In this document: positions 1-64,000 of the stretch, one piece after another
Position numbering within the stretch: position 1 is the first letter of the stretch
Layout: the number at the start of each line of letters is the position of its first letter
From: Dehalococcoidia bacterium
Lineage (GTDB): Bacteria > Chloroflexota > Dehalococcoidia > SZUA-161
Assembly: GCA_011174795.1 (NCBI GenBank)
Contig: DUEY01000004.1
Coordinates: 101 to 64,100, forward strand
Length of the DNA stretch: 64,000 nucleotides
Direction: 5' to 3'
Position numbers and translations under genes: made by a program
The notes under the pieces: model-generated
What the model was told of the DNA's origin: nothing
Seen by the model: the letters and a program-made list of their open reading frames with translations, nothing else
Databases searched by the model: none

Positions 1-1
1 A

Positions 2-290
2 TTGACGCCAACATCGCCGTGGACCCCACCGCCGACGACTACGCACACGGCGACACCGACGGCAACGGCGGCAGTGACCGAGACATCAACGCCGACTCCG
101 CCGTGGACGCCACCGCCGACAGCTACGCCGACGGCAACACCGACGGCGACAGCGGCAATGACCGAGACGGCCACGCCGACGGCAACACCCACGCCGCCAG
201 GGACGCCTCCGCCTACCGATACGCCTACGGTGACGCCGACACCAACGCCGCCATGGACACCTCTGCCTGATACAACGGCGCCGGCAGCGG
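2..290 (+). repeat. Imperfect tandem coding repeats (Pro/Thr linker, roughly 31-aa period)
   Basis: The PTPPWTPPPT...TATAA(V/M)TET...TPTAT units recur. A similar PT tract occurs again at about 1100-1250. Confidence 0.55.
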
Positions 291-1414
291 TTACCAACCT
301 GTCGGTAATAGGCGCCACCGTGAATTCCATAACACTGACATGGGTCGCGCCGGGTGATGACGGCACTTCGGGGAACGCGGCACAGTATGATATCCGCTAC
401 TTCAATGCGCCGATAACCAGCGAGGCTGTATGGAATACCGCGATGCAGGTGGCAGGTGAGCCCGTGCCACAGCCAGCAGGCTCGACTGAGAACTTCGTGG
501 TTGCCGGGCTGAGCTCCGGTACAACCTACTACTTCGCCATAAAGACGGCTGATGAGGTTCCCAACTGGTCGGGATTGTCCAATAGTCCGTTTGGGGTTAC
601 ACAGAGCGCAGGTGGTGGAGGATGGGGTGGTGGTGCACCTCCGCCTCAGACGTTGCTACTGGTGGTGAATCTGCTGGGCAACATGGACCAGGGGACAATG
701 ACTGCGGATGGAGTGCTCATGGAGTCTATAGATGCCACCGCCGAGGATGGCGTGCTGCTTGCATCCTTATCCCAGGGGACGAAGGTGCTGGGCCCAGACG
801 GCAAGCCGCTTACACGTCTAACCGTCATTAGGGTGGAATCGCTGACATCACTGCCCGAGGGCTATCTACTGGTTGCCGCTTTCGACTTCCAGCCCGATGG
901 CTCTACTTTCGGCAAGCCGATGCATATAACGGTAAATTATGAAGAGGGCGATATCCCTGAGGGGTGCAGCGAGGTATGCCTGGTCGTTGCTCATTTGGAT
1001 AATGAAAGCGGTGAATATTTGTTTATTACTGGCGTAGTGGATACCGATGCCAATACCGTTACCTTTTCTATTGATAGCACCAGCATTGTTGCCATTCTCG
1101 CTCCGGTGCCCGCGCCCGCGACGCCCACCCTTACGCTAACGCCGACGCCTGCGCCGACATCGACCCCGACACCTGGATATACCGAAACGCCGACGCCGCA
1201 ACCCACAGCGACGCCGACTCCGGGGCCGACGGAAGCCCCTCCGCCGGGGTTGGGCCCCGGTGCCTGGACCGGCATCGGTTTAGGCGCTCTCGCGCTTCTG
1301 GGGTTGCTTCTCGGGTTATTTGTGTGGCAGCGACGCAAGAGGAAGTGGGAACGGGTTTTACAGGAAATCGGCTGGACGCCCTGGTCTTGGGAAGGAAGAG
1401 TGAAGACTACGTAG
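2..1414 (+). CDS. Cell-surface protein (5' partial): Pro/Thr-rich linkers, fibronectin-III-like domain, C-terminal transmembrane anchor
   Basis: The ORF is open at the window edge. It has long TPTATPTPPWTPPPT-type repeats at both ends and an FN3-like core (TLTWVAPGDDGTSGNAAQYDIRYF). The C-terminus is a hydrophobic helix (GIGLGALALLGLLLGLFVW) followed by RRKRK. Confidence 0.7.
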   Translation: MTPTSPWTPPPTTTHTATPTATAAVTETSTPTPPWTPPPTATPTATPTATAAMTETATPTATPTPPGTPPPTDTPTVTPTPTPPWTPLPDTTAPAAVTNLSVIGATVNSITLTWVAPGDDGTSGNAAQYDIRYFNAPITSEAVWNTAMQVAGEPVPQPAGSTENFVVAGLSSGTTYYFAIKTADEVPNWSGLSNSPFGVTQSAGGGGWGGGAPPPQTLLLVVNLLGNMDQGTMTADGVLMESIDATAEDGVLLASLSQGTKVLGPDGKPLTRLTVIRVESLTSLPEGYLLVAAFDFQPDGSTFGKPMHITVNYEEGDIPEGCSEVCLVVAHLDNESGEYLFITGVVDTDANTVTFSIDSTSIVAILAPVPAPATPTLTLTPTPAPTSTPTPGYTETPTPQPTATPTPGPTEAPPPGLGPGAWTGIGLGALALLGLLLGLFVWQRRKRKWERVLQEIGWTPWSWEGRVKTT

Positions 1415-1451
1415 AGCTTTGGGTAGTTTCAATATAGGTTGCGAAACGAAA

Positions 1452-1476
1452 AACGGGCGACTATCAGTCGCCCGTT
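1452..1476. terminator. Bidirectional stem-loop between convergent genes
   Basis: aacgggcgact-atc-agtcgcccgtt gives an 11-bp perfect stem. It is followed by a T-rich run and lies between the stops at 1414 (+) and 1532 (-). Confidence 0.6.
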
Positions 1477-1531
1477 ACTATTTGCTGTATTTTCAGGGCA
1501 AAAGCCCTTTTTCCTGCTTTTGAAACAAGAG

Positions 1532-3973
1532 CTAGGATGCTTTGTTCTTATTCCCCGTCTTTTTCTGGGACTTCTTTTCTGCCTTCTCTTCTTCCTTCAT
1601 GAACTCCTTCATCCCCTTGGCAAGCTGCTCCAGTCGGTCCTGAACACGCCTGTTGATAGATTTCGCCTCGAACCTGCCGTCCTTCAATCGCTTTCCTGCC
1701 TTCATACCTGTCAGCAACTCTATACCCTCATCCACATTATGCACACTGTACATATTAAATTTACCTTCTCGTATTGATTCCACCACCTCCTCCTTCAGCA
1801 TCAGGTTCTGGACGTTACTCTCGGGGACTATCACCCCCTGCTCGCCGGTCAGCCCTCTGGACTTGCACAGCTCATAGAACCCCTCTATCTTCTGGTTCAC
1901 GCCACCGATCGCCTGCACTTCGCCCTTCTGGTTGATCGATCCAGTCACAGCGATGCCCTGCTTGATGGGAATGCCGGAGATAGCGGAGAGAAGCGCATAG
2001 AGCTCGGTGCTGGAGGCACTATCGCCTTCCACCTCCTCGTAGCTCTGCTCAAAGACAATGCGTGCGGCGAGGGAGAGGGGGATACTGCTGGCATAGCGTT
2101 CAGCTAAGAAACCGCTGAGGATGAGGACCCCCTTGGTATGGATAGGACCACCCAGCTTGGCTTCGCGCTCGATGTCTATCAGCCCCTCGCGGCCGGCGGC
2201 GACGCTGGCTGTTATACGGTTCGGTCTGCCGAAACTGAGGTCGCCCAGATTGACTATCGACAAGCTGTTTACCTGTCCTATGGCATCACCCCCGGTGTCT
2301 ATCTTGAGGAGCCCCCGCTCCATCATCTCCCTGAGGCGCTCCTGAACCAGATTTGAGCGATAATCCTTCTCCTCAATAGCCTTTGAGATGTGCTCACTCA
2401 GTATCAGTTTCTTATTATCTGTTCCCGCCCAGTAGTTAGCCTCCCTGATGATATCCGCTATTTCTGCGAATCTTGTAGAGAGCTTCTGCTGATCTTCAGC
2501 CAGCCTGGAGCTGTGATCGATGATTTTAGCCACGGCCATCTTGTCCAGATGACGGAGATTCTCCTTGCCGCAAACAGCACAGAGCGTGGCATTATACAGT
2601 CTCAAGGTGTCGTCATTAAGGTCCATCTGGCTGTCGAAATGCGCCTTGACCTTGAACAACTCGGGGAACTCGCGGTCGTACCTGTAGAGCAGGTAGTAGT
2701 ACAGGTTCTCGCCGATGAGGATGACCTTGATATTCAGGGGTATTGGCTCCGGCTGGATAGTCTTGAGAGTGAAGAAGCCGAACCGCTCCGCCAGCTCTTC
2801 GATAATAATTTTCTGCTCTCTGAGGGAGCGTTTCAGGCTCTCCCATGACATAATATTCTGCAGGATATCCTCCACCCTGATAACCAGATAGCCGCCGTTG
2901 GCCTTATGTAGAGAGCCGGAGCGAATCATGGTGAAGTCGCTGCTGATGGCGCCGAAGTGCGTTTCCTTCTCAAGCCGGCCTATGAGGTTATTGAACGTGG
3001 GGTTCATCTCTATGATTACGGGGGCGCCTTTGAGATGCGAGTTGTCAACGAGGACGTTCACCTCATATTTTTTAAAGGTCTGCGCTGCGGCCAGCTGGGC
3101 GAAGGGATTCCCCGACTCGGGCTCCGGTGGGGAGCGGAAAAAGTCCTTATCTTCGACAACGTTTTCCTGTACCGCTTTGAGGTATTCAATGGTGTCGGGG
3201 TTATCCCCGTATTTTTTAATCAGGTCTCCAATTGGCGCTTCCAGAACAAACTGGACAACCTCCTCGTCCGTCTTCTCGATTCGCTCTGAGGTTTCCCTGT
3301 CCCAGGCTTTTATCTGGGTCATAGCCTCTTTAAGCTCATCTTGAATATCCTCACGGCGCTTGTTGAGTTCCTCCTTTTTTTCCGGACTGAGGGCCAGCAT
3401 ATCCTGCTCGGAGAGGGGTTTTCCATCAACGATGGGGATAATCATTATGCCCATGGGCGACATCTGAATGGCGAAACCCTTTTCATGGGCCATCTGGTTC
3501 AGCTGGTTGAACAGCTTTTCCTTCCTTTCGTTGAAGGTGTGGACTATGGCGTCTCGCCGTTTGACGTAGTCGTCGCTTTCGAATGCCTTGCGGATATCTG
3601 TCTGGACCGTATCCACGAGTTTTTTCATGTCTTTTTGAAACCGGGCTCCCGTACCGGCCTTCAGCTTTAGAGATTTGGGCCGGTAGGAGTCCTGAAAGTT
3701 GTGAACATAGCACCAGTCCGGCGGCACATCCTTGTCCCGGGCTATGCGCTCCAGGAAGGCGACGATGGCTGTCATTTTCCCGGTGCCGGGCAGACCTGCG
3801 GCATAGATATTAAAACCGGAATGCTGTACGCCCAGGCCAAACTGAAGGGCATGGAGTGCCCGGTCCTGCCCGATTATGGTCGATACCGGCTCCAGGCTCT
3901 CCGTGCTCTCGAGTCCCAGATTATCCGGGTTGCAAACGCGTCTCACCTCTGCGGCCGTTAGCTTCCTGGGCAT
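1532..3973 (-). CDS. Lon-like ATP-dependent protease (AAA+ module with large helical insertion plus Lon S16 proteolytic domain; COG1067/LonC-like)
   Basis: Walker A is GLPGTGKMT. The C-terminal Lon protease domain reads GDSASSTELYALLSAISGIPIKQGIAVTGSINQKGEVQAIGGVNQKIEGF. A GGAGG RBS precedes the ATG. Confidence 0.85.
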   Translation of the reverse strand: MPRKLTAAEVRRVCNPDNLGLESTESLEPVSTIIGQDRALHALQFGLGVQHSGFNIYAAGLPGTGKMTAIVAFLERIARDKDVPPDWCYVHNFQDSYRPKSLKLKAGTGARFQKDMKKLVDTVQTDIRKAFESDDYVKRRDAIVHTFNERKEKLFNQLNQMAHEKGFAIQMSPMGIMIIPIVDGKPLSEQDMLALSPEKKEELNKRREDIQDELKEAMTQIKAWDRETSERIEKTDEEVVQFVLEAPIGDLIKKYGDNPDTIEYLKAVQENVVEDKDFFRSPPEPESGNPFAQLAAAQTFKKYEVNVLVDNSHLKGAPVIIEMNPTFNNLIGRLEKETHFGAISSDFTMIRSGSLHKANGGYLVIRVEDILQNIMSWESLKRSLREQKIIIEELAERFGFFTLKTIQPEPIPLNIKVILIGENLYYYLLYRYDREFPELFKVKAHFDSQMDLNDDTLRLYNATLCAVCGKENLRHLDKMAVAKIIDHSSRLAEDQQKLSTRFAEIADIIREANYWAGTDNKKLILSEHISKAIEEKDYRSNLVQERLREMMERGLLKIDTGGDAIGQVNSLSIVNLGDLSFGRPNRITASVAAGREGLIDIEREAKLGGPIHTKGVLILSGFLAERYASSIPLSLAARIVFEQSYEEVEGDSASSTELYALLSAISGIPIKQGIAVTGSINQKGEVQAIGGVNQKIEGFYELCKSRGLTGEQGVIVPESNVQNLMLKEEVVESIREGKFNMYSVHNVDEGIELLTGMKAGKRLKDGRFEAKSINRRVQDRLEQLAKGMKEFMKEEEKAEKKSQKKTGNKNKAS

Positions 3974-4196
3974 GGTTACCTCCGAATCACGTTATAGCAT
4001 CGTGGTCTTTGAAGCGTTCATTGCGCCCAGCTAGTAAGTATAGCATAACGCTGCTGGCCAAATCACCAGATTATGCGCGTATTTGTCGGGAAGAATATGA
4101 GGTTTAGACCTGAGTTGCTTATGGAGGTTGCGCTTCAGGGAGTGGGGTGGAGTATCCGCTTCAACTATGAGGGGTGTGTTGAGCGGGGATGCCCGT

Positions 4197-5096
4197 TTAC
4201 TTGTTGTGGTTGTCTATTCCAGCAGCCGCCAGGATATCGGGAACAACCTCTTCCCTGCCGATGGCCATAATGTGCACACCGTCGCAGATGGAATATTTCT
4301 TGAGCTCGGCGATCATGCGGCCGGCGATCTCAATACCTTTATTGAGCGCCTCTCCTTTGGGCGCCTCAGCCATTTCATCGATCAGGTGCTGGGGTACGAA
4401 GATGCCGGGCACGTTCTCGTTCATATATTTTGCCATCCTGGCCGACACCAGCAGGACTATCCCCGCCAAGATCTTCACGGGGTATTGACGGGCGTAATCC
4501 ATGAATTTGGCGAAGTTGTCCAGGTCGTAGATGGCCTGCGTTTGTATGAACTCGGCCCCGGCCTCGATTTTCTTCTCGAACTTGATCAGCTGGGGTTCGA
4601 TCGGGTTTGCCTCGGGGGTGACTATAGCCCCAGCGCAGAACTCGACAGAGCCATCGAGGTCGTTACCCCCCATGTCTTTGCCCGATTCCATTTGCCTTAT
4701 CGCTCTGAGCAGTTGAACCGAGTCGAGCTCGAAGACGCCTTTTGCCTCCTTGTGGTCTCCAACCGGGACGGCGTCTCCGGTAAGGCAGAGGACGTTCCGT
4801 ATGCCCCTTGTATATGCCAGGAGGAGTTCGGCTTGCAGTGCGAGCTGATTGCGGTCGCGGCAGGTCATCTGAAGTATGGGTTCGCCACCATGCTCCTTTA
4901 TCTCAAGACAGCCGCCGATTGAGGGAAAGCGCATCACCGAGCTCTGGTGATCGGTGACGTTTATCGCGTCCACCTTATCCTTGAGTATGTCGATATGGTG
5001 GCGCATATTCTCGATGTTCGTCCCTTTCGGCGGGCCGATCTCGCTGGTCACGACGAACTTGCCGGAGTTGAGGGCTTCCTTGAAACTCTGTGCCAT
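4197..5096 (-). CDS. metF: Methylenetetrahydrofolate reductase, small MetF type
   Basis: The start is placed at internal MAQSFKEALNSGKFVVTSEIGPPKG (aa 47 of the ORF) with a GGAGG RBS. This choice avoids overlap with the upstream gene. The sequence is MTHFR-like throughout (AINVTDHQSS, LQMTCRDRN, NVLCLTGD). Confidence 0.85.
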   Translation of the reverse strand: MAQSFKEALNSGKFVVTSEIGPPKGTNIENMRHHIDILKDKVDAINVTDHQSSVMRFPSIGGCLEIKEHGGEPILQMTCRDRNQLALQAELLLAYTRGIRNVLCLTGDAVPVGDHKEAKGVFELDSVQLLRAIRQMESGKDMGGNDLDGSVEFCAGAIVTPEANPIEPQLIKFEKKIEAGAEFIQTQAIYDLDNFAKFMDYARQYPVKILAGIVLLVSARMAKYMNENVPGIFVPQHLIDEMAEAPKGEALNKGIEIAGRMIAELKKYSICDGVHIMAIGREEVVPDILAAAGIDNHNK

Positions 5097-5110
5097 TCTA
5101 TCCCTCCTCC

Positions 5111-5755
5111 TCACGAAATAATGGTCACGCGCGGCCTGAGCACAATCTGAGAATTCTTGACAGGCTGGTACTTTCTCATCAAGTCGAGCCTGCCCTGCTC
5201 GTTGAGGCGCTGGTAGATGAGCGTCCAGGCGCAATCCTTCTCTTTATCGACTTCGCATTTGCCGTTATTGGTGCCGCCACAGGGCCCGTTGAGCAATCCC
5301 TTGTGGCATGCGGTGATAGGGCAGATGCCCGCGGTATAACCCAGGACGCAGTGCCCGCACTGGTCACATACCTCGTGGAAATAGCCCGGCCCGTCCTCTA
5401 CACCGATAAAGAGGGTGTCCAGAGCGGGGATGACCGGCTTGCTGATATAAGAACCGACCTTCTGTACACCCAGGGCGCAGGACATCACCAGAATGCAGTC
5501 CGCACTCTGAATGAAGCCGGTGTTTTCATTCAGGGATGCTTCTGTCATATCATCGCAGGCGGTGGGGATGACCGTCCAGCCGGTAACCATCTTCCCCATT
5601 TCCTGCAGGCGCTCCTTCATATCTAGGACCTCTTCTCTGCCGCCGGTCCTGGTCATGGTGGCGCATGTACCGCAGCCGATGATATATACCCTTTCCAGAC
5701 CCTCAAGTTGATGCTCGACCTCCTCGAGTGACTTCTGTCTGGTTATAGATTTCAT
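5111..5755 (-). CDS. metV: MetV-like Cys-rich subunit (MTHFR C-terminal-type domain)
   Basis: Cys-rich segment CDQCGHCVLGYTAGICPITACHKGLLNGPCGGTNNGKCEVDKEKDCAW carries the GPCGG hallmark. The gene lies immediately upstream of metF with a 14-nt gap. Confidence 0.75.
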   Translation of the reverse strand: MKSITRQKSLEEVEHQLEGLERVYIIGCGTCATMTRTGGREEVLDMKERLQEMGKMVTGWTVIPTACDDMTEASLNENTGFIQSADCILVMSCALGVQKVGSYISKPVIPALDTLFIGVEDGPGYFHEVCDQCGHCVLGYTAGICPITACHKGLLNGPCGGTNNGKCEVDKEKDCAWTLIYQRLNEQGRLDLMRKYQPVKNSQIVLRPRVTIIS

Positions 5756-5801
5756 GCTTCACCCCCACTGAAGGCTGACGGCTGACAACCGTACTCCTGC
5801 A

Positions 5802-8800
5802 TTAGGTCTCCAGGTCGCATCTCAGGCAGCGCTTGGCTTCCTGTCTCGCTACCTCCTCGGAGAAGCCCTGCTCGATCTCTTCGAAGGTGCGCTTCCTTTC
5901 CTGGACAGGAAGCTTAGGCATCTCCAGTCTTGGCTGGGCTTCCCATGTTTCCTCGACTTCCAGGCTCTGGATCTCTCCGTTGCCCCTTTTCTTGAGGTCG
6001 TACATTTCTACACGTGAAGTGTCCTCCTTGAGGTACTTGTCTATTGCGATAGCCGCTCTCCTCCCGGCAGCGATAGCTTCTACGACCATCCCCGGGCCGG
6101 TGACGAAGTCTCCCCCGGCGAAGATACCGGGGATATTTGTGCATAGCCTGTTGCTGTCGACGACCAACGTCTCCCACCTGGTACGCTCCAGGGCGCTATC
6201 GCTGGGCAGGAATGAAAGGTCTGGTGCCTGCCCCACGGCGGCGATAACAGTATCGGCCTCGACGAAGAACTCGGAGCCGGGGATAGGAACGGGGCGCCGC
6301 CTCCCGCTGGCATCTGGCTCGCCCAACGTCATGCGGATACACTGCAGGCCGGTCGCTCTCCAGTTACTGCTCTCTACCCTCGTGGGACTGACAAGGAAGT
6401 TGAACTGGATGTTCTCAGCAACTGCCTCGTCGTACTCTACCTCGGTTACCGGCATCTCGCCTCGCGACCGCCTGTAGTAGATATTTACCTCGTCGGCACC
6501 GAGACGGAGAGCGGTGCGGGCAGCGTCGAGCGCTACGTTTCCGCCCCCGATGACGGCCACCCTATTCCCGACTGCTACCTGTTTGCCCACCTTGACATCA
6601 CGCAGGAAGCGCAGCCCGTAGTGGAAGTTCTCTACGTCCTCCAGCTCGCCAGGGATGCCTATCCGCTGGCTTCGCTGAGCGCCGGCAGCGATGAAGACCG
6701 CGTCATAGCCATCTTTCTTGAGGTCTTCTACAGTGAAATTCACATTGATCGGCGTGTTGTATCGTATCTCGACGCCGCGCTTGGCGATATGGTCTATCTC
6801 ATTCTGAATAACCTCATTGGGCAGACGGAACTGGGGTATGGCTACCGAGAGCATGCCTCCTCCCACGGGGAGGGCTTCGAAAACCGTCACCGGATAGCCC
6901 GACTGAGCAAGGAAATAGGCACAGCTCAGGCCGGTGGGCCCTGCTCCGACGACAGCCACTCTCTGGTCATTGGTCTGGGGGAAGGGTTCCGGTGCCGGCA
7001 ATTCGTCAACGTGGTCAAAGTACCAATCGGCGGCGAAGCGTTTCAACTCCCTGATGGCCACCGGTTCATCGAGCTCGCCTCGGCGACAGCGCCCTTCGCA
7101 GGGATGATGGCAGATGCGGCCGCAGATGGCGGGGAAGGGATTTCGCTCCCTAATAGTCTCGACAGCCTCCAGGTATTCACCGGCGGCGATGTGTGCCACG
7201 TACTTGGGTACGTTGATCCCCACGGGACACGTATGCTGGCAGGGGGATATCATTAAGGCATCGCAGACTGCAGCGGGGCATTTCTTCTCCTTAATGTGAG
7301 CCTCGAACTCATCGCGAAAGTACTTGATAGTGGTGAGCACCGGATTGGGGCAGGTCTGGCCCAGGCCGCAGAGCGAGCATTCCTTGACGGTGTAGGCTAT
7401 GTTCTCCAGTATATTGATGTCCTCATCACGCCCCTTGCCCTGGGTTATCCTGGTCAGTATCTCCAGCATCTGCTTGGTTCCCAGACGGCAGGGGACACAT
7501 TTCCCACATGACTCGGTCTGAGTAAAACTAAGGAAATACCTGGCTATCTCTACCATGCAGGTGCTCTCGTCCATTACCACCATGCCGCCTGAGCCCATAA
7601 TCGATCCGAGTTGAGCGAGGGAATCGTACTCCACAGGGAAATCGAGAAACTGAACCGGGATGCATCCACCAGAGGGACCGCCAGTCTGTACCGCTTTAAA
7701 CTGCTTGCCCCGGGGAATGCCGCCTCCGATATCGAAAATAATGGAGTCTAGGGAGGTGCCCATAGGGACTTCGACTAATCCACTATTGGCGATCTTGCCA
7801 GTGAGGGCGAATACTGCCGTTCCCTTGCTTTTCTCGGTACCGATGCTGGCGAACCATTCGGCTCCGCGGTCGATGATAACCGGTACTGTGACAAGCGTCT
7901 TCACATTGTTAATAATGGTAGGCTTTCCATTCAAACCCGATTGAGCGGGGAAGGGAGGGCGGGGACGGGGCATTCCCCGCCGGCTTTCTATGGAAGCTAT
8001 TAAGGCTGTCTCTTCGCCGCAGACAAAGGCTCCAGAACCCTCTTTGACATGTACTGAAAAGTCGAAGCCCGAACCAAATATGTTCTTTCCCAGGAATCCC
8101 CTTCCCTGTGCTTGTTCCAGAGCGATGCGAAATCTTTTCACTGCTAATGGATATTCGGCACGAACATAGATATAGCCCTCGGTAGCACCTATAGCGTATC
8201 CGGCGATGGACAGCCCTTCAATGACAGCATGGGGGTCAGCCTCAAGGATGGAGCGATCCATGAAAGCTCCGGGGTCGCCCTCGTCGGCATTGCAGATTAC
8301 GTATTTCTGCTCGCCAATGGCATTGCGGCAGAGTTGCCACTTGCGCGCTGCGGGAAATCCGGCGCCGCCCCTGCCTCGAAGGCCGGACTTGGCGATCTCT
8401 TCGATGACTTCTTCAGGTGTCATCTTAAGGAGAGCTCTCTCTACTGCCTGGTAACCGCCGCGGGCGATATAGTCATCGATTTTCTCGGGATTAATGTGTC
8501 CGCAATTTCGAAGGACGATACGCTGCTGTCCACTGTAGAATTTTATATCTGAATAGAGGGGTATGGCTTGTCCGGTTACAGGGTCGCGGTAGAAGAGACG
8601 CTCGACCGGCTTACCATCGCAAAGATGGGAACTGACAATCTCGGAGGCATCCTCAGCCTCGACGTGGGTATAAAAGATACCATCGGGCTCAATTACCACA
8701 TTAGGGCCCTGCTCGCAAAAGCCGTGACAGCCGGTGAAGTCCACTGTAACATCTGCCATACCCTGCCGCGCCACCTCAGCCTGGAGCGCATCGTAAACTT

Positions 8801-8864
8801 CACCGGATCTCGCTGAAAAGCAGCCTGTTCCCTGACAAACAAAGACAGTATGATGGCTTTGCAT
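5802..8864 (-). CDS. Fusion flavoprotein: N-terminal thioredoxin-like [2Fe-2S] domain, NuoF/HydB-like NADH-FMN-[4Fe-4S] module, and GltD/NfnB-like FAD/NAD(P)H module
   Basis: NuoF motifs are GRGGAGFPAARKW, GEETALIASIE and ESCGKCVPCRLG. The GltD-like part has Cys clusters (CQHTCPVG, CGRICHHPCEGRCRRG) and two Rossmann motifs (VAVVGAGPTGLSCA, VAVIGGGNVALDAA). Confidence 0.85.
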   Translation of the reverse strand: MQSHHTVFVCQGTGCFSARSGEVYDALQAEVARQGMADVTVDFTGCHGFCEQGPNVVIEPDGIFYTHVEAEDASEIVSSHLCDGKPVERLFYRDPVTGQAIPLYSDIKFYSGQQRIVLRNCGHINPEKIDDYIARGGYQAVERALLKMTPEEVIEEIAKSGLRGRGGAGFPAARKWQLCRNAIGEQKYVICNADEGDPGAFMDRSILEADPHAVIEGLSIAGYAIGATEGYIYVRAEYPLAVKRFRIALEQAQGRGFLGKNIFGSGFDFSVHVKEGSGAFVCGEETALIASIESRRGMPRPRPPFPAQSGLNGKPTIINNVKTLVTVPVIIDRGAEWFASIGTEKSKGTAVFALTGKIANSGLVEVPMGTSLDSIIFDIGGGIPRGKQFKAVQTGGPSGGCIPVQFLDFPVEYDSLAQLGSIMGSGGMVVMDESTCMVEIARYFLSFTQTESCGKCVPCRLGTKQMLEILTRITQGKGRDEDINILENIAYTVKECSLCGLGQTCPNPVLTTIKYFRDEFEAHIKEKKCPAAVCDALMISPCQHTCPVGINVPKYVAHIAAGEYLEAVETIRERNPFPAICGRICHHPCEGRCRRGELDEPVAIRELKRFAADWYFDHVDELPAPEPFPQTNDQRVAVVGAGPTGLSCAYFLAQSGYPVTVFEALPVGGGMLSVAIPQFRLPNEVIQNEIDHIAKRGVEIRYNTPINVNFTVEDLKKDGYDAVFIAAGAQRSQRIGIPGELEDVENFHYGLRFLRDVKVGKQVAVGNRVAVIGGGNVALDAARTALRLGADEVNIYYRRSRGEMPVTEVEYDEAVAENIQFNFLVSPTRVESSNWRATGLQCIRMTLGEPDASGRRRPVPIPGSEFFVEADTVIAAVGQAPDLSFLPSDSALERTRWETLVVDSNRLCTNIPGIFAGGDFVTGPGMVVEAIAAGRRAAIAIDKYLKEDTSRVEMYDLKKRGNGEIQSLEVEETWEAQPRLEMPKLPVQERKRTFEEIEQGFSEEVARQEAKRCLRCDLET

Positions 8865-8865
8865 G

Positions 8866-9354
8866 CTATCCGCTGCCCTTTTTGTCCTCGAAGAGTTGAG
8901 CTACCTTCTTAGGATTCATGTTGCCATGGGTATCCTTTCCGATAACGATATTGGGTGCCAGGGCACAAACGCCTATACAGGCGACGGTCTCCAGTGTGTA
9001 CTCTAAGTCGGGGCTGGTCTGGCCTTCTTCGAGGCCAAGATGCTGCTTCACTAATTTTAATATAGTCTTCCCACCACGTACGTGGCACGCTGTGCCCCGA
9101 CACACCCTGACAACCCTTTTCCCTCGGGGCGTGGTATAGAGCTGTTCATAGAAAGTGATTACCCCCTGTACCTCTGACGGGAATAGCGCGAACGCTCGGG
9201 CTATGGGATTGATAGCCTCGGGAGGAATGTATCCGATCTCATCCTGAATCTCCTGAAGGAGAGGGATGAGGGGCCAACTCTGCTCACGGTAGCTATCTAT
9301 GATCTCAGCTACCCGCGTCATGTCGGGTTTGACTGTTTCTGGAGTCTTATCCAT
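8866..9354 (-). CDS. NuoE/HydC-like thioredoxin-fold [2Fe-2S] ferredoxin
   Basis: Motifs VRVCRGTACHVRGG ... ETVACIGVCALAPN. The gene overlaps the upstream stop by 8 nt and ends 1 nt before the next start. Confidence 0.85.
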   Translation of the reverse strand: MDKTPETVKPDMTRVAEIIDSYREQSWPLIPLLQEIQDEIGYIPPEAINPIARAFALFPSEVQGVITFYEQLYTTPRGKRVVRVCRGTACHVRGGKTILKLVKQHLGLEEGQTSPDLEYTLETVACIGVCALAPNIVIGKDTHGNMNPKKVAQLFEDKKGSG

Positions 9355-12037
9355 GGGGCTCAGCCCTTTCTAGCTTCACCGCACATGCTTTTAGCGCCGG
9401 GGTTTTAGTCCGGGGGTCGAGGGTGATGCCGAATAGCTGGTTGACAGGGGTTGAGGGGAACGAAAGGGGCATGAATAGCATTCCCTCAGGCATCGTATCG
9501 GTGATTTTGGCTACAGCGTTTACCTCACCTATGGGTGAGATGACCTTAACCGATTCACCGTCACTGATTCCGACCTGCCCGGCATCCGATTCTCCGATTT
9601 CCACATAGGCCTCCGGCGAAAATGCTCTCAGCCTAGGGGACCTGGAGCTTCTAGAGCCGGTACCTGAATGGTAGAGTATGCTCCCCACGAGCAGGGTGAG
9701 AGGATACCCATCTTTGGGCATCTCCGCCGGCGGCTCATAGTGTACCGGGGAGAAGCGACCGAATCCGCTTGGAAATTGACCTTTGTACAGGCGCCTCTTT
9801 TTCAAAGGGTCTCTGTCCAGTTCCGCTCGATGTATATCCTTTGTCTGAGAATCTCTGTAGTCTGTAATCTGATAAAGGGAAACCATCTCCTGAATCTCGT
9901 CCATAACTTCCTGGAGGGAGGAATACGGCATCGGGTTACCCATACTGCTGGCCATCCGGTTAATTATCTCCCAGTCTGGCAGGCTGTCGCCGAGCGGTTC
10001 GATAACCTTATGTAGCTGCTGAACCCTCCCTTCGAAATTGGTAAAAGTGCCTTCCTTTTCGGCGAAGCTGGCAGCAGGGAGAACCACGTTTGCCAGTTTC
10101 GCCGTTTCGGTGAGGAACATATCGCTTACTACAAGGAAATCGAGGGATTCCAGCGCCTGCTTAACGAGAGAAGGGCTGGGGAAGCTCAATACCGGATTCT
10201 CTCCCACAATGCATATGCCCTTGACATTTCCATCTTTGGCCTGTTCCATCACCTCGAGGGCTGTCAGTCCGGGATTAACGGGCAAGTCGGTGCCCCAGCG
10301 GTCTGCGAACCTCTTTCTTTCCGCGTCATTATCCACGCTCTGGTAACCGGGTAGCAAATCGGGCGTGGTACCCATATCACATGCACCCTGTCCATTGCAG
10401 TACCTCTGCATCGCAAAGATGCCGCCCGTGATACCGATATTGCCGGTCAGCATCGCCAGATTGGCAAGTGCCATGACGCTGTCCGTCCCTGTTACATGCT
10501 GGGTGATTCCGTTGCCATAGACGATTGAAGCGAGGGTTGCTTCAGCAAAAAGCCGGGCAGCGCGACAAACATCTTCGCCGGGTACGCCGGTAACCTTTTC
10601 TACGTACTTAGGAGTATATTTCTTTAAATCTTTGGTCAGCGCCTCGAAGTTATCCGTTTTCCTGGTTACGAACTCATCATCCAGCAGGCCCTCATTGATA
10701 ATGAATCGCGCCATGCCATTTATCAGCGCCACATCTGTTCCTATCCTGGGTCGCAGCCAGAGGTGGGCAAATGATGCGAGCCTTGTTTGTTGAGGGTCGA
10801 CCAGCAGTAGCTTGGCACCTTTATATCTGGCTGCTCGCTTGACGGCATATCCCACGATAGGGGCTGAGGCGGGTAGGTTAGCGCCGATAACCAGTATCAC
10901 CTCTGACTGCTCGAGGGCATCGAGGCAGTTGGTGCTGCCGGCGAAGCCTACAGCTGCCCCCAGGCCTGCGATGCTTGCTGCACTGTACAGACGGCTGCTG
11001 TTGTCGATATTGTTGGTGCCCAGTACACAACGGGCCAGCCTCTGCAACAGGTAGTTCTCCTCGTTCGTGCACCGGGAGGAGCCGAGGACAGCCAGGCTGT
11101 TGGAGCCGTGAGCTTTCTTTATACGATTTAGTTCGGAGGACATGTGGTCTAGAGCCTGTTCCCAGGACACTGCCTCGAAATCGCCGTTCACCCTCATCAG
11201 GGGGCTTGTCAGTCTCTCCGGGCTGTGCACGAAATCGTAGCCATAGCTTCCCCTGACGCAGAGTGTGCCATGATTAACGGTACTCTCTTTGCCCGGTCTG
11301 GCACGCACTATCCGGTTATCCCTGACACCGAGATTGATACTGCATCCACAGCCGCAGAACGGACAGATGGTTGACACATTGGTCGGGGTTGTGCCCCGGT
11401 ATACCGGCTGCTTCTCCATGAGTGCGCCCGTGGGGCAAATTGCCACACAGGTGCCACAGAAGGTACACTCCGAATTCTCCAGCGGCATGTCATTGAGAGT
11501 TGCTGGCTTTGAGGCAAATCCCCGGTTGATATAGTCGATAGCGCCCTCGACGACCATCTCCTGGTCTGCCCGTATGCACTTGGCGCATAGAATGCACTTG
11601 CTTAAATCCCTTTCAATGAACGGGTTGACCTCTTCGATAGTGGCTGGCTGGGGAATCCGCTGCATGTCTATCACCCCGATCCCGATATCCGAGGCGATCT
11701 TGCGCAGTTCGCAGGTATTTCCCTTGTCGCACACCAGGCAGCTATCGGGATGGCTCGACAGCATGAGCTTGATTATAGTAGTGCGGCGTTCCTGTACCTT
11801 GGGTGATTCCGTGTTGATCACCATTCCCGCTTCTATAGGAGTGACGCAGGACGCCGAAAGCCTGCCTGAGCGTTCGTCTTCAACAAGACAGATACGACAG
11901 GCGCCAATCGGTGCCAGACAGGGGTCATGGCAGAGCGTGGGTATGTCGACGCCTGATTCCCGTGCCAGTTCCAGCACGGTCATGCCGGTATGGCCGCTGA
12001 CCTCTCTGCCGTTAAGCGTAATAGTGATTGCTTCCAA
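9347..12037 (-). CDS. FdhA/FdsA/NuoG-like molybdopterin-oxidoreductase-fold subunit with N-terminal [2Fe-2S] and [4Fe-4S] domains; the canonical formate dehydrogenase active-site residues appear substituted
   Basis: TTG start. N-terminal motifs are CHDPCLAPIGACRIC, HPDSCLVCDKGNTC, CILCAKCIRA and CTFCGTCVAICP. The MopB cluster is CPFCGCGCSI...GTLCVRG, and QGACDMG is conserved. See the findings for the Tyr at the Sec/Cys position. Confidence 0.8.
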   Translation of the reverse strand: MEAITITLNGREVSGHTGMTVLELARESGVDIPTLCHDPCLAPIGACRICLVEDERSGRLSASCVTPIEAGMVINTESPKVQERRTTIIKLMLSSHPDSCLVCDKGNTCELRKIASDIGIGVIDMQRIPQPATIEEVNPFIERDLSKCILCAKCIRADQEMVVEGAIDYINRGFASKPATLNDMPLENSECTFCGTCVAICPTGALMEKQPVYRGTTPTNVSTICPFCGCGCSINLGVRDNRIVRARPGKESTVNHGTLCVRGSYGYDFVHSPERLTSPLMRVNGDFEAVSWEQALDHMSSELNRIKKAHGSNSLAVLGSSRCTNEENYLLQRLARCVLGTNNIDNSSRLYSAASIAGLGAAVGFAGSTNCLDALEQSEVILVIGANLPASAPIVGYAVKRAARYKGAKLLLVDPQQTRLASFAHLWLRPRIGTDVALINGMARFIINEGLLDDEFVTRKTDNFEALTKDLKKYTPKYVEKVTGVPGEDVCRAARLFAEATLASIVYGNGITQHVTGTDSVMALANLAMLTGNIGITGGIFAMQRYCNGQGACDMGTTPDLLPGYQSVDNDAERKRFADRWGTDLPVNPGLTALEVMEQAKDGNVKGICIVGENPVLSFPSPSLVKQALESLDFLVVSDMFLTETAKLANVVLPAASFAEKEGTFTNFEGRVQQLHKVIEPLGDSLPDWEIINRMASSMGNPMPYSSLQEVMDEIQEMVSLYQITDYRDSQTKDIHRAELDRDPLKKRRLYKGQFPSGFGRFSPVHYEPPAEMPKDGYPLTLLVGSILYHSGTGSRSSRSPRLRAFSPEAYVEIGESDAGQVGISDGESVKVISPIGEVNAVAKITDTMPEGMLFMPLSFPSTPVNQLFGITLDPRTKTPALKACAVKLERAEPHG

Positions 12038-12107
12038 TGGCAGCCTCTATTAAACCCAGGGAATAGGGCTAGCTGTATGGCCCGAAACGCAACATAGGGA
12101 ATTAAGC

Positions 12108-12917
12108 TCAGCCAGAAGCTGGAGTAGGTCTTTCCAGACGCTTTCCTACGTAATGTACAGCCCTTATAGCATTCACCAGCTGTGAGCTGGCAGCCCGCTT
12201 GGGGATGAATCCATAAGCTCCCAGCTTCTCGGCGGCAAGTATGTTCTCCTCATCGTCATACTGAGATAACATCACAACTCTGGTTTTCGGATATTTTTTA
12301 TATATCTGCTTGGTCGCCTCCAGCCCGTTCATTTCCGGCATAACTATGTCCATTATCACAATATCCGGTGATAGCTCGCCCACCTTGTCCACTGACTCTT
12401 TCCCGTTCTCAGCTTGACCGACAACCTCGATGTCACTCTGCAATTCCAGCACTGACCTGATACCATCCCTGACTACCGAGTGGTCATCCACTATAAGCAC
12501 TCTTATGCGCTTAGTAGCCTTATCCAGAATGCTCTGGGCCCTCGAGGCCAGCGCACCTGGCTCTATTGGCTTGGCCACATAGTCCTCGGCCTCCATCAGC
12601 GCCGCTTCATCTCGCCTCCACCCTTTGACAAGTTGCTTTTCCGGTGGTGCATCCATGACGATGATGGGTAAATCCTTGGTCTTGGGATCCTCTCTCAGCC
12701 ACTGGTGCATTGCGAAGGCTTCCCCACGGGGACTCAGTGTACCCAGGATTACCAGGTCCGGGTTAATCGTCTTCATCATTTCCTGGGCTTCTTGCTTGGT
12801 GGAGGCTGTTACGACCTCACACACGTCGCTCTCCAGAGCGCCTTTCAAAGTCGAAGCAAACTCAGGTTCGTCATCGATAATCAGGATCTCTTTCTTCTCT
12901 TCTTGCTTTTCTCCCAT
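12108..12917 (-). CDS. Tandem-receiver protein (REC-REC, no output domain)
   Basis: REC1 is ILIIDDEP...PDLVILGTLSP...YVAKP, with Gly where the phospho-acceptor Asp is expected. REC2 is VLIVDDHSVVRDG...DIVIMDIVMPEMNG...VVMLSQ...GFIPK and looks canonical. A GGAGGTGG RBS is present. Confidence 0.85.
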   Translation of the reverse strand: MGEKQEEKKEILIIDDEPEFASTLKGALESDVCEVVTASTKQEAQEMMKTINPDLVILGTLSPRGEAFAMHQWLREDPKTKDLPIIVMDAPPEKQLVKGWRRDEAALMEAEDYVAKPIEPGALASRAQSILDKATKRIRVLIVDDHSVVRDGIRSVLELQSDIEVVGQAENGKESVDKVGELSPDIVIMDIVMPEMNGLEATKQIYKKYPKTRVVMLSQYDDEENILAAEKLGAYGFIPKRAASSQLVNAIRAVHYVGKRLERPTPASG

Positions 12918-13059
12918 GATCCACCTCCCACTAGCTGCTTTTTTCTATTGTAGTATTTATGATATGGCGCCTTTTTCATCGCGGGAATAGGGGCTTTCCC
13001 CTGAATATGGGAGGATTTTACCTTGAATCACAGGGGATAAAGCCCGACCGTCGAACGAT

Positions 13060-13095
13060 AAACGGAGGGCGAACCTCGGGGTTCGCCCTCCGTTT
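13060..13095 (-). terminator. Stem-loop downstream of the response-regulator gene
   Basis: aaacggagggcgaacc-tcgg-ggttcgccctccgttt gives a 16-bp perfect stem, 20 nt past the stop at 13116. The U-tract is weak. Confidence 0.5.
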
Positions 13096-13115
13096 GCGTT
13101 GCTGCGAGAGTGGGT

Positions 13116-13769
13116 TCACATGCCTATGATTCCCCGCCGTATGGCATACTTAACCAGTTCTATTGTACTGTGAACACCCAGCTTTTTCATGAGACTGGTT
13201 CTGTGCCCCTCGACCGTTTTTGAGGTTATGGATAATGTCTCCGCTATCTCTCGCGTCTTGTATCCTTCGGCAATTAATTTCAGCACGTCTCGCTCTCTAT
13301 CGGTCAACTGTTCATAAGGATCGGTCTTATCCTGCGTGAGCGCCAGTTGCTGGTAGTCTTCCACAAAAAGCTTTGCTATGGAAGGTGACAGATAGGATTC
13401 CCCTGCAAACACCGCCCGGATGCCGGACATAAGCTCGGAAGAGGCTGCCGTTTTGCTGACGAATCCATTGGCTCCGGCCTGGATAGCGGGGAAAACGTGT
13501 TCTTTATCGTCATACTGGGTAAGAACCAGGATCTTTATCTCAGGGAACTCCTTATGTATACGGCGTATAGCTTCCAAACCATTCATAACAGGCATGGCCA
13601 TATCCGTAAGTACGACATCTGGCAGTAGTTTGCCCGTCTTTTCCAGTGCTTCCCTTCCGTCAGCTGCCTCGCCCGCTACCTCTATATCTCCAGCGAGGGC
13701 AAGCAGTGTACAGATGCCGTCTCTAACGACGGTGTGGTCATCTACTATCAGTACCCTTATCTTCAGCAC
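13116..13769 (-). CDS. NarL/FixJ-family response regulator (REC plus LuxR-type HTH)
   Basis: VLIVDDHTVVRDG, DVVLTDMAMPVMNG and a C-terminal LTDRERDVLKLIAEGYKTREIAETLSITSKTVEGHRTSLMKKL. Confidence 0.9.
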   Translation of the reverse strand: MLKIRVLIVDDHTVVRDGICTLLALAGDIEVAGEAADGREALEKTGKLLPDVVLTDMAMPVMNGLEAIRRIHKEFPEIKILVLTQYDDKEHVFPAIQAGANGFVSKTAASSELMSGIRAVFAGESYLSPSIAKLFVEDYQQLALTQDKTDPYEQLTDRERDVLKLIAEGYKTREIAETLSITSKTVEGHRTSLMKKLGVHSTIELVKYAIRRGIIGM

Positions 13770-15060
13770 GCTCTTTACCCCAAAACACCGGCACTTTCAC
13801 TGTGATCTTGGTGCCCTTCCCGGGTTGTGACTGGATATCGCACGTGCCGCCGAGAAGGTTCGCCCTTTCTTTCATACTGAACAGTCCCCGCCCGCGGCCG
13901 CTTTCATCCACCTCAATCGGTCTTGATGCATCAAACCCTATACCGTCGTCCTCGATTTGCATTATGAACTCGTCCGAATCGCACTTCACATTTATTGTTG
14001 CGTTTTTAGCCTTTGAGTGCCAGGCTATATTTGCGATTGACCCCTGGGCGATGCGGTAGAGTGCGAATTCGACTTCTGAAGGTAAGCGTTCCTCCAGACC
14101 TTCGTAGTTCAAGGATAGATTGATGCCTGCTGGCTGAAGACGACTCTCGGCGTATTGGCGGATTGCGGGACCCAGCCCGAGGCTATCCAGAGCAGTCGGC
14201 CGGAGCGACTTCATTATTTTACTTATCTCAGAGCCGAGCTGAAGGGTGATATCATGGGCTTTACCGAGCTTTTCTTTGAACGCGGCATCGCCGAAGTTAG
14301 AGGCGTTAGCGACGTTCAGAAGTGCCTGCATGGTGAGTGAAAGACCGGTCAGCGACTGGCTGGTTTCATCGTGAAGTTCGCGGGCAACCCTGCCCCGCTC
14401 CATTTCCTGAGCAATCAACATGTAACGGGCAAGAAATCGGTAGTTCTCCCGTTCCTTTCTCAGTTGGTCATAGAGCTCCGCCTGCTCAATAGCAACACCT
14501 ACTTGGTCGCCGATTGCGTGCAGCAGATGCATATCGTCTTTGGTAAAATGGCGGGGCGAATGGCTGGCAACGTTTAGTACGCCCAGCACCGTGTCTTTGG
14601 CACGGAGTGGGACACTGATGAACGCCTTGAGGCCTTCTGTGCTTATCAGGTCGCGCCAGGCAGCGCGGGGGTCTGCGGAGATGTCTTCGAGAAGCACGGA
14701 CTTGCCGGTTTGAGCTACCCTTCCCGCAATCCCTTCACCTATGCCAAGGTGCATCTCCTCGGCATATTTATCGGACAGACCACGATAGACCCGGTAGGAG
14801 AGCGTCTGGGTTTGTTCGTCTATAAGCAGGATTCCTCCCACAGCTCCGTTCATAATCTCAAGAACGGTATCGAGAGCGACATTAAGGACGGCGTCGAGGT
14901 CCCACAGACCGCTGACTGCGGCCGAGACTCTGCTTAAGGCTAGAAGCTCGCCGTACGGCTTTTGTAGACTGCTTTCAGAGGCTTCTTCGTTTAACTGTAG
15001 GCTATCCTTCTCAGGGGTGGACTCGATATCCCCATCGCTTTCTGGTTCCATCCTCATCAT
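13738..15060 (-). CDS. GAF-domain sensor histidine kinase (HisKA_3 plus HATPase_c)
   Basis: H-box ARELHDETSQSL. The ATPase region reads DDGIGFD...GRGRGLFSMKERANLLGGTCDIQSQPGKGT, and a GAF-like region lies upstream. The start is ambiguous (ATG at 15105, 15060, 15057 or 15051). The ORF-track extension to 15501 overlaps the thiolase gene and is rejected. The gene overlaps the regulator start by 32 nt. Confidence 0.75.
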   Translation of the reverse strand: MMRMEPESDGDIESTPEKDSLQLNEEASESSLQKPYGELLALSRVSAAVSGLWDLDAVLNVALDTVLEIMNGAVGGILLIDEQTQTLSYRVYRGLSDKYAEEMHLGIGEGIAGRVAQTGKSVLLEDISADPRAAWRDLISTEGLKAFISVPLRAKDTVLGVLNVASHSPRHFTKDDMHLLHAIGDQVGVAIEQAELYDQLRKERENYRFLARYMLIAQEMERGRVARELHDETSQSLTGLSLTMQALLNVANASNFGDAAFKEKLGKAHDITLQLGSEISKIMKSLRPTALDSLGLGPAIRQYAESRLQPAGINLSLNYEGLEERLPSEVEFALYRIAQGSIANIAWHSKAKNATINVKCDSDEFIMQIEDDGIGFDASRPIEVDESGRGRGLFSMKERANLLGGTCDIQSQPGKGTKITVKVPVFWGKERAEDKGTDSR

Positions 15061-15218
15061 CTTTATCTCAGTGAATGCGATAAGCGTAAACGAAGCGCTC
15101 GTCATTGTCAACTTGTGCCCGCAAAATCTGCGCTGCGTTACTTTGGAGCAGGTAAAAAGAATCTGCCCAAGGAAACCCTTGGGCAGATTCTTTATTATAT
15201 GCCTTAGCCGCTCTGATT

Positions 15219-16397
15219 CTAGAGGCCGATGATGAGCACGCTGACGGTATTGCTTACGGGAATGCCACCCAGGTTGTGGGTCAGGCCCAGTTTCGGGTTT
15301 TTTATCTGCCGCTCGGCAGCTCTCCCCTGACACTGAAGGTACACCTCGTACAGCATCCGCAGACCGCTGGCGCCGATGGGGTGGCCGAATGATTTCAGGC
15401 CGCCATCGGGCTGCACCGGCAGGCCTCCATCCAGGTTGAAGAAACCCGACTCTATATCCGCCTTCACCTTGCCCCTCGGGCTGAACTCGAGGTCCTCGCA
15501 CGTAACGGCCTCGGTGATGCTGAAGCAGTCGTGAAGCTCGGCCATACTTATCTCTTCGCGGGGCTTGGTAATCCCGGCTTCGGTATAGGCAGCCTTCCCT
15601 GCTTCAACGGTTGCCCTCACCTGGGTGAAGTCGTAATCGGCTCTCAGTTCGCCCTCGCTGGGGCACACGGAAATCTGCAGCGCCTTGACATAAACAGGGT
15701 CGGGCCTGAACTCCTTTGCCCGGTCGGCGGGGACGACGATAGCCGCTGCTGCTCCATCGCTCACGCCGCAGCAATCGAAGAGGCCCAGGGGCCAGGCGAC
15801 TATTGGAGCGTTCATCACTTGCTCTATGGTTACCTCCCTGCGCAGGTGAGCCTTGGGGTTCAAAGTGCCGTTGTGATGGCTCTTCACCGAGACCGTCCCT
15901 ATCATCCTTTTACCTTCCTCGGGGCTCAAGCCATATACGGAGAAGTATGTGGTAGCCATCAAAGCAAACATCCCGGGCGCTGTTCGGTCAGGGTACCTGT
16001 TGCTGGGCAGGCTCTGCTGGTCGGGAAGCCCGCTGTATCCCGAATCCTTCAGCTTCTCGAAGCCGACGGCAAGGCATATATCGTAGGCTCCGGCTGCTAC
16101 AGCGTAGCAGGCGTTTCTGAAAGCATCCGAACCCGAGGCGCAGGCGTTCTCCACCCTGGTCACCGGTATATACTGAAGCTTCAGAGGGTCGGCGAGGCAG
16201 CGTCCGTCAAAGCCCGATACCCAGGTGCCGCCCCAGGCCGCCTCGATATCTTTGGGCTCTATCTTTGCGTCTTCGACAGCCTCTTTAGTCGCTTCGAATA
16301 TCAGGTCGTTCTTGCTCGCATCCCAGCGCTCGCCGAACTTCGTGCATCCCATGCCTATGATGGCAACTTTATCTCTAATGCCTTTGACGCTTCCCAT
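15219..16397 (-). CDS. SCP-x / archaeal / PhlC-type thiolase-like protein (copy 1)
   Basis: DKVAIIGMGCTKFGE, nucleophile motif VENACASGS, ELHDCFSITE, GHPIGASGLRM. An AAGGAGG RBS is present. Confidence 0.85.
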   Translation of the reverse strand: MGSVKGIRDKVAIIGMGCTKFGERWDASKNDLIFEATKEAVEDAKIEPKDIEAAWGGTWVSGFDGRCLADPLKLQYIPVTRVENACASGSDAFRNACYAVAAGAYDICLAVGFEKLKDSGYSGLPDQQSLPSNRYPDRTAPGMFALMATTYFSVYGLSPEEGKRMIGTVSVKSHHNGTLNPKAHLRREVTIEQVMNAPIVAWPLGLFDCCGVSDGAAAAIVVPADRAKEFRPDPVYVKALQISVCPSEGELRADYDFTQVRATVEAGKAAYTEAGITKPREEISMAELHDCFSITEAVTCEDLEFSPRGKVKADIESGFFNLDGGLPVQPDGGLKSFGHPIGASGLRMLYEVYLQCQGRAAERQIKNPKLGLTHNLGGIPVSNTVSVLIIGL

Positions 16398-16435
16398 GTA
16401 GCCTCCTTAACTTGTTTCTTCCGGATAAATTTGCA

Positions 16436-16508
16436 CCGTTCGCCCTGAGCCTGTCGAAGGGAGCCTTATGAAGGGCCGTTCATGGTTCGACAAGCTCACC
16501 ACGAACGG
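16436..16508 (+). repeat. Solo, degenerate copy of the palindromic core of the MITE-like element (copy A)
   Basis: ccgttcgccctgagcctgtcgaaggg[agccttatgaagggc]cgttcatggttcgacaagctcaccacgaacgg. It matches the cores at 18104-18159, 24114-24170 and 40694-40751 but carries a 15-nt internal insertion. Confidence 0.7.
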
Positions 16509-16511
16509 CAT

Positions 16512-17936
16512 CTAACACCGTATCGGCGTACACTTCCACCAGTAGTTGTGGATGCCCTCGAAGAAGTGGACCTTTCTGAAGGACACCTCCACCTCCATGC
16601 CGGTCTTTACATCGTCGGGGTCACGGTCCACCATATTGAATATAATCCTTCCGCCTTCTTCGAAATCGACCGCTGCGATGGTAGTCGGCGGGTCGATGCT
16701 GGCCGCCAGGTTGTCATGGGAGAAGGTATTAATCTTGGCTTTCTTTCTGGTGAAGTCGTAGGGCTCGAAATTATCCTGAGCCTGGCAGATGACACACACA
16801 CGCTGCGGCGGGTACTGGGGCGTTCCACAGCTCTTGCATCTGACCCCGTGCAGAGAAAGCCCCCAGTCCATATCCCTCCACAGCGCCGGCACGGATATGT
16901 GATTGATCGGGGGTCGTGGGGGCGGCTCGGTTTCCATCAGGCCGCGCCACTGCACGTACTTCAGGTAGTTCGGTATCATCTTCTTCGATTCCAGGTGACG
17001 CTTTATGCCTCTCCTGTCTTTGATTTTCTCGATGCCCTCGGTCACCTTGAGAATAAACACGTCGCAGCCATCGCCGTAGCCGACACACATGAGGTTGTCC
17101 CCGGCCTTGGCGTCCTCCAGCGATGCTACCAGCATCATCAGGGGAAGGGCGGACCCCGTATTGCCCACCGTCATGTACAGCGGATCCTGGAATTGGGCCA
17201 TGGGGTCAAACCCCATCTTTCCACCTGCCATGCCGAGCAGCCTGGGGTCGGGCGCGTAGATCGCGGCCTTCGTGATATCGCCTGGAGCCATGTTGTATTT
17301 CTGCAAGCCGGCGGCAACCGATGCGGGAACGATACGAAGGTAGCCGGCCTCCCGGACGAACCGCTCCTCCCAGAAGCGGACGAAAGTATCCTTGTCGGAG
17401 CGCCACATATCGTGGAACTCCTGGAATGCGTGATAGCTGCCGACAGCCTCAACCGCGACGTCGGATTTCGACACCAATAGGGCGGCTGCCCCATCGCCGA
17501 ATGACATCTCCTTGTCCCCGTTGGGGGCACCCATCCTGGTTTCCCCACAGGCAACCAGCACACAGCTTGCCGACCCCGCCTCAACGGCGTCGAGGGCTGC
17601 CCTCAGGGCATTGGTCCCTGACCTCAGGGAGCCGGCGAAGTCCATGGTCATCGTCTCCCTGCTCAGACCCAGCGCGCCCGCTACTATTGATGCCGCCTGC
17701 TTCTCCTTGTAAGGCGAGGTGGTCGAAGCGAAGTACAGACGGTCGACTTTCTGGGGGTCGATACCGGTCAGGCAGTCTCTGCCGGCTGCGACGGCCATTG
17801 TTATGCTGTCTTCGTCGTAGCTGGCAACGGCCTTCTCACCGGGAATGGGCAGCATACTGTCCCATGCATTCTTGATATCGGGGCGGCTTAGCCTGTAAAG
17901 GGGTATATAAGCGCCATACGATGCAATCCCTGCCAT
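16512..17936 (-). CDS. HMG-CoA-synthase-like (thiolase-fold) domain fused to a C-terminal DUF35 zinc-ribbon/OB-fold domain (copy 1)
   Basis: The start is placed at MAGIASYGAYIPLYRL (aa 54 of the ORF) with an AAGGAGG RBS. The C-terminal Zn ribbon is CKSCGTPQYPPQRVCVICQ. The N-terminal ORF-track extension runs into a repeat element. Confidence 0.8.
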   Translation of the reverse strand: MAGIASYGAYIPLYRLSRPDIKNAWDSMLPIPGEKAVASYDEDSITMAVAAGRDCLTGIDPQKVDRLYFASTTSPYKEKQAASIVAGALGLSRETMTMDFAGSLRSGTNALRAALDAVEAGSASCVLVACGETRMGAPNGDKEMSFGDGAAALLVSKSDVAVEAVGSYHAFQEFHDMWRSDKDTFVRFWEERFVREAGYLRIVPASVAAGLQKYNMAPGDITKAAIYAPDPRLLGMAGGKMGFDPMAQFQDPLYMTVGNTGSALPLMMLVASLEDAKAGDNLMCVGYGDGCDVFILKVTEGIEKIKDRRGIKRHLESKKMIPNYLKYVQWRGLMETEPPPRPPINHISVPALWRDMDWGLSLHGVRCKSCGTPQYPPQRVCVICQAQDNFEPYDFTRKKAKINTFSHDNLAASIDPPTTIAAVDFEEGGRIIFNMVDRDPDDVKTGMEVEVSFRKVHFFEGIHNYWWKCTPIRC

Positions 17937-18050
17937 TGAGCCTCCTTTTCGCGACTTTCGGTCATTATTATAACAGCGCGGCCACTCGCTCACAATCCCC
18001 CTCAGCTTCCCGCCGGATACGGATGTGCACGCCATGGGAGGGCCAGAGGA

Positions 18051-18213
18051 GGTACCGTTTGGTTTTAGTTGGTGTATATAGTTGAATTTAGGCAATTATT
18101 TTCCGTTCGCCCTGAGCCTGTCGAAGGGCGTTCATGGTTCGACAAGCTCACCACGAACGTTTTTAGAACACGGTACTTTGAGAATCATACTAACAATGAC
18201 CGAACGGTATACC
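18051..18213 (+). mobile_element. MITE-like element, copy B (~160 bp, terminal inverted repeats, palindromic core)
   Basis: The ends are ggtaccgtttgg...ccgaacggtatacc. The internal core is ccgttcgccctgagcctgtcgaagggcgttcatggttcgacaagctcaccacgaacg. It is near-identical to the copies at 24060 and 40645. Confidence 0.7.
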
Positions 18214-18310
18214 ACAGGATACATACTTGAGTCGGTCTACGGCGAAAGGTATACTACTGTGTACACGCAGAGCGAGCTCTATTCACAGTGCTGTTTCGGA
18301 GGTTGGTACT

Positions 18311-18715
18311 ATGCCAGTACAGTTTCCGTTAAAACCGAAAGGATTCAGCCCCTTCCTTGAAATGGTGGGTGTGACCTTTACAAAAGTCGGGGATGGACAA
18401 AGCAGGGCTGTCCTGAAAGTCACCGAGAAGCTGTTGAATTCCACCAGGATTGTGCACGGCGGAGCCACCTTCACGCTGGCTGATTGCGGTATGGGCGGGG
18501 CGCTCTTCTCGTGCCTGGAAGAGGGCGAGAGGGTGCGAACCGTGGAGACCAAGATCGCTTATTTCAAGGGGGTTAAATCAGGAACCCTTACCTGCGATTC
18601 CAGGGTGATTCACAGGAGCAGGAGCATTGCCGTGCTGGAATCGGAGATAAAGCAGAGGGGTCAGCTGGTCGCCAAGGCCCTGGGGACCTTTTCCATCTTC
18701 AAAGGAAAGGAATAA
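18311..18715 (+). CDS. PaaI-family hotdog-fold thioesterase
   Basis: ATG at 18311 preceded by GGAGG. Motifs NSTRIVHGGATFTLADCGMG and KALGTFSI. Confidence 0.8.
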   Translation: MPVQFPLKPKGFSPFLEMVGVTFTKVGDGQSRAVLKVTEKLLNSTRIVHGGATFTLADCGMGGALFSCLEEGERVRTVETKIAYFKGVKSGTLTCDSRVIHRSRSIAVLESEIKQRGQLVAKALGTFSIFKGKE

Positions 18716-18789
18716 TAACTACCCGGCACCGGACTCAGGGATAGCTTCCGACTCAAGTATCTATTGCAGGAAAATGCAATTCGCGCCTC

Positions 18790-19497
18790 TCAGCGCCGGG
18801 CATTTTCTCCGAGGCAATCGCTGGACGGAGTGAATGGGGTTTCTCTCCAGTACTTCCACCGCAAAATTCTTATATATTTTGCTCTGGCATAGAGCAGGGG
18901 ATTGAACACGGAGAGCCCTTTTTGCGCCACAGTATTCGAGCTATCTACGTTATAGCGCAATACGGATACACCCTTGTCCCTGACAAGCTGCAGCCTTTTA
19001 AACGAGCCGTATACCAGGAGCCCTTTTCCCCGGTACTTTGTCATCGTCATACCTCTGCCTGTGTATGCTTCGCCCCTCGAGAAGTTCACCCTTTGCCGGA
19101 GAGGGCTGATGGCTTCCTTGGCCTCTTCGTTCAGTGCTACCCACGCGATATGGGCGATTTCGCCGTTAACGAAAATGCAGGTGGCTATTGCTCCCCTGTC
19201 CAGCCTCTCCCTGGCTTTGCCAAAACGCTGGCGGAAATAGTAACCGGTAGCCGCTGCCAATTCATCGGCTTCGGCATTGCTGCAGATTGTCCTGAACGTG
19301 AAATTCTGTATACGGGGCAGGAAGTCGGCCTCGTTTAATTCACTGGTTTGGATTTCATAGAGATAGTAGCTGCCGTATCGGAAGAAAGGAACCTGCAGCA
19401 GGGCGTACTGAAAGCCACGCTGGAGCAGCGTTACGAAACCCTCCGCTCGCAGGATATCCCTGGCGCTCGCTGCCAGTTGGCTCAACCTGCCTGTCAT
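18790..19497 (-). CDS. GNAT-like acetyltransferase (divergent)
   Basis: An acetyl-CoA P-loop-like motif YRGKGL follows a beta-strand region (IAHIAWVAL). There is no stronger match by eye. Confidence 0.5.
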   Translation of the reverse strand: MTGRLSQLAASARDILRAEGFVTLLQRGFQYALLQVPFFRYGSYYLYEIQTSELNEADFLPRIQNFTFRTICSNAEADELAAATGYYFRQRFGKARERLDRGAIATCIFVNGEIAHIAWVALNEEAKEAISPLRQRVNFSRGEAYTGRGMTMTKYRGKGLLVYGSFKRLQLVRDKGVSVLRYNVDSSNTVAQKGLSVFNPLLYARAKYIRILRWKYWRETPFTPSSDCLGENARR

Positions 19498-19735
19498 ATT
19501 GTAGCGGCCTCGTGGATATTGAGAGGTTACCGTGCGATTGGTGATATGATATCACACAACGATAACAACATTACATGATAGGATGGTGTTTGGTGATGCA
19601 GAGTTAAACTCGGGATACAGGTTTCAGGGACGTCCGTGCAGAGCGTAACTACTAAATGAGGGTTCAGCTTGAAGTTGGGGGGAGGATGCCTGCGGTACTT
19701 CGGTACTCAGGGCGAAGCGGGTCTCCGGTCGAGCC

Positions 19736-20233
19736 TCACGCTTCCTCTTCGAGCAGTATCTCAGCAACGATACGGGATGCAGTCTCGACAGGGGCGCGGC
19801 ATTTGGCTATGCCCCCGATTTCGACGAATTCCATCTGTTGTGCCGGGTCCGAGAGGTCGTAGGTCCTGCCGAATATTTTCTTATGGATATGCCTGCATAC
19901 CAGGCTGCCGAACTCCTTCTCGAAGGCATCGCAGAATTTCGTGGCTCGCTCCATCGAGCCGGGGAGGTTGTCCAGAAACGCCGCCCCCTCGCTTCCCGTC
20001 AATATGCCCAGTGCCAGTAAGGCACCTGTTACGGCACCGCAGGTTTCGCCCCTCAGGGCAATGCCGGACATGGCGGTGAGTGCGTGCTGCGGTATGGCGC
20101 GAACTGCCGGGAAATCTTCCTGAAGCGCATAGATAGGGCTCTGGGCGCAGTTGCCGCTGACGGACTCCAGATACTCCCCACCCCTTTTCTGCACCCGCTT
20201 CAGGATTTCCTCCCTCGACGTGTGACCTGTCAA
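19736..20233 (-). CDS. C_GCAxxG_C_C family protein
   Basis: NCAQSPIYAL ... ETCGAVTGALLALG ... LVCRHI ... AKCRAP. TTG start with a GAAGGAG RBS, 20 nt downstream of the thiolase copy 2 stop. Confidence 0.75.
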   Translation of the reverse strand: MTGHTSREEILKRVQKRGGEYLESVSGNCAQSPIYALQEDFPAVRAIPQHALTAMSGIALRGETCGAVTGALLALGILTGSEGAAFLDNLPGSMERATKFCDAFEKEFGSLVCRHIHKKIFGRTYDLSDPAQQMEFVEIGGIAKCRAPVETASRIVAEILLEEEA

Positions 20234-20252
20234 AGGTCCGCTCCTTCGCCTG

Positions 20253-21458
20253 TCAAAGCCCGACGATGATGACGCTGACTATAGCCCGGTAAGGGATGCC
20301 GCCCAGGTTGTGGGTGAGGCCGTATTTGGGGTCCTTTATCTGCCGCTTATCGGCCCTGCCCTGGAGCTGAAGGTACATCTCGTAGACCATCCGTATCCCG
20401 GAGGCGCCGACAGGATGCCCGAAGCACTTCAATCCCCCGTCCGGTTGAATCGGCTGCGCTCCGTCCAGGTTGAATCGGCCGCCCATGATATCGTCCTTCA
20501 CCTTGCCCCTCGGGCTGAACTGCAGGTCCTCCATGGTCACCGCCTCGGTGATGGAGAAGCAGTCGTGAACCTCGGCCATGCTTATCTCATCGCGCGGGTT
20601 CTTTATACCTGCCTCTTCGTATGCCCTTGCACCGGCGCGGGTGGTGCACTCAACGTGCGTGTAGTCAAAGTCGTTGAACATCTCCTCCTCGCCCGAGGTC
20701 GCGGCGATTTGCAAAGCTTTGACGTATACGGGGTCGGGCCTGAAGTCCTTCGCCATGTCGGCGCGGCAGAGGATAGCCGCTGCCGCCCCGTCGCTTACAC
20801 CGCAGCAGTCGAACAGTCCTAGGGGCCAGGCGACGATGGGGGCGTTCATTATCTGTTCGACCGTAACCTCGCGGCGGAGGTGGGCCTTGGGGTTGAGGGC
20901 GCCGTTGTGGTGGCTCTTGGCGGAGACCGTGGCCAGCATCCTCTTGCCCTCCTCGGGGCCGATGCCGTAGCGGTTGAAGTACCTCGTAGCGAGCATGGCG
21001 TACATCCCCGGCGCGGTCTGATTGGCGGCGATAATCCTGTGCTTGGTGCCGATAACCGCCCAGTGGGAGAACTCGGGAAGACCGCCGTAGCCGGTGTCCT
21101 TGAGCTTCTCAATGCCGAGCGCCATGGCGATATCGCATGCTCCCGATGCTATGGCGTAGCATGCGCCCCTTATCGCCTCCGAGCCGCTGGCGCACATGTT
21201 CTCGACCTTTGTCACGGGTATGAACGGCAGCTTCAGTGCTTGAGATAAAGGCAGGGCGCTGTCCCCGATGTTGACCGAGGTAAACTCGGGGCCTCCCTGC
21301 CAGGCTGCCTGTATATCCTTCTTCTCTATCCCCGCATCCTCAATGGCTTCCTTGAAAGCATCTATCATCAGGTCCTCGGGGCTCTGGTTCCAGAGCTCCC
21401 CGAACCGGGTGCATCCCATTCCGATGATGGCTACCTTGTCCTTTATTCCCTCTGGCAC
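20253..21458 (-). CDS. SCP-x / archaeal / PhlC-type thiolase-like protein (copy 2)
   Basis: DKVAIIGMGCTRFGE, VENMCASGS, EVHDCFSITE, GHPVGASGIRM. GTG start with an AAGGAGG RBS. It is a clear paralogue of 15219..16397. Confidence 0.85.
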   Translation of the reverse strand: MPEGIKDKVAIIGMGCTRFGELWNQSPEDLMIDAFKEAIEDAGIEKKDIQAAWQGGPEFTSVNIGDSALPLSQALKLPFIPVTKVENMCASGSEAIRGACYAIASGACDIAMALGIEKLKDTGYGGLPEFSHWAVIGTKHRIIAANQTAPGMYAMLATRYFNRYGIGPEEGKRMLATVSAKSHHNGALNPKAHLRREVTVEQIMNAPIVAWPLGLFDCCGVSDGAAAAILCRADMAKDFRPDPVYVKALQIAATSGEEEMFNDFDYTHVECTTRAGARAYEEAGIKNPRDEISMAEVHDCFSITEAVTMEDLQFSPRGKVKDDIMGGRFNLDGAQPIQPDGGLKCFGHPVGASGIRMVYEMYLQLQGRADKRQIKDPKYGLTHNLGGIPYRAIVSVIIVGL

Positions 21459-21510
21459 TTTCGCCTCCTTCTATGCCTGAATCTGAGTCTCTCCCTAATC
21501 TGAGGCTGAA

Positions 21511-22953
21511 TCACGCCCTCGGCGGCATCGCTTTCCAGAAGTAACCGTGAATGCCGCGCACCTGGTCGGCGTACTTTTTCCTGAAGCTCATCTCCACCGG
21601 CATATCGACGCTGAGCGATTCCATGTCACAATCGGTGAGGTTGAAGGCGAACCTCCCGCCTTCTTCGAAGCTTATGATACCGTACATCTCCGGCGGACTG
21701 GCGCTGAATGCGAGGCTGTCGCTCGTGTAGCTGAACAGCCTTCCCTTCTTGTCGGAGAAGCGGTACTCTTCCATCTCGTCGATGGCGCCACAGGCGGGAT
21801 TCACGCATACCCGCTGGTAGGGGTACTGCGGTGTGCCGCAGCGTTTGCACTTCGTCCCGACAAGGCCGAGGATGGTCTTTCGCTCCCGCCACATCACCGA
21901 TACCATGGACGGGCCGACCTCTCCACGGAACCCCATCTCCAGGGGGATTACATCGCGGAATGAAGAGTATCTCTCGTAGCTGGTCAGCTCTTTCCTGGAT
22001 TCCAGATGCTTTTTAATCCCCCTTCTGCCCTTAATCTTCTTTATTTTATCGGTTACCTCGAAGAACATGGCATCGCTGCCATTGCCGTAGCTGGCGACGA
22101 GTATCCTGTCCCCCGGCTTGGCTTCTTCGAGTGCAGCGACCAGCATCATCAGGGAGTGAGCGGTGCCGGTATCGCCTATGGTGGTGAGAATCTCCTGCTG
22201 AACCTGCTCGGGTTCGAGTTGCAGCCGCTTCGCGATCGCACCGTGCTCCCTGAGGTAAACGCAGGGAAAGATGATTTTAGCGAAGTCCTTGGTCTCCAGT
22301 GAGTATTTCTTTAACAGTCCGGCGATAGCCTCGGGGATGAACTTGGTATAAGCTTCGTCGCGAATCCACCTGTCCTCCCAGATGCGGTTGTACTTGTCGC
22401 CGTCGGCTCGCCACTGGTCCATAAAATCATAGGAAAGGGAGTATGAGCCCTTGAGGTCGGCGATAACGTCCTTATTCCCTATCATGAGGGCGGCAGCGCC
22501 CTCCCCGAACATCACCTCCTGAAAGCTGCCGGCTTTCCCCGGGCGGCAGTCGGAGGCGCAGACCATGATGTTCTCGCCTGTTCCCGCTTCTATGGCGTCG
22601 CAGGCGGAGAGCAGTGCGCCTGTGCCTGCTTTTATGGAATCGCTGAAGTCACAGGTTCGAATAGCGGGCTGCAGGTCGAGCGCGGTGGCGATTATCCCTG
22701 CATTCTGCCGCTCACGGTAGGGTGGGGTTGTGGTGGCGAGGTAGATGCCGTCCACCTTGTCCCGTTCGAGCCCGTTCAGGCAATCTGTAGCGGCAGCTAC
22801 TGCCATGGTGAGGCTGTCCTCGTCGTAGTTGGCTACAGCCTTCTCTCCGGGTGCGGAAGCTGCCGAAGTGGACCATCCCGTAGCGGCGGAGATGGTCTTG
22901 CGGCTTATCCTCTGTAGCGGGATGTAAGCACCGTAGGATGTAATCCCTGCCAT
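21511..22953 (-). CDS. HMG-CoA-synthase-like domain fused to DUF35 zinc-ribbon/OB-fold (copy 2)
   Basis: MAGITSYGAYIPLQRI. The Zn ribbon is CKRCGTPQYPYQRVCVNPAC. An AAGGAGG RBS is present. It is a paralogue of 16512..17936. Confidence 0.8.
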   Translation of the reverse strand: MAGITSYGAYIPLQRISRKTISAATGWSTSAASAPGEKAVANYDEDSLTMAVAAATDCLNGLERDKVDGIYLATTTPPYRERQNAGIIATALDLQPAIRTCDFSDSIKAGTGALLSACDAIEAGTGENIMVCASDCRPGKAGSFQEVMFGEGAAALMIGNKDVIADLKGSYSLSYDFMDQWRADGDKYNRIWEDRWIRDEAYTKFIPEAIAGLLKKYSLETKDFAKIIFPCVYLREHGAIAKRLQLEPEQVQQEILTTIGDTGTAHSLMMLVAALEEAKPGDRILVASYGNGSDAMFFEVTDKIKKIKGRRGIKKHLESRKELTSYERYSSFRDVIPLEMGFRGEVGPSMVSVMWRERKTILGLVGTKCKRCGTPQYPYQRVCVNPACGAIDEMEEYRFSDKKGRLFSYTSDSLAFSASPPEMYGIISFEEGGRFAFNLTDCDMESLSVDMPVEMSFRKKYADQVRGIHGYFWKAMPPRA

Positions 22954-23070
22954 TTGGCCTCCTTTCGTCGCCCGAAAATTATAACACCCAGCCTAGTTAC
23001 CCGCAATCATCGCCCGCGTGATTGGCGGGAGGCTCGGCAATCTCAAGGGGTGGTGGATATTGACGGGGGG

Positions 23071-23180
23071 ATTGCCTCGCAATGATGGAAATTGGGTTCT
23101 CCCTCCCCTGGTGGGAGGGAGTTAGAGGGAGGGGGAATGACTTCACCCTCACCCCAACCCTCTCCCCTCAAGGGAGAGGG
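23071..23180. repeat. GC-rich composite of short hairpins (intergenic repeat type)
   Basis: Three hairpins: attgc-ctc-gcaat (23071-23083); tccctccc-ctggt-gggaggga (23100-23120); ccctctccc-ctcaa-gggagaggg (23158-23180). Only a related attgc...gcaat fragment is seen elsewhere, at 62222-62243. Confidence 0.45.
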
Positions 23181-23215
23181 AGCTTGGCAAAGGTATATCG
23201 ATGCGTAAAGAAGCT

Positions 23216-23995
23216 TCAGCCGGAGATGAACTCTTCGATGGCGGAGAAGTACTGCTTCAAGCCTACCATAAGAATGGTGTTGTGGCCGGCACCGGGGATG
23301 GTGAGCAGCTTCTTGTCTTTCGAGCCGATGTTCTCGTGAAGCACCAGAGCTTGCTCATAGGGGATTACTTCATCGTACTCCCCGTGTATTATCAGGGCGG
23401 GTAGGGTGATGGAGCGAATGTTATCCATAGTCAGCTTCTCGAACTCCTCCACCAGGGGCGACTGGAAGACGGGTATCAGGAAGCCCAGTAGACGCCCCGC
23501 GCTGGCGAAGCCGCTCTCTATAATCAGTCCCTTCAATTCCTGTTGATAGGTCGATGCCAGCTCCAGAGCGGACAGGCTGCCCAGAGACCGGCCCATGATG
23601 AACAGGGGACCATTGTAGCCGCTGTCGCGAAGGGTATCGCGAAAGTACTTGAAAATAACATGAGCATCGGCAACCGTACTGGCGAAGGACGGCGTGCCCG
23701 TGCTCTGACCGTAGCCGCGGTAGTCAGCCACGAAGAGATTAGCGCCTATCCCGTTATAAAGGGTGGCGATATCGTCGTAGTCGTAGACCACCTCGCCGTT
23801 GCCGTGGAAGTAGAGGATGGAGGGTGCGCTTTCGCTTGCGTGGTAGAAACGGCAGGATATGGATACGCCTTCTTCGATGGGTACCGAGTGGTCGGTGGCG
23901 CCGGGCGGTGGGGGCGTCCAGTCCTGCCTGGGGTAGAAGACGAACATGAGAATATGCGGCTGGTCTAGCTTAGAGTAATCGATCCTGTTTGACAT
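23216..23995 (-). CDS. Alpha/beta-fold hydrolase
   Basis: Nucleophile elbow GRSLGS, oxyanion-region HGNGE, and a C-terminal GAGHN. Confidence 0.75.
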   Translation of the reverse strand: MSNRIDYSKLDQPHILMFVFYPRQDWTPPPPGATDHSVPIEEGVSISCRFYHASESAPSILYFHGNGEVVYDYDDIATLYNGIGANLFVADYRGYGQSTGTPSFASTVADAHVIFKYFRDTLRDSGYNGPLFIMGRSLGSLSALELASTYQQELKGLIIESGFASAGRLLGFLIPVFQSPLVEEFEKLTMDNIRSITLPALIIHGEYDEVIPYEQALVLHENIGSKDKKLLTIPGAGHNTILMVGLKQYFSAIEEFISG

Positions 23996-24059
23996 GACAG
24001 CGAGCCTATTGTAGCACCTGGTTCAATCTTGTTCAATTTACCGAAGCTATGCTGGCATC

Positions 24060-24218
24060 GGTACCGTTCGGTTTTAGTTGATATATATGTAGTTGAGTTT
24101 AGGCAATTATTTTCCGTTCGCCCTGAGCCTGTCGAAGGGCGTTCATGGTTCGACAAGCTCACCACGAACGGTTTTAGAACACGATACTTTAAGAATCATA
24201 CCAACCATGACCAAATGG
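24060..24218 (+). mobile_element. MITE-like element, copy C, flanked by a 12-bp direct repeat
   Basis: It runs ggtaccgttcgg...gaccaaatgg with the same core as copies B and D. TATGCTGGCATC is present at 24048-24059 and 24219-24230. Confidence 0.75.
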
Positions 24219-24290
24219 TATGCTGGCATCAGGGGTATTGACAGAAGGTGAGCAGCGGTTCTAGCATGGTCAGTACCAGGAGGAGCGGTG

Positions 24291-25085
24291 ATGGTTGAGG
24301 GTGAGGTTCTACATGTTGCTCTATATCCACCGGATACGGTTGATACAGAACAGGTGAAGAAGGTGGCGGAGGTTGTCCACAAGGAACCCTACGACACGCG
24401 CCTGCTCATGGTCGGGGAGATGCCGAGGCTCATTGCCCACTGCCACGACATGCCGATGGCTGAATCCCTGGCCCGGAGCCTGGGAGAGCTGGGCCTAGTC
24501 GCATTCATCTGCCGTGATTCAGAGCTTCGCAGGCATTCACAGCGGTTTATGGCAAGGACCATGGAGTTCGCGGAGGGAGAGGTTGTATTCCGGGACAGGG
24601 GTGGACAGGTGGAACGAGTGGGGTCGGGGGATGCCTTCCTGATTGTGAAGGGGAAGACGGAGACGCAAACGGAGGCAGAGTCGACGGATATGAAGATGAA
24701 GGTGAATTGGCGTGCAACCCTGCTGACAGGCGGTATCCCCATCATGCGCTCGGTCAGGGAGAAAACCGGTGAGGAGTCAATTGAAACCGAGCTCTTCGCC
24801 AGGGTCTACAACCGGAAATCGTCTGAGCGCTGCATTGAGGTCATACAGCATCAGGTCGACTACTCGTTTCTCGGCGCGGATATGGCTCTCTCCACGCTGG
24901 CGAACTTCAACACCTTCGTGTCAAAGCTCCAGGAGACGTTCCCGCAGGCAGCTTTCAATGACAGGCTGATGAAGCCTTTCAAGGCGGATATCCCCTCCTC
25001 CGGTGGCCAGGAGAGCATTGAGATAAACTGCAATATGCTCTACCTGTACCACATGGCTGTGAGCGGCGCTGGCCCGCCGGGGTAG
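24291..25085 (+). CDS. Hypothetical protein
   Basis: An ORF with a GGAGGAG RBS 5-6 nt upstream of the ATG at 24291. No family is recognised. Confidence 0.5.
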   Translation: MVEGEVLHVALYPPDTVDTEQVKKVAEVVHKEPYDTRLLMVGEMPRLIAHCHDMPMAESLARSLGELGLVAFICRDSELRRHSQRFMARTMEFAEGEVVFRDRGGQVERVGSGDAFLIVKGKTETQTEAESTDMKMKVNWRATLLTGGIPIMRSVREKTGEESIETELFARVYNRKSSERCIEVIQHQVDYSFLGADMALSTLANFNTFVSKLQETFPQAAFNDRLMKPFKADIPSSGGQESIEINCNMLYLYHMAVSGAGPPG

Positions 25086-25290
25086 GCTGATATCATCATT
25101 GAGAGCCAAGCGAAGCAATCGACTTGTTCCCCCCGGGACGACCCAGAGGGTCACTCATACCCCCGTCTCAACCCCGACCTGGATTTGACGCCATTAGCCC
25201 CGCCTGCTTATAATTGGTGTTTAGTGTGGGTTCGAACCCCACTGCATAGACTGTAGAAAATATAAATCAGACTGAGGAGGAAGAAAGCGT

Positions 25291-26064
25291 ATGACAACCG
25301 AGGAACAGGAACTGATTGTCGAGAAGAAGGAAGACGGAAAGATATGGATTGTTACCCTCAACCGACCTGACAAGAGGAACGCTCTTACGCTGGATATGAT
25401 GTATGACCTTGAGGATACCTGGAAGGAATACCAGAATGATGAGAATTCCCGCGTGGCCATCGTAACCGGCGCCGGGGACAAGGCGTTCTGCGCCGGAGCC
25501 GACCTGCTGACGCCGCCGAAAAAGGAGCGGCCGGGCCCCTTCCGGATTCCCGCCTTCGGGCCGGAGGACGTCTGGAAGCCGGTTATTGCCGCCATCAACG
25601 GGCATTGCATCGCCGGCGGCGCCTTGATTGCGCATGACTGCGATATCCGCATCGCTGCCGAGCACGCCGAGTTCGGTGTAGCCGAGGCCATGAGGAATAT
25701 GCCGGCGAGCTGGGTGCGCGACCTCACCCTGCATATGCACATAGGTCACTGTATGGAGCTCGTTCTCTGGGGCGACCAGCGGGTCAGCGCCCAGCGTGCC
25801 TATGAGATAGGGTTCTACAACAGGGTCGTGCCTGCGGAGAAGCTTATGGATGAGGCTATGGAGTGGGCAGACCGTATGTTGTACCTGGCGCCACGCGCGG
25901 TGTGGAACTTCAAGGAGATAATCAAGCGCGGTGCCTTCATGGAGCCCAAGCTGGCCCGGATATTCGGCCAGGCGCTGGAGCAGAACCTCAGGGGCATGGA
26001 GGACAGCGCTGAGGCGGGGGCAGCCTTCCGGGAGAAGAGGAAACCCGTTTTCAAGAACAAGTAG
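25291..26064 (+). CDS. Enoyl-CoA hydratase/isomerase (crotonase) family
   Basis: LNRPDKRNAL, FCAGADL, AAINGHCIAGG, and a C-terminal FREKRKPVF. Confidence 0.85.
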   Translation: MTTEEQELIVEKKEDGKIWIVTLNRPDKRNALTLDMMYDLEDTWKEYQNDENSRVAIVTGAGDKAFCAGADLLTPPKKERPGPFRIPAFGPEDVWKPVIAAINGHCIAGGALIAHDCDIRIAAEHAEFGVAEAMRNMPASWVRDLTLHMHIGHCMELVLWGDQRVSAQRAYEIGFYNRVVPAEKLMDEAMEWADRMLYLAPRAVWNFKEIIKRGAFMEPKLARIFGQALEQNLRGMEDSAEAGAAFREKRKPVFKNK

Positions 26065-26887
26065 CTGAGTTCTGACAACGGGGGCAGAAATAGGTGCCCC
26101 GGTTGCGGACAGGAATGCGTTCGATAGGGGCGGAGCAGACCTTGCAGGCCTGCCCGCCCCTGTGTGCTACAGAGAAGGCGTCCTGCTGGCTTCCTTCTTC
26201 GCCGCCGGGACGGCGGTAATCGCTGAATGTAGCCCCGGCGTTGCCAATGGCCTGAACGAGCACTTTGCGCATGGCTTCATGCAGCTTTTTTATCTCCGCG
26301 AGGGTGAGGCTGTTAGCCGGCCTGAGGGGATGGATACCGGCAGCGAACAGCGCTTCGTCGGCGTACATGTTGCCGATGCCGGCGATGAGCTTCTGCTCGC
26401 AGAGCGCTGCTTTGATGGGGGCTTTTCGCCTGCTTAGCCTCTCTTTGAAGACCTCGGATGTGAAGCGGGGGTCGAGTGGCTCGGGGCCGAGCTTGCACTC
26501 CAGTTCGCATTCATCCTTCACCAGCGACGCGGTGCCCAGCTTGCGCCGGTCGCTGAAAACGAGCTCGGTGCCGTTGTCCAGCTCGAAAATCGCCGTTGCG
26601 TAGCGGTCTGTCTCCGGGGATGCGGCGTTCCTGTCCCTGAGCAGCAGCGAGCCGGTCATCCTCATGTGCAGCACCAGCGACTCGCCGCCCTTGAGGCGGA
26701 AGATGAGGTGCTTGCCCCTTCTTGCTATCTCATCGATGCGTTTGGCGGGAAGCTGCCGGCAAAGCTCCTCGGCAGAGGGCTGGAGCACCATCCTTGGCCA
26801 GAAGAAGGTAACGCCGGTAAAACGACGACCTTCCACCATGGGGCGAAGGTCGTTCTTGATGGTCTCGACTTCAGGCAACTCGGGCAT
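26051..26887 (-). CDS. mutM: Formamidopyrimidine-DNA glycosylase
   Basis: N-terminus MPELPEVETI. The C-terminal zinc finger is CKVCSAPIERIPVRNRGTYFCPRCQ. Confidence 0.9.
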   Translation of the reverse strand: MPELPEVETIKNDLRPMVEGRRFTGVTFFWPRMVLQPSAEELCRQLPAKRIDEIARRGKHLIFRLKGGESLVLHMRMTGSLLLRDRNAASPETDRYATAIFELDNGTELVFSDRRKLGTASLVKDECELECKLGPEPLDPRFTSEVFKERLSRRKAPIKAALCEQKLIAGIGNMYADEALFAAGIHPLRPANSLTLAEIKKLHEAMRKVLVQAIGNAGATFSDYRRPGGEEGSQQDAFSVAHRGGQACKVCSAPIERIPVRNRGTYFCPRCQNSATCS

Positions 26888-26905
26888 TTCGTTAAATTTT
26901 CCTGA

Positions 26906-29638
26906 CTACTTAAGCTCGTCCCAGTTCTTGCCTGTCCTGACGTCTATCTTCAGTGGGACGCTGAGCTTCATCGCATTGGGCATTATCTCCTGCACCAGCC
27001 CCTTCAGCTCCTTCTCTTCCTCACGGGGCAGCTCGAAGAGGAGCTCGTCATGCACCTGGAGCACCATCTTCGACTCCAGCCCCTTTTTATCCATCTCGCG
27101 TTGAATCTCAATCATCGCGACCTTGATGATATCGGCCGAGGTGCCCTGTACGGGCATATTTATCGCCATACGCTCCGCCGCCATCCTCACCTGGGCGTTG
27201 GAGGAGTTAATCTCGGGGATGTAGCGGCGCCTGCCCAGGACCGTCTGCACGTACCCTTTTCCCGCCGCTTCCCTCTTGGTGGCGTCGAGGTACTCCCTGA
27301 CCTTGCTGTATTTCTCGAAGTATGCCTTGATGAACTGCCCCGCCTCCTGCCGCGACAGCTCCGTGGCCTGCTCCAGCCCGTACTCGCTCATCCCGTAGAT
27401 GACGCCGAAATTAACCGTCTTCGCCAGCCGCCTCATGTCGGGGGTGACGTCGTCGAGCGGGACCCCGAATACCTGCGCCGCGGTGGTGGCGTGGATGTCC
27501 TCATCGTGAGCGAAGGCGTCGAGGAGTATAGGGTCCTGGGAGAGATGCGCCAGTGCGCGCAGGTCGATCTGTGAGTAGTCGGCAGAGAGGAGCAGCGCTG
27601 ATTCCTTCCCGGCGACGAAAGCCTTCCTCACCCGCCGTCCCTCCTCGGTGCGCACCGGGATGTTCTGCAGGTTGGGGTCGCTCGAGGAGAGCCTGCCGGT
27701 GGTGGTGCCTGTCTGGTTGAAAGTTGTATGTATCCTGCCCGTCTGCGGGTCGATCAGATTGGGAAGGGCATCCAGATAGGTCGATTTCAATTTCGATAAC
27801 TGGCGGTACTCAAGCAAGAGCCCTATAACAGGGTGCGCACCCTCCATCCTGTTCAACTCCTCCAGCACTTGGGCGCTTGTGGAGTAGCCGCCTTTCGTCT
27901 TCTTCATGCCGGGAAGCTGAAGTTGCTCGAAAAGTACGGCACCCAGCTGCTGGGTCGAGTTTATATTGAACCTCTTACCAACACTCTTGTATATGTCCTC
28001 CTCGACCTTTGCCAGCTTCTCGCCCATTTTCCACGACATGTCGCGGAGCATTGACGTGTCGAGGGCTACGCCGTTAATCTCCATCCGCAGTATAACCGGC
28101 AGCAGGGGCATCTCGACATCGGTGAACAACTGCCACAGCTCCTGCTCTTTAAGCTCCGCCTCCAGCAGCCTGCTCAGCCTGTTGGACATATCGGCATCGG
28201 CACAGGCATACTCGGCTACCCGGGGGATGTTCACCCAGGCCATTGAGACCTGTTTGGCTCCGGTTCCGATGAGTTCGCTGATGGGCGTCATCTCGATACC
28301 CAGCTTGGAGAACGACAGGGACTTCAGACCGAGCGATTTCTCTCCAAGCAGGTAGGCTGCGATCATGGTATCGAAGCCGAGGTTTTGCACGTTCACCCCG
28401 TACTTGAGGAGAACGGTCATATCGTATTTGCCGTTGTGAGCTATCTTGAACACCTTGCGGTTTTCCAGAAGCGGCTTCAGCCTGGATACGACCTGCTCCA
28501 AGGGAAGCTGGTCTCCTGACGAATGCCCGACGGGCAGGTACCACGCCTTTCCCGGCGCTGTGGACAGGGAGAAGCCGACCAGAGAAGCCTGCCTGGGGTC
28601 GAGTCCCGTGGTCTCGGTGTCGAAGGCGAATGAATCGGTCTGTGACAGCGTGTTGATGACCTCGTCAAGACCGTCAGTTGTGTCGACCACCCGGTAATCG
28701 GTGGCTTCCTTAGCCGCATGTGTCTCGATCTGGCCGGATTTTGCATCCTCGGCTATAGACTCGGGCAGCTTGGGAAGAAGGCTGGAGAACTCAAGCTCGC
28801 GGAAAAGACCGGTTACCTTGTCACGCTCGTAGTCGCTGACGCGGCAGGCATCGAGGTCCAAAGTTACAGGCACATCCATGACGATGGTGGCGAGTTCCTT
28901 GCTCTGCCTGGCCTCGTTTTCGTTCTCCTTCAGCACCTTCTGTGTCTTCTCGGGAGCAACCTCTTCGATGTGCTCGTAGATTTCATCGATGCTTTCGAAC
29001 TGCTGGAGCAGCTTTGTCGCGGTCTTCTCTCCGACGCCGGGGACGCCGGGGATGTTGTCCGAGGGGTCGCCCTTAAGACCCCTGAGGTCGGCAAGCTGCT
29101 GAGGCACCAGACCGTAGCGCTGCTCAATCGTTTCCTCGTCGTACATTATGGTGTCGCTGAATGTTTTCCCCGGGCGCGGTGTGAGTACGCGTACTTGCGG
29201 TGAGACAAGCTGGAAGGTATCGGTATCTCCGGTGACGATGATGGTGTCGACACCTTGCTCGCTTGCCTGCCGGGCTATGGTACCGATGATGTCATCCGCC
29301 TCGAAGCCATCCACCTCGAAGGCGGGGAGGTTGAACGCATCCACCAGCTCACGCACGCGTGTGAACTGGCGCTTGAGGTCTTCGGGAGCCGGGGGTCGGT
29401 GCGCCTTGTATGCCTCGAACTGCTTGTGCCTGAAGGTAGGGGCTGGGCTGTCGAAGGCGACCGCCCAGTGGGTTGGCTTGAGCTCCGAGACCACCTTGAG
29501 CAGCATGGAGGCGAAGCCGTAGACCGCACCGGTGGGCTCTCCCGTCCTGGTCACCGCAAGAGCGGGCAGGGCGTGGAAGGCGCGGTGAACCAGGGCGTGA
29601 CCGTCGAAGAGGAGAAGTAGCTGTTTCTGGGTCGGCAT
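26906..29638 (-). CDS. polA: DNA polymerase I
   Basis: 5'-nuclease N-terminus (LLLFDGHALVHRAFHA). Pol motifs are DYSQIDLRALAH, RRLAKTVNFGVIYG and QVHDELLFE. Confidence 0.95.
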   Translation of the reverse strand: MPTQKQLLLLFDGHALVHRAFHALPALAVTRTGEPTGAVYGFASMLLKVVSELKPTHWAVAFDSPAPTFRHKQFEAYKAHRPPAPEDLKRQFTRVRELVDAFNLPAFEVDGFEADDIIGTIARQASEQGVDTIIVTGDTDTFQLVSPQVRVLTPRPGKTFSDTIMYDEETIEQRYGLVPQQLADLRGLKGDPSDNIPGVPGVGEKTATKLLQQFESIDEIYEHIEEVAPEKTQKVLKENENEARQSKELATIVMDVPVTLDLDACRVSDYERDKVTGLFRELEFSSLLPKLPESIAEDAKSGQIETHAAKEATDYRVVDTTDGLDEVINTLSQTDSFAFDTETTGLDPRQASLVGFSLSTAPGKAWYLPVGHSSGDQLPLEQVVSRLKPLLENRKVFKIAHNGKYDMTVLLKYGVNVQNLGFDTMIAAYLLGEKSLGLKSLSFSKLGIEMTPISELIGTGAKQVSMAWVNIPRVAEYACADADMSNRLSRLLEAELKEQELWQLFTDVEMPLLPVILRMEINGVALDTSMLRDMSWKMGEKLAKVEEDIYKSVGKRFNINSTQQLGAVLFEQLQLPGMKKTKGGYSTSAQVLEELNRMEGAHPVIGLLLEYRQLSKLKSTYLDALPNLIDPQTGRIHTTFNQTGTTTGRLSSSDPNLQNIPVRTEEGRRVRKAFVAGKESALLLSADYSQIDLRALAHLSQDPILLDAFAHDEDIHATTAAQVFGVPLDDVTPDMRRLAKTVNFGVIYGMSEYGLEQATELSRQEAGQFIKAYFEKYSKVREYLDATKREAAGKGYVQTVLGRRRYIPEINSSNAQVRMAAERMAINMPVQGTSADIIKVAMIEIQREMDKKGLESKMVLQVHDELLFELPREEEKELKGLVQEIMPNAMKLSVPLKIDVRTGKNWDELK

Positions 29639-29746
29639 CTCACCACCGCCGTAAAGGGCTTTTGACTTGGGACGGAAGATAAACTATTATTTGAGCCTGG
29701 CTTTACTACACGGGTATTATATCAGAAAGACGGGGGAGGTGATATT

Positions 29747-30106
29747 TTGGTCAAGGTGGATAACCTCAGCTTTGGCGCGATAACAATTGGGGGAAGGAAA
29801 TACCGGCGCGACCTCCTCTTATTCCCCGATGGAACGCTGAAACGGAGAAAGGGAGGCTTCTGGATCTTCGGCAGCCATAACATCAAGAGGGAAGAGGTCG
29901 AGGAATTAACCAGTGCCGGTGCCGAGGAGATAGTCGTCGGGACGGGTACCAACGGGAGAGCCAGGCTGTCCGATGAAGCGAAGAGCTATGTCGAACAGGC
30001 TAAGCTGCAAATAAATACCTTACCCTCCCACGATGCTATCCCAGAGTTTAACCGTCTCGTCGACGCGGGAAAGAAGGTGGCGGCTTTAATCCATATAACC
30101 TGTTGA
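29747..30106 (+). CDS. Mth938-like (DUF498) domain protein
   Basis: TTG start after GGAGGTGA. FGAITIGGRKYRRDLLLFPDG ... IVVGTGTNG resembles Mth938/NDUFAF3-type proteins; this is recalled from memory only. Confidence 0.55.
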   Translation: MVKVDNLSFGAITIGGRKYRRDLLLFPDGTLKRRKGGFWIFGSHNIKREEVEELTSAGAEEIVVGTGTNGRARLSDEAKSYVEQAKLQINTLPSHDAIPEFNRLVDAGKKVAALIHITC

Positions 30107-30138
30107 GGCTTGCTATTCTTGTCTTGCAGGTATGGAAG

Positions 30139-30411
30139 TTAGTAAGTACCTTCGGCGGGTTCCTCACCGGGGTGTAAACCGCGCCACTTCGCCAGTAGTT
30201 GCTCTTTGGTTTCCTCGTGGTCGGGGTCGGGTACGCAGCAATCGACGGGGCAGACCTCGACGCACTTCGATTCCTCATGAGCGCCCACACACTCAGTGCA
30301 TCTGGCGGGGTCTACCACATAGATGGTATCGGCCTCGGTTATTGCCTGGTTCGGGCACTCGGGCTCGCATGCCCCGCAGCTTATGCACTCATCGGTAATC
30401 TTATAGGCCAT
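30139..30411 (-). CDS. 2x[4Fe-4S] ferredoxin
   Basis: [12 protein letters not shown] and [18 protein letters not shown]. Confidence 0.85.
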
Positions 30412-30493
30412 CCTTTTTTCCCTCCTCGCAGCTTCGTTGGCCGTGCTGCTTCGCTTTCTTATCTCAAGTACAGGGTGCTTGCTATCATCATCA

Positions 30494-30991
30494 TTATTTC
30501 GGGGACTCTTGTGCTACGCCGAATTTCTTCGCCAGCGCAGTGTAAACATGCTGGGGGACGAGGTTTTTAATATCCCCTCCCAGTTCGCAGGCCTCCTTGA
30601 GCAGGCTGGAGCTGATAAACTGATATTCGAGGCTGGTCATGAGGCAGACCAGCTCAACATCGGGGCCAAGCTTCTTGTTCATCAGAGCCATCTCGAACTC
30701 GCGCTCGAAGTCGGAGCTCATCCTCAGACCGCGCACGATAACCTTGGCGTTCATCCGCTGGGCGAAATTGACGGTGAGTCCGGAGTAGGCTACCACCCTC
30801 ACGTTCGGCAGATGTTCGACCGCCTTCTTCATCAGGTCTACCCTCTCCTCGGTGCTGAACATGAGCGTTTTCTGGGGGACGTCATAGACGCAGATTATCA
30901 ATTCGTCAAATAGAGCAGCTGCTCGGTTGGCGATGTCGAGGTGCCCGTTGGTTACGGGGTCGAAACTTCCCGGGTAGATGGCTTTGGTCAA
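30494..30991 (-). CDS. coaD: Phosphopantetheine adenylyltransferase
   Basis: [17 protein letters not shown]. It overlaps the rsmD stop by 4 nt. Confidence 0.9.
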
Positions 30992-31560
30992 GACTCACCC
31001 TCAGTGTATTGATATACGGAGACAAGGGTATCGCCGTGATGGAGCTCTCTTACCTGGTGGAAACTGCCGAATCTTTCCTTCAGCGGTGTACGTCTTGAGT
31101 GTTCGATTACTATGGTCGACTCCTTCCCCACCAGTTTGGACGAGGCAAGCGCCTCCGCTACCCTGGCAATGGATGGGTCGTTATAGGGGGGGTCCATGAG
31201 AATTATACCGTACGCTCCTTCGAGGAAGGAAAGAGCCTTTTGCGCGCTCACACGATATACTTTGGCCTGGTTTTTGAAACCGGTACGGTCGAGGTTTTCC
31301 ATGATGAGGTTATACATCCGCGGGTTCTTCTCAACGAAATCCACCCACTCGGCTCCACGGCTGAGGGCTTCGATGCCGAGAGCACCTGTGCCGGCATAGA
31401 GGTCGAGCACTCTTGACCAATCGATAGCCACGGATTCCAGCATGGAGAAAATAGCTTCACGAACAAGGTCAGAAGTGGGACGGATGCCTGCCCCTTGTGG
31501 AGATTTCAAGCTGTGTCCTTTAGCCCTGCCCGCAACTACTCTCATCTTTTTAGCGAACAA
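30988..31560 (-). CDS. rsmD: 16S rRNA (guanine966-N2)-methyltransferase
   Basis: RPTSDLVREAIFSML, LDLYAGTGALGIEALSRGA, DPPY. Confidence 0.85.
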   Translation of the reverse strand: MFAKKMRVVAGRAKGHSLKSPQGAGIRPTSDLVREAIFSMLESVAIDWSRVLDLYAGTGALGIEALSRGAEWVDFVEKNPRMYNLIMENLDRTGFKNQAKVYRVSAQKALSFLEGAYGIILMDPPYNDPSIARVAEALASSKLVGKESTIVIEHSRRTPLKERFGSFHQVRELHHGDTLVSVYQYTEGES

Positions 31561-31646
31561 ACAAGATTATAACAGCGCTGAGCATTCAGTCAAGAGCACA
31601 ACGGCTCTGCTTCCTCACTGTTATACGTGATAAACGGAAATCACCT

Positions 31647-33362
31647 TCACTTCTCTCCCCGCTTCTCCCCTGCCCTTTTAGCCTCTTCCTCCTCCATCAG
31701 TACGCGGCGCAGCACCTTGCCGATGGGGGTCTTGGGCAGGCGCTCCCGGAATTCCACCAACTTCGGCACCTTGAAGCGCGCCAGGCGCTCCCGGCAGAAC
31801 GCTATGATCTCCTCTTCGGTAGCAGTTTCCCCCTCCTTGAGCACTATGGCTACCTTCACCGTCTGCCCGCGGTAGGGGTCGGGGACGCCGTAGCAGACCG
31901 CTTCCTTTATCTTAGGATGTTCATAGAGAACCTCCTCGATATCGCGGGGGTAGACGTTAAAGCCGCCCGCCAGTATCATCTCCTTCTTGCGGTCGACGAT
32001 TCTGAAGAAGCCGTCCTCGTCCATCGTAGCTAGGTCGCCGGTATAGAGCCAGCCGTTGCGCAGAACCATCTCCGTCTCTTCAGGACGGTTCCAGTAGCCC
32101 TTCATTACCTGGGGAGCCCTGACAGCAAGCTCACCGACCTCGCCCGTGGGCATCTCCTTCTCTCCCGTCTCCATGTCCATTATCTTTGCCTCCACGTCGG
32201 GGAACGGCACCCCGATGCTCCCTATCTTGCGCTTTCCGGTCAGCGGATTGCAGTGCGTGACAACGGTCGTCTCGCTGAGCCCGTAACCTTCCACCAGCCT
32301 GCCGCCGGTGATCTCTTCGAACCTCTGCTGTACCTCCACTGGAAGCGGCGCGGCGCCGCTGACACAGGCCTTGATGGAACGCAGGTCATATTTACTAACT
32401 TTGGGGTGGTTGTTGATAGCGACATACATGGTAGGCACGCCGGGGAAGAAGATCGGCTTGTACTGGTTGATGGCCTTGAGCACCTGCTCGGTTTCGAAGC
32501 GGGGCAGCAGCACCATTGCCGAGCCGATTGCTATGGAGGTGTGCATTACCGTTATCATGCCGTACACATGGAAGAGGGGCATTACCCCGAGCACCACCTC
32601 CTCACCCTCCTTGAAGTTTATGGGGCCACCCCAGGCTTTCAACTGGAGCATATTGGCGATTACGGCACGGTGCGTGGCTACTGCCGCTTTGCTGAGACCG
32701 GTGGTTCCACCGGTGTACTGAAACAGGGCGTTATCGCTGGGGGTAACGGTTACAGGGGGTGGTGTGGGCTCAAAGCGTTTTAGAAGCTGCTGGAATGGAT
32801 AGGTATTGGTCGTCATCGAGATATCCGCACGGTGACCTTCCTTCTTCTCGCGGAGGAGGGTGAAGAGCAGCCTGCTGGGCTGGGGAAGGTACTCCTTGAT
32901 ATTGGTTACCACAAGGTTCCTCAGGCTGGTTCGCCCTTTGATTCCCGCCACGGTATTGTAGAAGAGGCTGAGGAGGATGATGGTCTCAGCGCCGCAATCG
33001 TTGAGCTGGAACTCCATCTCGCGCGGCGAGTACAGGGGGTTGGTGGCCACCACGATGCCCCCGGCCTTGAGGACTGCGTAGTAGCTGATAACGAACTGGG
33101 GGCAGTTAGGCAGAAGCAGTGCTACCCTGTCGCCCTTCCTGACCCCCAGCTGGATAAGGGCGTTCGCCAGACGGTTCACCTGCCGGTCGAGCTCAGCGAA
33201 GCTCATTCGGTGGGCATCCCCGAACCGGCCGGGGAAGATTATGGCGGTTTGCCCGGGGAAACGGTGTGCCGAATCCTCCAGCAGTTGATGCAATGCAAGC
33301 TCGGGGTACTCGATGGTATGGGGGACGCCGGGGTCGTAATGCTTCAGCCATATCCTCTCCAT
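31647..33362 (-). CDS. Long-chain acyl-CoA ligase (AMP-forming)
   Basis: AMP-binding motifs YTGGTTGLSKAA, GYGLSET, YTGDLA and the terminal PKTPIGKVLRR. Confidence 0.85.
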   Translation of the reverse strand: MERIWLKHYDPGVPHTIEYPELALHQLLEDSAHRFPGQTAIIFPGRFGDAHRMSFAELDRQVNRLANALIQLGVRKGDRVALLLPNCPQFVISYYAVLKAGGIVVATNPLYSPREMEFQLNDCGAETIILLSLFYNTVAGIKGRTSLRNLVVTNIKEYLPQPSRLLFTLLREKKEGHRADISMTTNTYPFQQLLKRFEPTPPPVTVTPSDNALFQYTGGTTGLSKAAVATHRAVIANMLQLKAWGGPINFKEGEEVVLGVMPLFHVYGMITVMHTSIAIGSAMVLLPRFETEQVLKAINQYKPIFFPGVPTMYVAINNHPKVSKYDLRSIKACVSGAAPLPVEVQQRFEEITGGRLVEGYGLSETTVVTHCNPLTGKRKIGSIGVPFPDVEAKIMDMETGEKEMPTGEVGELAVRAPQVMKGYWNRPEETEMVLRNGWLYTGDLATMDEDGFFRIVDRKKEMILAGGFNVYPRDIEEVLYEHPKIKEAVCYGVPDPYRGQTVKVAIVLKEGETATEEEIIAFCRERLARFKVPKLVEFRERLPKTPIGKVLRRVLMEEEEAKRAGEKRGEK

Positions 33363-33391
33363 GGTTCCATCCCTTCATCCCCGCAAACGGT

Positions 33392-34189
33392 CTACTCCAT
33401 CTTACGCGTCTCGGATATAAGCAGGTCGAGCGTGCCCTTGATAATGATCGATGGACGGTACTCCTTCACCACCAGTGTTCGCAGCCCCTTGATGATATGG
33501 GCGGAGGTGGGAGCTTGTTCCCAGGACGTTTCGAAGAAGCGGTGAGAGCCTTCACCGAGCCAAGCCTCCTCTATGCCCAGCTTATACGGAATGAGGGTGG
33601 GGTAGCTTACCTCCGGGCCGCTCCAGTCCGGCTTGGGGATAAACTTCCAGCCCATCCAGTAACTCTGTTCCGACATCTGCTCGATAAGCTGCATCGATGA
33701 CTCATCGAGCTTAGTCGTATTTGTTATCCCCCCTTCCGCGAGGCGTGTGCCGTACAGAGAGCAGTGAAAACGCCAGTCGTTGCCCTCCTGCTGCGGGTCG
33801 GGGATATCGGCGAAAATCTTTGGTGTACCCAGTAGCTCTCGCCCCTGGAGTATGGGCTGGGTATCGTTTTCCCACAGTAAGACGGCGTAGTTGCCTGCCA
33901 GATGGTCCTTCTTTCCATTGAACACAACTGACAGGTTGACCCCTACGATGTTGTAGTCGCGTCCCGCCATGAAATCGACATCCCTGCTCATCTGGAAGTA
34001 GACCTGGACCGAAGGCTCGTCGGCTGGCTCGAAAGGTTCCGGCAGCAGGGCGGCCATGGCGTCCTTGTCGGTGACATACAGGACAATAAGCTGGGTTATG
34101 CTGCCGTAGTGCGAAACTGGCTTGTACCACGCCGGGCCGAAGTCCGCCGGCATGAGACAGCCCGGCCCGGGTTTGAACATCTGCGTCAT
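33392..34189 (-). CDS. Acetoacetate-decarboxylase-family (ADC-fold) protein
   Basis: TDKDAMAALLPEPFEPADEP and QGRELLGTPK resemble the clostridial Adc segments TDMDALRKVVPEPLEIDEP and VGRELSAYPKK, recalled from memory. Confidence 0.65.
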   Translation of the reverse strand: MTQMFKPGPGCLMPADFGPAWYKPVSHYGSITQLIVLYVTDKDAMAALLPEPFEPADEPSVQVYFQMSRDVDFMAGRDYNIVGVNLSVVFNGKKDHLAGNYAVLLWENDTQPILQGRELLGTPKIFADIPDPQQEGNDWRFHCSLYGTRLAEGGITNTTKLDESSMQLIEQMSEQSYWMGWKFIPKPDWSGPEVSYPTLIPYKLGIEEAWLGEGSHRFFETSWEQAPTSAHIIKGLRTLVVKEYRPSIIIKGTLDLLISETRKME

Positions 34190-34231
34190 CGGCGTCTCCT
34201 TTTTCCCGATATACTTGCCTAAAACGTGTTC

Positions 34232-35023
34232 TTAAGCCGGGCCCATCGACTGCAAGATGAAGCGGTTCATGGGATGAGCGAGGGTTGCTCCTCCATCGAT
34301 TACAATCGTCTGTCCCGTTATATAGCCCGCTCCCGGGGAAGCCAGAAAAGCCGCGAGTTCAGCTACATCCTCGGGCTCACCGTATCTGAGCACCGGTATC
34401 TCCTTATAGAAATCCGGTGAAATCTCTATCAGCATATTCCCTATTGCCGTCCTTATGAGACCCGGTGCGATGGCATTAACAGTGATTCCACGGTGCGCCA
34501 CCTCCAGCGCTGTCGTTGAGGTGAAAGCGTTTATCGCCGCCTTCGCGGCAGCGTAGTGAGTGCCGAGAACCCGGCCTGTAATCCCATCTACCGATGAGAT
34601 GTTGATTATCCTGTCCCCTTCCTTCATTGATTTTATAACGGCCCTGGAGAAGAAGAACGTACCGTTGAGGTGAATATTCAGTAGACGCAGCCATTCCTCA
34701 GTAGCCATATTGGCAAGGAAATTGGCCCCGGCGATACCGGCGCAGTTGACTAGGATACTCACGTTCCCCAGCTTTTCCTCCGTTTCCTTGACCGACCGGT
34801 TGACCTGTTCCTCGTTGCTGACGTCGCATTCAATCGCCACAGCCCTGCCCTTAGCATCTTCCACCTCTTTCGCTACTGCCTTTGCACCTTCCAGGTTAAC
34901 ATCGACCACGGATACCATCGCTCCCTGCCGCGCAAGCTGCAAAGCAATGGCTCTGCCGATGCCCGAAGCGGCCCCGGTTACCAGGGCGACCCTTCCAGTG
35001 AGCGCTCCCTGCATTCTTTGCAC
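34232..35023 (-). CDS. Short-chain dehydrogenase/reductase (FabG-like)
   Basis: TGAASGIGRA, NCAGI, and the YAAAK catalytic motif. Confidence 0.85.
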   Translation of the reverse strand: MQRMQGALTGRVALVTGAASGIGRAIALQLARQGAMVSVVDVNLEGAKAVAKEVEDAKGRAVAIECDVSNEEQVNRSVKETEEKLGNVSILVNCAGIAGANFLANMATEEWLRLLNIHLNGTFFFSRAVIKSMKEGDRIINISSVDGITGRVLGTHYAAAKAAINAFTSTTALEVAHRGITVNAIAPGLIRTAIGNMLIEISPDFYKEIPVLRYGEPEDVAELAAFLASPGAGYITGQTIVIDGGATLAHPMNRFILQSMGPA

Positions 35024-35056
35024 ATCCTTTCTTGTTTAAAATCGGCTATCGCCGTA

Positions 35057-36844
35057 TCAGCAGGTGTACTTTCCTACCTCTATAATCTCGTCGGCAATAC
35101 CACGCCTCAGTTGCACGCTGTTAAGCGGGGTGGACTGCATGGCCTTCTCCAGCATCGCAAGTTGATTATCGAGTGCTTCGCCTGTCTCCATTGCTGCCGA
35201 TACCTGGCGCGCGTAACCGTTAATTCTGATCATGGCATCGTTTACATAAAGCTGCACCATGTCTATCTTCATCTTCGATTGCTGCTCGCCCACAGAATCT
35301 ATGGACTTGAGCGCTCTTAAAAGGCCGCTATCCATGGCGTAAATCTCCTGGGCGGTGTCGGCGAGCAGGCCAAGAACCTCCTGTTCTTCTTCTATGCCCA
35401 TTCCGTACTTCTGCGCCGCAGCATTGCACAGGTACAGGAATATCCTCTTCGCTCTCTCCACGAGCCTGCGATGGTATCCCAGGGGCCCGTTATCAGGACT
35501 GGGGGAGAGGGGTTCCATCGCCGGCAATGCTTCACCGGCTTTCGCTCCCTCAGAGAACAGGGGTATCTCATTCTTCAACGCCTTCCTCATCAGAAATCCC
35601 GTTATGATGACCCTGTTAATCTCATTTGTTCCTTCAAATATCCTGAATATACGGCAATCACGATATACCCTCTCCGCGGGGTAGTCCTCACAATATCCAT
35701 AGCCCCCGTACATCTGGACTGCCTCATCGGCTACGTAGTCCAGCATCTCTGAGCAGTAGACCTTGTTGATGGAGCACTCGATAGCGTACTCCCCAATGCT
35801 CTTGGCATTCTGTTGGCCGGCGTCCTCGGCTGCCCTGTCCACAGTGGCCAGTATCCTATCGATGAGCCCGCCTGTGCGGTAGACCATACTCTCGGATATG
35901 TACGTCCTTGTCGCCATCTCGGCAATCTTGTGTTTCATCAGCCCGAACTGGCATATCGGCTTGCCGAACTGTACCCTTTCCTTGGCATATCCCACACTGT
36001 TTTCCATGGATAGCTTGGCTAGCCCCACACACCCCGCCGCCAGCTTGAACCTGCCGAGGTTGAGGATGTTGAAGGCAACCTGGTGCCCCTTTCCAATTTC
36101 GAAGAGGACGTTCTCCACAGGGACTTTGGCGCCGTCGAGGAAGATGCTGCAGGTGGAACTGCCGCGAATACCCAGCTTCTTCTCCTCCGCCCCGGTGGAC
36201 ACTCCCTCGAAGTCACTCTCCACAATAAAGGCGGTCATCTTGTCTCCATCGACTTTGGCGTAGGTAAAGATTATGTCGGCAAAGCCGCCATTGGTGACGT
36301 ACTGCTTGGTGCCATCGAGCGTGTAGTATGTACCGTCCGGCGACAGGAATGCAGTGGTTTGTATCGAGAGTGCATCGGTACCTGCTCCCGGCTCCGTCAG
36401 AGCGTAGGCTCCGATCTTCTCGCCCCGCGCCAGGGAAGGCAGATACTTCTCTTTCTGCGCACTGTTGCCGAAGAAGACCAGTGGCATCGAGCCTATCCCT
36501 GTATGGTCATTTACAGTTACGCCGAAGGAGCCCGATAATGACGAATTCTCAACGATTAACAGGGAGGCTATGCTGTCCATATGTGAGCCGCCGTATTTAT
36601 CCTCGATGTCCACCCCCAGCAGCCCCAGTTCCCCCGCTTTTAGCATCAACTGGCGAGTAATTTCGAAGTCCTTATTCTCTATTTCTTCCTTATGGGGTAC
36701 CACCTCGTTCTTAATGAAGCGTACTGCGGTTCTGACAATCATCTGGTGCTCGTCACTGAAGTCCTCGGGGGTGAACACATCTGCGGCGGGCACCTCTTCG
36801 AGTAAAAACGAGCCGCCTTTTCGTATCACCTTCTCTGCCATCAT
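35057..36844 (-). CDS. Acyl-CoA dehydrogenase (long form with C-terminal extension)
   Basis: ALTEPGAGTDA, GGYGYCEDYPAERVYRDCRIFRIFEGTNEI. Confidence 0.85.
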   Translation of the reverse strand: MMAEKVIRKGGSFLLEEVPAADVFTPEDFSDEHQMIVRTAVRFIKNEVVPHKEEIENKDFEITRQLMLKAGELGLLGVDIEDKYGGSHMDSIASLLIVENSSLSGSFGVTVNDHTGIGSMPLVFFGNSAQKEKYLPSLARGEKIGAYALTEPGAGTDALSIQTTAFLSPDGTYYTLDGTKQYVTNGGFADIIFTYAKVDGDKMTAFIVESDFEGVSTGAEEKKLGIRGSSTCSIFLDGAKVPVENVLFEIGKGHQVAFNILNLGRFKLAAGCVGLAKLSMENSVGYAKERVQFGKPICQFGLMKHKIAEMATRTYISESMVYRTGGLIDRILATVDRAAEDAGQQNAKSIGEYAIECSINKVYCSEMLDYVADEAVQMYGGYGYCEDYPAERVYRDCRIFRIFEGTNEINRVIITGFLMRKALKNEIPLFSEGAKAGEALPAMEPLSPSPDNGPLGYHRRLVERAKRIFLYLCNAAAQKYGMGIEEEQEVLGLLADTAQEIYAMDSGLLRALKSIDSVGEQQSKMKIDMVQLYVNDAMIRINGYARQVSAAMETGEALDNQLAMLEKAMQSTPLNSVQLRRGIADEIIEVGKYTC

Positions 36845-36857
36845 TGCCTCCTGCTAC

Positions 36858-38039
36858 CTAGTTTTCTCTTTCTAAAACGCCCGCTGCCCCCATGCCCCCT
36901 CCTGTGCACATGGTGACAACTCCGTACCTGGCATTCCGCCGCTCCATCTCATAGAGCAGCTTGGTGGTAAGATATACCCCGGTGCAGCCCAGGGGATGAC
37001 CCAGAGCGATGGAGCCTCCGTTGACATTCAGCCTGGCGGCATCGATGCCAAGGTTATTGACCACATAGAGCGATTGGGAGGCGAACGCTTCGTTGAGCTC
37101 TATGAGGTCAATCCGGTCGAGGGAAAGCCCGGCGGATTTCAATGCCCTGGGAACAGCTACCACCGGTCCTATCCCCATAATCTCCGGATCCACCCCCCCT
37201 ACGCCGTATGACCTGAAGACGGCCATAGGCTTCAGCCCCAGTTCCTGCGCCCGCTCGCGGGACATGATAACGGTGGCTGCCGCTCCGTCGTTCAGCGGGC
37301 AGGAGTTGCCCGCCGTTACCGAGCCCCCGGCGCGGAACATCGGCCGCAATTTGGAGAGCTTCTCCAGGGAGGTGTCGAATCTCACGCATTCGTCTGTGTC
37401 GAAGACCCTCTCCCGGCTTACTGCTTTTCCATCCTCGAAAGCCCGGTCTATTACATTGATGGGGAGGATTTGCTCATTGAATACACCCTCATCGAGGGCT
37501 TTTATCGCCTTGCGGTGGCTCTCGAAGGCGAAGGCATCCTGGTCCTCCCTGCTTATATTGAACCGCTGGGCTACGTTCTCCGCGGTGAGCCCCATGGTAA
37601 TATATGCTGCGGGCAGCGCCTGTATCAGCTCTGGGTCGGGCAGTGGCCTGTTGCCCCCCATTGGCACCAGGGTCATGTGCTCTACCCCCGCCGCTACTAT
37701 CACCTCGGCGAAGCCGCACATAATTCGCTGGCAGGCGATGGCGATGGCCTCGAGACCGGAGGAACAGTACCGGTTCACCGTCATCCCTGGCACCTCGGAG
37801 GAGAGCCCCGCCTTGAGGGCGATGATCCGGCCCAGGTTCATCCCCATCTCCGCCTCGGGAAAGGAGCAGCCCATGATCAGGTCGTCTATGCTCCCGGGGT
37901 CCAACCCCTTCGCCCTTCCGACCGCTTCCTTGACCACCTCCGCGGCTGTGTGCTCCGGCCTTGTGTTTATCAGGGCTCCCGTCAGTGCCCTCCCTATGGC
38001 AGTCCTCACCGCCGATACTATGACTGCTTCCCTCATCAT
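36858..38039 (-). CDS. Acetyl-CoA C-acyltransferase (classical thiolase)
   Basis: VNRYCSSGLEAI, NEAFASQ, GHPLGCTG, and the CTGGGMG C-terminus. Confidence 0.9.
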   Translation of the reverse strand: MMREAVIVSAVRTAIGRALTGALINTRPEHTAAEVVKEAVGRAKGLDPGSIDDLIMGCSFPEAEMGMNLGRIIALKAGLSSEVPGMTVNRYCSSGLEAIAIACQRIMCGFAEVIVAAGVEHMTLVPMGGNRPLPDPELIQALPAAYITMGLTAENVAQRFNISREDQDAFAFESHRKAIKALDEGVFNEQILPINVIDRAFEDGKAVSRERVFDTDECVRFDTSLEKLSKLRPMFRAGGSVTAGNSCPLNDGAAATVIMSRERAQELGLKPMAVFRSYGVGGVDPEIMGIGPVVAVPRALKSAGLSLDRIDLIELNEAFASQSLYVVNNLGIDAARLNVNGGSIALGHPLGCTGVYLTTKLLYEMERRNARYGVVTMCTGGGMGAAGVLEREN

Positions 38040-38057
38040 ATCTCCTCGCCGTCGGGA

Positions 38058-40493
38058 CTAGTTCCTCAACGGCCTGTTAGTCTCCAGCATGTGCTTCATC
38101 CGTGCCTGGGTTTTCTCCTCGCCGCACAAGGAGAGGAAGGCTTCCCTCTCCAGGTCCAGCAGGTACTCCTCCGTCACCAGGGTGTCCTGGTCGACATCGC
38201 CACCCGTCAGCACATACGCCAGCTTCTTTGCGATGTGGGCGTCGTGGTCGGTTATATATTCCCCTCCCCTCATCAGATAGACTATGAGTTCGAGAATCGC
38301 CCTGCCCGTCCTTCCGGTTACCCTGATCTCATTCCTTGGCCTCGGTGGGCGGTAGCCCTCCCTGGCGAGGGCGAGCGCCGATTGCTTGGCGTCGTACAGC
38401 AGATGGTCCTGGTTCATCGTTATCATGTCGTGAGGGCGCAGGTAATCCAGTTCCAGTGCTTCGCGCGCGCAGGTAGATACCTTGGCCATGGCGATGGTCT
38501 CGAATATCCTCGCCACGTAGGGGATGATGTCGGGCTTCCCTCCGCCGGGTACCGCGCTGGGGACGCTGGGGGGCACCCAGTCGACAGCCCTCAGCATCAA
38601 TTCTTTATTCCCGCCACCGCTGGGAATGAGCCCCACCCCGAACTCCACCAGCCCCATATAAGCCTCGGCATGTGCCCTTATCATACTTGCCGCCATACAA
38701 ACCTCGCATCCCCCGCCCAGGGTCATGCGAAAGGGCGCGGCAAGGACCGGCTTCTCGGAATACTTGATGCGCATGCACGCCTGCTGGAAATTCCTTGTCG
38801 CAAGCTCAAGGCTGTCCCAGTCTTTGTTCTGCGTTGCGGGGAAAATTTGCTTCAAGTCCGCCCCCACGCAGAAGTTAGTGCCTTGGTTGCCGATGACGAG
38901 CCCCTCGAAGTTCTCCTCCACCTCGGCAACGCTCTCGCTTATCATCTGGATAACATCGGGGTCGATGGCATTGTTGGGGGAGTTGAACTCCAGGCAGACG
39001 ACGCCGTCACCCATGTCAACCAGGCTGGCGCCGGCATTGGACCTGACCAGCTTCGCCCTCTCCTTAATCGAAGGGAGTATGATAATCTGCGGCTTTGTTT
39101 CGATCTCCTCGTAGTCCGCTTTGCCGAAGTCGTAATAATAGCGCTGCCCGTCCCGTTTCTCGTAGAAACGCTCTCTTCCTGAGGCGAGCATCCGCTCTAT
39201 GTTGTCCGGTATCCTTTCCCCCTCCTTCTCCATCCGCTCCACGGATGCCCTGAGCCCTATGGCATCCCAGGTCTCGAAGGGGCCGAGGTCCCAGTTGAAT
39301 CCCCACCTCATAGCCCGGTCGATGCTCACTATATCGTCCGCTATCTCGGGAACCCGGGCGGCGCAGTAGGGCAGCATCCTCTTGAGCACCTTCCAGGCAA
39401 AGCTTCCCGCCTTTTCCTCCGAATTAACCAGCGTATGCAGCCTCGCCGCGGGGTCAGCAACCTTTCTCAGTTCATCCAGGACGGGGAGGGCGACCTTCCT
39501 CTGGGGAACGTAGTCCATGGTGTTGTAGTCCAGCGCATGTATCTCGGAACCTGCTGTGCCCAGCACCTTCTTGTAGAATCCCATCTGTGTCTTGTCGCCC
39601 AGGAGCCCCCTCTCCACCATCTGTTTGACGAACTCGGGGACAGCTAGCTGCCGCTTCTCCTCTTCGCCCTCTATGTTGTCGCAGACATTCTGTGCCACCT
39701 TGATGAAGGTGTCCAGCCCAACCATATCCGATGTCCTGAAGGAGGCACTCTTCGGCCTGCCCATAGGCGGACCGGTGATAGCATCCGCCTCCTCGATGGT
39801 GTATCTATCCTCGACCATGGTGTTCATAACCCCGATAACAGCGTGGGCGCCGATTCTATTGGCGATGAAGTTGGGCGTGTCCTTGGCGAACACAATGCTC
39901 TTGCCCAGCCGTACCTCGCAGAATTCCGCCACGAAAGCCAGCACCTCTTTTTCGGTGAGCCTCCCCGGTATGATTTCGAGCAGCTTCATGTGCCTCGGCG
40001 GGTTGAAGAAGTGCGTCCCCAGGAAGCGTGCTTTTATTCCCTCCGGTAGCTCCTCCGATATTCTCTCGATAGAGAGACCGGAGGTGTTCGTGCTGAGGAT
40101 GGCGCCGGGCTTTAGATGCGGCTCGACCTTGCGCAGCAGTTCCTTCTTTATCTCGAGGTCCTCTGCTACCGCCTCGATAATCCAGTCGGCGTCGGAGAGC
40201 CAGTGCAGGTGATCCTCAAAATTGCCCGGGGTGATAAGTCCGGCGTCCTCGGGAACATACATCGCGGGCGGCCTTGCGCCGATGGTGCCCTGTATACCTG
40301 TTCTGGCGAGCTTGCTCCTGAACTCGGGGGACTCTACGGTCAGCCCTTTTTTCTTGTCCTGCTCGTCAGGCTCACCGGGGACGATATCCAGGAGGTACGT
40401 GGGGATGTCCACGCCCGCAAGCAGGGCGGCTATCCTGCTCCCCATGATGCCGGCGCCGAGGACCGCCGCCTTCTTGACTTTAGTACCCTTCAT
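38058..40493 (-). CDS. Bifunctional 3-hydroxyacyl-CoA dehydrogenase / enoyl-CoA hydratase (FadN/FadB-type, dehydrogenase domain N-terminal)
   Basis: N-terminal Rossmann motif VLGAGIMGSRIA. The C-terminal half is crotonase-like (FCVGADL, PVLAAPFRMTLGGGCE). Confidence 0.85.
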   Translation of the reverse strand: MKGTKVKKAAVLGAGIMGSRIAALLAGVDIPTYLLDIVPGEPDEQDKKKGLTVESPEFRSKLARTGIQGTIGARPPAMYVPEDAGLITPGNFEDHLHWLSDADWIIEAVAEDLEIKKELLRKVEPHLKPGAILSTNTSGLSIERISEELPEGIKARFLGTHFFNPPRHMKLLEIIPGRLTEKEVLAFVAEFCEVRLGKSIVFAKDTPNFIANRIGAHAVIGVMNTMVEDRYTIEEADAITGPPMGRPKSASFRTSDMVGLDTFIKVAQNVCDNIEGEEEKRQLAVPEFVKQMVERGLLGDKTQMGFYKKVLGTAGSEIHALDYNTMDYVPQRKVALPVLDELRKVADPAARLHTLVNSEEKAGSFAWKVLKRMLPYCAARVPEIADDIVSIDRAMRWGFNWDLGPFETWDAIGLRASVERMEKEGERIPDNIERMLASGRERFYEKRDGQRYYYDFGKADYEEIETKPQIIILPSIKERAKLVRSNAGASLVDMGDGVVCLEFNSPNNAIDPDVIQMISESVAEVEENFEGLVIGNQGTNFCVGADLKQIFPATQNKDWDSLELATRNFQQACMRIKYSEKPVLAAPFRMTLGGGCEVCMAASMIRAHAEAYMGLVEFGVGLIPSGGGNKELMLRAVDWVPPSVPSAVPGGGKPDIIPYVARIFETIAMAKVSTCAREALELDYLRPHDMITMNQDHLLYDAKQSALALAREGYRPPRPRNEIRVTGRTGRAILELIVYLMRGGEYITDHDAHIAKKLAYVLTGGDVDQDTLVTEEYLLDLEREAFLSLCGEEKTQARMKHMLETNRPLRN

Positions 40494-40644
40494 GCTACTC
40501 CTTGGTCCTTACCTTAAGAAATATTCTAGGTATCTGCGGGGTTACGTATGACCATTCTTGAGAGGCTTAGTCCAGCAATTTTTTGTATGGGGATGTTAGG
40601 ATAGCCCCTTGCCCGCGACTTGTCAAGATTACCCTTTGTCTGCA

Positions 40645-40798
40645 TACCGTTCGGTCATGGTTGGTATGATTCTTAAAGTACCGTGTTTTAAAACCGTTCG
40701 TGGTGAGCTTGTCGAACCATGAACGCCCTTCGACAGGCTCAGGGCGAACGGAAAACAATTGCCTAAACTCAACTATATATATCAACTAAAACCGAACG
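40645..40798 (-). mobile_element. MITE-like element, copy D (inverted orientation), flanked by a 16-bp direct repeat
   Basis: It is the reverse complement of copies B and C (taccgttcgg...ccgaacg). TTACCCTTTGTCTGCA is present at 40629-40644 and 40799-40814. Confidence 0.75.
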
Positions 40799-40828
40799 TT
40801 ACCCTTTGTCTGCAACCCCTTAAAAGGG

Positions 40829-40857
40829 TTGACAACGGCGCTTTCTAGTGGTATATG
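40829..40857 (+). promoter_or_regulatory. Sigma-70-like promoter for the liv-type operon
   Basis: TTGACA (40829-34), a 17-nt spacer, then TATATG (40852-57), about 95 nt upstream of the ATG at 40951. Confidence 0.45.
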
Positions 40858-40950
40858 TCAGCCAACTCAATAAATAATAAGGAAGGGGGGTGGTAATATC
40901 GGCTTTACCTGAGCACGTAATGGAAGCAAATTATATCAAGGAGGTTACAG

Positions 40951-42240
40951 ATGAAGTGGTTGACGAAGGGTGCCATTATTTTATTGATAGCCTGCCTGGT
41001 ACTGGCGGCGGTAAGTTGCGGCGAGGAGGAGGAAGTTAAGGAGCTCAGAATAGGCGTGATAGGCCCAATGCAGTTCCAGCATGGCCAGCATCACTGGGCG
41101 GGAGCTACCTTAGCGGCGGATGAGATCAACGCCGCCGGCGGTATACAGGTGGGAGAAGACTCGTACACGGTAACGCTCGTTCAGGTCGACTCGAACGAGC
41201 TTGTCAGTGTTACCGATGCCTCCAGCGCGGCGGAGGAAGCGATTACCCTGGATAACGTCGACGTCTTGATGGGAACAATTAGAAGCGAGGCGGCGTTAGC
41301 GGTCCAGGAAGTGGCTATGGACTACGAGACGATATTTATGGTCTGCGGCTCCAGTACAGTAGAAATGTCTAATAAAGTGGCAGATGACTATGACCGCTAC
41401 AAGTACTGGTTCAGGATAACACCGGTCAACGATCTTTACCTTGGGCAGTTGAACTTCCTACTCGTGGGAATGGTCGCGCAGAAGATAGGGGCGGAGCTCA
41501 TGATGCCGCCGAAGTTAGCCGTAATGGCGGAGAAAGCGGCGTGGACGGAAAGTATAGTAGCCGCTGCACAAGCCTATCTTCCTCCACAGGGGATAGAGGT
41601 CATAGGTGTCTGGCAGCCATCCGATAAGGCCACCGATGTTACCGCTGAGCTGACAGCTATAGAAGACGCAGGGGCCAACATGATCATGACCGCCCTGTCC
41701 GGGACGGTAGGCATCCCCTACGCCAGAGCATGGGAGGAACTGGAGATACCGGCGGCTTCGGTCGGCATCAACGTGATGGCACAGGCCGATGACTTCTTCG
41801 AGAACACGGGCGGATTCGGTAACTACGAGACGACTCTCAACACCCTGGCTCGTGATGTAGAATTGACGGAGATGACGCTTCCGTTTATAGATGCCTTCAT
41901 TGAAGAGACGGGAGAGATGCCCACCTATAATGCCGGAACCTATGACGCCATCTACATCCTGAAAGAAGCGATTGAGCGTGCCGACAGCGTAGATGCGGAT
42001 GACATCGTTGTGGAACTGGAGAACACCGATTACGACGGTGTCGCCGGCCACTTCGTTTTCGACGACAATCACGATGTAACATGGGGCCCGGGCTACATAA
42101 CGGCGCTGGGTGTCCAGTGGCAGGACGGTGAGCTTGTAGGAATCTGGCCGCCCGCTGACGGTTCCTGGAATGGCGTTGTCTATGAGGGCATCGTAGACTA
42201 TGAGCTGCCTTCCTGGGTTGTCGAGTACTGGACGCAGTAG
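40951..42240 (+). CDS. ABC transporter substrate-binding lipoprotein (LivJ/branched-chain amino-acid family fold)
   Basis: Lipobox LAAVSCG after a hydrophobic signal peptide, followed by a type-I periplasmic binding fold. An AAGGAGG RBS is present. Confidence 0.85.
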   Translation: MKWLTKGAIILLIACLVLAAVSCGEEEEVKELRIGVIGPMQFQHGQHHWAGATLAADEINAAGGIQVGEDSYTVTLVQVDSNELVSVTDASSAAEEAITLDNVDVLMGTIRSEAALAVQEVAMDYETIFMVCGSSTVEMSNKVADDYDRYKYWFRITPVNDLYLGQLNFLLVGMVAQKIGAELMMPPKLAVMAEKAAWTESIVAAAQAYLPPQGIEVIGVWQPSDKATDVTAELTAIEDAGANMIMTALSGTVGIPYARAWEELEIPAASVGINVMAQADDFFENTGGFGNYETTLNTLARDVELTEMTLPFIDAFIEETGEMPTYNAGTYDAIYILKEAIERADSVDADDIVVELENTDYDGVAGHFVFDDNHDVTWGPGYITALGVQWQDGELVGIWPPADGSWNGVVYEGIVDYELPSWVVEYWTQ

Positions 42241-42323
42241 CGCCTGTTGTCAGAACGCTGCCAATGCAGGTTGAGAATTAACCTGATACTGATATAGGTA
42301 TAGCAGGGTTGAACTAGGGGTAT

Positions 42324-42355
42324 CCCCTCGGCAAGGGATTTCCCTTGCCGAGGGG
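42324..42355 (+). promoter_or_regulatory. Intra-operon stem-loop after the binding-protein gene
   Basis: cccctcggcaaggga-tt-tcccttgccgagggg gives 15-bp perfect arms. It lies between the stop at 42240 and the start at 42393. Confidence 0.5.
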
Positions 42356-42392
42356 GTATGTACTATAGACGTATCTATAAGCTGGATAGCAT

Positions 42393-43265
42393 ATGGCAGA
42401 GAACATAATAATCAACGGTCTTGTCTTGAGCGGGGTTTATGCCCTGCTCGCTATCGGTTTCTCCCTCATATTCGGCGTCGCGCGTATAGTCAACCTCGCC
42501 CACACGGCCTTCTATATGCTTGCCGCTTATCTCATCTATAGCCTGGCCGTTACTGCAGGGCTGAACCTATACCTTTCTATTTTTCTCGCCATCGTCATCG
42601 TCGTTATCACCGGTATGCTCAGCTACAGGCTGGTCATCGCCCGCATCCGCCAGCACGAGGCTACAACCCTTATCGTTACTATTGCCTTGGCTGTCATACT
42701 GCAGGAAGCCCTCCTTAAGGGGTTCGGCGGTACCCCCAGAAGCGTCCCTAAAATCATTTCAGGTTCAACTGAGATATTCGGAGTTGCGGTGCTTAATCAG
42801 CAGATCCTTACATTTGGCATCGTACTCCTCCTGTTGGTAGCCACCTGGCTGTTTCTGATGAAGACGAGGACCGGCGTAGCCATCAGGTCTACCGCTCAGG
42901 ACAGGGAAGTGGCCAATCTGATGGGGATTAACGTCCCCCGGATGGAGATGACCACCATGGCTATCTCGGCAGCGCTTGCGGCGGTCGCAGGTGCGCTCGT
43001 AGCCCCTTTGCTCGTGCTGACCCCCGGAATGTGGACGCACCCCCTGGTGATGGTCCTCGCCATAGTCGTGCTGGGTGGTCTCGGAAGCCTCAAAGGCAGC
43101 CTGATAGGTGCATTCATCCTGGGATTCGCCGAGAACCTTGTCATTTTCTTGGCGCCGTCAGGCTCCTACCTCAAAACGTCGGTCGCCCTGACCATTATGA
43201 TTATTGTGATATTAATCAGGCCTGAAGGCCTTTTCGGCGTGGTATTCGAGGAAGAGCGAGGATGA
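42393..43265 (+). CDS. livH: ABC transporter permease (LivH-type)
   Basis: A polytopic membrane protein with the LivH-like N-terminus NGLVLSGVYALLAIGFSLIFG. Confidence 0.8.
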   Translation: MAENIIINGLVLSGVYALLAIGFSLIFGVARIVNLAHTAFYMLAAYLIYSLAVTAGLNLYLSIFLAIVIVVITGMLSYRLVIARIRQHEATTLIVTIALAVILQEALLKGFGGTPRSVPKIISGSTEIFGVAVLNQQILTFGIVLLLLVATWLFLMKTRTGVAIRSTAQDREVANLMGINVPRMEMTTMAISAALAAVAGALVAPLLVLTPGMWTHPLVMVLAIVVLGGLGSLKGSLIGAFILGFAENLVIFLAPSGSYLKTSVALTIMIIVILIRPEGLFGVVFEEERG

Positions 43266-44317
43266 ACATACTCTCCTTTTACGTATCAAGGTCATATCAA
43301 TTCTTGAGAGGGGAAATACTCGTTATCCCCAGCAGGACTATAGCGCTGCTCCTCTGCCTTTTTCTCCTGTTCTTCCCCCTCATATCGGCAAATGATTTCA
43401 TACTCCGCGTCCTGATATTAGCCAGCATCTACGCTATCTTCGCGGCGAGCTGGGACCTCCTGTCCGGCTACACCGGCCAGATCAACTTCGGGCACGCCCT
43501 CTTCTTCGGTGTAGCCGCCTATACGGCGGGTCTGCTGAATTACAACCTCGACTTGGCGCCCTGGGCTACGATACCTATCGGCGCTTTAGCCGCTGTCGTC
43601 GCGGGACTAGTTATTGGGATTCCGTGCCTTCGATTGCGGGGAACCTATCTTGCTTTTGCTACCCTTGCATTTCCCCTGATCCTGTTAGGCGTTGTCTCTG
43701 CCATTTCCAGTATCACCGGGGGCGAGCGAGGGTTTTCGGGGGTTGACCCTCTCGCTGGGTCGCGGGTTGCCTCGTATTACATTGTCTTTCCCTCGATGAT
43801 GGTCCTGGGGTTCATCATGTGGAAGATCGCGGACTCTAATACGGGCCTCATCTTCCACGCTATACGGGAGGACGAGGTCACCGCAAGGGCATCGGGGATA
43901 AATACGACGCGGTACAAGCTGCTTGCCTTCTGTCTGAGCGGGCTTTTCGCTGGAATAGCGGGAGGCATGTATGTACACTTCATGAAGGTCGCGGGGCCTT
44001 CGACGCTGGAGCTTCTGCTTTCGTTTCAGGTTATCATATGGGCTGTATTCGGGGGAATCGCCACAATCTACGGGCCGATAGCCGGCGTCTTTATCCTCTA
44101 CCCGCTGCGGGAGTTTCTGCTATCTAGGTATCTCCATGTACCGGGGGAGCTAACGATGCTCATATTTGCCTGTATAGTATTGATAGTACTCTTATTCATG
44201 CCGCAGGGCCTCATAACATGGCTGCGGGATAAGACGGAGAAGATATGCCCCAGGTGTAAGCTCCAGAATGTGGCCACGCGAAGTAAATGCCGCGTTTGTA
44301 CGGCGGATTTAGACTAG
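43262..44317 (+). CDS. livM: ABC transporter permease (LivM-type) with C-terminal CxxC...CxxC zinc-ribbon tail
   Basis: SWDLLSGYTGQINFGHALFFG. The C-terminus is CPRCKLQNVATRSKCRVCTADLD. The gene overlaps the livH stop by 4 nt. Confidence 0.8.
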   Translation: MNILSFYVSRSYQFLRGEILVIPSRTIALLLCLFLLFFPLISANDFILRVLILASIYAIFAASWDLLSGYTGQINFGHALFFGVAAYTAGLLNYNLDLAPWATIPIGALAAVVAGLVIGIPCLRLRGTYLAFATLAFPLILLGVVSAISSITGGERGFSGVDPLAGSRVASYYIVFPSMMVLGFIMWKIADSNTGLIFHAIREDEVTARASGINTTRYKLLAFCLSGLFAGIAGGMYVHFMKVAGPSTLELLLSFQVIIWAVFGGIATIYGPIAGVFILYPLREFLLSRYLHVPGELTMLIFACIVLIVLLFMPQGLITWLRDKTEKICPRCKLQNVATRSKCRVCTADLD

Positions 44318-44328
44318 CAGTTATGCAG

Positions 44329-45078
44329 CTAGAGACCGAGGTATGTCTTCCTCACGGTCTCGTCTTTCAGCAACTCCTCGCCGCTTCCCTCAGCGATCAC
44401 CTTTCCGTGCGAGAGAACGTAGTTTCTCCGGGCCAATTGGAAAGCTGCGCTGATATCCTGCTCGACCAGGAGAACGGAGATTCCCGAATCCCGTATCTCT
44501 TGTATGCGCTTAAACAGCTCATCCTTCAACTTCGAGGAGAGCCCGGTTGAAGGCTCATCGATACACAGGAGCCTCGGCTGGCCCATCAATGCCCGCCCGA
44601 TGGCGAGCATCTGGCGCTCGCCCCCGGACAGCGTCCCCGATATCTGCTTGCCACGCTCTCTGAGCACGGGAAATAACTGATAGACTTTGTCAAGATGTGT
44701 TTTTACCTCCTCCCTGTCCTTATAGAGGTAGGCGCCCGCCTTCAGATTGTCCGAGACCGTCATCTCTGTGAACACCCGGGCTCGCTCGGGGCAGTGTAAC
44801 AACCCCCTCTCTGCGATCTGGTGCGGCTCTAGGGTGTCGATCCGCTCTCCGGCGAAGTGAACGGTGCCTTCAATGGTTATGTCCCCAGCCCGCGTACCCC
44901 TCATCGCATCCTTTTCCCATCTCACCAGCCCGGTTATGGCTCGAAGCAGCGTTGACTTTCCGGCACCGTTCGGCCCCACCAGACTTACCAGCTCCCCTTC
45001 CTCGACTTTTAAACTCAGGTCATTGAGAAGCATGGCCGTGGCGTAGCAGACGGTGAGACCCTTCACTTCGAGAAGCAA
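44329..45078 (-). CDS. livF: ABC transporter ATP-binding protein (LivF-type)
   Basis: Walker A GPNGAGKST, signature LSGGERQM, Walker B LLCIDEPS. Confidence 0.85.
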   Translation of the reverse strand: MLLEVKGLTVCYATAMLLNDLSLKVEEGELVSLVGPNGAGKSTLLRAITGLVRWEKDAMRGTRAGDITIEGTVHFAGERIDTLEPHQIAERGLLHCPERARVFTEMTVSDNLKAGAYLYKDREEVKTHLDKVYQLFPVLRERGKQISGTLSGGERQMLAIGRALMGQPRLLCIDEPSTGLSSKLKDELFKRIQEIRDSGISVLLVEQDISAAFQLARRNYVLSHGKVIAEGSGEELLKDETVRKTYLGL

Positions 45079-45079
45079 C

Positions 45080-45847
45080 TCAACAAACCCCCTTGCCCAT
45101 GCAGGCCTCGATCACCCTTTCGTCCTTGACTACATCCTCTGGTGTGCCATCGGCGATAACCTCGCCGAAATCGAGCACTATCACCCGGTTCACGATTCTC
45201 ATCAATTCCGCCAGCTTGTGTTCGATAATAACCATAGCCGGCCCCTCGCTATGCAGCCTGCCGAACCTGCCCCCTTTGTGTAACCTTCTCACCGATTTCG
45301 CCAGCAGGTCAGTCTCGGCAGGATTCAATCCGCTGAACGGCTCATCGAGCAGCAGCAGCTCAGGCTCGGTGGCGATCGCCCGCGCTATCTCCAGACGCTT
45401 CAGATCCCCGTGAGATAGACAGGAGGCCGGCTCGAGGGCGAGGTCGGATATACCCACAAATTCCAGCGCATCTATAGCCTTGGCCTCGATGTTCTTGACC
45501 CACTCCCCCTTTTTCATAGCCCGGGGGCAGAGGCATGCCACCATGACGTTGGCGATGATGGGCAGGCGAAGAAACGGCCTGGTGACCTGAAAGGTTCCCG
45601 CAATTCCATGGTTGACTATGTCCCAGGGTTTAGCCTTGGTGATATCACTGCCCCGCAATCTCACCCTGCCCGAATCGGGCTTCAGTATGCCTGTTATCAG
45701 GCGCAGCAGCGTCGTCTTTCCCGCCCCGTTCGGACCTATCAAGCCCACGACCTCATCCCTGCCGATCTGGAAGCTGACCCCGTTAACAGCGGTGAGGCCG
45801 CCGAAGCGCCTGGTCAGGTTCTCTACCTCAAAAAAGGGAGGGGTCAC
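45080..45847 (-). CDS. livG: ABC transporter ATP-binding protein (LivG-type)
   Basis: GPNGAGKTT, LSHGDLKRLEIARA, LLLLDEPFSG. Confidence 0.85.
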   Translation of the reverse strand: MTPPFFEVENLTRRFGGLTAVNGVSFQIGRDEVVGLIGPNGAGKTTLLRLITGILKPDSGRVRLRGSDITKAKPWDIVNHGIAGTFQVTRPFLRLPIIANVMVACLCPRAMKKGEWVKNIEAKAIDALEFVGISDLALEPASCLSHGDLKRLEIARAIATEPELLLLDEPFSGLNPAETDLLAKSVRRLHKGGRFGRLHSEGPAMVIIEHKLAELMRIVNRVIVLDFGEVIADGTPEDVVKDERVIEACMGKGVC

Positions 45848-45848
45848 C

Positions 45849-47555
45849 TTATTCCTCCTCGAGTTCTTCCCTGAGTTCCCGGTGGGATACCTTGCCCACG
45901 TCTGTCTTCGGTAGCTCCCCCCGGAACTCCACGATCTTCGGGACCTTATAGTGGGCTAACCGCTCCTCACAATACTTCATTATCTCCTCTTCGGATATCC
46001 TGCCCCTCGCCTCGGCTTGGAGAACCACGACTGCCTTGATTAGCTGTCCCACGACGGGGTCGGGGACTCCGAAAACCCCCGCTGCCTTGACCTGCGGGTG
46101 GTCATGTAGTACCTCCTCTATCTCACGGGCGAAAACCGAATAGCCCTTATACTTTATCATGTCCTTCTTCCGGTCGTAGAAGAAGAAGTAGCCCTCCTCG
46201 TCCATCCTGACCAGGTCGCCCGTCCTCAGCCAGGTTTTACCATCCAGCTCGATCAAGGTTGCTTTCGTATCCTCAGGCCGCTTCCAGTAGCCCTGCATCA
46301 CATTTTCTCCCCGGAGTAGCATCTCGCCTATCTCCCCGGGCGGAATGAACTCGCTGGTGTCAGGATTAACGACCGCCGCGGTAACACCGGGGAGGGGAAC
46401 ACCGAATGAACCGACCTTCGGCCTTCCCAGCGGGTTGAGGTGAGATACTCCACTGCTCTCGGTTAGACCGTAACCTTCCTGAATCTTGGCCCCCGTCCTT
46501 CTCTCCCAATCGTTGATAGTCGATTCATGGAGGGTATCAGCGCCGGAGACGAGGATCTTGAGACCCTTCCAATTGAACCTGTCGGTCTTATCGTAATCCT
46601 TGAGGAACTGGTATGCGGTGGGCACGCTGTAGAACGCTGTCGCTCTGTACCGTTGCATAGCGGACAGGACTTCATCGATGTCGGGCGTGGTGATAAGGAT
46701 GAGGGTTGATCCCATGAATAACCCGCCCAGCATGACCACGACCTGGCCATATATGTGATAGAACGGCAGCAGTGCCGGAATAACCTCTTTACCCTCCTCA
46801 AATGTGGGCCAGCAGGCCTGAATCTGCTTCTGGCAAGCGAGCAGATTGTGGTGGGTCAACACGGCACCTTTAGGCAAGCCTGTGGTTCCCCCGGTATAGG
46901 GGAGCACAGCTATATCTTCCTTGGCGTTTACCTCGATTGTGGGCGGATTTGGCGGGTAATCCTTCATCAGCTTCTGGAACTGATGTAAGCCGTGGCTCTC
47001 AATAATCTGCTGGCTGGGGCCTTCCATGCCGGCATATCTCCCCAGCTTGCTTTTCCCCGCCAGCTTCTTGGAGAGAGGCAGATACTCTCCCACGTTCGTG
47101 AGAATCACGTTCTTGAGAGCTACCCCCGCCCTTTCAACATTGTCATAAAGGAAATCCTGACACACTATGGACTTGGCTTCGCTGTCTTCAAGCTGATGCT
47201 TTACCTCGATGCTGGTATAGACCGGGCTGATCGGCGTTAGCGTAGCCCCCGCTCTCAGTGCGCCGAAATAGGCGATAATGTATTGAGGGCTGTTCAGCAG
47301 GTAGAGGGCGACCCTGTCCCCCTTCTCAATCCCTAGTTCATGCAATACCGTGGCGAATCTGTCGATATACTCCCTCAGATTTTTAAAGCTTATCTGCTTA
47401 CCATAGAATATGAGCGCAGTCCTGTCGGCATACTTACTGGCTACCTCATCGAAGACTTCCGACAAAGAGCGGTCGGGAACCTCAACGTCTGCCGGGACGC
47501 CTTCGGGATAGAATTTCAGCCACGGCCTTTCCTCGTACCGAGCTTTAGCCTCCAT
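45849..47555 (-). CDS. Acyl-CoA ligase (AMP-forming)
   Basis: The start is placed at MEAKARYEERPW (aa 14 of the ORF) after a GGAGGTGGAGG RBS. Motifs are YTGGTTGLPKGA, GYGLTES, RTGDLV and PKTDVGKV. Confidence 0.85.
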   Translation of the reverse strand: MEAKARYEERPWLKFYPEGVPADVEVPDRSLSEVFDEVASKYADRTALIFYGKQISFKNLREYIDRFATVLHELGIEKGDRVALYLLNSPQYIIAYFGALRAGATLTPISPVYTSIEVKHQLEDSEAKSIVCQDFLYDNVERAGVALKNVILTNVGEYLPLSKKLAGKSKLGRYAGMEGPSQQIIESHGLHQFQKLMKDYPPNPPTIEVNAKEDIAVLPYTGGTTGLPKGAVLTHHNLLACQKQIQACWPTFEEGKEVIPALLPFYHIYGQVVVMLGGLFMGSTLILITTPDIDEVLSAMQRYRATAFYSVPTAYQFLKDYDKTDRFNWKGLKILVSGADTLHESTINDWERRTGAKIQEGYGLTESSGVSHLNPLGRPKVGSFGVPLPGVTAAVVNPDTSEFIPPGEIGEMLLRGENVMQGYWKRPEDTKATLIELDGKTWLRTGDLVRMDEEGYFFFYDRKKDMIKYKGYSVFAREIEEVLHDHPQVKAAGVFGVPDPVVGQLIKAVVVLQAEARGRISEEEIMKYCEERLAHYKVPKIVEFRGELPKTDVGKVSHRELREELEEE

Positions 47556-47683
47556 AATCCTCCACCTCCGATATATTTTCAGTAGACCAAACAATACCGC
47601 GCAGAGGGACTCATGTCAAGGATAGCCTGTCGGCAGTACGGAGGGCGATGAGAAAGATGATGAGAACCTGGCTGAAATACTCC

Positions 47684-47712
47684 TTGACAGGGTTGACAGC
47701 ATGTGTTATGAT
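47684..47712 (+). promoter_or_regulatory. Sigma-70-like promoter of the PadR-family gene
   Basis: TTGACA (47684-89), 17 nt, then TATGAT (47707-12). A second TTGACA lies at 47693-98. Confidence 0.5.
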
Positions 47713-47757
47713 ATATCACGATATATCGTGATATATCTCGATATATTGCGATATATT
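47710..47757. promoter_or_regulatory. Operator-like array: five phased 10-bp ATATAT-N2-CG units including a 28-bp perfect palindrome
   Basis: The units are atatatcacg, atatatcgtg, atatatctcg, atatattgcg and atatatt. The segment gatatatcacgatatatcgtgatatatc (47710-47737) is self-complementary. Confidence 0.65.
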
Positions 47758-47783
47758 AAAAGTAACAAACTGAGGAGGCACAC

Positions 47784-48284
47784 ATGTTTAGAATGCATGC
47801 CAAAATGTTCCGCGAGCCGTGGGGCGAGAGCCCGTTTCAGAAGGGTGACCTCAAGTACGTCATCCTGGACCTGATAAAGGACAAGCCGAGGTACGGCTAC
47901 GAGATTATCCGTATACTGGAGGAACGCTCCCACGGCTTCTACGCGCCGAGCCCGGGCGCGGTCTATCCCACGCTTCAGTTCCTTGAGGAGGCGGGCTATA
48001 TCACCGCAGAACAGCAGAACGGGAAGAAGGTCTACACCATAACCGATGAGGGCCGCCAGTTCCTCGAGGACCAGGGTCATTTCACGGAGGGTCTCAAGAA
48101 GCATATGAAAAACTGGTGGGGTTCTAAAGATACCGCTGAGATGCGCGAGACGATGGCAGAGCTGGGAAGCTTGGGGAGGCTGATCGGGCGGCGTTTCCGC
48201 CACATCGATATAGAGAAGATGGCCCGAATACGGGAGGTCATCTCCCGGGCCTCCGGCGAGATAGAGTCGATACTGGAGGAATAG
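47784..48284 (+). CDS. PadR-family transcriptional regulator
   Basis: LKYVILDLIKDKPRYGYEIIRILEERSHGFYAPSPGAVYPTLQFLEEAGYI. Confidence 0.85.
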   Translation: MFRMHAKMFREPWGESPFQKGDLKYVILDLIKDKPRYGYEIIRILEERSHGFYAPSPGAVYPTLQFLEEAGYITAEQQNGKKVYTITDEGRQFLEDQGHFTEGLKKHMKNWWGSKDTAEMRETMAELGSLGRLIGRRFRHIDIEKMARIREVISRASGEIESILEE

Positions 48285-48515
48285 GCTGTTGGCTGAAGGT
48301 TCCCATGAATCGGAGCGAGCGGCATGGACAGGGATTGGCTGATGATGCTTGACGAAGAGCGTATCCGGTTCGTTATACTGGACCTGTACGGCGACGGAGA
48401 CCTGGTTCAGGCATTCCGCGCACGACCCGGCTGGACTGTTGATTTCGAAGATGGAGAAGCGGTAATATTCACCCGAGCTACAGCAAATGAACAATTTAAC
48501 TAAAGGAGGTGTACC

Positions 48516-48716
48516 ATGATGGGCTTCTTCGCGATTATGTCCGCAATTCCCGGCTTCTTCTTCTGCTCCTTCCTCACCATGATCTTCTGGGGCATTATCG
48601 CCCCGGATTTCGGTGTGGAGACTGTGGGCTACCCTATGGCTATGCTGATGACCATAGCGCTCTGGCTTGTCGTTGCACCCCTGGCCAAAGCCGCCTCCTC
48701 TGTGAAGAAGAGGTAG
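48516..48716 (+). CDS. Small membrane protein (two predicted TM helices)
   Basis: AAAGGAGG RBS. Hydrophobic segments are FAIMSAIPGFFFCSFLTMIFWGII and MAMLMTIALWLVVAPL. Confidence 0.5.
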   Translation: MMGFFAIMSAIPGFFFCSFLTMIFWGIIAPDFGVETVGYPMAMLMTIALWLVVAPLAKAASSVKKR

Positions 48717-48799
48717 TTGTTGCAGCATAGGGGAGGGATAGCCCTGGACCCCCTCTGCGGGGGTGGGCAGTGGGTCTCACCGGACTTGGAAAGGGATAC

Positions 48800-48828
48800 T
48801 TGACAAACAATAGTTTAGTTACTATACT
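48800..48828 (+). promoter_or_regulatory. Sigma-70-like promoter directly abutting the MarR-family start codon
   Basis: TTGACA (48800-05), 17 nt, then TATACT (48823-28). The ATG lies only 9 nt downstream, with no SD sequence. Confidence 0.5.
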
Positions 48829-48837
48829 ATTCCTACC

Positions 48838-49311
48838 ATGAGCGAGAGGGCTCTGTTTGAGGACCTGCTGGATGTCCTCGACCAGGTGTTGACCAAGGCG
48901 GGGTCGATTCACTCAGCCGCTTATGATTTCGGTACCGGTGTCCCGCTGTATAAAACCGAGATACATACCATTCGAGCCATCGGTGAGAACCAGGGAATCA
49001 ATGTAACCCAGCTCGCAGAGCTTATGGGAGTGACTAAGGGCGCTGAGTCACAGACGATTAAAAAGCTGGTGAGGAAGAAGCTGGTTGAGAAAACGCCGGC
49101 GCACGATAATGCCCGGGAGATACTTCTGGGGCTGACTGATCTTGGATGGACGGGCTTCTATAACCACGAGCAGTTTCATATGGAGATGTACGATACGCTG
49201 AGCGATTACTTCGGTAATGAGCTCAAGTCGAAGCTGGAAACGTTCATTGCGGTTATGAGCGAGCTCAATAAGATACTGGATGCCTACCAGCGGCGAAGCA
49301 ACTACGTTTAG
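48838..49311 (+). CDS. MarR-family transcriptional regulator
   Basis: A wHTH region INVTQLAELMGVTKGAESQTIKKLVRKKLVEK in a protein of about 157 aa. Confidence 0.8.
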   Translation: MSERALFEDLLDVLDQVLTKAGSIHSAAYDFGTGVPLYKTEIHTIRAIGENQGINVTQLAELMGVTKGAESQTIKKLVRKKLVEKTPAHDNAREILLGLTDLGWTGFYNHEQFHMEMYDTLSDYFGNELKSKLETFIAVMSELNKILDAYQRRSNYV

Positions 49312-49364
49312 TCTTTTTTTAATAGTATAGTTTAGTACCTAAACTTATAAATGGAGGAAATACC

Positions 49365-49976
49365 ATGGAAGCGGAACAGGTTCACGATTCACAACGAGAA
49401 AAAACAACGCTGGTTTGTCCGTGGCAGATCGTCCGCCTCTTCGACAATGTCCTGCGTCCACTCGTTCATAACCCGCGAAAGCTGTTCGGGCCGTATGTGC
49501 GGGAAGGGATGACGGTGTTGGATATCGGTTGCGGAAGGGGGTTTGCATCGCTGGGGCTGGCTAAGCTGGTCGGCGAGGACGGCCTAGTAATCTCTGCGGA
49601 CCTTCAGCCCGAGATGCTGGAGATGGTCAGGGCGAGGGCCGCCAGGGCAGGACTCTCCACCCGAATCCGTATTCACCACTGCGAGACTGACCGCATCGGT
49701 GTGAAGGAAGAGCTGGATTTCGTTGTAGCCTTCTTCATGGTCCACGAGGTGCCCGATACCCGCCGCTTCTTCGAAGAAATCTTCCAGATGCTCAGGCCGG
49801 GCTGCAGGCTGTTCTTTGCTGAACCGATAGTCCACGTTAGCAAGCGTGATTTCGAACGAACGGTGCAGGAAGCGCAGTCCATCGGTTTCGAGGTATCCGA
49901 GAGGACGGGCATCCGGATCGGCAGGGCTGTGGTGCTGGAGAAGAATGCTGGTGAAAAGCGAAGAGCGTCCGGATGA
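49365..49976 (+). CDS. Class I SAM-dependent methyltransferase
   Basis: Motif I VLDIGCGRG, with post-I and motif II regions (ISADLQ, FVVAFFMVHEV). Confidence 0.8.
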   Translation: MEAEQVHDSQREKTTLVCPWQIVRLFDNVLRPLVHNPRKLFGPYVREGMTVLDIGCGRGFASLGLAKLVGEDGLVISADLQPEMLEMVRARAARAGLSTRIRIHHCETDRIGVKEELDFVVAFFMVHEVPDTRRFFEEIFQMLRPGCRLFFAEPIVHVSKRDFERTVQEAQSIGFEVSERTGIRIGRAVVLEKNAGEKRRASG

Positions 49977-50004
49977 TGAATTAACGGCGATTCGTGAATC
50001 GCCC

Positions 50005-50331
50005 CTAGGTTGGGTCGCCGGTGAACGAACTTTTAGGACTCGTGGCTCGTGACCGCCCTTTCCACCCCAGTGCCTTGAGAAAGTCGCCGACGGCTGTTTC
50101 CCTGTGCGCCGGATGGCGCAGCGAAATATCCGGGTTTATTCTGTAGCGATTGCGCCTTCCTTCCTTCTTGATATATATATATCCGGCTTCCGTTAAATCC
50201 GCAATGATCTTCCGTGTCGACCTTTCGGTAATACCGATAGCGTCTGCTATCTCCAGGGCAGTCATGCGGGGATGACGGGCGACAAAGCTCAACACCAAGC
50301 CATGATTCGTCAGGAAAGTCCATTCAGACAT
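50005..50331 (-). CDS. Winged-helix transcriptional regulator
   Basis: The start is placed at MSEWTFLTNHG (aa 38 of the ORF) after a GGAGGG RBS. The wHTH is MTALEIADAIGITERSTRKIIADLTEAGYI. Confidence 0.65.
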   Translation of the reverse strand: MSEWTFLTNHGLVLSFVARHPRMTALEIADAIGITERSTRKIIADLTEAGYIYIKKEGRRNRYRINPDISLRHPAHRETAVGDFLKALGWKGRSRATSPKSSFTGDPT

Positions 50332-50380
50332 GTAGCTAAGCCCTCCTGTGTGGCTCGATGAAAAATCCTTCGTAAAACTA

Positions 50381-50408
50381 TTGACAATTGTACAAATCGT
50401 GTTATAAT
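50381..50408 (+). promoter_or_regulatory. Near-consensus sigma-70 promoter in an AT-rich divergent region
   Basis: TTGACA (50381-86), 16 nt, then TATAAT (50403-08). It points toward the gene at 50562. Confidence 0.5.
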
Positions 50409-50561
50409 CTTCACGAAATATCCAACAGTATTTATAAAGCATGTTAATGTTTTCATTATTAATACTATTGAAACCTATTACAAAATATTTTGTAACACAA
50501 ATTGGGGAGGATTACAAATCCTGCGTCTAAACTGGTGAAATGACGGTTGAGGATATAGAGT

Positions 50562-50903
50562 ATGGCAACATCAAGTTTATTTAATCAAGAATTGCTGCAA
50601 TTCTGTGGCGAGCACGCGAGAGACCGATTCAGTATGGAACTCCTTGCCTTCTGGGGCAGACATCCCCATGGAAGGTTTACCGTCGGCGCTATTACCTGCG
50701 CTATGGATGCCAAGAGACTGAGTGTTGAGAGGGCGCTGAGGGGGCTGGTAGCACAGGGGCTTGTTACTGCGTCAGTTCAGAATGATAAAACACTGTACTA
50801 TCTGGTAGACAACGAAAAAATACGGCAGCAGATCGTTGAGTTGGCGGAGCTGAACTGGTGCGGTCGGAGGGCTATGGTGGAGAATCTCGGGTGTGAGCAC
50901 TGA
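50562..50903 (+). CDS. Hypothetical protein (possible wHTH)
   Basis: ORF of 113 aa. The segment LSVERALRGLVAQGLV is reminiscent of a recognition helix. No family is recognised. Confidence 0.4.
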   Translation: MATSSLFNQELLQFCGEHARDRFSMELLAFWGRHPHGRFTVGAITCAMDAKRLSVERALRGLVAQGLVTASVQNDKTLYYLVDNEKIRQQIVELAELNWCGRRAMVENLGCEH

Positions 50904-50941
50904 TGAGCTGAAGCCTGGCATTGGGCTGGAGGTTTCAAAAC

Positions 50942-51589
50942 ATGGTCTTCAACTTCTGGGAGAGAACGGAAGCAAAGAGATTGCCCGAACCAGTGCGCAC
51001 TTATATGAGGAAGCGGTTCATGCTCACGAGTGATTATATCGATGGTTTGAGGTGCTTCGAATTCGACGACGAATTTCACGGTGAACCGGTAAAGCGCTTG
51101 CACCTGTTCAGGCCGGAGGCAGTAAGAAACGCTGGTTTAATGGTAAGAACAGCCTCAGAACTAGAGCAGCATCCAGAGATTATCCTGTTTGAAGGGTATA
51201 CTGATGAACTGGGCAGGGTATATGTTGCTGACCGCCGCATGCCGACGAAAGCGGCGGTAAAGGGAACGAGCAGAACACTGTTACACATTCTCGCAAGATT
51301 ACATTTTTGTACCATCGCCCGTTCGCGCGGTAGTGAATCGGAAGGTTCCAAGCCATGTAGCGCTGGTCTCGCTGACAATAGAGAGAGCGATGCTAAAACC
51401 AGCGAAGTGCAGAATGGTTCGGGCAGGGGAATGCTGTATAAAAAGGCGGAGGAGCATGCAACTCCACGGACAGTACCGATAAAGAAGCTCGGTTCGTACG
51501 GGCCGGGAGCGGGCTGGCCTCATTCATATGAAAATAGCGAATTGCGCGAATGGCTTAACTCCTGGGAGCGGAAAAGAGATAGTGAATGA
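50942..51589 (+). CDS. Hypothetical protein
   Basis: ATG at 50942, 9 nt after GGAGG (the ORF track starts at 50921). No family is recognised. Confidence 0.4.
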   Translation: MVFNFWERTEAKRLPEPVRTYMRKRFMLTSDYIDGLRCFEFDDEFHGEPVKRLHLFRPEAVRNAGLMVRTASELEQHPEIILFEGYTDELGRVYVADRRMPTKAAVKGTSRTLLHILARLHFCTIARSRGSESEGSKPCSAGLADNRESDAKTSEVQNGSGRGMLYKKAEEHATPRTVPIKKLGSYGPGAGWPHSYENSELREWLNSWERKRDSE

Positions 51590-51772
51590 ATCCCCGGTAC
51601 GCGATTCAAAGCAGCGTTCCCCATGCGGCATCAGGGTCGAAGGCAGGATTCAACATAGCAGCAAACCTCATACAAAGGTTGAGAGGAGGCTGGCATGTGC
51701 AGGATTGACTTTGTTCTTATGAAAGGCACATTTCTCAGAGGAACCAAATTTGAAGGAAGGGGGAAACATTAG

Positions 51773-53089
51773 GTGCAAACTACAACCACGACTCTGCAAA
51801 GGGATTTACGTGAATTAGAGGAGGAAGAACCTCCAGGTACGAACGATACCCTAGACAGGGTAGAAGAACCCCCGAGCAAGACGGCAGCAACGAGGAGAAA
51901 CAAGCTCTTTGATTACGTCCCCGAGACAAACTGGAATGACTGGAAGTGGCAATTCAGAAACCGCGTAACCTCTGTAGATGAACTGGCAAGGTTGATACCC
52001 CTATCGACCAAGGAGCAGGCGCAGCTCAAACTGGTAACAACAAAATACCCTCTTTCGGTTCCCCCGTATTATCTGTCCCTCTTCGACATCGATAACCCGG
52101 ATGACCCCCTGAGAAAGCAGGCGCTCCCATCTTTTCATGAGCTTGGCCTTGCTGGCATGGGTGTCGAGGATCCTCTTGAGGAACAGAAGGACACTGCTGT
52201 ACCGGGGCTGGTTCACCGCTACCCCGACAGGGTGCTTATGGTGCTGACGGACTTGTGCCCTATGCTCTGCCGTCACTGTACGCGGAAGAGGGAATGGCAG
52301 TACGGAGGCTGGGTACGCACGACTGACGAGATAGAGGCCATGCTCGATTACATACGCATGAATAGGAGTATCAGGGATGTTATCATCTCGGGCGGTGACC
52401 CGCTCACACTGTCGACGCAGCGCTTGGAGCAGGTCATCTCAGAATTGCGGCGTATTGAGCATGTGGAGATAATCCGCATCGGCACCAGGTTTCCGGTGGT
52501 ACTGCCCCAGCGCATCGACGACGAGCTCTGTGCTATGTTGTCGAAGTATGGGCCACTATGGGTCAACACGCATTTCAACAACTCAAAAGAGATAACGCCG
52601 GAATCGGCACGGGCATGTGACCGTCTGCTGCGGGCTGGAGTACCGGTGAATAACCAGGCTGTCCTTCTCCGAGGGGTCAATGACACGGTGGAAGAGCATA
52701 CCAGGCTGTGCCAGGGGCTTCTCAAGATAAAGGTGCGCCCCTATTACCTGTACCAGTGTGACGAAGTCCGGGGAACGGAGCACCTTCGCACGCCGGTGGA
52801 GGCCGGCATCAGGATAATAGAGGGAATGAGGGGGCATACATCGGGCCTCGCCATCCCTACCTTTGTCATAGACCTGCCGCATGGCGGAGGCAAAGTTCCC
52901 CTCCAGCCTGACTACATGCTTATGCGAAAGGATGGGGAACTGATACTCAGAAACTACAAATACCAACTGTTTCGATACCGAAATCCAAATGGCCCTCGTC
53001 GCAAGAAAAACGGGCATAAAAACAATACAGCCGCGCGTAATTCGACTATCGGTCAAGCGAACAAGAGGGTGGCAGTTAACCCGGTGTGA
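51773..53089 (+). CDS. KamA-family radical-SAM aminomutase, lysine-2,3-aminomutase-like
   Basis: GTG start. Radical-SAM motif CPMLCRHCTRK. The sequence tracks clostridial KamA closely (NWNDWKWQFRNR, VPGLVHRYPDRVLM, RPYYLYQCD, TFVIDLPHGGGK). Confidence 0.85.
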   Translation: MQTTTTTLQRDLRELEEEEPPGTNDTLDRVEEPPSKTAATRRNKLFDYVPETNWNDWKWQFRNRVTSVDELARLIPLSTKEQAQLKLVTTKYPLSVPPYYLSLFDIDNPDDPLRKQALPSFHELGLAGMGVEDPLEEQKDTAVPGLVHRYPDRVLMVLTDLCPMLCRHCTRKREWQYGGWVRTTDEIEAMLDYIRMNRSIRDVIISGGDPLTLSTQRLEQVISELRRIEHVEIIRIGTRFPVVLPQRIDDELCAMLSKYGPLWVNTHFNNSKEITPESARACDRLLRAGVPVNNQAVLLRGVNDTVEEHTRLCQGLLKIKVRPYYLYQCDEVRGTEHLRTPVEAGIRIIEGMRGHTSGLAIPTFVIDLPHGGGKVPLQPDYMLMRKDGELILRNYKYQLFRYRNPNGPRRKKNGHKNNTAARNSTIGQANKRVAVNPV

Positions 53090-53099
53090 GGAGAGGTAA

Positions 53100-54107
53100 A
53101 TGATAGTAGGACTTTCTTATGACCTTAAGGAGGATGTGAGCCTCGGGACAGGATGGCCTGATGATGCCCTCGAAGAATACGACTCAAAAGAGACCGTGGA
53201 GGCCATAGCACACGCGCTTGAGGTACAGGGACACTCAGTGGTCTTTCTAGGTGGGGGAAGGGAGTTCCTGACCAGTATCCAGCGCCAGCGTGTTGACTTC
53301 GTGTTCAATATCGCGGAAGGGCTGGGAAACCGGAGGAGCAGGGAGGCCCAGGTTCCATCGGTACTTGAGATGCTGGACATACCATATTCAGGTTCGGACC
53401 CTCAGTGCCTGGCGATATGCCTTGACAAACCGCTGACCAAAAAACTTGTGGCGACAGCAGGTGTGGCCACACCGCGCTGGCGGGTATTCACCGACGTCGC
53501 TCAACTCAAAGAAGAGAACTGGGATGGGTTTCCTTTCCCTGTGTTTGTGAAACCAAGCCACGAGGGCTCCAGCAAGGGCATACGCTACCGTTGCCAGGCG
53601 CAGAACGTCAGGCAGACAATCGAACTGGCGGCGGAGTTACTCTCAAGCTACCAGCAGCCTGTAATGGTGGAGGAGTATATCAATGGCGACGAAATAACAG
53701 TTGGAATACTAGGCAACTCCCCACCCAGAATACTGGGCGTGATGCGTATTCTACCGCGTGACAGGGGGACTGACTTCATATATTCACTTGAGGTGAAGCG
53801 GGGTTGGGAAAATCTGGTCGAGTACGAGTGCCCCGCCAGGCTCAATCCCGGCGTCCTCAAGAAAATCGTCAAATCCAGCATGAGCGCCTTCAAGGTTCTG
53901 GGCTGTCGTGACATCGTCAGGATTGACTTCAGAGTGTCTTCCAGCGGGGTTCCCTATTTCTTGGAGATAAACCCGCTTCCCGGACTCAGTCCATACAATA
54001 GTGACGTGCCAATCATAGCCAGCAAGTCGGGCTGGACATACGATGACTTGATAGCAGCCATAATGGATACCGCTTTGCAGAGGTACACCAGTTGCATCTT
54101 ACAATAG
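53100..54107 (+). CDS. ATP-grasp ligase, D-alanine--D-alanine-ligase-like (1)
   Basis: CLDKPLTKKL, FPVFVKPSHEGSSKGI, MVEEYINGDEITVGILG, RIDFRV...YFLEINPLPGL. Confidence 0.8.
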   Translation: MIVGLSYDLKEDVSLGTGWPDDALEEYDSKETVEAIAHALEVQGHSVVFLGGGREFLTSIQRQRVDFVFNIAEGLGNRRSREAQVPSVLEMLDIPYSGSDPQCLAICLDKPLTKKLVATAGVATPRWRVFTDVAQLKEENWDGFPFPVFVKPSHEGSSKGIRYRCQAQNVRQTIELAAELLSSYQQPVMVEEYINGDEITVGILGNSPPRILGVMRILPRDRGTDFIYSLEVKRGWENLVEYECPARLNPGVLKKIVKSSMSAFKVLGCRDIVRIDFRVSSSGVPYFLEINPLPGLSPYNSDVPIIASKSGWTYDDLIAAIMDTALQRYTSCILQ

Positions 54108-55096
54108 CCATTATTTACAACGAGCCGGTCCCGGGGCACTACGAAGCTTTAGGTGAGAGGACGGCGGTTCTCGGCGTCCTTGAAGCCGTGGAAGCGGTGC
54201 ACCAGGCCCTGGTCGATTCTGGTTACTCGGTTATTCGAATGCCATTGCTGCCTCCAATCGAGTCCGTTAGACCCAGGCTTGAACCACTCGAAGCCGACCT
54301 GGTGTTCAATCTTTTCGAAGGCTTCGATGGCTGGCCCGGCTCGGAGGCTGCCGTTGCCGATATCCTCTCCGAACTAGGGCTGGCTTTTACCGGGTGCCCG
54401 AGCGCGTCCCTTTCCTTGGCTTTGGACAAGGGCAAGGCGAAAGCTGTATTCGAAGCTGCAGGGATACGCACGCCCCGATACCAACTGCTGAAACCGGAGA
54501 CCCTGGGCATGTTTGACCTCAGGTATCCGTGTATCGTCAAACCGTGTGCTGAAGATGCGAGCCATGGCATATCTGAGCTTAGTATCGTCAATGACCAGGC
54601 TTCTCTCGAAAGGCGTGTTGCCTGGGTATGCGATGCTTTCGGCGGTCTGGCGCTTGTCGAGGAGTATCTGGATGGACGTGAATTCAATGCCACGGTGTTA
54701 GGAACCGACGAACCCCTCGTTCTGCCGATTTCTGAGATAGTATATAACTTGCCCGTTTCCCTCCCCAGAATTCTCTGCTTCCCGGCAAAGTGGGAGCCGG
54801 AGAGCGTCTACCACCGCTGCACGGCACCGTTCTGCCCGGCGCAAATTGAGCCCGATTTACGGGAAAAAATCGCTGACTATGCCATCCGGGTTTTCAGACT
54901 GCTCGGCTGCTCCGGTTACGGCAGGGTGGATTTCCGCCTGGATGCCGCGGGGAACCCCGCCGTTCTGGAGGCAAATCCGAACTGTGACATATCGCCAACA
55001 GCGGGCGCGGCGCTTCAGGCCAGAACTGCCGGAATGGACTACCGGCAGTTTATCGATACCATCGTCCATCTTGCCCTGGAACAGCAACCGGCATGA
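54092..55096 (+). CDS. ATP-grasp ligase, D-alanine--D-alanine-ligase-like (2)
   Basis: TTG start overlapping the upstream gene by 16 nt. Motifs are ALDKGKAKAVF, YPCIVKPCAEDASHGI, LVEEYLDGREFNATVLG and RVDFRLD...VLEANPNCDIS. Confidence 0.75.
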   Translation: MHLTIAIIYNEPVPGHYEALGERTAVLGVLEAVEAVHQALVDSGYSVIRMPLLPPIESVRPRLEPLEADLVFNLFEGFDGWPGSEAAVADILSELGLAFTGCPSASLSLALDKGKAKAVFEAAGIRTPRYQLLKPETLGMFDLRYPCIVKPCAEDASHGISELSIVNDQASLERRVAWVCDAFGGLALVEEYLDGREFNATVLGTDEPLVLPISEIVYNLPVSLPRILCFPAKWEPESVYHRCTAPFCPAQIEPDLREKIADYAIRVFRLLGCSGYGRVDFRLDAAGNPAVLEANPNCDISPTAGAALQARTAGMDYRQFIDTIVHLALEQQPA

Positions 55097-55575
55097 CGCT
55101 TCACATTAGGTTCATGACCAAGAAAGACAAGCCTACCGTTGTACGGATACTCCGTGATACCACGGAGTTTAAGCCGATGGAGATAGCCGTTGCGGTGGAG
55201 GTTATCGACAGTTATCTGCGCGACCCGGTGGGCTCCGGCTATCATATCATCGTGGCAGAAATGGGCTCTCGTCTGGTCGGGTACTTGGCTTACGGCGCTG
55301 CGCCCCTGACAGAGGGTACCTGGGACATATACTGGGCCGCCGTTTCCCGCGAGGATAGGGGACAGGGCATAGGCAGCGCCCTGATGTCCCATGCGGAGGA
55401 TGAGATTAAAAAGGCGAGGGGGCGTCTGGCAGTAATCGAGACATCATCGAAGCCGGAGTATGAGAGGACGAGGCGTTTTCATCGCAAAACCGGGTACGAG
55501 TTGGCTTGTACGGTCAAAGACTTCTATGCGCCGGGCGATGACAAGCTTATATTCCTGAAGAAGCTCGAGCTCTGA
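55093..55575 (+). CDS. GNAT-family N-acetyltransferase
   Basis: An ATGA start/stop overlap with the upstream gene. The acetyl-CoA motif is RGQGIGSALM. Confidence 0.8.
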   Translation: MTLHIRFMTKKDKPTVVRILRDTTEFKPMEIAVAVEVIDSYLRDPVGSGYHIIVAEMGSRLVGYLAYGAAPLTEGTWDIYWAAVSREDRGQGIGSALMSHAEDEIKKARGRLAVIETSSKPEYERTRRFHRKTGYELACTVKDFYAPGDDKLIFLKKLEL

Positions 55576-55662
55576 ACGACATAGGGGCGCTTCCCGAATC
55601 GCCCCTGCGTTGGCTGCCCACAAGGAGTCATTAAGTATTCTGCCATAAAAGCAGCTGCAAAG

Positions 55663-56013
55663 TCATTTGCCGATGAGTTTCGCCCATCGGGACATGATGT
55701 CCGTTATACCTTCCCCAATGGAGCCTTCGATAACACCGATGCCATCTAAACAAAATCCTGCTTCGATGACAAACTCGACAAAAGTATCTTCCCGCTTAAA
55801 TTCAGAAAGCTTTGCTACATCACCCTTGATCAGAAAGAAACCGTTTAAGTCTCCGCCGTGGGCTCCTAATAACACTGGCTCGAAGCTTTCGATTTTGCCG
55901 TCCGACTTTGCCTTGGTGTAATACTCCATTGTTTTTTGGAACAAGCCCATCGATTGTTGCTCTCGACCGCGAACGGGCCGATTCCATCCTATAAACAGTG
56001 CTCCGTTTGCCAT
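55663..56013 (-). CDS. Hypothetical protein
   Basis: ORF of 116 aa. No family is recognised. Confidence 0.45.
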   Translation of the reverse strand: MANGALFIGWNRPVRGREQQSMGLFQKTMEYYTKAKSDGKIESFEPVLLGAHGGDLNGFFLIKGDVAKLSEFKREDTFVEFVIEAGFCLDGIGVIEGSIGEGITDIMSRWAKLIGK

Positions 56014-56155
56014 TTTTTACCTCCTCTAATTATTTGTGTGTCCTCTTTGGCACATCTGCAGAATCACCCGTTATTCTATATGTATAGGATGTTCTGCAGC
56101 AGGATATTACTAGCACTTTTAAATTCCGATGTCAATGGTTTTTAAGAAATCGGTG

Positions 56156-56184
56156 TTGACATACTACTACCATAAATGATAATT
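56156..56184 (+). promoter_or_regulatory. Sigma-70-like promoter for the secreted phosphoesterase gene
   Basis: TTGACA (56156-61), 16-17 nt, then GATAAT/ATAATT (56178-84), in an AT-rich intergenic region. Confidence 0.45.
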
Positions 56185-56263
56185 TAAACGCATTCGCATC
56201 ATTTCTACGTGACAGCATGTCTCGCAGTATTCTATAAAGATCGATATCATACGGAGGTCGACA

Positions 56264-59110
56264 ATGAAAGCCATAATCTTCTGCGCTGCACTGACTCTGG
56301 TCATCATCGGTTCCCTCATCTTTCCCGCTATCGCGGTGGGGGAAGCCGGGGTTGTCGAGCTTGAGGGCTCGGAAAGCTGTGAGGTCACTGCCTTCTCCGA
56401 TGACTTCGAAGGCTCTGTAGCGCCCTGCTCCAGGTGGGACGAAGCCTGCATGGACCAGTGGCACGGAGGAAACTGGTGGTGCGCCCGTGACCAATCACAC
56501 AGTCCCAGCCGGAGCGCAAAGGCGGACCATAATCACGATGACATCCTCCATACTGATTCTATCGATTTATCAGATGCAATATCAGCTACTCTTGAGTTCA
56601 ATTACATGCACTTTGGCACGGACTCTGATGATTTCACCCTGTACTTCTATGACGGAACCGAGGGTGAATTCCCCGCAGGGTGGAACATTATAGCTGAACT
56701 CGGCAGACAGGGAGCCGACCTCCAGTGGCACCACTACAGCACCACTATCGATATTACTACATATGGCATCTCCGACTTCAAGGTAGGCTTTGACGCCGAT
56801 CTGGGCTGGGTCTTCCCATTTATCTCAGAACTGGCGTGGATAGACGATGTCGTTGTGACCAAGCAGGTCTCTGAATATGCCTCCTCCTTCTCCGATGACT
56901 TTGAAGTCTCTGAAGCGCCCTGCTCCAGGTGGGACGCAGATTGCATGAACCAGTGGAACGGGGGAGACTGGTGGTGCGCTAAGGACCAATCGCACAGTCC
57001 CGGCCAGAGCGCGAAGGCGGATTTTAACCATGATGACATCCTCTATACCGATCCCATTGACTTATCCGGTGTTACCGGGGCAACCGTTGAGTTCTGGTAC
57101 AGGCACTTTGGCACGGATTCTGATGATTTCACCCTGTACTTCTATGACGGAACCGAGGGTGAATTCCCCACAGGATGGAACGTTATAGACGAACTCGGCA
57201 GACTGGGAGCAGATAACCGGTGGCACTTCTACCACACCACTATCAAAGATACTGATACGTATTGCGTCCCCGACTTCAGAGTAGGCTTTGACGCAGATAT
57301 GGGTTGGGTCTTCCCATTCATCTCAGAGCTGGCATGGATAGACGACGTAGTTATAACCCCTCCCCTGGAGGGAACGGTGTTCGAAGATAGTGACGGTGAC
57401 GGGATGAGGGATGAGGGTGAACCCGGTATATCCGATATAGTAGTCTCCAACGGTGTGGACGTCACCGTTACTGACTCAACCGGGGCTTACACTCTGCTTA
57501 AGGATGGCTATTTCATCTTTATTACTGTCCCCAGTGATTACACACCGACCACTCCTTGGTACCGGAGCGTGGAGGGAGATGAATTTGACTTCGGTCTGGA
57601 ATATACCCCGGAAAAAGCTACAGAGGAATTTACCTTTGTCCAGATCACAGATATCCACATAGATTCTATACCCGAACGTATATCGCTCTTTCAGCAGGAT
57701 GTAGCGGAGATCAATGATATTGACCCTCCGTTCGTGATAGATACCGGCGACCTGGTGAGCAGGGGGGATGAGGTAAGCATTGCCCAGGCCAATGAATGGT
57801 TCGAGGTCTATGCGGATGTGACGAGCGATTTTAACATGCCTTTATATACTGCGGTCGGAAACCATGAGCTTGTCGGCACTAACAATCCCGATGTTGATCC
57901 GAGTGAGCCCGGGTACAATAAGGAAATGTATCGTGATTACTTCGGGCCAACATACTATTCGTTCGATTGGGGTGGATATCACTGCATCGTTTTAGACGCA
58001 AATCAATTTGAGGATGGGCGCCGGTTCTACGGTGTTGAAGATCAACAGCTAGAGTGGCTCGAGCAGGATCTGGCTCAAAGACAGGGTAAGCCAATACTGG
58101 TCTTCTACCATGAGCAAACTCCCTTGTGGGAAGAGAACCGGTATGAGGTCTGGGACATGCTCACCGCACATGGCGAGATGACTGCTTTCTTGGGGCATCT
58201 GCATCATGATATTCTGATGATGGATAGTTACAACCAGGGTGTCCCCGAGCAGGTCACCGGTGCCCTGTGCGGGCAGTGGTTTTGCGGGCCAAATATCGAT
58301 GGCGTACCTCGGGGTTATCGAATCATCTCCGTCGATGCCGACGGTGTCTCCAGTTTCTACAAACATTCCGGCACGGAAACGCAGATAAATATTACCTCTC
58401 CCGATGAGATTGTGAGTGGAGCGGTAACATTGACAGCTCAGGTCTATACCGAGTATGGGCCTGTCACAGGAGTGAGCTATCGTGTAGACGATAGCGGGCT
58501 CATACCGATGTCGCTCGAAGCAGGAGGGCTATGGGATACCGCCACCGCAACGTGGGATACGACCCTATTGGAGCCGGGCTACCATACTGTCACCGTAGAG
58601 GCAACGGACGCTGTTGCGGGCAACTTCTCCACAGAGAAGTCATTCAAGATTGCAGTTGAAGATGCAATACCTCTCGGTGAGCTTTTCGACCATTACGGGA
58701 CATTTTTAGGGAAGTATACCAATGTGACAGGGAATTTAACCCTCGTCATTCCTTATGGTGGTGGTGGTGGTGGTACGGTGACAAACACCGCGTACATTGT
58801 GGATGACGGAGATGGAATCGCTGTGATAATTGCACAAGCCTGCGTAAGCCCGCCTCTCCCGGAACTGTTCGCAGGCGACACAATAAGTGCCAGAGTTGTA
58901 CCCGTCATGTACACGTGGGAGCTTATATCAGAAGGTGGCAGGATACTGCCGGGAGGATGGTTGGGCGACCTTCTCATAGGCATCATGGAGGGAGCCCCGT
59001 GGCTTGTGGAGCTTTTCCTACCGGACTTTCTGGTAACCGATGAGGACGGTAATCCAATAGAAATAAGGCTGTTAACACTGCTGAGTGCGGCAGATATCGA
59101 GGCGCTTTAA
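56264..59110 (+). CDS. Secreted calcineurin-like metallophosphoesterase with two N-terminal copies of a Cys-containing ~165-aa domain
   Basis: Signal peptide MKAIIFCAALTLVIIGSLIFPAIAVG. Metallophosphoesterase motifs are ITDIHID, DTGDLVSRGD, GNHE and GHLHHD. A MetallophosN-like segment (VFEDSDGDGMRDEGEPGISD) precedes them. Confidence 0.75.
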   Translation: MKAIIFCAALTLVIIGSLIFPAIAVGEAGVVELEGSESCEVTAFSDDFEGSVAPCSRWDEACMDQWHGGNWWCARDQSHSPSRSAKADHNHDDILHTDSIDLSDAISATLEFNYMHFGTDSDDFTLYFYDGTEGEFPAGWNIIAELGRQGADLQWHHYSTTIDITTYGISDFKVGFDADLGWVFPFISELAWIDDVVVTKQVSEYASSFSDDFEVSEAPCSRWDADCMNQWNGGDWWCAKDQSHSPGQSAKADFNHDDILYTDPIDLSGVTGATVEFWYRHFGTDSDDFTLYFYDGTEGEFPTGWNVIDELGRLGADNRWHFYHTTIKDTDTYCVPDFRVGFDADMGWVFPFISELAWIDDVVITPPLEGTVFEDSDGDGMRDEGEPGISDIVVSNGVDVTVTDSTGAYTLLKDGYFIFITVPSDYTPTTPWYRSVEGDEFDFGLEYTPEKATEEFTFVQITDIHIDSIPERISLFQQDVAEINDIDPPFVIDTGDLVSRGDEVSIAQANEWFEVYADVTSDFNMPLYTAVGNHELVGTNNPDVDPSEPGYNKEMYRDYFGPTYYSFDWGGYHCIVLDANQFEDGRRFYGVEDQQLEWLEQDLAQRQGKPILVFYHEQTPLWEENRYEVWDMLTAHGEMTAFLGHLHHDILMMDSYNQGVPEQVTGALCGQWFCGPNIDGVPRGYRIISVDADGVSSFYKHSGTETQINITSPDEIVSGAVTLTAQVYTEYGPVTGVSYRVDDSGLIPMSLEAGGLWDTATATWDTTLLEPGYHTVTVEATDAVAGNFSTEKSFKIAVEDAIPLGELFDHYGTFLGKYTNVTGNLTLVIPYGGGGGGTVTNTAYIVDDGDGIAVIIAQACVSPPLPELFAGDTISARVVPVMYTWELISEGGRILPGGWLGDLLIGIMEGAPWLVELFLPDFLVTDEDGNPIEIRLLTLLSAADIEAL
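56393..57361 (+). repeat. In-frame tandem duplication (2 x ~495 nt) inside the phosphoesterase gene
   Basis: The FSDDFE.S.APCSRWD..CM.QW.GG.WWCA.DQSHSP...HFGTDSDDFTLYFYDGTEGEFP.GWN...VGFDAD.GWVFPFISELAWIDDVV unit occurs twice. Long stretches are nucleotide-identical, e.g. cactttggcacgga.tctgatgatttcaccctgtacttctatgacggaaccgagggtgaattcccc. Confidence 0.8.
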
Positions 59111-59295
59111 CCGCTTCTCCGCTTTTATGGCAGCCGGGATATCCGTCGTCGATGCTAAAAGCGCCTCCGAGAGGCGGCGCTTAACGCTTGCTCTATAGCC
59201 TGCTCTGGCTCACCATTGAACAAACATCCGGATGTTTGCCCTTTCATGCGTACGTGCTGGTGGCATGAGTTAAGAATCAAAGATGGGTATAGTCA

Positions 59296-60060
59296 CTAGT
59301 CGATATCGATTACCTTTCGGAATAAGTATAGCGACCACCCAACCGTATCACGCCCCCACCGCAAATAACTCGTCCTTTCATGTGAAACACGGCTCAAGAC
59401 CTCTCTTGCATCATTAACGTCTGGGTTTTCCCTCGCATACTTTTCGGCAGCATACCACTTAAGTGTCTCGTAGCGGTCCCAATCGTCTTGATTGCTGACC
59501 AACGTGTATAGCGGAAACAAGCCTTCGTCTTCGCCAGCAATTACGTTCTCATAGTGCGTTCCAAACATATCACGGGTGTAGTTCTCGGCAGCCAGGTACG
59601 CTTCATCAGGCTCTCTAATCCAGAAAGGTTCACCGACCAGAATCAGGCCACCCTGTTTTGTCATAGACTTTAAAGCACTCAGGGTTCCTCGATGCCCTTG
59701 ATACACCCAGGAAGCACCGACACACATGGAAAGGTCGAAGAGTTGGTCAGGTCTGTAATCCGCTCCGTCCATGTTGAGAATTTCTATCTTGGCACCAGGC
59801 ACCCGTTCCTTTAACTTTCGTTCTGTGTCCGCCACGAAATATGGGGAGATGTCGACCCCGACTCCAGCTATTTCGTATCGCTCGGCCAGCCTCGTAAGTA
59901 TCTCCCCCTTACCGCAGGCAATGTCTAGTACGGTAGCCCTCGGATCCAGTTCTAATAGCCCGATTAGCTCATCGAGCTTAGCTGTACTCATCGGATTGCA
60001 CACTCTGTGGTACTTGTGCAGCACACTGAAGAATTTCCAGATATCCATCTTCAATTCCAT
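59296..60060 (-). CDS. Class I SAM-dependent methyltransferase
   Basis: Motif I VLDIACGKGE. The start is ambiguous between the ATGs at 60060 and 60048; the ORF track extends to 60123. Confidence 0.7.
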   Translation of the reverse strand: MELKMDIWKFFSVLHKYHRVCNPMSTAKLDELIGLLELDPRATVLDIACGKGEILTRLAERYEIAGVGVDISPYFVADTERKLKERVPGAKIEILNMDGADYRPDQLFDLSMCVGASWVYQGHRGTLSALKSMTKQGGLILVGEPFWIREPDEAYLAAENYTRDMFGTHYENVIAGEDEGLFPLYTLVSNQDDWDRYETLKWYAAEKYARENPDVNDAREVLSRVSHERTSYLRWGRDTVGWSLYLFRKVIDID

Positions 60061-60319
60061 GAATTGTCTGTTTCCTTCTGGCAGATTTGGCAATGTTGTT
60101 GTGAGTATTATCGACCATTTCATTCTGGGAAGTCAAAGGATAAGGGATTGGGGATAATACGACTTTGGCCTACCAAACGAACATGGGAATGTCAGATTTG
60201 CTTGTACTATGACAATAATAAGAAAAAAGAATCATTAGAGTATTTACTAGATTTTAACAAGGAACTTCCAGAGGATACACCATTCGCAGAAAGCGGAAAT
60301 CAGGTTAAGCGTAATTTAG

Positions 60320-61447
60320 TCACCATTGAACGAACATCGGCATCACAACGTGGAGGTATTTATCGTTCCCTACGGGGCGGATGAGGCCGGGGCTCGAACT
60401 GCTCGTGGTCTCCAGGGCCACCTCTTTCTCGGTGATGACCTGCAGGACATCGAGCAGGTACTTGCTGTTGAAGGCGATCTTGGCCTCCTCCCCTTCCACC
60501 GTAGCATCGATCTCGCCGAGGTTGTCGCCAATCTCCTCGGCTCGGGCTGAGATATCGATTTTGCCGCTGCCGTCCTTGGGCATTATCTGGAGACGCACAA
60601 TGCCGCTGCCGTCACGGGCGAAGATGGAGGCGCTTCTCGTCGCCACGAGGAAATCGGAGAGCTTGATTACAGCTCTGGTACTGTAGCTCTGGGGAATCAG
60701 CTGGTCGTAGTTGGGGAAGGTGCCTTGGATCAACTGGGAGACCATCTCCACGCCGCTCATCTTAAACAGCACCTGGCTCCTCTGGGAATTAACGGTGACC
60801 TCCAGGGGCTCCTCCTGGTCGCCGAGGAGGCGTCCCAGCTCGTTAAGCGAGCGTGCCGGGATAATAACGGCCATCTTCTCCTTGATGGCTGCATCTAGGG
60901 ACATTGTATGAACCGCCAGGCGGAAGCCGTCGGCGGCGGCGAAGGTGAGCTGGTCCCCATCGAAATCGGTGTAGACGCCGGTGAGAACGGGGCGCGACTC
61001 CTCGGACGCTGCGGCGAACACCACCTGGTTTATCGCCAGCCTGAGCGCGTCGGGCTTGACCGTAACCTTAATCCCGTCCTCGATGGTAGGGATTGCGGGG
61101 AAGTCTGCCGCGTCCAGTCCGCTGATGCGTGCATCGTAGCGGGCGCACTTCAACTCGAGGCTCTTGGAACGGGCCGGGAGCGTCATCTCGATCTGGCCGC
61201 TGGGCAGCGAGTTGACGAAATCGGTGAGCAACCGTGCCGGCACGGTGAGCGTGCCTTCCTTCTCCACGTTGGCAGCGATCCAGCAACTGGTGGCTATTTC
61301 GAGATTGGTTGCGGCCAGCTTGAGCTGGGAGCCCTCGGTGGCTAATAAAACGTTGTTGGTGATGGGCAGGACCGCCCTCGTGGCTACCGCCCTCCCCACC
61401 ACTGCCAACCCCTTACTCAGGTCTTCCTGAGAACACGAAACCTTCAT
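60320..61447 (-). CDS. dnaN: DNA polymerase III beta sliding clamp
   Basis: LSKGLAVVGRAVATRAVLPITNNVLL...LKLAATNLE in a protein of about 375 aa with a three-domain layout. Confidence 0.9.
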   Translation of the reverse strand: MKVSCSQEDLSKGLAVVGRAVATRAVLPITNNVLLATEGSQLKLAATNLEIATSCWIAANVEKEGTLTVPARLLTDFVNSLPSGQIEMTLPARSKSLELKCARYDARISGLDAADFPAIPTIEDGIKVTVKPDALRLAINQVVFAAASEESRPVLTGVYTDFDGDQLTFAAADGFRLAVHTMSLDAAIKEKMAVIIPARSLNELGRLLGDQEEPLEVTVNSQRSQVLFKMSGVEMVSQLIQGTFPNYDQLIPQSYSTRAVIKLSDFLVATRSASIFARDGSGIVRLQIMPKDGSGKIDISARAEEIGDNLGEIDATVEGEEAKIAFNSKYLLDVLQVITEKEVALETTSSSSPGLIRPVGNDKYLHVVMPMFVQW

Positions 61448-61532
61448 ATTTCACCCCCGCCGGACAGTGGGAGTAGTATAACCCTCCGTTACCTGATGCG
61501 TCAAGAGGCAGCGTGGAAAAGGGCAGGCATCC

Positions 61533-62120
61533 TCACTCCAGCCCCGCTTCGGCTTCCTCCGGCTTGAGCCAGCTTCGGTGCAACTCCATAACCAGGAAGT
61601 CGTTCCCCCTCCTCGTGGTGTGTCCGCAGGGAATGAAGCCGCACTTCTCGAAGCACCGCTGCGCCCTGACATTCCATTCCAGGGTATCCAGATAGATCCT
61701 GTCCAGCTTTGTTTTTTCGAATATATGGCTGACGAGCGTGTTGACAGCGTCTGTCCCGTAGCCCCTGCCCCAGTACTCCCGTTCGCCGATGATTATGCCA
61801 AGCTTCGCCTGTCTCCGGTCGTCGTCCACCTCGTAGTACATGCAGTTCCCGATGTGCCTGCCGTCGATGTCGTCTATGGCGAACCAGCGCTTCGTTTTGC
61901 TGCCGTCACGAAGCTCCTCGCCGTAGTACAGCATGAACTCCCGGTAGGACAGCCGCAGAGGCGGCACACCGTCGTAGCGTGCCAGTTCGTTGTCGGCCCT
62001 CCAGGTATAGTCGTTGTCAGCGTCGTCGATTCGCTTCTCGCGCAGGACGACCTTTTCCCCTGTCAGCAAGCGAGGTACCCCCTCTAAAATTCTATAAGCT
62101 GGGGGTTCGCACGTCAACAT
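61533..62120 (-). CDS. GNAT-family N-acetyltransferase (RimJ/RimL-like)
   Basis: WGRGYGTDAV, IYLDTLEWNVRAQRCFEKCGF. The start is uncertain; the ORF track extends to 62192. Confidence 0.65.
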   Translation of the reverse strand: MLTCEPPAYRILEGVPRLLTGEKVVLREKRIDDADNDYTWRADNELARYDGVPPLRLSYREFMLYYGEELRDGSKTKRWFAIDDIDGRHIGNCMYYEVDDDRRQAKLGIIIGEREYWGRGYGTDAVNTLVSHIFEKTKLDRIYLDTLEWNVRAQRCFEKCGFIPCGHTTRRGNDFLVMELHRSWLKPEEAEAGLE

Positions 62121-62338
62121 GGGGTTGAGATTCAGATTCAGAGTGTGCCATTGCGAGGAGCCCGCCAGAGGCGGGAGACGTGGCAATCTCATGGGGCGGT
62201 GGCAAGAATAGGGACAGGGAGATTGCTTCGCTTCGCTCGCAATGACAAATTGAAATCAAATGGTTCGTTAGACAGCGTGTACCCGTGATGATATACTATC
62301 GGCTATCGGAAATGTAAGCATGAGACTGGAGTAGAGCT

Positions 62339-63301
62339 TTGAGCCAGCGTAGTAACCTTATCCTCGCCCTTGACCTCGGCGGTACGCACTTTCGCCTCGC
62401 CCTGGCGGACGAAAACGGCAAAGTGCTGAAACACCACGTCGGCCTGACAAACGCCGAAGACGGGCCAGAGCAGGGTATCAGTCGGATAAAGGACGCCATA
62501 CGTGGGATGCTCTCCGGCAACAGCCCGGATGCGGTGAGGGGCATGGGGGTGGCTGCGGCGGGGCTCATCGACCGGGATGCGGGGATGCTGCTCACCTCGC
62601 CAAATATGCTCAGCTGGTATAAGACCCCCCTGAAGGAGCTATTCGAGCAGGAGCTTGAGCTTCCCGTCTGGGTTGGCAACGACGCCAACCTCGCCGCGCT
62701 GGGCGAGCACATGTTCGGCGCCGGCAGGGACAGCGACGACCTCACCTATATCACGGTAAGCACCGGCATCGGCGGCGGGGTGGTCAGCGGCGGCAGGCTG
62801 CTAACGGGCTACAAAGGCTTCGCCATCGAGCCAGGGCATATGACTATAGACATCAACGGGCCGAGGTGTAACTGCGGCAACGTGGGCTGCCTTGAGGTCA
62901 TGGCCTCGGGGACTGCTATCGCACGTATGGCTGTGGACAAGCTGTCAGGCGGGGAGAAGAGCGCAATCACCGGCCTTGTCGACGGAGACCTGGACCGGGT
63001 AACGGCCGAGGTGGTGGCGGGGGCGGCGAAGACCGGCGACGTGCTGGCAAAAGAGGTTATGCACACGGCGGCGACCAATCTGGGCGTCGGGGTGGTCAAC
63101 CTAGTTCACCTGTTCAATCCCGAGCTCGTCATCATAGGGGGTGGGGTTTCCAAAGCCGGAGACCTCATCTTCGAGCCCGTCCGCCGGGTCGTCGCCGAGC
63201 GGATCATGCCCGACATTGAGGTGCGCATCCTACCGGCCTATCTGGGCGATGATTCCGGCCTCCTCGGAGCCGTTGCGCTCGTCCTGCAGAGCGCCCCGTA
63301 G
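62339..63301 (+). CDS. ROK-family sugar kinase (glucokinase-like)
   Basis: TTG start. Motifs are LALDLGGTHFRLAL and GIGGGVV. The ROK zinc motif is GHMTIDINGPRCNCGNVGCLE. Confidence 0.85.
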   Translation: MSQRSNLILALDLGGTHFRLALADENGKVLKHHVGLTNAEDGPEQGISRIKDAIRGMLSGNSPDAVRGMGVAAAGLIDRDAGMLLTSPNMLSWYKTPLKELFEQELELPVWVGNDANLAALGEHMFGAGRDSDDLTYITVSTGIGGGVVSGGRLLTGYKGFAIEPGHMTIDINGPRCNCGNVGCLEVMASGTAIARMAVDKLSGGEKSAITGLVDGDLDRVTAEVVAGAAKTGDVLAKEVMHTAATNLGVGVVNLVHLFNPELVIIGGGVSKAGDLIFEPVRRVVAERIMPDIEVRILPAYLGDDSGLLGAVALVLQSAP

Positions 63302-64000
63302 TCAGAGCCCGGTGGGGTCCTCCCAGAACCGTAGCTCCTCCAGCGATTCCTGTGCCGCCTCGCGAATCGTCTCCTCCGGGCTTCCCAGGCACTCCTTCAG
63401 CCTCTCTTTGGCATCGCTGCCCCCGATTCGCCCCAGCGCCTCGATGGCGGAGAGCTGGACCTCGGCATCGCTGTCCTCCGTGAGTTCGATGAGGTGGGGA
63501 ACAGCCTCCTCAGCCTCAAGCTCCGCGCAGGCCATCGCCGCCTCGAACCTCAGTTGTGGGTTGGGACTGCGCAGTTCCTTGAGCAGTATGGGCAGCCAGC
63601 CGGGGTTGCAGTTCCGCCCCATGGCATACACTGCGCTTGCCTGGAATTCGAGGCTGTCGCTGCGGTATGCCTGGCGGATCATCTCCTCTACGTGGGGCTT
63701 GCTCAGGGCGCTGATCGCCTCCAGCACCCGGCAGCACACAGCGGGATGCTCGTCGATTCTGTTGAATGCGGTGAGCAGGGCCTCCTCGACCCTGCCGGCA
63801 TAGTCTTCCGGCAGCTGCCCCAGTTGGGCGAGCAGTGCATACCTGCCGAGGGCATCGGCGGCAGCGGCGCGTACCGAGTGCTCCAGGTCATTCAGGAGCA
63901 GGGCGACAAGCGGTTCGATCAGGGAGTGCCCTTCGTACCCCCACAGCCCCTCCACCGCCTTTACCCTGACCTCGCTGTCCTCATCGTCGAGGCAGGAGCG
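63302..64000 (-). CDS. HEAT-repeat protein (5' end beyond the window)
   Basis: Repeated VR..AA.ALG / EA..ALG HEAT-like units. The reading frame stays open upstream of the ORF-track start (a GTG at 63955) to the window edge. Confidence 0.65.
   Translation of the reverse strand, partial: RSCLDDEDSEVRVKAVEGLWGYEGHSLIEPLVALLLNDLEHSVRAAAADALGRYALLAQLGQLPEDYAGRVEEALLTAFNRIDEHPAVCCRVLEAISALSKPHVEEMIRQAYRSDSLEFQASAVYAMGRNCNPGWLPILLKELRSPNPQLRFEAAMACAELEAEEAVPHLIELTEDSDAEVQLSAIEALGRIGGSDAKERLKECLGSPEETIREAAQESLEELRFWEDPTGL

Follow-up and report, generated by a model that had tools for sequence, protein, structure and literature searches.

A MetFV-type methylene-THF reductase encoded with a NuoE/NuoF::GltD module and a putative fossil formate dehydrogenase in Dehalococcoidia: a variant of the X-type arrangement

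The window analyzed here, a stretch of 64,000 nucleotides from a Dehalococcoidia genome (GCA_011174795.1, contig DUEY01000004.1), contains six genes on the minus strand that code for a tandem-receiver protein, an FdhA-like subunit, a NuoE-like subunit, a NuoF::GltD fusion, MetV and MetF (Table 1). From the receiver gene to metF they are separated by a 70-nt gap, an 8-nt overlap and gaps of 1, 46 and 14 nt. A sequence-only reading of this DNA had proposed these six genes with their coordinates, domains and spacing, an operon-like packing, a hairpin-free 70-nt gap and a window devoid of other Wood-Ljungdahl genes; the open reading frames, the Pfam matches and the analyses below bear it out on all these points. 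Measured against shuffled sequence, neither the 70-nt gap nor the 46-nt gap between the fusion and metV has an unusually stable fold (z +1.4 and +0.4 respectively), and a consensus scan recovered no terminator-like site on the minus strand within the cluster, every terminator-like match being on the wrong strand. The genes look like a single operon. Scans of the whole window with Rfam (at gathering thresholds) and for tRNAs gave no matches, so that the cluster is not preceded by a THF, cobalamin or SAM riboswitch. None of the 39 larger open reading frames scanned in the window is another Wood-Ljungdahl gene, and hdr and mvhD, the partner genes of the 6S-type reductases, are absent from the window.

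Table 1. Features of the cluster and its upstream flank (positions in the window)
Feature	Coordinates	Strand	Basis
metF (MetF, catalytic flavoprotein subunit, methylene-THF reductase)	4197..5096	-	Pfam MTHFR 2e-42
metV (MetV, Fe-S subunit of MetFV-type methylene-THF reductase)	5111..5755	-	Pfam PF12225 1e-35
NuoF::GltD fusion gene	5802..8864	-	1020-aa protein; Complex1_51K + NADH_4Fe-4S + Fer4_20 + Pyr_redox_2
GltD/NfnB-like half of fusion	5802..7250	-	Pfam Fer4_20 + Pyr_redox_2, PDB matches, alignment
NuoF/HydB/BfuB half of fusion	7251..8864	-	Pfam, motifs, PDB matches
NuoE/HydC/BfuC-like [2Fe-2S] subunit	8866..9354	-	Pfam 2Fe-2S_thioredx 8e-46; C-x4-C...C-x3-C motif
FdhA-like / BfuA-type subunit	9347..12037	-	TTG start; Pfam Fer2_4 + NADH-G + Fer4_Nqo3 + Molybdop_Fe4S4 + Molybdopterin + Molydop_binding
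Tyr351-Ser352 codons, replacing FDH Sec/Cys-His pair	10982..10987	-	alignment with YjgC and genuine FDHs
Tandem-receiver protein	12108..12917	-	Pfam Response_reg x2; output domain absent
Hairpin, 16 bp, then U-tract UUUAUCGUU	13060..13095	-	-42.4 kcal/mol, z -6.25, 0/200 shuffles fold equally well
LuxR-type response regulator	13116..13769	-	Pfam
GAF histidine kinase	13738..15501	-	Pfam

The core of five genes has the same order (FdhA-like, NuoE, NuoF::GltD, MetV and MetF) in all 15 close relatives that we fetched, which comprise Dehalococcoidia (loci L001-L007, L009 and L084-L086) and Desulfobacterota (L008, L010, L012 and L035); for L012 and L009, which are long-read assemblies with frameshifts, the unambiguous parts alone were used. 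An arrangement of five genes in the same order in all 15 relatives is not due to chance. The flanking genes vary. L001 also carries corrinoid methyltransferases. In Dehalococcoidia tandem-receiver homologs border the cluster either upstream (L001, L004-L006, L084 and L085) or 1 nt downstream of metF (L002, L003 and L007), and the receiver gene probably opens the transcription unit and encodes a dedicated regulator. Further upstream a strong hairpin followed by a U-tract is a probable intrinsic terminator, or transcript boundary, that would set the receiver gene and cluster apart from the genes for the sensor kinase and the LuxR regulator. This LuxR/GAF two-component pair (13116..15501, minus strand) also adjoins the cluster in L001, L002, L004-L007, L084 and L085, and as a conserved neighbor it probably regulates the cluster. 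On the other side, a Lon-like protease gene lies downstream of metF; it recurs only in L012, and we accordingly treated its linkage as coincidence.

The metF gene (PF02219) directly follows metV, as in the genes for MetFV-type reductases, and the pair is predicted to catalyze the reduction of CH2-THF or the oxidation of CH3-THF. An alignment of MetV displays invariant cysteine columns, and no homolog of MetV was found in PDB. MetV is 53-58% identical to the Desulfobacterota MetV proteins encoded behind the same module, as against 33-34% to Hdr-linked MetV, and MetF is 71-88% identical among all the MetVF-linked loci, including those from different phyla. Among the loci compared, MetV and MetF cluster with the Desulfarculales and Desulfomonilaceae copies that follow this module, at 53-60% identity for MetV and 71-78% for MetF.

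At its N-terminus the NuoF half carries a thioredoxin-like domain, complete with its four cysteines; this half also bears signatures for FMN and NAD(H) (GLRGRGGAGFP and GSGAFVCGEETALIASIES) and the [4Fe-4S] motif ESCGKCVPCR. Its matches among solved structures include 7t2r_B (1.5e-236), 7q4v_B, 9bov_B and 8oh5_B, the best being the bifurcating HydB, StnB and NfnB. The GltD half combines a 2x[4Fe-4S] domain, a GxGxxG motif for FAD, an NADPH-type site (GGGNVALD...YYRRS) and a C-terminal RCLRCD, which is invariant in an alignment of this region; it matches 9bov_A (2e-122), 9n5u_A, 8oh5_C and NfnI (5jca_L) in PDB, with the GltD domain of NfnA/StnC as the best structural match. The best matches of both halves uphold the likeness of the NuoE/NuoF/GltD set to Stn/Nfn that had been claimed from the sequence alone. 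The core features of the Bfu enzymes are all present, namely the FMN and NAD(H) signatures and [4Fe-4S] motif of BfuB, the [2Fe-2S] cluster of BfuC and the NuoG-type N-terminal clusters of BfuA, a cofactor set that by itself cannot tell bifurcating from non-bifurcating Bfu relatives. In NfnABC (Nfn-Bfu) the C-terminal domain of BfuB helps bind ferredoxin; in the fusion GltD stands in the place of this domain, which makes ferredoxin binding by the module uncertain. Such fusions are abundant: in a homology search more than 120 database clusters shared at least 80% identity with this one.

The N-terminal part of the FdhA-like subunit has sites for a [2Fe-2S] cluster, a His-ligated [4Fe-4S] cluster, a 2x[4Fe-4S] pair, one of whose clusters has an Asp instead of the fourth Cys, and an FS0 [4Fe-4S] cluster; its C-terminal part is a complete molybdopterin domain with degenerate catalytic residues. 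Its best PDB matches are formate dehydrogenases (FDHs), namely YjgC and the FdsA-type enzymes (~1e-170), and it shares with the FdsABG-type/Fdh-Bfu NAD+-dependent FDHs the alpha-subunit fold, the order of the Fe-S domains and the NuoE- and NuoF-like partners. Moreover, NCBI and JGI name its homologs 'formate dehydrogenase subunit alpha', and genuine FDHs partner the same fusion at L016, L020, L026 and L027. These observations might suggest that FdhA, NuoE and NuoF::GltD form an NAD(P)+-dependent FDH co-transcribed with MetVF, the operon thereby coding for two steps of the methyl branch. However, the catalytic Sec/Cys, His and Arg features of FDHs are lost in the MetVF-linked members. Where FDHs have ..CAR[VL][U/C]H.. 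and ..RGQNNVQG.., the protein in the window reads SRLYSAAS and MQRYCNGQG, with Tyr351 and Ser352 in place of the Sec/Cys-His pair. Among 106 close homologs the Sec/Cys position is occupied by Tyr in 97, Cys in five, His in three and Phe in one, and the next residue is His in none; elsewhere among the MetVF-linked members this position is C, H, F, S or L. The Arg motif is missing from every MetVF-linked member in both phyla, whereas the genuine FDHs beside fusions not linked to MetVF retain HCARL[C/U]H and all three catalytic features. The pattern of conservation is likewise inverted: in the FdhA-like proteins conservation is higher in the Fe-S part and the Mo domain evolves faster, and in genuine FDHs the reverse holds. 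The Mo domain, a putative site for the Mo/W-bis-pyranopterin cofactor, retains its fold, with ~40% identity to the FDH Mo domains, under relaxed constraint. Given the lost catalytic residues, the inverted conservation and a minimal variant of the cluster that lacks any Mo domain (see below), we rejected the FDH reading, which we regard as scarcely credible. Judged from its sequence, the subunit is a fossil FDH, and the lost catalytic residues bear out the sequence-only reading's view of it as an iron-sulfur scaffold.

The co-occurrence of MetV with the fusion that this single locus suggested recurs widely in the reverse direction: among 70 informative metagenome loci retrieved with this MetV, a NuoF-family gene lies directly upstream of the MetV gene in 68, as the GltD fusion in 57 and as plain NuoF, in a minimal set of genes, in 11. 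The MetVF-linked fusions are monophyletic (100 of 100 neighbor-joining bootstraps), and the redox module and MetVF have co-diversified. In the sister clades the NuoE + NuoF::GltD core adjoins genes for a NiFe hydrogenase, a genuine Cys/Sec FDH or a GltB-like protein, a variety of partners that in gene-neighborhood terms is the modular pattern of Bfu enzymes. The minimal variant (L141, 6446-11559) codes for a 223-residue NuoG piece with the Fe-S part only, NuoE, a 396-residue NuoF, MetV and MetF, and has neither GltD nor a Mo domain. In L035 an HdrA-MvhD-MetV-MetF set lies ~1.8 kb upstream of the FdhA-like-NuoE-fusion-MetV-MetF set, implying that each redox module has its own pair of MetVF paralogs. 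We also considered L051 as an ancestral 'FdhA-NuoE-fusion' locus and rejected it, as it contains two separate NuoE-NuoF sets and a Sec-FDH with no fusion.

Among the closest known systems are the electron-bifurcating transhydrogenases StnABC of Sporomusa ovata and NfnABC of C. saccharolyticus and T. sibiricus, which offer, for each half of the fusion, the nearest solved structures and whose whole domain inventory (NuoE-like, NuoF-like with FMN, GltD-like with FAD/NADPH and a degenerate NuoG/FDH-like protein) is found in the cluster. The three redox proteins, holding every domain of such a transhydrogenase, could act alone, which speaks against a five-gene unit. The operon would then code for two separate enzymes, a rearranged Stn/NfnABC-type transhydrogenase interconverting NADPH, NADH and ferredoxin, and a free ferredoxin-dependent MetFV (2S type) whose reduced ferredoxin the former supplies or removes without stable contact. 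Indeed, the MetFV of C. ljungdahlii on its own uses reduced ferredoxin in vitro (PMC8515935), an observation that likewise weighs against a single unit, and in Sporomusa, where stnABC also adjoins metVF (L064), Stn was purified as a heterotrimer from which MetVF was absent (PMC7483475), so that adjacency alone is no proof of a complex. The present cluster nonetheless differs from Stn/NfnABC in that GltD is on the C-terminus of the NuoF-like subunit and not on the N-terminus of the NuoG-like one (StnC/NfnA), and in that the NuoG-like subunit retains its own [2Fe-2S] domain and matches FdsA-type FDHs at ~1e-170 as against ~1e-85 for StnC or NfnA. It differs further in its strict linkage to MetVF, which argues for a function beyond the NADH-dependent Fd_red:NADP+ oxidoreduction of a stand-alone heterotrimer. 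Several observations are at odds with two enzymes: the linkage in 68 of 70 loci seen from the MetV side; the dedicated second MetVF pair behind the module in L035; and the further catalytic module that always accompanies the fused core in other clades, which makes the GltD half a constant part and not 'the' substrate module. The minimal variant, still directly upstream of MetVF, cannot be a transhydrogenase without GltD and the Mo domain, and as it has no second substrate site, the one plausible role left to it is serving MetVF. We therefore consider two separate enzymes unlikely, though the possibility carries appreciable weight.

Three types of MetFV with additional partners bear on the cluster. 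In the 6S type (HdrABC-MvhD-MetFV of Moorella thermoacetica) MetFV is likewise joined to a module from a known bifurcating family, with a bifurcating role proposed and the second acceptor unproven; there the module is Hdr/Mvh and here it is Bfu/Nfn, and the two stand side by side only in L035. In Acetobacterium woodii MetFV works with an additional RnfC-like subunit (3S type; PMC8515935), a precedent for a MetFV with an added redox partner. The 3S type (MetF-MetV-RnfC2) resembles the cluster in adding to MetFV a flavin/Fe-S subunit that delivers NADH electrons, but has a single RnfC-like partner without NuoE, NuoG/FdhA-like or GltD components, and in the cluster the partner is the three-gene NuoE/NuoF::GltD/FdhA-like module. 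Finally, Yi et al. 2021 (PMC8515935) noted NuoEFG homologs upstream of metFV in D. sandiegensis as an unstudied "X type", which forms a separate phylogenetic group of MetFV, occurs in Chloroflexi and Desulfobacterota and was speculated to be bifurcating. In the window metFV is immediately preceded on its own strand by genes for homologs of NuoE, NuoF and NuoG; the arrangement and the phyla are the same, and the MetFV may belong to the same distinct group. The sequence-only reading had implied that the combination of MetVF with NuoEF was new, which is not the case; as Yi et al. 2021 had noted "NuoEFG + MetFV", the cluster is a variant of the X-type arrangement and not a new class. That description takes up one paragraph and covers the gene arrangement only; here NuoF carries a fused GltD/NfnB-like NADPH module and the 'NuoG' is a full-length, putatively fossil FDH. 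The GltD fusion, the dead FDH domain and the minimal variant are not mentioned by Yi et al. 2021 (PMC8515935). We found no characterized complex of the same subunit composition in the literature.

The five genes quite probably constitute one functional unit, an X-type MetFV reductase with a Bfu-family (HydABC/NfnABC-like) redox partner. In such a unit MetF would be the flavoprotein that interconverts methylene-THF and methyl-THF, and MetV its Fe-S adaptor. NuoE and the NuoF half would provide the FMN/[4Fe-4S]/[2Fe-2S] NAD(H) site, which is the bifurcation center in the solved Bfu enzymes, the GltD half would supply an FAD/NADP(H) site, and the FdhA-like subunit would persist as a scaffold and a wire of Fe-S clusters. 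In the most likely reaction, CH2-THF/CH3-THF (~-200 mV) would be coupled both to NAD(P)H/NAD(P)+ (-320 mV) and to ferredoxin, by bifurcation in the reductive direction (2 NAD(P)H + Fd_ox + CH2-THF -> 2 NAD(P)+ + Fd_red + CH3-THF) and by confurcation in the oxidative direction, which would make methyl-THF oxidation feasible in organisms that oxidize methyl groups or acetate via the folate branch. We infer the physical complex, the bifurcation or confurcation, the involvement of ferredoxin, the stoichiometry and the direction from these comparisons.

A simpler scheme is offered by the MetF-MetV-RnfC2 enzyme of Acetobacterium woodii, which is reportedly NADH-dependent and non-bifurcating and whose RnfC-like subunit (RnfC2) we take to be an NADH-oxidizing member of the NuoF family. 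By analogy, the module might only feed electrons from NADH/NADPH to MetVF in a non-bifurcating NAD(P)H:methylene-THF oxidoreductase with no part for ferredoxin, and the replacement of the ferredoxin-binding BfuB C-terminal domain of Nfn-Bfu in the fusion would be in keeping with this. Yet NuoE, the extra N-terminal [2Fe-2S] domain and the long chain of clusters are typical of bifurcating Bfu enzymes, as are the best structural matches to HydB, StnB and NfnB; two nucleotide sites and about ten clusters would be needless in a simple NADH-dependent enzyme; and the reduction of NAD(P)+ by methyl-THF is endergonic in the oxidative direction. A non-bifurcating oxidoreductase thus seems rather improbable to us. 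The comparative evidence favors one complex of the five proteins, and we tentatively propose, as a possibility somewhat short of probable, a single MetVF-Bfu/Nfn hybrid complex that would act as a bifurcating or confurcating methylene-THF reductase with three sites, for NAD(H), NADP(H) and ferredoxin, and in which the fossil FDH domain would dock MetV.

In the bioenergetics of the Wood-Ljungdahl pathway it has long been asked by what route the methylene-THF/methyl-THF step (-200 mV) exchanges electrons with the carriers of the cell: a free MetFV using ferredoxin appears energy-wasting, and the Hdr-linked enzyme of Moorella has no proven second acceptor. As Bfu is the one bifurcating family whose mechanism has recently been solved structurally, the module described here is a concrete, testable candidate, and it is abundant in environmental Dehalococcoidia and Desulfobacterota. 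The fusion is publicly annotated as 'NuoF' or 'hydrogenase', and with the scaffold also misnamed, formate dehydrogenases are likely to be counted too often when the metabolism of these uncultured lineages is reconstructed. If the hybrid complex is real, it would be direct evidence of energetic coupling at the methylene-THF reductase step, and would explain what drives methyl-THF oxidation in Dehalococcoidia and in Desulfobacterota whose folate branch operates in reverse.

The six minus-strand open reading frames of the cluster lie where the sequence-only reading had placed them, and Pfam matches back each assignment (table below); the 1020-residue protein is, by its domain content, NuoF joined to a GltD/NfnB-like module. 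The spacings are likewise as described: 70 nt between the tandem-receiver and FdhA-like genes, an 8-nt overlap with nuoE, then gaps of 1, 46 and 14 nt. Neither the 70-nt nor the 46-nt gap folds better than shuffled sequence, and a consensus scan of the minus strand recovered no terminator-like site inside the cluster. A hairpin that is likely an intrinsic terminator splits the receiver gene from the upstream kinase and LuxR-type regulator genes; therefore the likely transcription unit comprises the six genes originally named.

Features of the cluster, the rest of the window and compared loci (L-numbers denote homologous loci from other genomes and metagenomes)
Feature	Location	Strand	Remark
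MetF	window 4197-5096	-	Pfam MTHFR, 2e-42
MetV	window 5111-5755	-	Pfam PF12225, 1e-35
NuoF::GltD fusion, 1020 aa	window 5802-8864	-	Pfam Complex1_51K and NADH_4Fe-4S, then Fer4_20 and Pyr_redox_2
RCLRCD, fusion C-terminus	window 5802-5822	-	invariant in 13/13 diverse aligned fusions
NuoE	window 8866-9354	-	Pfam
FdhA-like, 896 aa, TTG start	window 9347-12037	-	Pfam, whole domain series of FdsA-type FDH alpha subunit
CILCAKCIRAD, FdhA-like residues 148-157	window ~11566-11595	-	fourth Cys of motif is Asp
Tandem-receiver protein	window 12108-12917	-	Pfam, two receiver domains
Hairpin, 16 bp and U-tract	window 13060-13095	-	-42 kcal/mol, z -6.3; directly after LuxR-type regulator gene
GAF histidine kinase, LuxR-type response regulator, tandem-receiver protein	window 12108-15501		
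Lon-like protease	window 1532-3973	-	LonC-type; after metF, same strand, 223-nt gap
Lon-like protease, deltaproteobacterial locus	L012 14849-18538		after metF, same strand
Beta-oxidation-type gene set	window 15219-47594		fatty-acid or aromatic side-chain type
Lysine-2,3-aminomutase-like radical-SAM gene, then two D-Ala-D-Ala-ligase-type ATP-grasp genes	window 51773-55096	+	
Minimal variant	L141 6446-11559; L140 4922-8852		also L127, L135, L146, L147, L159, L160, L162, L165, L117
Two MTHFR sets	L035 10-4930; L035 6761-14687		HdrA-like type; fusion type
PF01645-type loci	L011 991-6424; L041 9923-15384		also L014, L017, L023, L036, L038-L047, L072, L074
Fusion with NiFe-hydrogenase large subunit	L019 9373-17010		also L025, L037
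Corrinoid/methyltransferase genes	L001 14917-19516		directly 3' of metF
Divergent additional MetF-like gene	L008 3758-4777; L150 2498-3337		PF02219, 1.5e-17 (L008); just upstream of FdhA-like gene

More than 120 database clusters are at least 80% identical to the fusion, the named ones all from Chloroflexota/Dehalococcoidia metagenome-assembled genomes; homologues are labeled 'NuoF', 'hydrogenase' or 'FAD-dependent oxidoreductase', and those of the FdhA-like protein 'formate dehydrogenase subunit alpha'. In the loci of five close homologues the genes come in the same order, FdhA-like, NuoE, fusion, MetV, MetF, with overlapping genes or short gaps and with unrelated flanks except for a recurring kinase/regulator/receiver set, so that the synteny does persist in close relatives. 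Using an alignment of diverse full-length fusions against one genome per GTDB species, we recovered 80 loci from many phyla and counted partner genes by tblastn. Wherever the fusion shares at least 58% identity with that of the window (L004-L010, L012 and L035, in Dehalococcoidia, Desulfomonilaceae, Desulfarculales and 'Deltaproteobacteria'), NuoE and a full-length FdhA-like gene stand before it and MetV and MetF after it; in this census MetVF adjoined none of the approximately 40 full-length fusions at 46-55% identity. The MetVF-linked fusions group as a single clade in a neighbor-joining tree (100/100 bootstrap), with separate Dehalococcoidia and Desulfobacterota branches, and each other partner type maps to its own clade: a short Fe-S-only NuoG-like protein with a GltB-like protein (L011, L041), a NiFe-hydrogenase large subunit (L019), or genuine formate dehydrogenases (L016, L020, L026, L027). 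Such modularity fits published descriptions of the electron-bifurcating Bfu family (PMC9304861).

Two of these other contexts merit description. Across many phyla, among them Zixibacteria, Bacteroidota, Verrucomicrobiota, Acidobacteriota and Gemmatimonadota, NuoE and the fusion precede a 225-240-residue Fe-S-only NuoG-like protein and a ~530-residue glutamate-synthase FMN-domain protein (PF01645); the set could be an undescribed NuoEF-linked glutamate-synthase-like enzyme. In other Dehalococcoidia (L019 type) the fusion accompanies a NuoG-like protein with a degenerate Mo domain and the NiFe-hydrogenase large subunit, and the set looks like a NiFe-Bfu-type hydrogenase plus an NADPH module.

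As for the flanks, the GAF kinase, LuxR-type regulator and receiver genes stand beside the cluster in nearly all Dehalococcoidia loci (L001, L002, L004-L007, L084, L085), the receiver gene preceding the fdhA-like gene in some and following metF by 1 nt in others. The Lon-like protease gene is missing from loci other than the window and L012, and its position next to metF is thus probably coincidental. Some Desulfobacterota-type loci carry a divergent additional MetF-like gene. The remaining window genes code for beta-oxidation-type enzymes, an ABC transporter, PolA, DnaN and similar functions; the beta-oxidation set includes several thiolases with OB-fold/DUF35-like partner proteins, an acyl-CoA dehydrogenase, a 3-hydroxyacyl-CoA dehydrogenase/enoyl-CoA hydratase fusion, two AMP-dependent ligases and an acetoacetate-decarboxylase-like protein, and the thiolase/OB-fold genes closest to the cluster recur in the nearest relative, L084. 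A scan of the window's 39 larger open reading frames bore out the absence of any other Wood-Ljungdahl gene among them, and the window also has no Rfam match (at gathering thresholds) or tRNA gene.

The linkage was also counted from MetV, as the earlier reading had proposed. A MetV alignment searched against metagenomes gave the best 80 relatives (55-82% identical), 70 of which had at least 400 nt of upstream sequence. Directly 5' of metV, a NuoF-family gene was present in 68 of the 70: the fusion, on the same strand, in 57 and plain NuoF in 11, with other arrangements in the remaining two. The plain-NuoF loci represent a minimal variant (Pfam on L141 and L140), namely a NuoG-type Fe-S protein of 223-228 residues without a molybdopterin domain, NuoE, a NuoF of 396-399 residues without GltD, MetV and MetF; nuoF and metV of L141 are separated by an inserted YhgA-like transposase gene. 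As the minimal module has no second substrate site, its only plausible job would be electron exchange with MetVF. Furthermore, in L035 (Desulfarculales bacterium UBA702) HdrA-like/MvhD/MetV/MetF genes lie ~1.8 kb upstream of the FdhA-like/NuoE/fusion/MetV/MetF set, and the MetV proteins of the two sets share 34% and 58% identity with that of the window; thus each redox module has a separate MetVF pair.

The nearest solved structures of the FdhA-like protein are real formate dehydrogenases (B. subtilis YjgC, 7.5e-176; FdsA-type, ~1e-170), with StnC and NfnA at just ~1e-85. Both catalytic motifs, retained in genuine FDHs of the same data set (two with an in-frame TGA for selenocysteine), are lost: ..CAR[VL][U/C]H.. 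is replaced by SRLYSAAS and ..RGQNNVQG.. by MQRYCNGQG. Of 106 close homologues, 97 have Y at the former ligand position, 5 have C, 3 have H and 1 has F; none has His at the following residue, and Desulfobacterota proteins have S or L at the ligand position. Genuine FDH pairs are more conserved in the Mo domain (57-69% identity) than in the Fe-S N-terminus (43-64%), but the MetVF-linked proteins reverse this: for example, the Fe-S part, Mo domain and C-terminal cap are 60, 44 and 37% identical between the window and L035, and 47, 30 and 23% between the window and L008. Together with the Mo-less minimal variant, these patterns indicate that strong constraint is confined to the cluster chain. By sequence comparison, the subunit is a catalytically dead fossil formate dehydrogenase, in keeping with the suggested NuoG-like Fe-S scaffold; its cluster motifs are intact except for Asp at the fourth Cys of the first ferredoxin-type motif. 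Of 118 close homologues, 104 have this Asp, as do the Desulfobacterota proteins of L012 and L035, whereas genuine FDHs have Cys; the cluster may be Asp-ligated or [3Fe-4S].

The NuoF half of the fusion is closest to bifurcating Bfu B subunits (NiFe-HydB 7t2r_B, 1.5e-236; HydB 7q4v_B; NfnB 9bov_B; StnB 8oh5_B), and the GltD half to the GltD domain of NfnA/StnC (9bov_A, 2e-122; 9n5u_A; 8oh5_C) and NfnI-L. The fusion contains the four Cys of the N-terminal thioredoxin-like [2Fe-2S] site, the NuoF FMN and NAD(H) signatures and [4Fe-4S] motif, the GltD Fe-S domain, the FAD GxGxxG motif, and GxGxxA...YRRS, which we take to be typical of NADPH-binding family members. Its terminal RCLRCD lines up both with the canonical [4Fe-4S] motif at the N-terminus of GltD-type proteins and with the point in NfnA and StnC where GltD joins NuoG, hinting at an NfnA-like ancestor, and might contribute two Cys to a cluster that it shares with another subunit. 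The proposed resemblance to Stn/NfnABC is therefore sound: the domain inventories are equal (PMC7483475, PMC11829005, PMC12018979), but there GltD precedes the A subunit, whereas here it takes the place of the B subunit's C-terminal domain.

The best-supported reading is that the module would be a dedicated electron-transfer partner of MetVF, given the clade-specific partners, the 68/70 reverse count, the minimal variant and the duplicated MetVF of L035; we consider it fairly probable that they form a stable complex. The chief alternative has an Nfn-like transhydrogenase and MetFV working as two free enzymes, for which Sporomusa offers a precedent: Stn adjoins metVF by gene (L064) yet purifies alone (PMC7483475). 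Contrary to what the earlier reading had implied, the bare association is not new, since Yi et al. 2021 (PMC8515935) reported NuoEFG homologues upstream of metFV in Dethiosulfatarculus sandiegensis, whose MetFV falls in a separate group III of their tree. We found no experimental study of a MetVF plus NuoEF-GltD enzyme in the searchable literature, no mention of the MetVF-linked module in a Bfu-family survey and no solved MetV structure. New here are the GltD fusion, which points to kinship with Nfn/Stn, the catalytically dead FDH-like subunit, the long and minimal variants, and the linkage counted from both fusion and MetV.

Published potentials (CH2-/CH3-THF ~-200 mV, NAD(P)H -320 mV, ferredoxin -400 to -500 mV) would permit Bfu-type splitting or its reverse by such a dedicated partner. 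Ferredoxin involvement, stoichiometry and direction are what we infer: a Bfu-type center could pass electrons from NAD(P)H to both CH2-THF and ferredoxin or, in reverse, methyl-THF and reduced ferredoxin could jointly reduce NAD(P)+. In L001, metF is followed by genes for a small ferredoxin, a RACo-type corrinoid activator, a B12-binding protein, and UroD-type and pterin-binding methyltransferases, a demethylase-like system that would supply methyl-THF to MetVF; being a single locus, it is a weak hint of the reverse direction. That direction would suit complete-oxidizing Desulfobacterota and methyl-group-oxidizing Dehalococcoidia.

Follow-up and report, generated by a model that had tools for sequence, protein, structure and literature searches.

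A formate dehydrogenase-like Fe-S subunit that lacks the residues for formate chemistry and is encoded with MetV and MetF: a putative electron-transfer scaffold of a methylene-THF reductase in Dehalococcoidia

The stretch of DNA analyzed here, a window of 64,000 nucleotides (64 kb) from a Dehalococcoidia bacterium, carries a five-gene operon in the order FdhA-like subunit, NuoE-like subunit, NuoF::GltD/NfnL-like fusion, MetV, and MetF (Table 1). In the fusion protein, the NuoF/BfuB-like part comprises an N-terminal [2Fe-2S] domain, an FMN/NADH site, and a [4Fe-4S] cluster, and the GltD/NfnL-like part adds two [4Fe-4S] clusters, FAD, and an NAD(P)H site. The genes upstream of the operon encode two response regulators and a histidine kinase, which are probably regulators and not part of the enzyme; the same trio stands ahead of the operon at a related locus (L001), and different two-component genes are found there in other clades.

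Table 1. Coordinates of the operon, its upstream genes, and the diagnostic positions of the FdhA-like subunit within the window.
Feature	Coordinates	Strand	Remarks
MetF (MTHFR)	4197..5096	(-)	Likely start Met47 of the longer ORF 4197-5234; 299 aa, as in L001
MetV (DUF5981)	5111..5755	(-)	Fe-S/Zn subunit of MetVF-type MTHFR; Pfam and synteny
NuoF/BfuB-like + GltD/NfnL-like fusion	5802..8864	(-)	1020 aa; Pfam
NuoE/HydC-like [2Fe-2S] subunit	8866..9354	(-)	Start overlaps the FdhA-like stop by 8 nt; Pfam and NCBIfam
FdhA-like subunit	9347..12037	(-)	896 aa; Pfam and NCBIfam domains, AF2 model, Foldseek
Loop, residues 726-752	9782..9862	(-)	Variable, charged, low confidence; in place of the conserved 'QWPC' loop of canonical FDHs
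Gln544 codon	10406..10408	(-)	Position of catalytic Arg333 of FdhF; Arg next at +1
Tyr351 (TAC) and Ser352 (AGT) codons	10982..10987	(-)	Align with the Sec/Cys Mo ligand and the catalytic His
Arg262 codon	11252..11254	(-)	Position of FdhF Lys44 (Lys in 99% of canonical FDHs)
FS0 [4Fe-4S] motif of the MopB domain	11258..11365	(-)	Cys225, 228, 232, 260; fully conserved
Asp158 codon	11564..11566	(-)	Replaces the fourth Cys ligand of the ferredoxin-type [4Fe-4S] bridging towards FS0
Tandem-REC response regulator, LuxR-type response regulator, GAF/HisKA_3 histidine kinase	12108..15501	(-)	Upstream; Pfam

The FdhA-like reading frame runs uninterrupted for 896 codons from a TTG start and, as an initial annotation of this DNA had stated, contains no in-frame TGA; its product is identical to an 896-aa protein from public metagenomes (P0001), encoded on other contigs. 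Based on Pfam and NCBIfam, the N-terminus consists of a [2Fe-2S], a His-ligated [4Fe-4S], and two ferredoxin-type [4Fe-4S] domains, followed by the FS0 [4Fe-4S], a four-domain MopB fold, and a C-terminal cap. The protein scores 708.2 bits against the formate dehydrogenase-alpha model TIGR01591, and because this exceeds the curated cut-off of 666.25, it is named formate dehydrogenase (FDH) subunit alpha by all public annotations; against the NuoG model TIGR01973, it scores 354.7, below the cut-off of 470.05. The AF2 model (pLDDT 90.4) is matched by Foldseek at TM 0.94 to the NAD-type FDH alpha subunits of R. capsulatus (FdsA, 6tg9_A), M. extorquens (Fdh1A, 7vw6_A), and B. subtilis (ForC/YjgC, 8rqz_C), which are 32–35% identical to it and have the same domain order, Fe-S cluster set, FS0, and cap domain. 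The shorter E. coli FdhF reaches TM 0.69–0.72 (query-normalized) at 34–36% identity, and NuoG reaches 0.74–0.78. NuoG/Nqo3 of complex I likewise places a [2Fe-2S]/[4Fe-4S] chain before a MopB-type domain that has lost catalysis, and the protein had initially been read as following the pattern of NuoG-type subunits; the inactive electron-transfer scaffold in that reading is supported by the comparative evidence, but its resemblance to NuoG is not, since both HMM and fold are FdsA/FdhA-like. No membrane-arm genes of complex I lie near the operon.

For the catalytic positions, the real sequence of E. coli FdhF, translated from NC_000913, was aligned with MAFFT. The FdhF segment GTNNVDCCARV-U-H-GPSVAGL falls on GTNNIDNSSRL-Y-S-AASIAGL of the window protein, and the register is unchanged when HMMER aligns the protein pairwise with a PDB chain of FdsA type (...carvCHsp... 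on ...ssrlYSaa...). Hence, the by-eye alignment of the initial annotation holds at each of its three sites: Sec140 of FdhF, the Mo/W ligand, corresponds to Tyr351 (codon TAC at 10985-10987), His141 corresponds to Ser352 (AGT, directly after), and the column of Arg333, suspected of being shifted or replaced, is occupied by Gln544. Neither a Cys nor a His is thus found at the catalytic positions. The surrounding columns are altered as well, with G334 replaced by Arg545, Q335 by Tyr546, and V338 by Gly549. Two differences that had previously gone unremarked are the replacements of Lys44 by Arg262 and of the cluster ligand Cys158 by Asp.

These replacements were further placed in context by comparing 116 canonical homologues with 123 members of the clade, i.e., Chloroflexota/Dehalococcoidia orthologues. 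At the Sec column, the canonical set has 66 U and 48 C, versus 115 Y, 5 C, 2 H, and 1 F in the clade; the His column is H in 99% of canonical sequences versus S in 78% of the clade, and the Arg column is R in 100% versus Q in 97%. As this clade-wide pattern differs from the canonical one, neither chance nor sequencing error accounts for the loss. Similarly, the canonical motifs CAR[LT][U/C]H, NPLRGQNNVQG, and C.KG are near-invariant across more than 70 GTDB loci, and the sole exceptions are MetVF-linked Dehalococcoidales loci. Three further residues shared by canonical FDHs and E. coli FdnG and NapA (H181, R460, and R581 in FdhF numbering) are uniformly lost in the clade, and about half of its members, the window protein among them, have also lost K44 and R204. 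The FdhA-like protein has therefore lost all catalytic residues needed for formate chemistry. A decaying pseudogene or an assembly artefact could be invoked for this loss of active-site residues, and for nothing further; the intact frame, the identical protein on other contigs, the confident AF2 model, and hundreds of homologues, which average 68% pairwise identity in the MopB part and keep their Fe-S ligands bar one, weigh against it, and the conservation data effectively refute this explanation.

A still-active formate dehydrogenase or CO2 reductase that relies on an unusual active site would agree with the TIGR01591 score and the public names, and with a Wood-Ljungdahl context in which CdhC lies nearby in L001. 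However, the Sec/Cys, His, and Arg are all replaced together with Lys44, Gln335, and Val338, and canonical FDHs, including one from a Dehalococcoidales metagenome-assembled genome (MAG), retain their catalytic residues almost without exception. Moreover, the substitute ligand is itself not conserved: among relatives with the same operon, the position is Tyr, His, Cys, Phe, Ser, Thr, or Arg, the closest homologue (83% identity) has H-T at the ligand and His positions, further relatives of the same operon type have C-S, F, or H, and those at 43–50% identity have S, H, R, or T. Such an enzyme is accordingly considered very improbable, and loss of formate activity is the probable outcome as judged from sequence comparison. 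A comparable prediction has been published for the DET0187-type FDH-like complex iron-sulfur molybdoenzyme of Dehalococcoides/Dehalogenimonas, which lacks the catalytic Sec/Cys and for this reason is not expected to function as an FDH. This enzyme comes from the same class of organisms, but it is described as FdnGHI-type, membrane-associated, and linked to hydrogenase and reductive dehalogenase, whereas the window protein starts with an Fe-S domain of NuoG type and has partners of NuoE/NuoF type.

The Fe-S clusters have been retained to a far greater extent than the active site. The FS0 cysteines are invariant (100%) in the clade, the ligands of the His-ligated cluster are kept in 123/123 members versus 76/116 FDHs, and every other Fe-S ligand is conserved except at position 158, which is Asp in 107 of the 123 clade members versus Cys in 108/110 canonical sequences. 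The initial view that the N-terminal Fe-S domains and the MopB fold are intact consequently stands for the fold and the remaining ligands, and fails for this one. The MopB part evolves relatively faster in the clade than in true FDHs, with a mean divergence ratio of MopB to N-terminal Fe-S part of 1.57 versus 0.84. Nevertheless, of the 114 MopB columns conserved to 90% or more in canonical FDHs, the window protein keeps 77%, versus 39% in the far more degenerate E. coli NuoG, and retention of canonical MopB invariants ranges over 77–82%. Of those columns, 53 are shared with E. coli NapA and FdnG, and the window protein keeps 40/53 versus 22/53 in NuoG.

Alternatively, the MopB domain may still bind a Mo/W-bis-pyranopterin, without the canonical protein ligand or through the Tyr oxygen, and serve as a redox center or a non-formate catalytic site. 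As arsenite oxidase shows, the Mo-pterin cofactor does not strictly require a protein ligand, and the retained MopB invariants, the fully conserved FS0 ligands, the full cap domain, the close match to holo-FDH structures, and the Tyr shared by most clade members would all suit such a site; FS0 and the cap are, furthermore, both missing from the pterin-free NfnA. On the other hand, the canonical residues listed above are lost, the ligand position varies among relatives of the same operon type, the constraint on the MopB part is relatively relaxed, one ligand is changed in the cluster that bridges to FS0, and a MetVF-linked variant of the module does without a MopB domain. In addition, the 64-kb window, operon included, carries no fdhD, mobA, or Mo-cofactor genes. 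A pterin site with such a role is rated as unlikely, albeit not negligible; the pterin itself may still be bound.

The operon itself indicates what the subunit is likely to serve. The five-gene order is kept in 8/8 loci of sufficient length (the window, L001, L004, L006-L008, L086, and L089), spanning 43–100% identity with overlapping or abutting gene boundaries, and shorter loci, including one from a deltaproteobacterial MAG, match it as far as they extend; in all, the arrangement covers at least two phyla. Because the FdhA-like gene always precedes NuoE, NuoF::GltD, MetV, and MetF, the catalytic end of the operon is that of a methylene-THF reductase (MTHFR). In one Dehalococcoidales genome, the MetV/MetF-linked module occurs in a version without the molybdopterin domain: at this locus (L033), a HoxU-like protein lacking MopB is followed by NuoE, NuoF, and MetV, with MetF coming after an intervening histidine-kinase gene. 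The N-terminus of the window protein is 47.6% identical to this HoxU-like protein versus 41.8% to the N-terminus of the canonical FdhA from the same genome. The clade-wide replacements, the variable ligand, the operon, the MopB-free module, and the faster-evolving MopB part together support the initial proposals that formate chemistry has been lost and that a formate dehydrogenase annotation is probably wrong.

The NuoF part of the flavoprotein is of Bfu type. It scores 650–790 bits to bifurcating BfuB subunits versus approximately 400 bits to FdsB/Nqo1, its best PDB matches (residues 7-540) are 7t2r_B, 7q4v_B, 8oh5_B, and 9n5u_B, and both the N-terminal [2Fe-2S] domain of BfuB-type NuoF and a NuoE-like BfuC are present. 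The C-terminal ferredoxin domain of BfuB (clusters B3/B4) is, however, replaced by the NfnL/GltD-like domain, which begins at about residue 540, directly behind the NuoF four-helix bundle. The B3/B4 domain has been reported as essential for bifurcation in HydABC; its replacement therefore renders bifurcation uncertain.

Close parallels are the Bfu-family bifurcating transhydrogenases StnABC/NfnABC (8oh5, 9bov, and 9n5u). There, a NuoE-like protein is joined by a NuoF of BfuB type that begins with a [2Fe-2S] domain, by an NfnL/GltD-like NADPH/FAD domain, and by a body of Fdh/NuoG type devoid of catalysis; neither StnC nor Csac NfnA has an active Fdh-like domain, and the map of the latter lacks pterin density. 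In these enzymes, the NfnL-like domain resides on the large subunit, whereas here it is attached C-terminally to the NuoF-like subunit, and the Fdh-like body, full length and still capped, matches NfnA/StnC at a TM of just 0.66–0.67. The equal domain inventory, along with the use of reduced ferredoxin by type II MetVF enzymes in vitro, would be compatible with a free-standing Stn/NfnABC-like NADH/NADPH/ferredoxin transhydrogenase made of the FdhA-like, NuoE, and NuoF::GltD proteins and doing no more than sharing a transcript with a distinct, ferredoxin-dependent MetVF (type II MTHFR). However, the operon differs in ending with MetV-MetF, the order and the tight coupling to these genes are invariant, and the HoxU-like/NuoE/NuoF module that adjoins MetV, with MetF nearby, has no NADPH domain and could not be a transhydrogenase. 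A separate transhydrogenase is hence given only a small share of the probability.

MetVF-type MTHFRs, comprising types II, III (MetVF-RnfC2), IV (MetVF-HdrABC-MvhD), and the speculative "X type", similarly have adjacent MetV/MetF with an NAD(P)H-oxidizing flavoprotein/Fe-S module alongside. The input of types III and IV is RnfC2 or Hdr/Mvh, with the RnfC2 of type III uniting MetV and RnfC domains in one fusion protein, whereas the predicted input here is an FDH-derived alpha subunit with NuoE and NuoF::NfnL; FDHs, in turn, pair their alpha subunit with FdsBGD. The "X type" was put forward for loci of Desulfobacterales and Chloroflexi in which NuoEFG homologues stand ahead of metFV (Yi et al. 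2021), and the present loci from Chloroflexota and a deltaproteobacterial MAG show this arrangement. In the literature searched, neither a description of a degenerate active site in the "NuoG homologue" of the X type nor a characterized member of the MetVF plus NuoEFG-homologue MTHFRs was found.

Taken together, the FdhA-like protein is probably an FDH-derived, formate-inactive Fe-S scaffold of a putative NAD(P)H-linked, five-subunit MetVF-type MTHFR. It would descend from the alpha subunit of an NAD(P)-linked formate dehydrogenase, with neither formate oxidation nor CO2 reduction left, and would act as the large Fe-S scaffold, equivalent to BfuA or NuoG, of a soluble complex with the NuoE-like protein, the fusion, MetV, and MetF. 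The fusion would supply the FMN/NADH and FAD/NAD(P)H sites, from which electrons may pass along the [2Fe-2S]/[4Fe-4S] chain of the N-terminal domain of the FdhA-like protein to the MetV clusters and finally to the MetF flavin, where methylene-THF and methyl-THF would be interconverted; the MopB domain would mainly provide a structural and docking body. The lost catalytic residues, the domain make-up, and the conserved operon are directly shown, whereas the physical association of the five proteins, this route of the electrons, and any bifurcation or confurcation on flavin that involves ferredoxin are inferred; the last is plausible, given that NAD+-dependent oxidation of methyl-THF is endergonic and that the NuoF part falls into the bifurcating Bfu type. 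A bolder and distinctly tentative proposal is that the cassette represents a new class of flavin-based bifurcating/confurcating methylene-THF reductase, built on a recycled formate dehydrogenase and coupled to NADH, NADPH, and/or ferredoxin, in which a redox function might persist in the MopB pocket with its conserved Tyr and the Asp-ligated bridging cluster. If true, the energetic problem of the methylene-THF step would be solved in Wood-Ljungdahl Dehalococcoidia and Desulfobacterota.

For hundreds of entries named "formate dehydrogenase subunit alpha" in Chloroflexota/Dehalococcoidia and some Deltaproteobacteria, sequence and gene context argue against formate oxidation, and subsurface Chloroflexota would be credited with too much formate metabolism wherever a metabolic reconstruction treats such proteins as FDHs. 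The inactive Fdh/NuoG-like scaffold is a known theme, and the MetVF-linked form with a full-length FDH body would be a further variant of it. The operon also illustrates modular enzyme evolution clearly: an entire FDH/NuoEF module, its catalytic site disabled, appears to have been recruited to feed another terminal enzyme. At the same time, what physiologically donates or accepts the electrons of MetVF-type MTHFRs, and how this step is coupled to energy, are long-standing questions in Wood-Ljungdahl bioenergetics, and the operon offers a concrete, expressible candidate for their electron-input module.

The FdhA-like protein is encoded by an uninterrupted open frame of 896 codons with a TTG start, and, as the initial annotation had stated, no in-frame TGA occurs within it. 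Its Pfam domains follow the order [2Fe-2S], NuoG-type His-ligated [4Fe-4S], Nqo3-type ferredoxin, molybdopterin-oxidoreductase Fe4S4, Molybdopterin, and Molydop_binding. Against the NCBIfam equivalog TIGR01591 (formate dehydrogenase subunit alpha), the protein scores 708 bits with a curated cut-off of 666, whereas the NCBIfam NuoG model yields 355 bits, below its cut-off of 470; annotation pipelines will therefore name it "formate dehydrogenase subunit alpha", the name that is also borne by its named public homologues, all of which are from Chloroflexota/Dehalococcoidia metagenome bins. The "NAD-FdhAB" of Sewell et al. 2017 was also considered and is a different protein, with a canonical FdhA as the best match (60% identity).

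Coordinates of the features in the window
Position	Strand	Feature	Description
2-1414	+	Pro/Thr-rich repeat protein	One fibronectin type III domain, hydrophobic C-terminal anchor, then basic tail; ORF exceeds the 5' end of the window; likely a cell-surface protein
1532-3973	-	LonB/LonC-like AAA+ protease	813 aa; adjoins the operon
9347-12037	-	FdhA-like protein	Operon gene 1
9782-9862	-	Residues 726-752 of the FdhA-like protein	Charged loop, poorly conserved, pLDDT <50
10985-10987	-	Tyr351 codon	TAC
11564-11566	-	Residue 158	Fourth Cys position of the first CxxCxxCxxxC motif; Asp
	-	NuoE-like [2Fe-2S] protein	Operon gene 2; start overlaps the FdhA-like stop
	-	NuoF-like flavoprotein	Operon gene 3; fused to GltD/NfnL-like FAD/NAD(P)H domain; 1020 aa
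	-	MetV	Operon gene 4
	-	MetF	Operon gene 5
15219-18095, 20253-22953, 31647-40493	-	Beta-oxidation genes	Two pairs of thiolase-like and ChsH2-type OB-fold proteins; full set with two acyl-CoA synthetases, acyl-CoA dehydrogenase, thiolase, hydroxyacyl-CoA dehydrogenase/enoyl-CoA hydratase fusion, and acetoacetate decarboxylase-like protein

For the active site, E. coli fdhF and nuoG were translated from NC_000913 and aligned with the window protein. The initial annotation had placed Tyr351 and Ser352 at the positions of FdhF Sec140 and His141 and had described Arg333 as shifted or replaced; alignment to the true E. coli FdhF bears out these assignments together with the Tyr351 codon, and Gln544 is found at the Arg333 position with an Arg one position later ("VRGQNNVQG" versus "MQRYCNGQG"). 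FdhF Gln335, Val338, and Lys44 (LCLKG) are likewise replaced by Tyr, Gly, and Arg262 (LCVRG), respectively, and HMMER, when aligning the protein pairwise with FdsA-type proteins and ForC of solved structure, arrives at the identical register. A 241-sequence alignment, in which 123 FdhA-like orthologues (the clade) are compared with 116 canonical Sec/Cys formate dehydrogenases (FDHs), confirms that the active-site loss is clade-wide: at the Sec column, the canonical set shows 66 U and 48 C and the clade 115 Y, 5 C, 2 H, and 1 F, the His column is H in 99% versus S in 78%, and the Arg column is R in 100% versus Q in 97%. The window protein retains none of the residues on which FDH catalysis depends, and it is very unlikely to be an unconventional yet active FDH; a pseudogene or a sequencing error is excluded by the conservation data.

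A scan of GTDB genomes, which returned mostly canonical Sec/Cys FDHs at 40-46% identity and only five loci of the Tyr clade, provided a useful contrast set. In 70+ genomic loci in this identity range, the motifs CAR[LT][U/C]H, NPLRGQNNVQG, and C.KG are near-invariant, and the gene order is usually NuoE, NuoF, FdhA, with a NuoF::GltD fusion in at least eight. Among the relatives of the window protein, the ligand position varies: the nearest homologue (83% identity) carries His-Thr, five relatives carry Cys-Ser and are still without His and Arg, and others carry His or Phe. A further 89 Chloroflexota relatives show Y in 68, C in 9, R in 5, S in 3, and H in 1, and Cys-His combined with Arg occurs in none of these 89. 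This variation, with His-Thr in the nearest homologue and Cys, Phe, Ser, Arg, or Thr in others, makes it less likely that Tyr351 is a specific new metal ligand. About half of the best 150 matches (50%-identity cluster representatives, P0121-P0270) lack the canonical Cys/Sec-His and Arg, so an active-site-less "FdhA" is very common in public data; in a neighbour-joining ordering, these representatives sit apart from the canonical C-H/R/K block. The few of them whose source names were seen are annotated as FDHs or molybdopterin oxidoreductases.

The AlphaFold2 model of the window protein, based on a 101-sequence alignment, predicts an FDH-alpha fold with high confidence (pLDDT 90.4, pTM 0.92). 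Foldseek query-normalised TM scores reach 0.94 for the alpha subunits of NAD-dependent FDHs (7vw6_A, 9ktl_A, 8rqz_C, and 6tg9_A), 0.74-0.78 for NuoG, and 0.66-0.67 for Csac NfnA and StnC; the Fdh-like domain in StnABC/NfnABC is reported to be catalytically inactive, and in Csac NfnA the pterin site is reported as incomplete, with a map devoid of pterin density and with the clusters leading to the site regarded as a probable evolutionary remnant. The window protein is nearer FdsA than NuoG, by sequence and by fold. The initial annotation had likened the protein to NuoG-type scaffolds that have lost formate chemistry, and its interpretation is essentially right: the protein is probably an FDH-derived, formate-inactive scaffold. 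The sole low-confidence stretch of the model, residues 726-752, is also the most variable part of the clade and stands in place of the "GLQWPC" loop, whose conservation among canonical FDHs is ~97%; the stretch might serve to dock a partner or be a remnant of the substrate funnel.

Degeneration of the MopB domain was measured over 114 columns with at least 90% conservation among canonical FDHs, of which the window protein keeps 77%, the clade consensus 82%, E. coli FdhF 89%, and E. coli NuoG 39%. The changed columns cluster round the active site (FdhF numbering: C136, A137, U140, H141, H181, R204, P331, R333, G334, Q335, V338, R460, R581, H655, and T665). The literature search returned no residue-level list of MGD contacts in FdhF (Arg333/His141/Lys44/bis-MGD), and the substitute, sequence-based pocket test used 53 columns that are conserved in the 116 canonical FDHs and identical in E. 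coli NapA and FdnG, which have the cofactor in common with FDHs but a different substrate or enzyme type; the window protein keeps 40 of these, FdhF 48, and NuoG 22. The ratio of MopB divergence to N-terminal Fe-S divergence averages 1.57 in the clade versus 0.84 in canonical FDHs, which points to relaxed yet real constraint on the MopB part. It is possible that the pterin cofactor is retained in the absence of a canonical ligand, as the many MopB invariants, the [4Fe-4S] cluster of the MopB domain (FS0), and the C-terminal cap domain are kept; however, this is unlikely, since H181, R460, and R581 are gone throughout the clade (K44 and R204 in about half), the ligand position is variable, the relative constraint is relaxed, and a variant of the module without a MopB domain exists. 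No genes for Mo-cofactor synthesis, fdhD, or tungstate/molybdate transport were found in the 64-kb window, which is one window and not the whole genome.

The initial annotation had also described the MopB fold and the N-terminal Fe-S domains as otherwise looking intact, which is correct for the fold but not for the complete Fe-S ligand set. All Fe-S ligands are conserved except at the Cys158 position, where the window protein and 107 of the 123 clade members carry Asp, against Cys in 108 of the 110 canonical FDHs. This position supplies the fourth ligand of the ferredoxin-type [4Fe-4S] cluster bridging towards FS0, which from its cysteine motifs would be A2 in the R. capsulatus FdsA nomenclature; with Asp158, the cluster on this branch towards the former active site would be Asp-ligated or a [3Fe-4S] cluster. 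The His-ligated cluster, in contrast, is kept in 123/123 clade members versus 76/116 FDHs.

The FdhA-like gene heads a tightly packed minus-strand operon of five genes spanning 4197-12037, whose order (FdhA-like/NuoE/NuoF::GltD/MetV/MetF) recurs in all eight loci long enough to show it. It is found on a 396-kb contig (L001) at 71% identity and in four of five Dehalococcoidales MAG loci at ~60% identity, the fifth being interrupted by the contig end, and persists at 43-47% identity, in relatives with Ser, His, or Arg at the ligand position; truncated loci, including that of Deltaproteobacteria bacterium SM23_61, match as far as they reach. A scan of 3.9-13.2 kb for promoters and terminators revealed no convincing signal above shuffled expectation. 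In three metagenome contigs with more distant operons (L085, L086, and L087, carrying P0128, P0126, and P0130), a second MetF immediately precedes the FdhA-like gene and itself follows a MerR-HTH/receiver regulator, and L086 has MetV-MetF downstream too.

The NuoF part scores 650-790 bits against BfuB subunits of bifurcating enzymes (NiFe-HydB 7t2r_B; HydB 7q4v_B and 8a6t_B; StnB 8oh5_B; NfnB 9n5u_B) and ~400 bits against FdsB or Nqo1. It has an N-terminal [2Fe-2S] domain, and the GltD/NfnL-like domain starts directly behind its four-helix bundle, where BfuB has its C-terminal B3/B4 ferredoxin domain. The FdhA-like, NuoE-like, and NuoF::GltD proteins therefore comprise the StnABC/NfnABC modules in a different fusion arrangement. 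A free-standing Stn-like transhydrogenase, merely co-transcribed with MetVF, is nevertheless disfavoured, since synteny with MetVF is invariant and a minimal HoxU/NuoE/NuoF module adjoins MetV and MetF elsewhere. A PDB sequence search with MetV gave no match.

This minimal module occurs in a Dehalococcoidales MAG (W73_240, locus L033, 2938-16110), in which two modules lie back to back. The first comprises MetF, DUF3786, NuoE, NuoF::GltD, and a canonical Cys-His/Arg/Lys FdhA; the second comprises a 224-aa HoxU-like protein (the NuoG/FdhA N-terminal Fe-S domain without MopB), NuoE, a short NuoF, and MetV, followed by a histidine-kinase gene and MetF. The MopB domain is therefore dispensable for the existence of a MetVF-linked module. 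The N-terminus of the window protein is 47.6% identical to the HoxU-like protein versus 41.8% to the N-terminus of the same genome's canonical FdhA, and the locus looks like a snapshot of the ancestral and minimal states of the module. In Candidatus Solincola (Actinomycetota; L026, 849-10682), a cluster of NuoE, NuoF, and Sec-type FdhA has MetV-MetF ~3 kb upstream, so the active-site-less clade is not alone in having MetVF close to a NuoEF/FDH module. Separately, the canonical Cys-His homologues P0139, P0150, P0167, P0169-P0171, and P0206 (1365-1589 aa) carry an extra ~480-580 aa N-terminally, with the window match starting from ~residue 100, and may be NfnL/GltD::FdhA fusions, a StnC-like architecture with an active site.

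The real context of the FdhA-like protein is an uncharacterised MetVF-linked NAD(P)H module. The protein retains a complete Fe-S chain, and its gene invariably accompanies those for two nucleotide-binding flavoprotein modules and MetVF. The five proteins would form one soluble complex, in which FMN and/or FAD sites would oxidise NAD(P)H and the FdhA-like subunit would conduct the electrons along its N-terminal Fe-S chain towards MetV and MetF. Given its strict conservation and the analogy to complex I, the His-ligated cluster might, speculatively, serve as the electron exit. Genes elsewhere in the window include dnaN and those for beta-oxidation enzymes, DNA polymerase I, Fpg, and a branched-chain amino-acid transporter. 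The beta-oxidation set suggests an organic-acid-oxidising lifestyle that would supply acetyl-CoA to an oxidative Wood-Ljungdahl pathway, and, as an acetyl-CoA synthase gene also adjoins the operon in L001, the pathway may run oxidatively. By standard thermodynamics, methyl-THF oxidation with NAD+ in that direction is uphill, so that reduced ferredoxin would be an attractive partner for confurcation. The complex may bifurcate, although it has another domain in place of the B3/B4 domain that is reported to be essential in HydABC.

In one paragraph, Yi et al. 2021 noted that NuoEFG-homologue genes precede metFV in Dethiosulfatarculus sandiegensis, an arrangement occurring "widely in Desulfobacterales and Chloroflexi", and suggested, as speculation, an "X type" MTHFR that would be new and might bifurcate, then unstudied; the accepted MTHFR types I-IV leave out this NuoEFG-linked type. 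Literature searches found neither a later characterisation of the "X type" nor a description of the degenerate active site of its large subunit. The window protein varies a known theme, that of inactive Fdh/NuoG-like scaffolds in NuoEF/Bfu-type enzymes, and is partly anticipated in the literature; its recognition would correct a widespread annotation and provide a candidate, amenable to testing, for an MTHFR's missing electron-input module.

Follow-up and report, generated by a model that had tools for sequence, protein, structure and literature searches.

Two tandem gene pairs of a Dehalococcoidia bacterium probably encode catabolic thiolase complexes with a non-catalytic HMGS-like::DUF35 partner

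Introduction

What is the role of a protein that resembles HMG-CoA synthase (HMGS), lacks the catalytic residues of that enzyme and is encoded next to an intact thiolase? The question is raised twice by the window studied here, a 64,000 nucleotide stretch of contig DUEY01000004.1 (assembly GCA_011174795.1) from an uncultured Dehalococcoidia bacterium, in which two paralogous pairs each combine a thiolase gene with a fused HMGS-like::DUF35 gene. An initial annotation, made by eye, had suggested that the fused proteins may be non-catalytic, PhlA-like partners of an SCP-x/archaeal-type thiolase rather than HMG-CoA synthases.

Complexes of this type were first described biochemically in January 2026, in a study that mined 1,030 bacterial HMGS/ACAT/DUF35 loci, with about 1,000 ‘minimal’ loci, and regarded the class as an ‘evolutionary intermediate’, assigning it no pathway (Liao et al., Nat Commun 2026;17:2196, PMC12960953). 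The P. fluorescens complex PfACAT/HMGS-DUF35 cleaved acetoacetyl-CoA thiolytically and made no HMG-CoA, its activity was abolished by the PfACAT mutation H294Y, and the thiolase-like subunit of MucABC was insoluble or inactive alone (PMC12960953).

Results

The four open reading frames proposed for the locus are all present on the minus strand, namely fus2 (21511..22953, 480 aa), thl2 (20253..21458, 401 aa, GTG start), fus1 (16512..17936, 474 aa) and thl1 (15219..16397, 392 aa). They were characterized by translation, Pfam and NCBIfam matches, PDB alignments, an AlphaFold (AF2) model and a fold search. The fused proteins are paralogues with 44% identity and the thiolases are paralogues with 66% identity. 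Each start has an AAGGAGG Shine-Dalgarno sequence 5-8 nt upstream. The mechanical fus1 reading frame extends to a TTG at 18095, and the ATG at 17936 is backed by its Shine-Dalgarno sequence and by alignment with fus2 and orthologues. An extended −10-like box, TGTTATAAT, can be read on the minus strand some 25 nt ahead of the fus2 start (22978..22986), with a matching box upstream of fus1 (17967-17975, minus strand) that was also found by a consensus scan whose overall yield was not above shuffled expectation. Both boxes are putative promoter elements.

Domain matches agree with the proposal that HMGS-like and DUF35 parts share one chain. The N-terminal domains of the two fused proteins match NCBIfam PRK04262 with scores of 211 and 237 bits, short of the curated cut-off (244) in both cases, and the C-terminal parts match zf-ChsH2 and OB_ChsH2_C, which jointly constitute DUF35. 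In fus2 the HMGS-like domain covers aa 1-335 (nt 21949-22953) and is followed by a low-confidence linker (aa 335-356) and the DUF35 zinc ribbon and OB fold (aa 356-480, nt 21514-21888); the corresponding domains of fus1 lie at nt 16935-17936 and 16515-16889. The fused proteins match archaeal HMGS and PhlA with E-values of 1e-30 to 1e-37, and thl2 matches the archaeal acetoacetyl-CoA thiolase 6esq_A at 9e-62, its best PDB match, ahead of BbsB (9e-40) and PhlC (5e-19); the values for archaeal HMGS, PhlA and archaeal thiolase show that the similarity is not due to chance. The AF2 model of fus2 (pLDDT 76.5, pTM 0.84) superposes best on the HMGS of 6ET9/6ESQ (TM 0.88), followed by PhlA (0.84) and MucA (0.82).

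The catalytic positions were read from HMMER and MAFFT alignments with archaeal HMGS (PDB 6ESQ chain I) as the reference. The tetrad E82/C114/H238/N270 (archaeal numbering) is replaced by T/L/Y/N in fus1 and by T/I/P/D in fus2, such that only the Asn is kept, in fus1, and is Asp in fus2. The by-eye assignments of Thr for Glu in both proteins, of Leu or Ile for Cys and of Tyr for His in fus1 were therefore correct, whereas the Ile assigned to the His position of fus2 reflects a register that was off by two, the aligned residue being Pro; neither register places a His there. The profile alignment thus bears out the loss of the Glu/Cys/His triad and finds no conserved catalytic Cys in the HMGS-like domain.

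In both thiolases the catalytic motifs are complete. They match Thiolase_N and Thiolase_C_1, as well as NCBIfam PRK06157 at 583 and 608 bits (cut-off 403), and retain not only the Cys nucleophile (VENACASGS in thl1, VENMCASGS in thl2) and HDCF, as noted initially, but also GHP. All three features occur without exception in 75/75 thiolases adjoining homologues of the fused gene.

Loss of the tetrad extends to the whole family as sampled here. About 250 homologues of the fused protein were checked, from Chloroflexota, Proteobacteria, Actinobacteria and haloarchaea, and none carries the full tetrad, which is lost in 90/90 genome homologues and in 150/150 representatives of 50%-identity clusters, and also in the homologues of Sphingomonas, Azoarcus, Variovorax, Novosphingobium, Rhodococcus, Streptomyces and Haloferax. 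Neither Cys114 nor Glu82 occurs in any of those checked. The position of Cys114 is occupied by Leu, Gln, Ile, Thr or Val, that of Glu82 by Thr in 124/150 representatives and that of Asn270 by Asp or Asn in 88/150. The zinc-ribbon cysteines (C369, C372, C383 and C388 of fus2) are kept in 135-139 of the 150.

The dead HMGS-like domain is under purifying selection, with dN/dS of 0.08-0.14 as against 0.05-0.06 for the thiolases, values that are approximate as dS is around 1 and near saturation. Orthologues share 74-84% identity, comparable to PolA (73-77%) in the same syntenic loci. Some relatives are fused further, to give dead-HMGS::DUF35::SDR::SCP2 (P0124), ::SCP2x2 (P0123) and ::SDR (P0150) proteins.

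The order fus2-thl2-fus1-thl1 is conserved in related MAGs, and a thiolase homologue was found in 70/80 loci, mostly directly downstream of the fused gene, with most of the remaining ten cut by contig ends. Fused gene and thiolase are adjacent or overlapping in 7/7 annotated bacterial plasmid contexts; on pHV4 of Haloferax volcanii they overlap and stand in the opposite order. AMP-ligase homologues occur in 24/80 loci and ACAD homologues in 21/80, and many Dehalococcoidia loci show a recurrent AMP-ligase-fused-thiolase-ACAD arrangement, often with an SDR or enoyl-CoA hydratase (ECH) nearby. The neighbours in cultured bacteria are SDR, MaoC, ECH, ACAD, CoA-transferase and ring-hydroxylating dioxygenase genes.

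Within the window, an alpha/beta-fold hydrolase gene (23216..23995, minus strand; Hydrolase_4/Abhydrolase_1 in Pfam, all NCBIfam matches sub-threshold) lies directly upstream of fus2. It recurs next to the pairs in related Dehalococcoidia loci, at this position in 12 of the closest 16 (L002-L007, L010-L014 and L016). Variovorax SRS16 likewise has an alpha/beta hydrolase ahead of its fused gene, and the protein of the window is possibly part of the same pathway. A divergent enoyl-CoA hydratase gene of the crotonase family (25291..26064, plus strand) is conserved in synteny in relatives, where identity reaches 91%. Between the pairs lies a variable insert (18227..20233) that holds a hotdog-fold thioesterase (18227-18715, plus strand), a 235-aa reading frame matching no family (18790-19497, minus strand) and a C_GCAxxG_C_C protein (19736-20233, minus strand) that starts 19 nt after thl2; in related MAGs no homologue of these three genes occurs between the pairs, which are 170-880 nt apart there. 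Downstream of thl1, three genes assigned by Pfam form a two-component system (12108..15105, minus strand): 13738 to about 15105 encodes a histidine kinase with GAF-HisKA_3-HATPase domains, 13116-13769 a response regulator of the LuxR type, and 12108-12917 a protein with two receiver domains. The system shows synteny with the closest relative (L001) and is a candidate regulator. The genes adjoining the pairs, those for the hydrolase, thioesterase and hydratase, are less informative than the initial annotation had implied; the complete beta-oxidation cluster is 9 kb distant. These nearest neighbours, together with the two-component system, do not specify a pathway.

Discussion

The reading of the fused protein as a non-catalytic partner of the thiolase is supported, since the catalytic residues are absent in the window and in every homologue examined, the motifs of the neighbouring thiolases are complete, and published biochemistry exists for PfACAT/HMGS-DUF35 of the same architecture. 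We consider each pair to encode a thiolase complex that degrades 3-oxoacyl-CoAs and in which one subunit is a non-catalytic scaffold, at a probability of about 0.72. The architecture, residue loss, thiolase motif retention, synteny, purifying selection and gene-neighbourhood statistics are observations made here, and thiolytic activity without HMG-CoA synthesis was demonstrated on the Pf complex; complex formation by the window proteins, scaffold role, catabolic direction and substrate class are inferred.

In this model thl1 and thl2 would perform all of the chemistry, using the Cys nucleophile and the His residues of HDCF and GHP as in archaeal/SCP-x-type thiolases and BbsB. The fused proteins would derive from the archaeal thiolase/HMGS/DUF35 complex, whose HMGS and DUF35 subunits are joined here into one chain, and most likely act as an obligatory structural subunit. 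Its DUF35 part, with zinc ribbon and OB fold, would serve as a clamp on the thiolase, while the dead thiolase-fold domain would complete a chamber for CoA/acyl binding between the subunits and aid solubility. The probable task of the complexes is thiolysis in a beta-oxidation-like degradation of carboxylic acids of non-standard structure (branched, alicyclic or aryl-substituted), rather than plain fatty acid breakdown or mevalonate synthesis. Two substrate specificities, as suggested initially, are plausible because the paralogues are old, as judged by their identities, and both are retained in synteny; the two pairs probably take different 3-oxoacyl-CoAs, which could be successive intermediates of one pathway.

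The pairs might instead work in the condensing direction, supplying acetoacetyl-CoA, or 3-oxoacyl-CoAs of greater length, to an ACP-independent fatty-acid route or to reverse beta-oxidation, with the dead HMGS domain serving to dock the enzymes that follow. The KT/DUF35 complex of S. acidocaldarius is 60-fold more efficient at condensation than a stand-alone thiolase and recruits a reductase and a dehydratase (bioRxiv 10.1101/2024.07.05.601840), and the SDR-fused relatives fit a thiolase-reductase assembly running in either direction. We nevertheless regard this as unlikely: the Pf complex gave no acetoacetyl-CoA from acetyl-CoA (PMC12960953), the recurrent acyl-CoA ligase and dehydrogenase neighbours indicate the catabolic direction, with ring-hydroxylating dioxygenases added in aerobes, and no enoyl-CoA reductase is conserved near the pair. 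It is somewhat less probable still that the HMGS-like domain has acquired a new active site, for example from Thr82 and Asp/Asn270, and acts on the substrate or product of the thiolase, for instance by acyl transfer, hydrolysis or retro-Claisen/aldol chemistry. The non-random occupancy of these pocket positions and the purifying selection agree with this idea, and the old pocket could still bind something or keep residual chemistry; however, in place of Cys114 there is no conserved Cys, Ser or His nucleophile, all catalysis in PhlACB and MucABC maps to the thiolase-like subunit, a single ACAT mutation suffices to inactivate the Pf complex, and interface or chamber constraints explain the conservation equally well.

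A Friedel-Crafts C-acyltransferase of the PhlACB/MucABC type, acting on a small-molecule acceptor, is suggested by PhlA being the first or second PDB sequence match of the fused proteins, also without the tetrad. This reading is very improbable and already largely refuted, as HDCF is kept in thl1 and thl2 where PhlC and MucB have lost HDxF, the match of thl2 to PhlC is weak, a neighbour-joining tree places the fused proteins in a clade apart from PhlA, and there are no PKS or NRPS genes in the window. Many database names, such as ‘hydroxymethylglutaryl-CoA synthase’, and the sub-threshold matches to HMGS models would speak for genuine HMG-CoA synthases of the mevalonate pathway, an identity that is refuted at the sequence level by tetrad loss and sub-cut-off scores and that we judge next to impossible; the archaeal enzyme no longer forms HMG-CoA when its tetrad is mutated, and none is made by the homologue from P. 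fluorescens (PMC12960953).

The preferred reading, a catabolic thiolase complex with a scaffold subunit, places the pairs among several known systems. With PfACAT/HMGS-DUF35 they share the fusion, the loss of the E-C-H-N tetrad, an adjacent ACAT/SCP-x-type thiolase with Cys, HDxF and GHx, and the lack of PKS/NRPS neighbours, a link that rests on identical architecture and motifs; they differ in coming from an uncultured Dehalococcoidia bacterium as two ancient tandem pairs, one of which (fus1) keeps the tetrad Asn. The archaeal complex has the same three modules and the conserved DUF35 zinc ribbon, and provides the best structural match of the HMGS-like domain and the best thiolase sequence match, but its HMGS is active, its HMGS and DUF35 are separate chains and its role is anabolic (mevalonate), whereas the window proteins are dead, fused and in a catabolic context. 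PhlACB (PDB 5M3K/5MG5) and MucABC (9VBO/9VBT) likewise combine a dead HMGS-like subunit (PhlA, MucA), DUF35 and a thiolase-like catalytic subunit and require complex formation for activity; unlike the window pairs they have lost HDxF, use small-molecule acceptors, have a separate DUF35 and belong to PKS/NRPS clusters. The benzoylsuccinyl-CoA thiolase BbsAB (PDB 7PXP), IpfDE of ibuprofen degradation and Sulfolobus KT/DUF35 also pair an HDxF-type thiolase with a DUF35 zinc-ribbon/OB partner, which is obligatory, and have bulky or unusual acyl-CoAs of beta-oxidation-like pathways as substrates. Their partner is DUF35 alone, of about 130-150 aa, whereas in the window pairs DUF35 is preceded by a further, dead thiolase-fold domain of ~335 aa. 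A resemblance to ipf is seen in the homologue clusters of Rhodococcus and Variovorax, which have ring-hydroxylating dioxygenase genes beside the fused gene and thiolase, with an AMP-ligase in Rhodococcus.

The window pairs are thus Dehalococcoidia members of a known and widely mis-annotated family, and their interpretation as thiolases with a non-catalytic partner is not novel. What is added here is the tandem synteny in Dehalococcoidia, the tetrad loss across the homologues, the purifying selection, the catabolic operon contexts and the SDR/SCP2 fusions. Given the conservation across phyla and in haloarchaea, a dN/dS of about 0.1, the beta-oxidation operons and these fusions, the data point to a family that is old, selected and catabolic.

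Two tandem pairs of fused HMGS-like::DUF35 and thiolase genes

All four genes lie on the minus strand, at exactly the coordinates given in the initial annotation. Pair 2 comprises fus2 (21511-22953), which encodes a fused HMGS-like::DUF35 protein of 480 aa, and thl2 (20253-21458, GTG start), which encodes its 401 aa partner thiolase; pair 1 comprises fus1 (16512-17936, fused protein of 474 aa) and thl1 (15219-16397, thiolase of 392 aa). An AAGGAGG Shine-Dalgarno sequence is found upstream of each start, and the distance from the fused gene to the downstream thiolase gene is 114 nt for thl1 and 52 nt for thl2. Identical extended -10-like boxes, TGTTATAAT, are located around 25-30 nt upstream of fus2 (22978-22986, minus strand) and fus1 (17967-17975, minus strand). 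A promoter and terminator consensus scan of 12000-26200 gave overall no more hits than the shuffled expectation, hence operon boundaries are deduced only from spacing, Shine-Dalgarno sites and the two TGTTATAAT boxes. The boxes suggest that each pair may have its own promoter, within a region where the consensus scan was overall at chance level.

Pfam, NCBIfam and PDB matches show that both fused proteins consist of an HMGS-like N-terminal domain followed by zf-ChsH2 and OB_ChsH2_C, which together make up DUF35. The same arrangement of HMGS-like domain and DUF35 (zinc ribbon and OB fold) within one polypeptide is seen in the AlphaFold2 model of the fus2 protein (pLDDT 76.5, pTM 0.84), where the linker at residues 335-356 is disordered. 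The model superposes best on archaeal HMGS (TM 0.88), then on PhlA-type proteins (0.84) and MucA (0.82), with bacterial MvaS and FabH ranking below these. By sequence, the best matches of the fused proteins among solved structures are PhlA (5M3K_A) and archaeal HMGS (6ESQ_I), with E = 1e-30 to 1e-37. Their C-terminal part is closest to the archaeal DUF35 subunit 6ESQ_E, also matches BbsA (7pxp_A) and the ChsH2 DUF35, and keeps the four zinc-binding cysteines of the zinc ribbon.

The thiolases are of the SCP-x/archaeal type (Thiolase_N plus Thiolase_C_1 in Pfam) and their scores against the NCBIfam equivalog PRK06157, 583 and 608 bits, far exceed its cut-off of 403. As had been proposed in the initial annotation, both retain the nucleophilic cysteine and the HDCF motif, together with GHP. 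For thl2 the E-values were 9e-62 with archaeal acetoacetyl-CoA thiolase, 9e-40 with BbsB and just 5e-19 with PhlC.

The HMGS-like domains have lost the catalytic tetrad

Catalytic positions were read from HMMER alignments and from independent MAFFT alignments, using the numbering of the archaeal enzyme (6ESQ; E82, C114, H238 and N270). Glu82 is replaced by Thr in both fused proteins and Cys114 by Leu in fus1 and Ile in fus2, so that neither has a catalytic cysteine; the two alignment methods agree with each other and with the earlier by-eye reading. At His238 that reading stands for pair 1 (Tyr), whereas in pair 2 the residue is Pro rather than Ile, a register slip of two residues which, as judged from the alignments, does not change the conclusion of residue loss. 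Position 270 is Asn in fus1, its sole remaining tetrad residue, and Asp in fus2, which has none. The fused proteins score 211 and 237 bits against PRK04262, just under the curated cut-off of 244, and 155 and 178 against TIGR00748, under the cut-off of 353. With Glu, Cys and His missing and both scores below the curated cut-offs, a genuine HMG-CoA synthase (EC 2.3.3.10) is refuted at the sequence level.

The tetrad-less domain is widespread, under selection and apparently old

We searched fus2 against 1.84 billion cluster representatives (50% identity); 3,593 proteins matched at E<=1e-3, of which 687 reached E<=1e-30. The best 150 representatives share 34-51% identity with fus2, and nearly all are 465-495 aa long and align end to end; the fused architecture is therefore common to them. 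Neither Glu82 nor Cys114 was found in any of these 150, Thr occupies the Glu82 position in 124, and the four zinc-ribbon cysteines are conserved in 135-139. The same residue pattern was seen in 90 homologues taken from genomes and in annotated homologues from Sphingomonas, Azoarcus sp. KH32C, Variovorax, Novosphingobium, two Rhodococcus, Streptomyces and Haloferax volcanii pHV4. Cys, HDCF and GHP are present in all 75 adjacent thiolases of homologous loci. One match, P0195, apparently fused to ATP-grasp and molybdopterin-binding domains, seems to be a chimera arising from assembly or gene calling and was left out.

The HMGS-like domain without its tetrad (hereafter 'dead') is under purifying selection, with dN/dS values of 0.08-0.14 compared to 0.05-0.06 for the thiolases (window against three syntenic orthologue sets), these values being approximate at dS around 1. 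It thus evolves at about twice the rate of its catalytic partner. At the amino-acid level it is 74-84% identical between these syntenic genomes, much as PolA is (73-77%). The dN/dS of around 0.1 and intact open reading frames in all relatives speak against a decaying pseudogene, and this reading was rejected.

The nearest relatives of fus2, at 74-84% identity, come from MAG contigs of Dehalococcoidia/Chloroflexota. Several of these collectively preserve the order PolA - Fpg - ECH (opposite strand) - alpha/beta hydrolase - fus2 - thl2 - fus1 - thl1 - histidine kinase - response regulators, seen from PolA or Fpg to thl1 in four loci (L007, L011, L012 and L014) and from fus2 to both response regulators in a fifth (L001). 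The pairs are 2.2 kb apart in the window versus 170-880 nt in related Dehalococcoidia MAGs. The intervening segment (18096-20252) encodes a hotdog thioesterase (plus strand), a 235-aa product without family match (minus) and a C_GCAxxG_C_C protein (minus), none of which has a homologue between the pairs in those MAGs, and hence the spacer is variable. The paralogues share 44% (fus1/fus2) and 66% (thl1/thl2) identity, and in a neighbour-joining tree fus1 and fus2 fall into separate deep subclades, with all the fused proteins apart from PhlA and archaeal HMGS. From these identities and the tree, the paralogous pairs are judged to be old. Several MAGs carry 2-3 additional copies on other contigs.

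A copy on the haloarchaeal megaplasmid pHV4 of Haloferax volcanii DS2 (L087, positions 5808-8536 of the locus) extends the family to both prokaryotic domains; here a thiolase gene precedes that for a 522-aa dead-HMGS::DUF35 protein, which lacks the tetrad and is named 'zinc ribbon domain-containing protein'. Copies 63-66% identical to the Dehalococcoidia protein also occur in archaeal bins, namely two Ca. Methanolliviera MAGs (L021, L049) and a Thermoplasmata MAG (L030), through either horizontal transfer or mis-binning.

Gene contexts and further fusions

In more distant Dehalococcoidia loci the recurrent order is AMP-forming acyl-CoA ligase - fused gene - thiolase - acyl-CoA dehydrogenase, and genes for SDR and enoyl-CoA hydratase are often present in the vicinity; ligase homologues were found in 24 of 80 loci and dehydrogenase homologues in 21. 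The thiolase gene directly follows the fused gene, sometimes overlapping it, in all seven annotated bacterial plasmid contexts, and on pHV4 the order is reversed with the genes overlapping. The Sphingomonas locus contains SDR and MaoC genes, and that of Azoarcus has a CoA-transferase family gene just downstream with AMP ligase, ETF, SDR and MaoC further out. Ring-hydroxylating dioxygenase, ECH and ACAD genes are found in both Rhodococcus (with AMP ligase) and Variovorax (with SDR, alpha/beta hydrolase and CoA-transferase), clusters similar in make-up to the ipf genes for ibuprofen, among which IpfDE pairs an SCP-x thiolase with DUF35. On pHV4 the pair adjoins HADH and ECH genes beside paaK.

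Some cluster representatives carry additional domains: P0150 (800 aa) is dead-HMGS::DUF35::SDR, P0124 (911 aa) is dead-HMGS::DUF35::SDR::SCP2, and P0123 (722 aa) has two SCP2 domains after dead-HMGS::DUF35. SDR dehydrogenase and SCP2 domain types are contained in peroxisomal MFE-2 and SCPx, and through these extensions the family is connected with the beta-oxidation of branched or bulky acyl-CoAs.

The genes closest to the pairs in the window, for an alpha/beta hydrolase, an ECH, a thioesterase, a GAF histidine kinase and a LuxR regulator, are uninformative. NCBIfam assigned no specific name to the alpha/beta hydrolase, the ECH or the two family-less reading frames, which leaves the substrate unrevealed by the immediate neighbours. 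A classical beta-oxidation cluster (31647-40493) has its own type-I thiolase, together with FadE, an HCDH-ECH fusion and an acetoacetate-decarboxylase-family gene (33392-34189, minus), which is flanked by genes for a long-chain acyl-CoA ligase and an SDR. A redox cluster at 4197-12037 (minus) encodes MTHFR with a C-terminal-domain partner (DUF5981), a 1,020-aa NuoF-like/GltD-like fusion, a NuoE-like 2Fe-2S protein and a formate-dehydrogenase-like molybdopterin subunit, and looks like a Wood-Ljungdahl-associated, possibly electron-bifurcating module. At 51773-55096 (plus), two genes for D-Ala-D-Ala-ligase-like ATP-grasp proteins come after a lysine-2,3-aminomutase-like radical SAM gene, and all three may belong to a pathway for a beta-lysine-derived peptide or solute.

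Discussion

The window pairs are new, tandem-paralogous Dehalococcoidia members of a class whose first description dates from January 2026 (Liao et al., Nat Commun 2026;17:2196; PMC12960953). That study mined 1,030 bacterial loci with HMGS, ACAT (thiolase) and DUF35 domains, 1,001 of them outside a PKS or NRPS context, and chose as representative a P. fluorescens complex of a tetrad-less fused HMGS-DUF35 and an ACAT retaining Cys, HDxF and GHx. In vitro this complex made neither HMG-CoA nor acetoacetyl-CoA from acetyl-CoA; it cleaved acetoacetyl-CoA thiolytically, and the ACAT mutation H294Y abolished activity (PMC12960953). Compared by published description, the window pairs share its architecture and motif pattern, that is fusion in one chain, tetrad loss and an adjacent thiolase with Cys, HDxF and GHx. 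Since nearly every one of the best 150 representatives has the fused architecture over its full length, homology to the P. fluorescens proteins is inferred. The initial proposal that the fused protein is a non-catalytic thiolase partner and not an HMG-CoA synthase is thus supported by residue loss and by this precedent, yet is no longer new. A literature search on the fusion in Dehalococcoidia, or as HMG-CoA synthase-like/SCPx/OB-fold, found nothing.

Other known systems differ in one or more of these features. In the archaeal thiolase/HMGS/DUF35 complex a competent HMGS pulls the thiolase condensation, and mutation of its tetrad abolishes HMG-CoA synthesis (PMC12960953), whereas the window domains are tetrad-less. 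An acyltransferase of the PhlACB type is suggested by PhlA and MucA, which likewise lack the E-C-H-N tetrad; PhlC and MucB, however, are without HDxF (PMC12960953), while thl1 and thl2 carry HDCF. Such a role is contradicted by this difference, by the low similarity to PhlC and by the lack of PKS or NRPS genes among the large reading frames of the 64 kb window (Pfam), PhlACB/MucABC being associated with type III PKS or NRPS-PKS clusters. BbsAB, IpfDE and KT/DUF35 combine an HDxF-type thiolase with a four-Cys zinc-ribbon/OB partner, and both features are present here. Sulfolobus KT/DUF35 is a condensing fatty-acid synthase complex (bioRxiv 10.1101/2024.07.05.601840), but a similar biosynthetic role for the window pairs is improbable, fitting poorly with the ligase, ACAD and dioxygenase contexts and with the P. 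fluorescens assay.

Each pair is best explained as encoding a degradative 3-oxoacyl-CoA thiolase complex, complex formation being predicted; the gene contexts, the SDR and SCP2 fusions and the published thiolysis activity all lead to this reading. The fused protein would then be a non-catalytic structural, chamber-forming subunit. The conserved Thr and Asp/Asn are the sole pointers to a neo-functional HMGS-like pocket, and against it no nucleophile replaces Cys114.

Dead-HMGS::DUF35 proteins are found in Chloroflexota, Proteobacteria, Actinobacteria, Desulfobacterota and haloarchaea, and the class has the appearance of a catabolic family that is ancient and kept by selection, rather than that of a functionless intermediate. 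We tentatively (probability around 0.3) propose a broader model of an ancient cross-domain family of specificity or scaffold subunits, which would make archaeal-type thiolases into catabolic enzymes dedicated to bulky acyl-CoAs. The fusion would not be a vestigial 'evolutionary intermediate', and the fossil HMGS pocket would be reused in an acyl/CoA-binding chamber, by analogy with KS/CLF. The tandem fus2-thl2-fus1-thl1 would represent two complexes acting on successive pathway intermediates, or a mixed hetero-complex, and the family would have radiated in Dehalococcoidia to several copies per genome.

As the basic discovery is already published, what is added here concerns context and distribution rather than any new principle. 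The modest new insight lies in the catabolic-family reading, the spread over bacterial phyla and haloarchaea, the Dehalococcoidia expansion and wide mislabelling: thousands of dead-HMGS::DUF35 proteins are named 'hydroxymethylglutaryl-CoA synthase' in public databases, a name which can falsely imply a mevalonate pathway in bacteria such as Dehalococcoidia. The dead domain offers a clear natural case of a pseudo-enzyme domain that selection maintains as the partner of an active, paralogue-like enzyme. The family is large, is expanded in subsurface Dehalococcoidia and lies in acyl-CoA catabolic operons, and knowledge of its substrates would clarify the diet of these abundant sediment bacteria.
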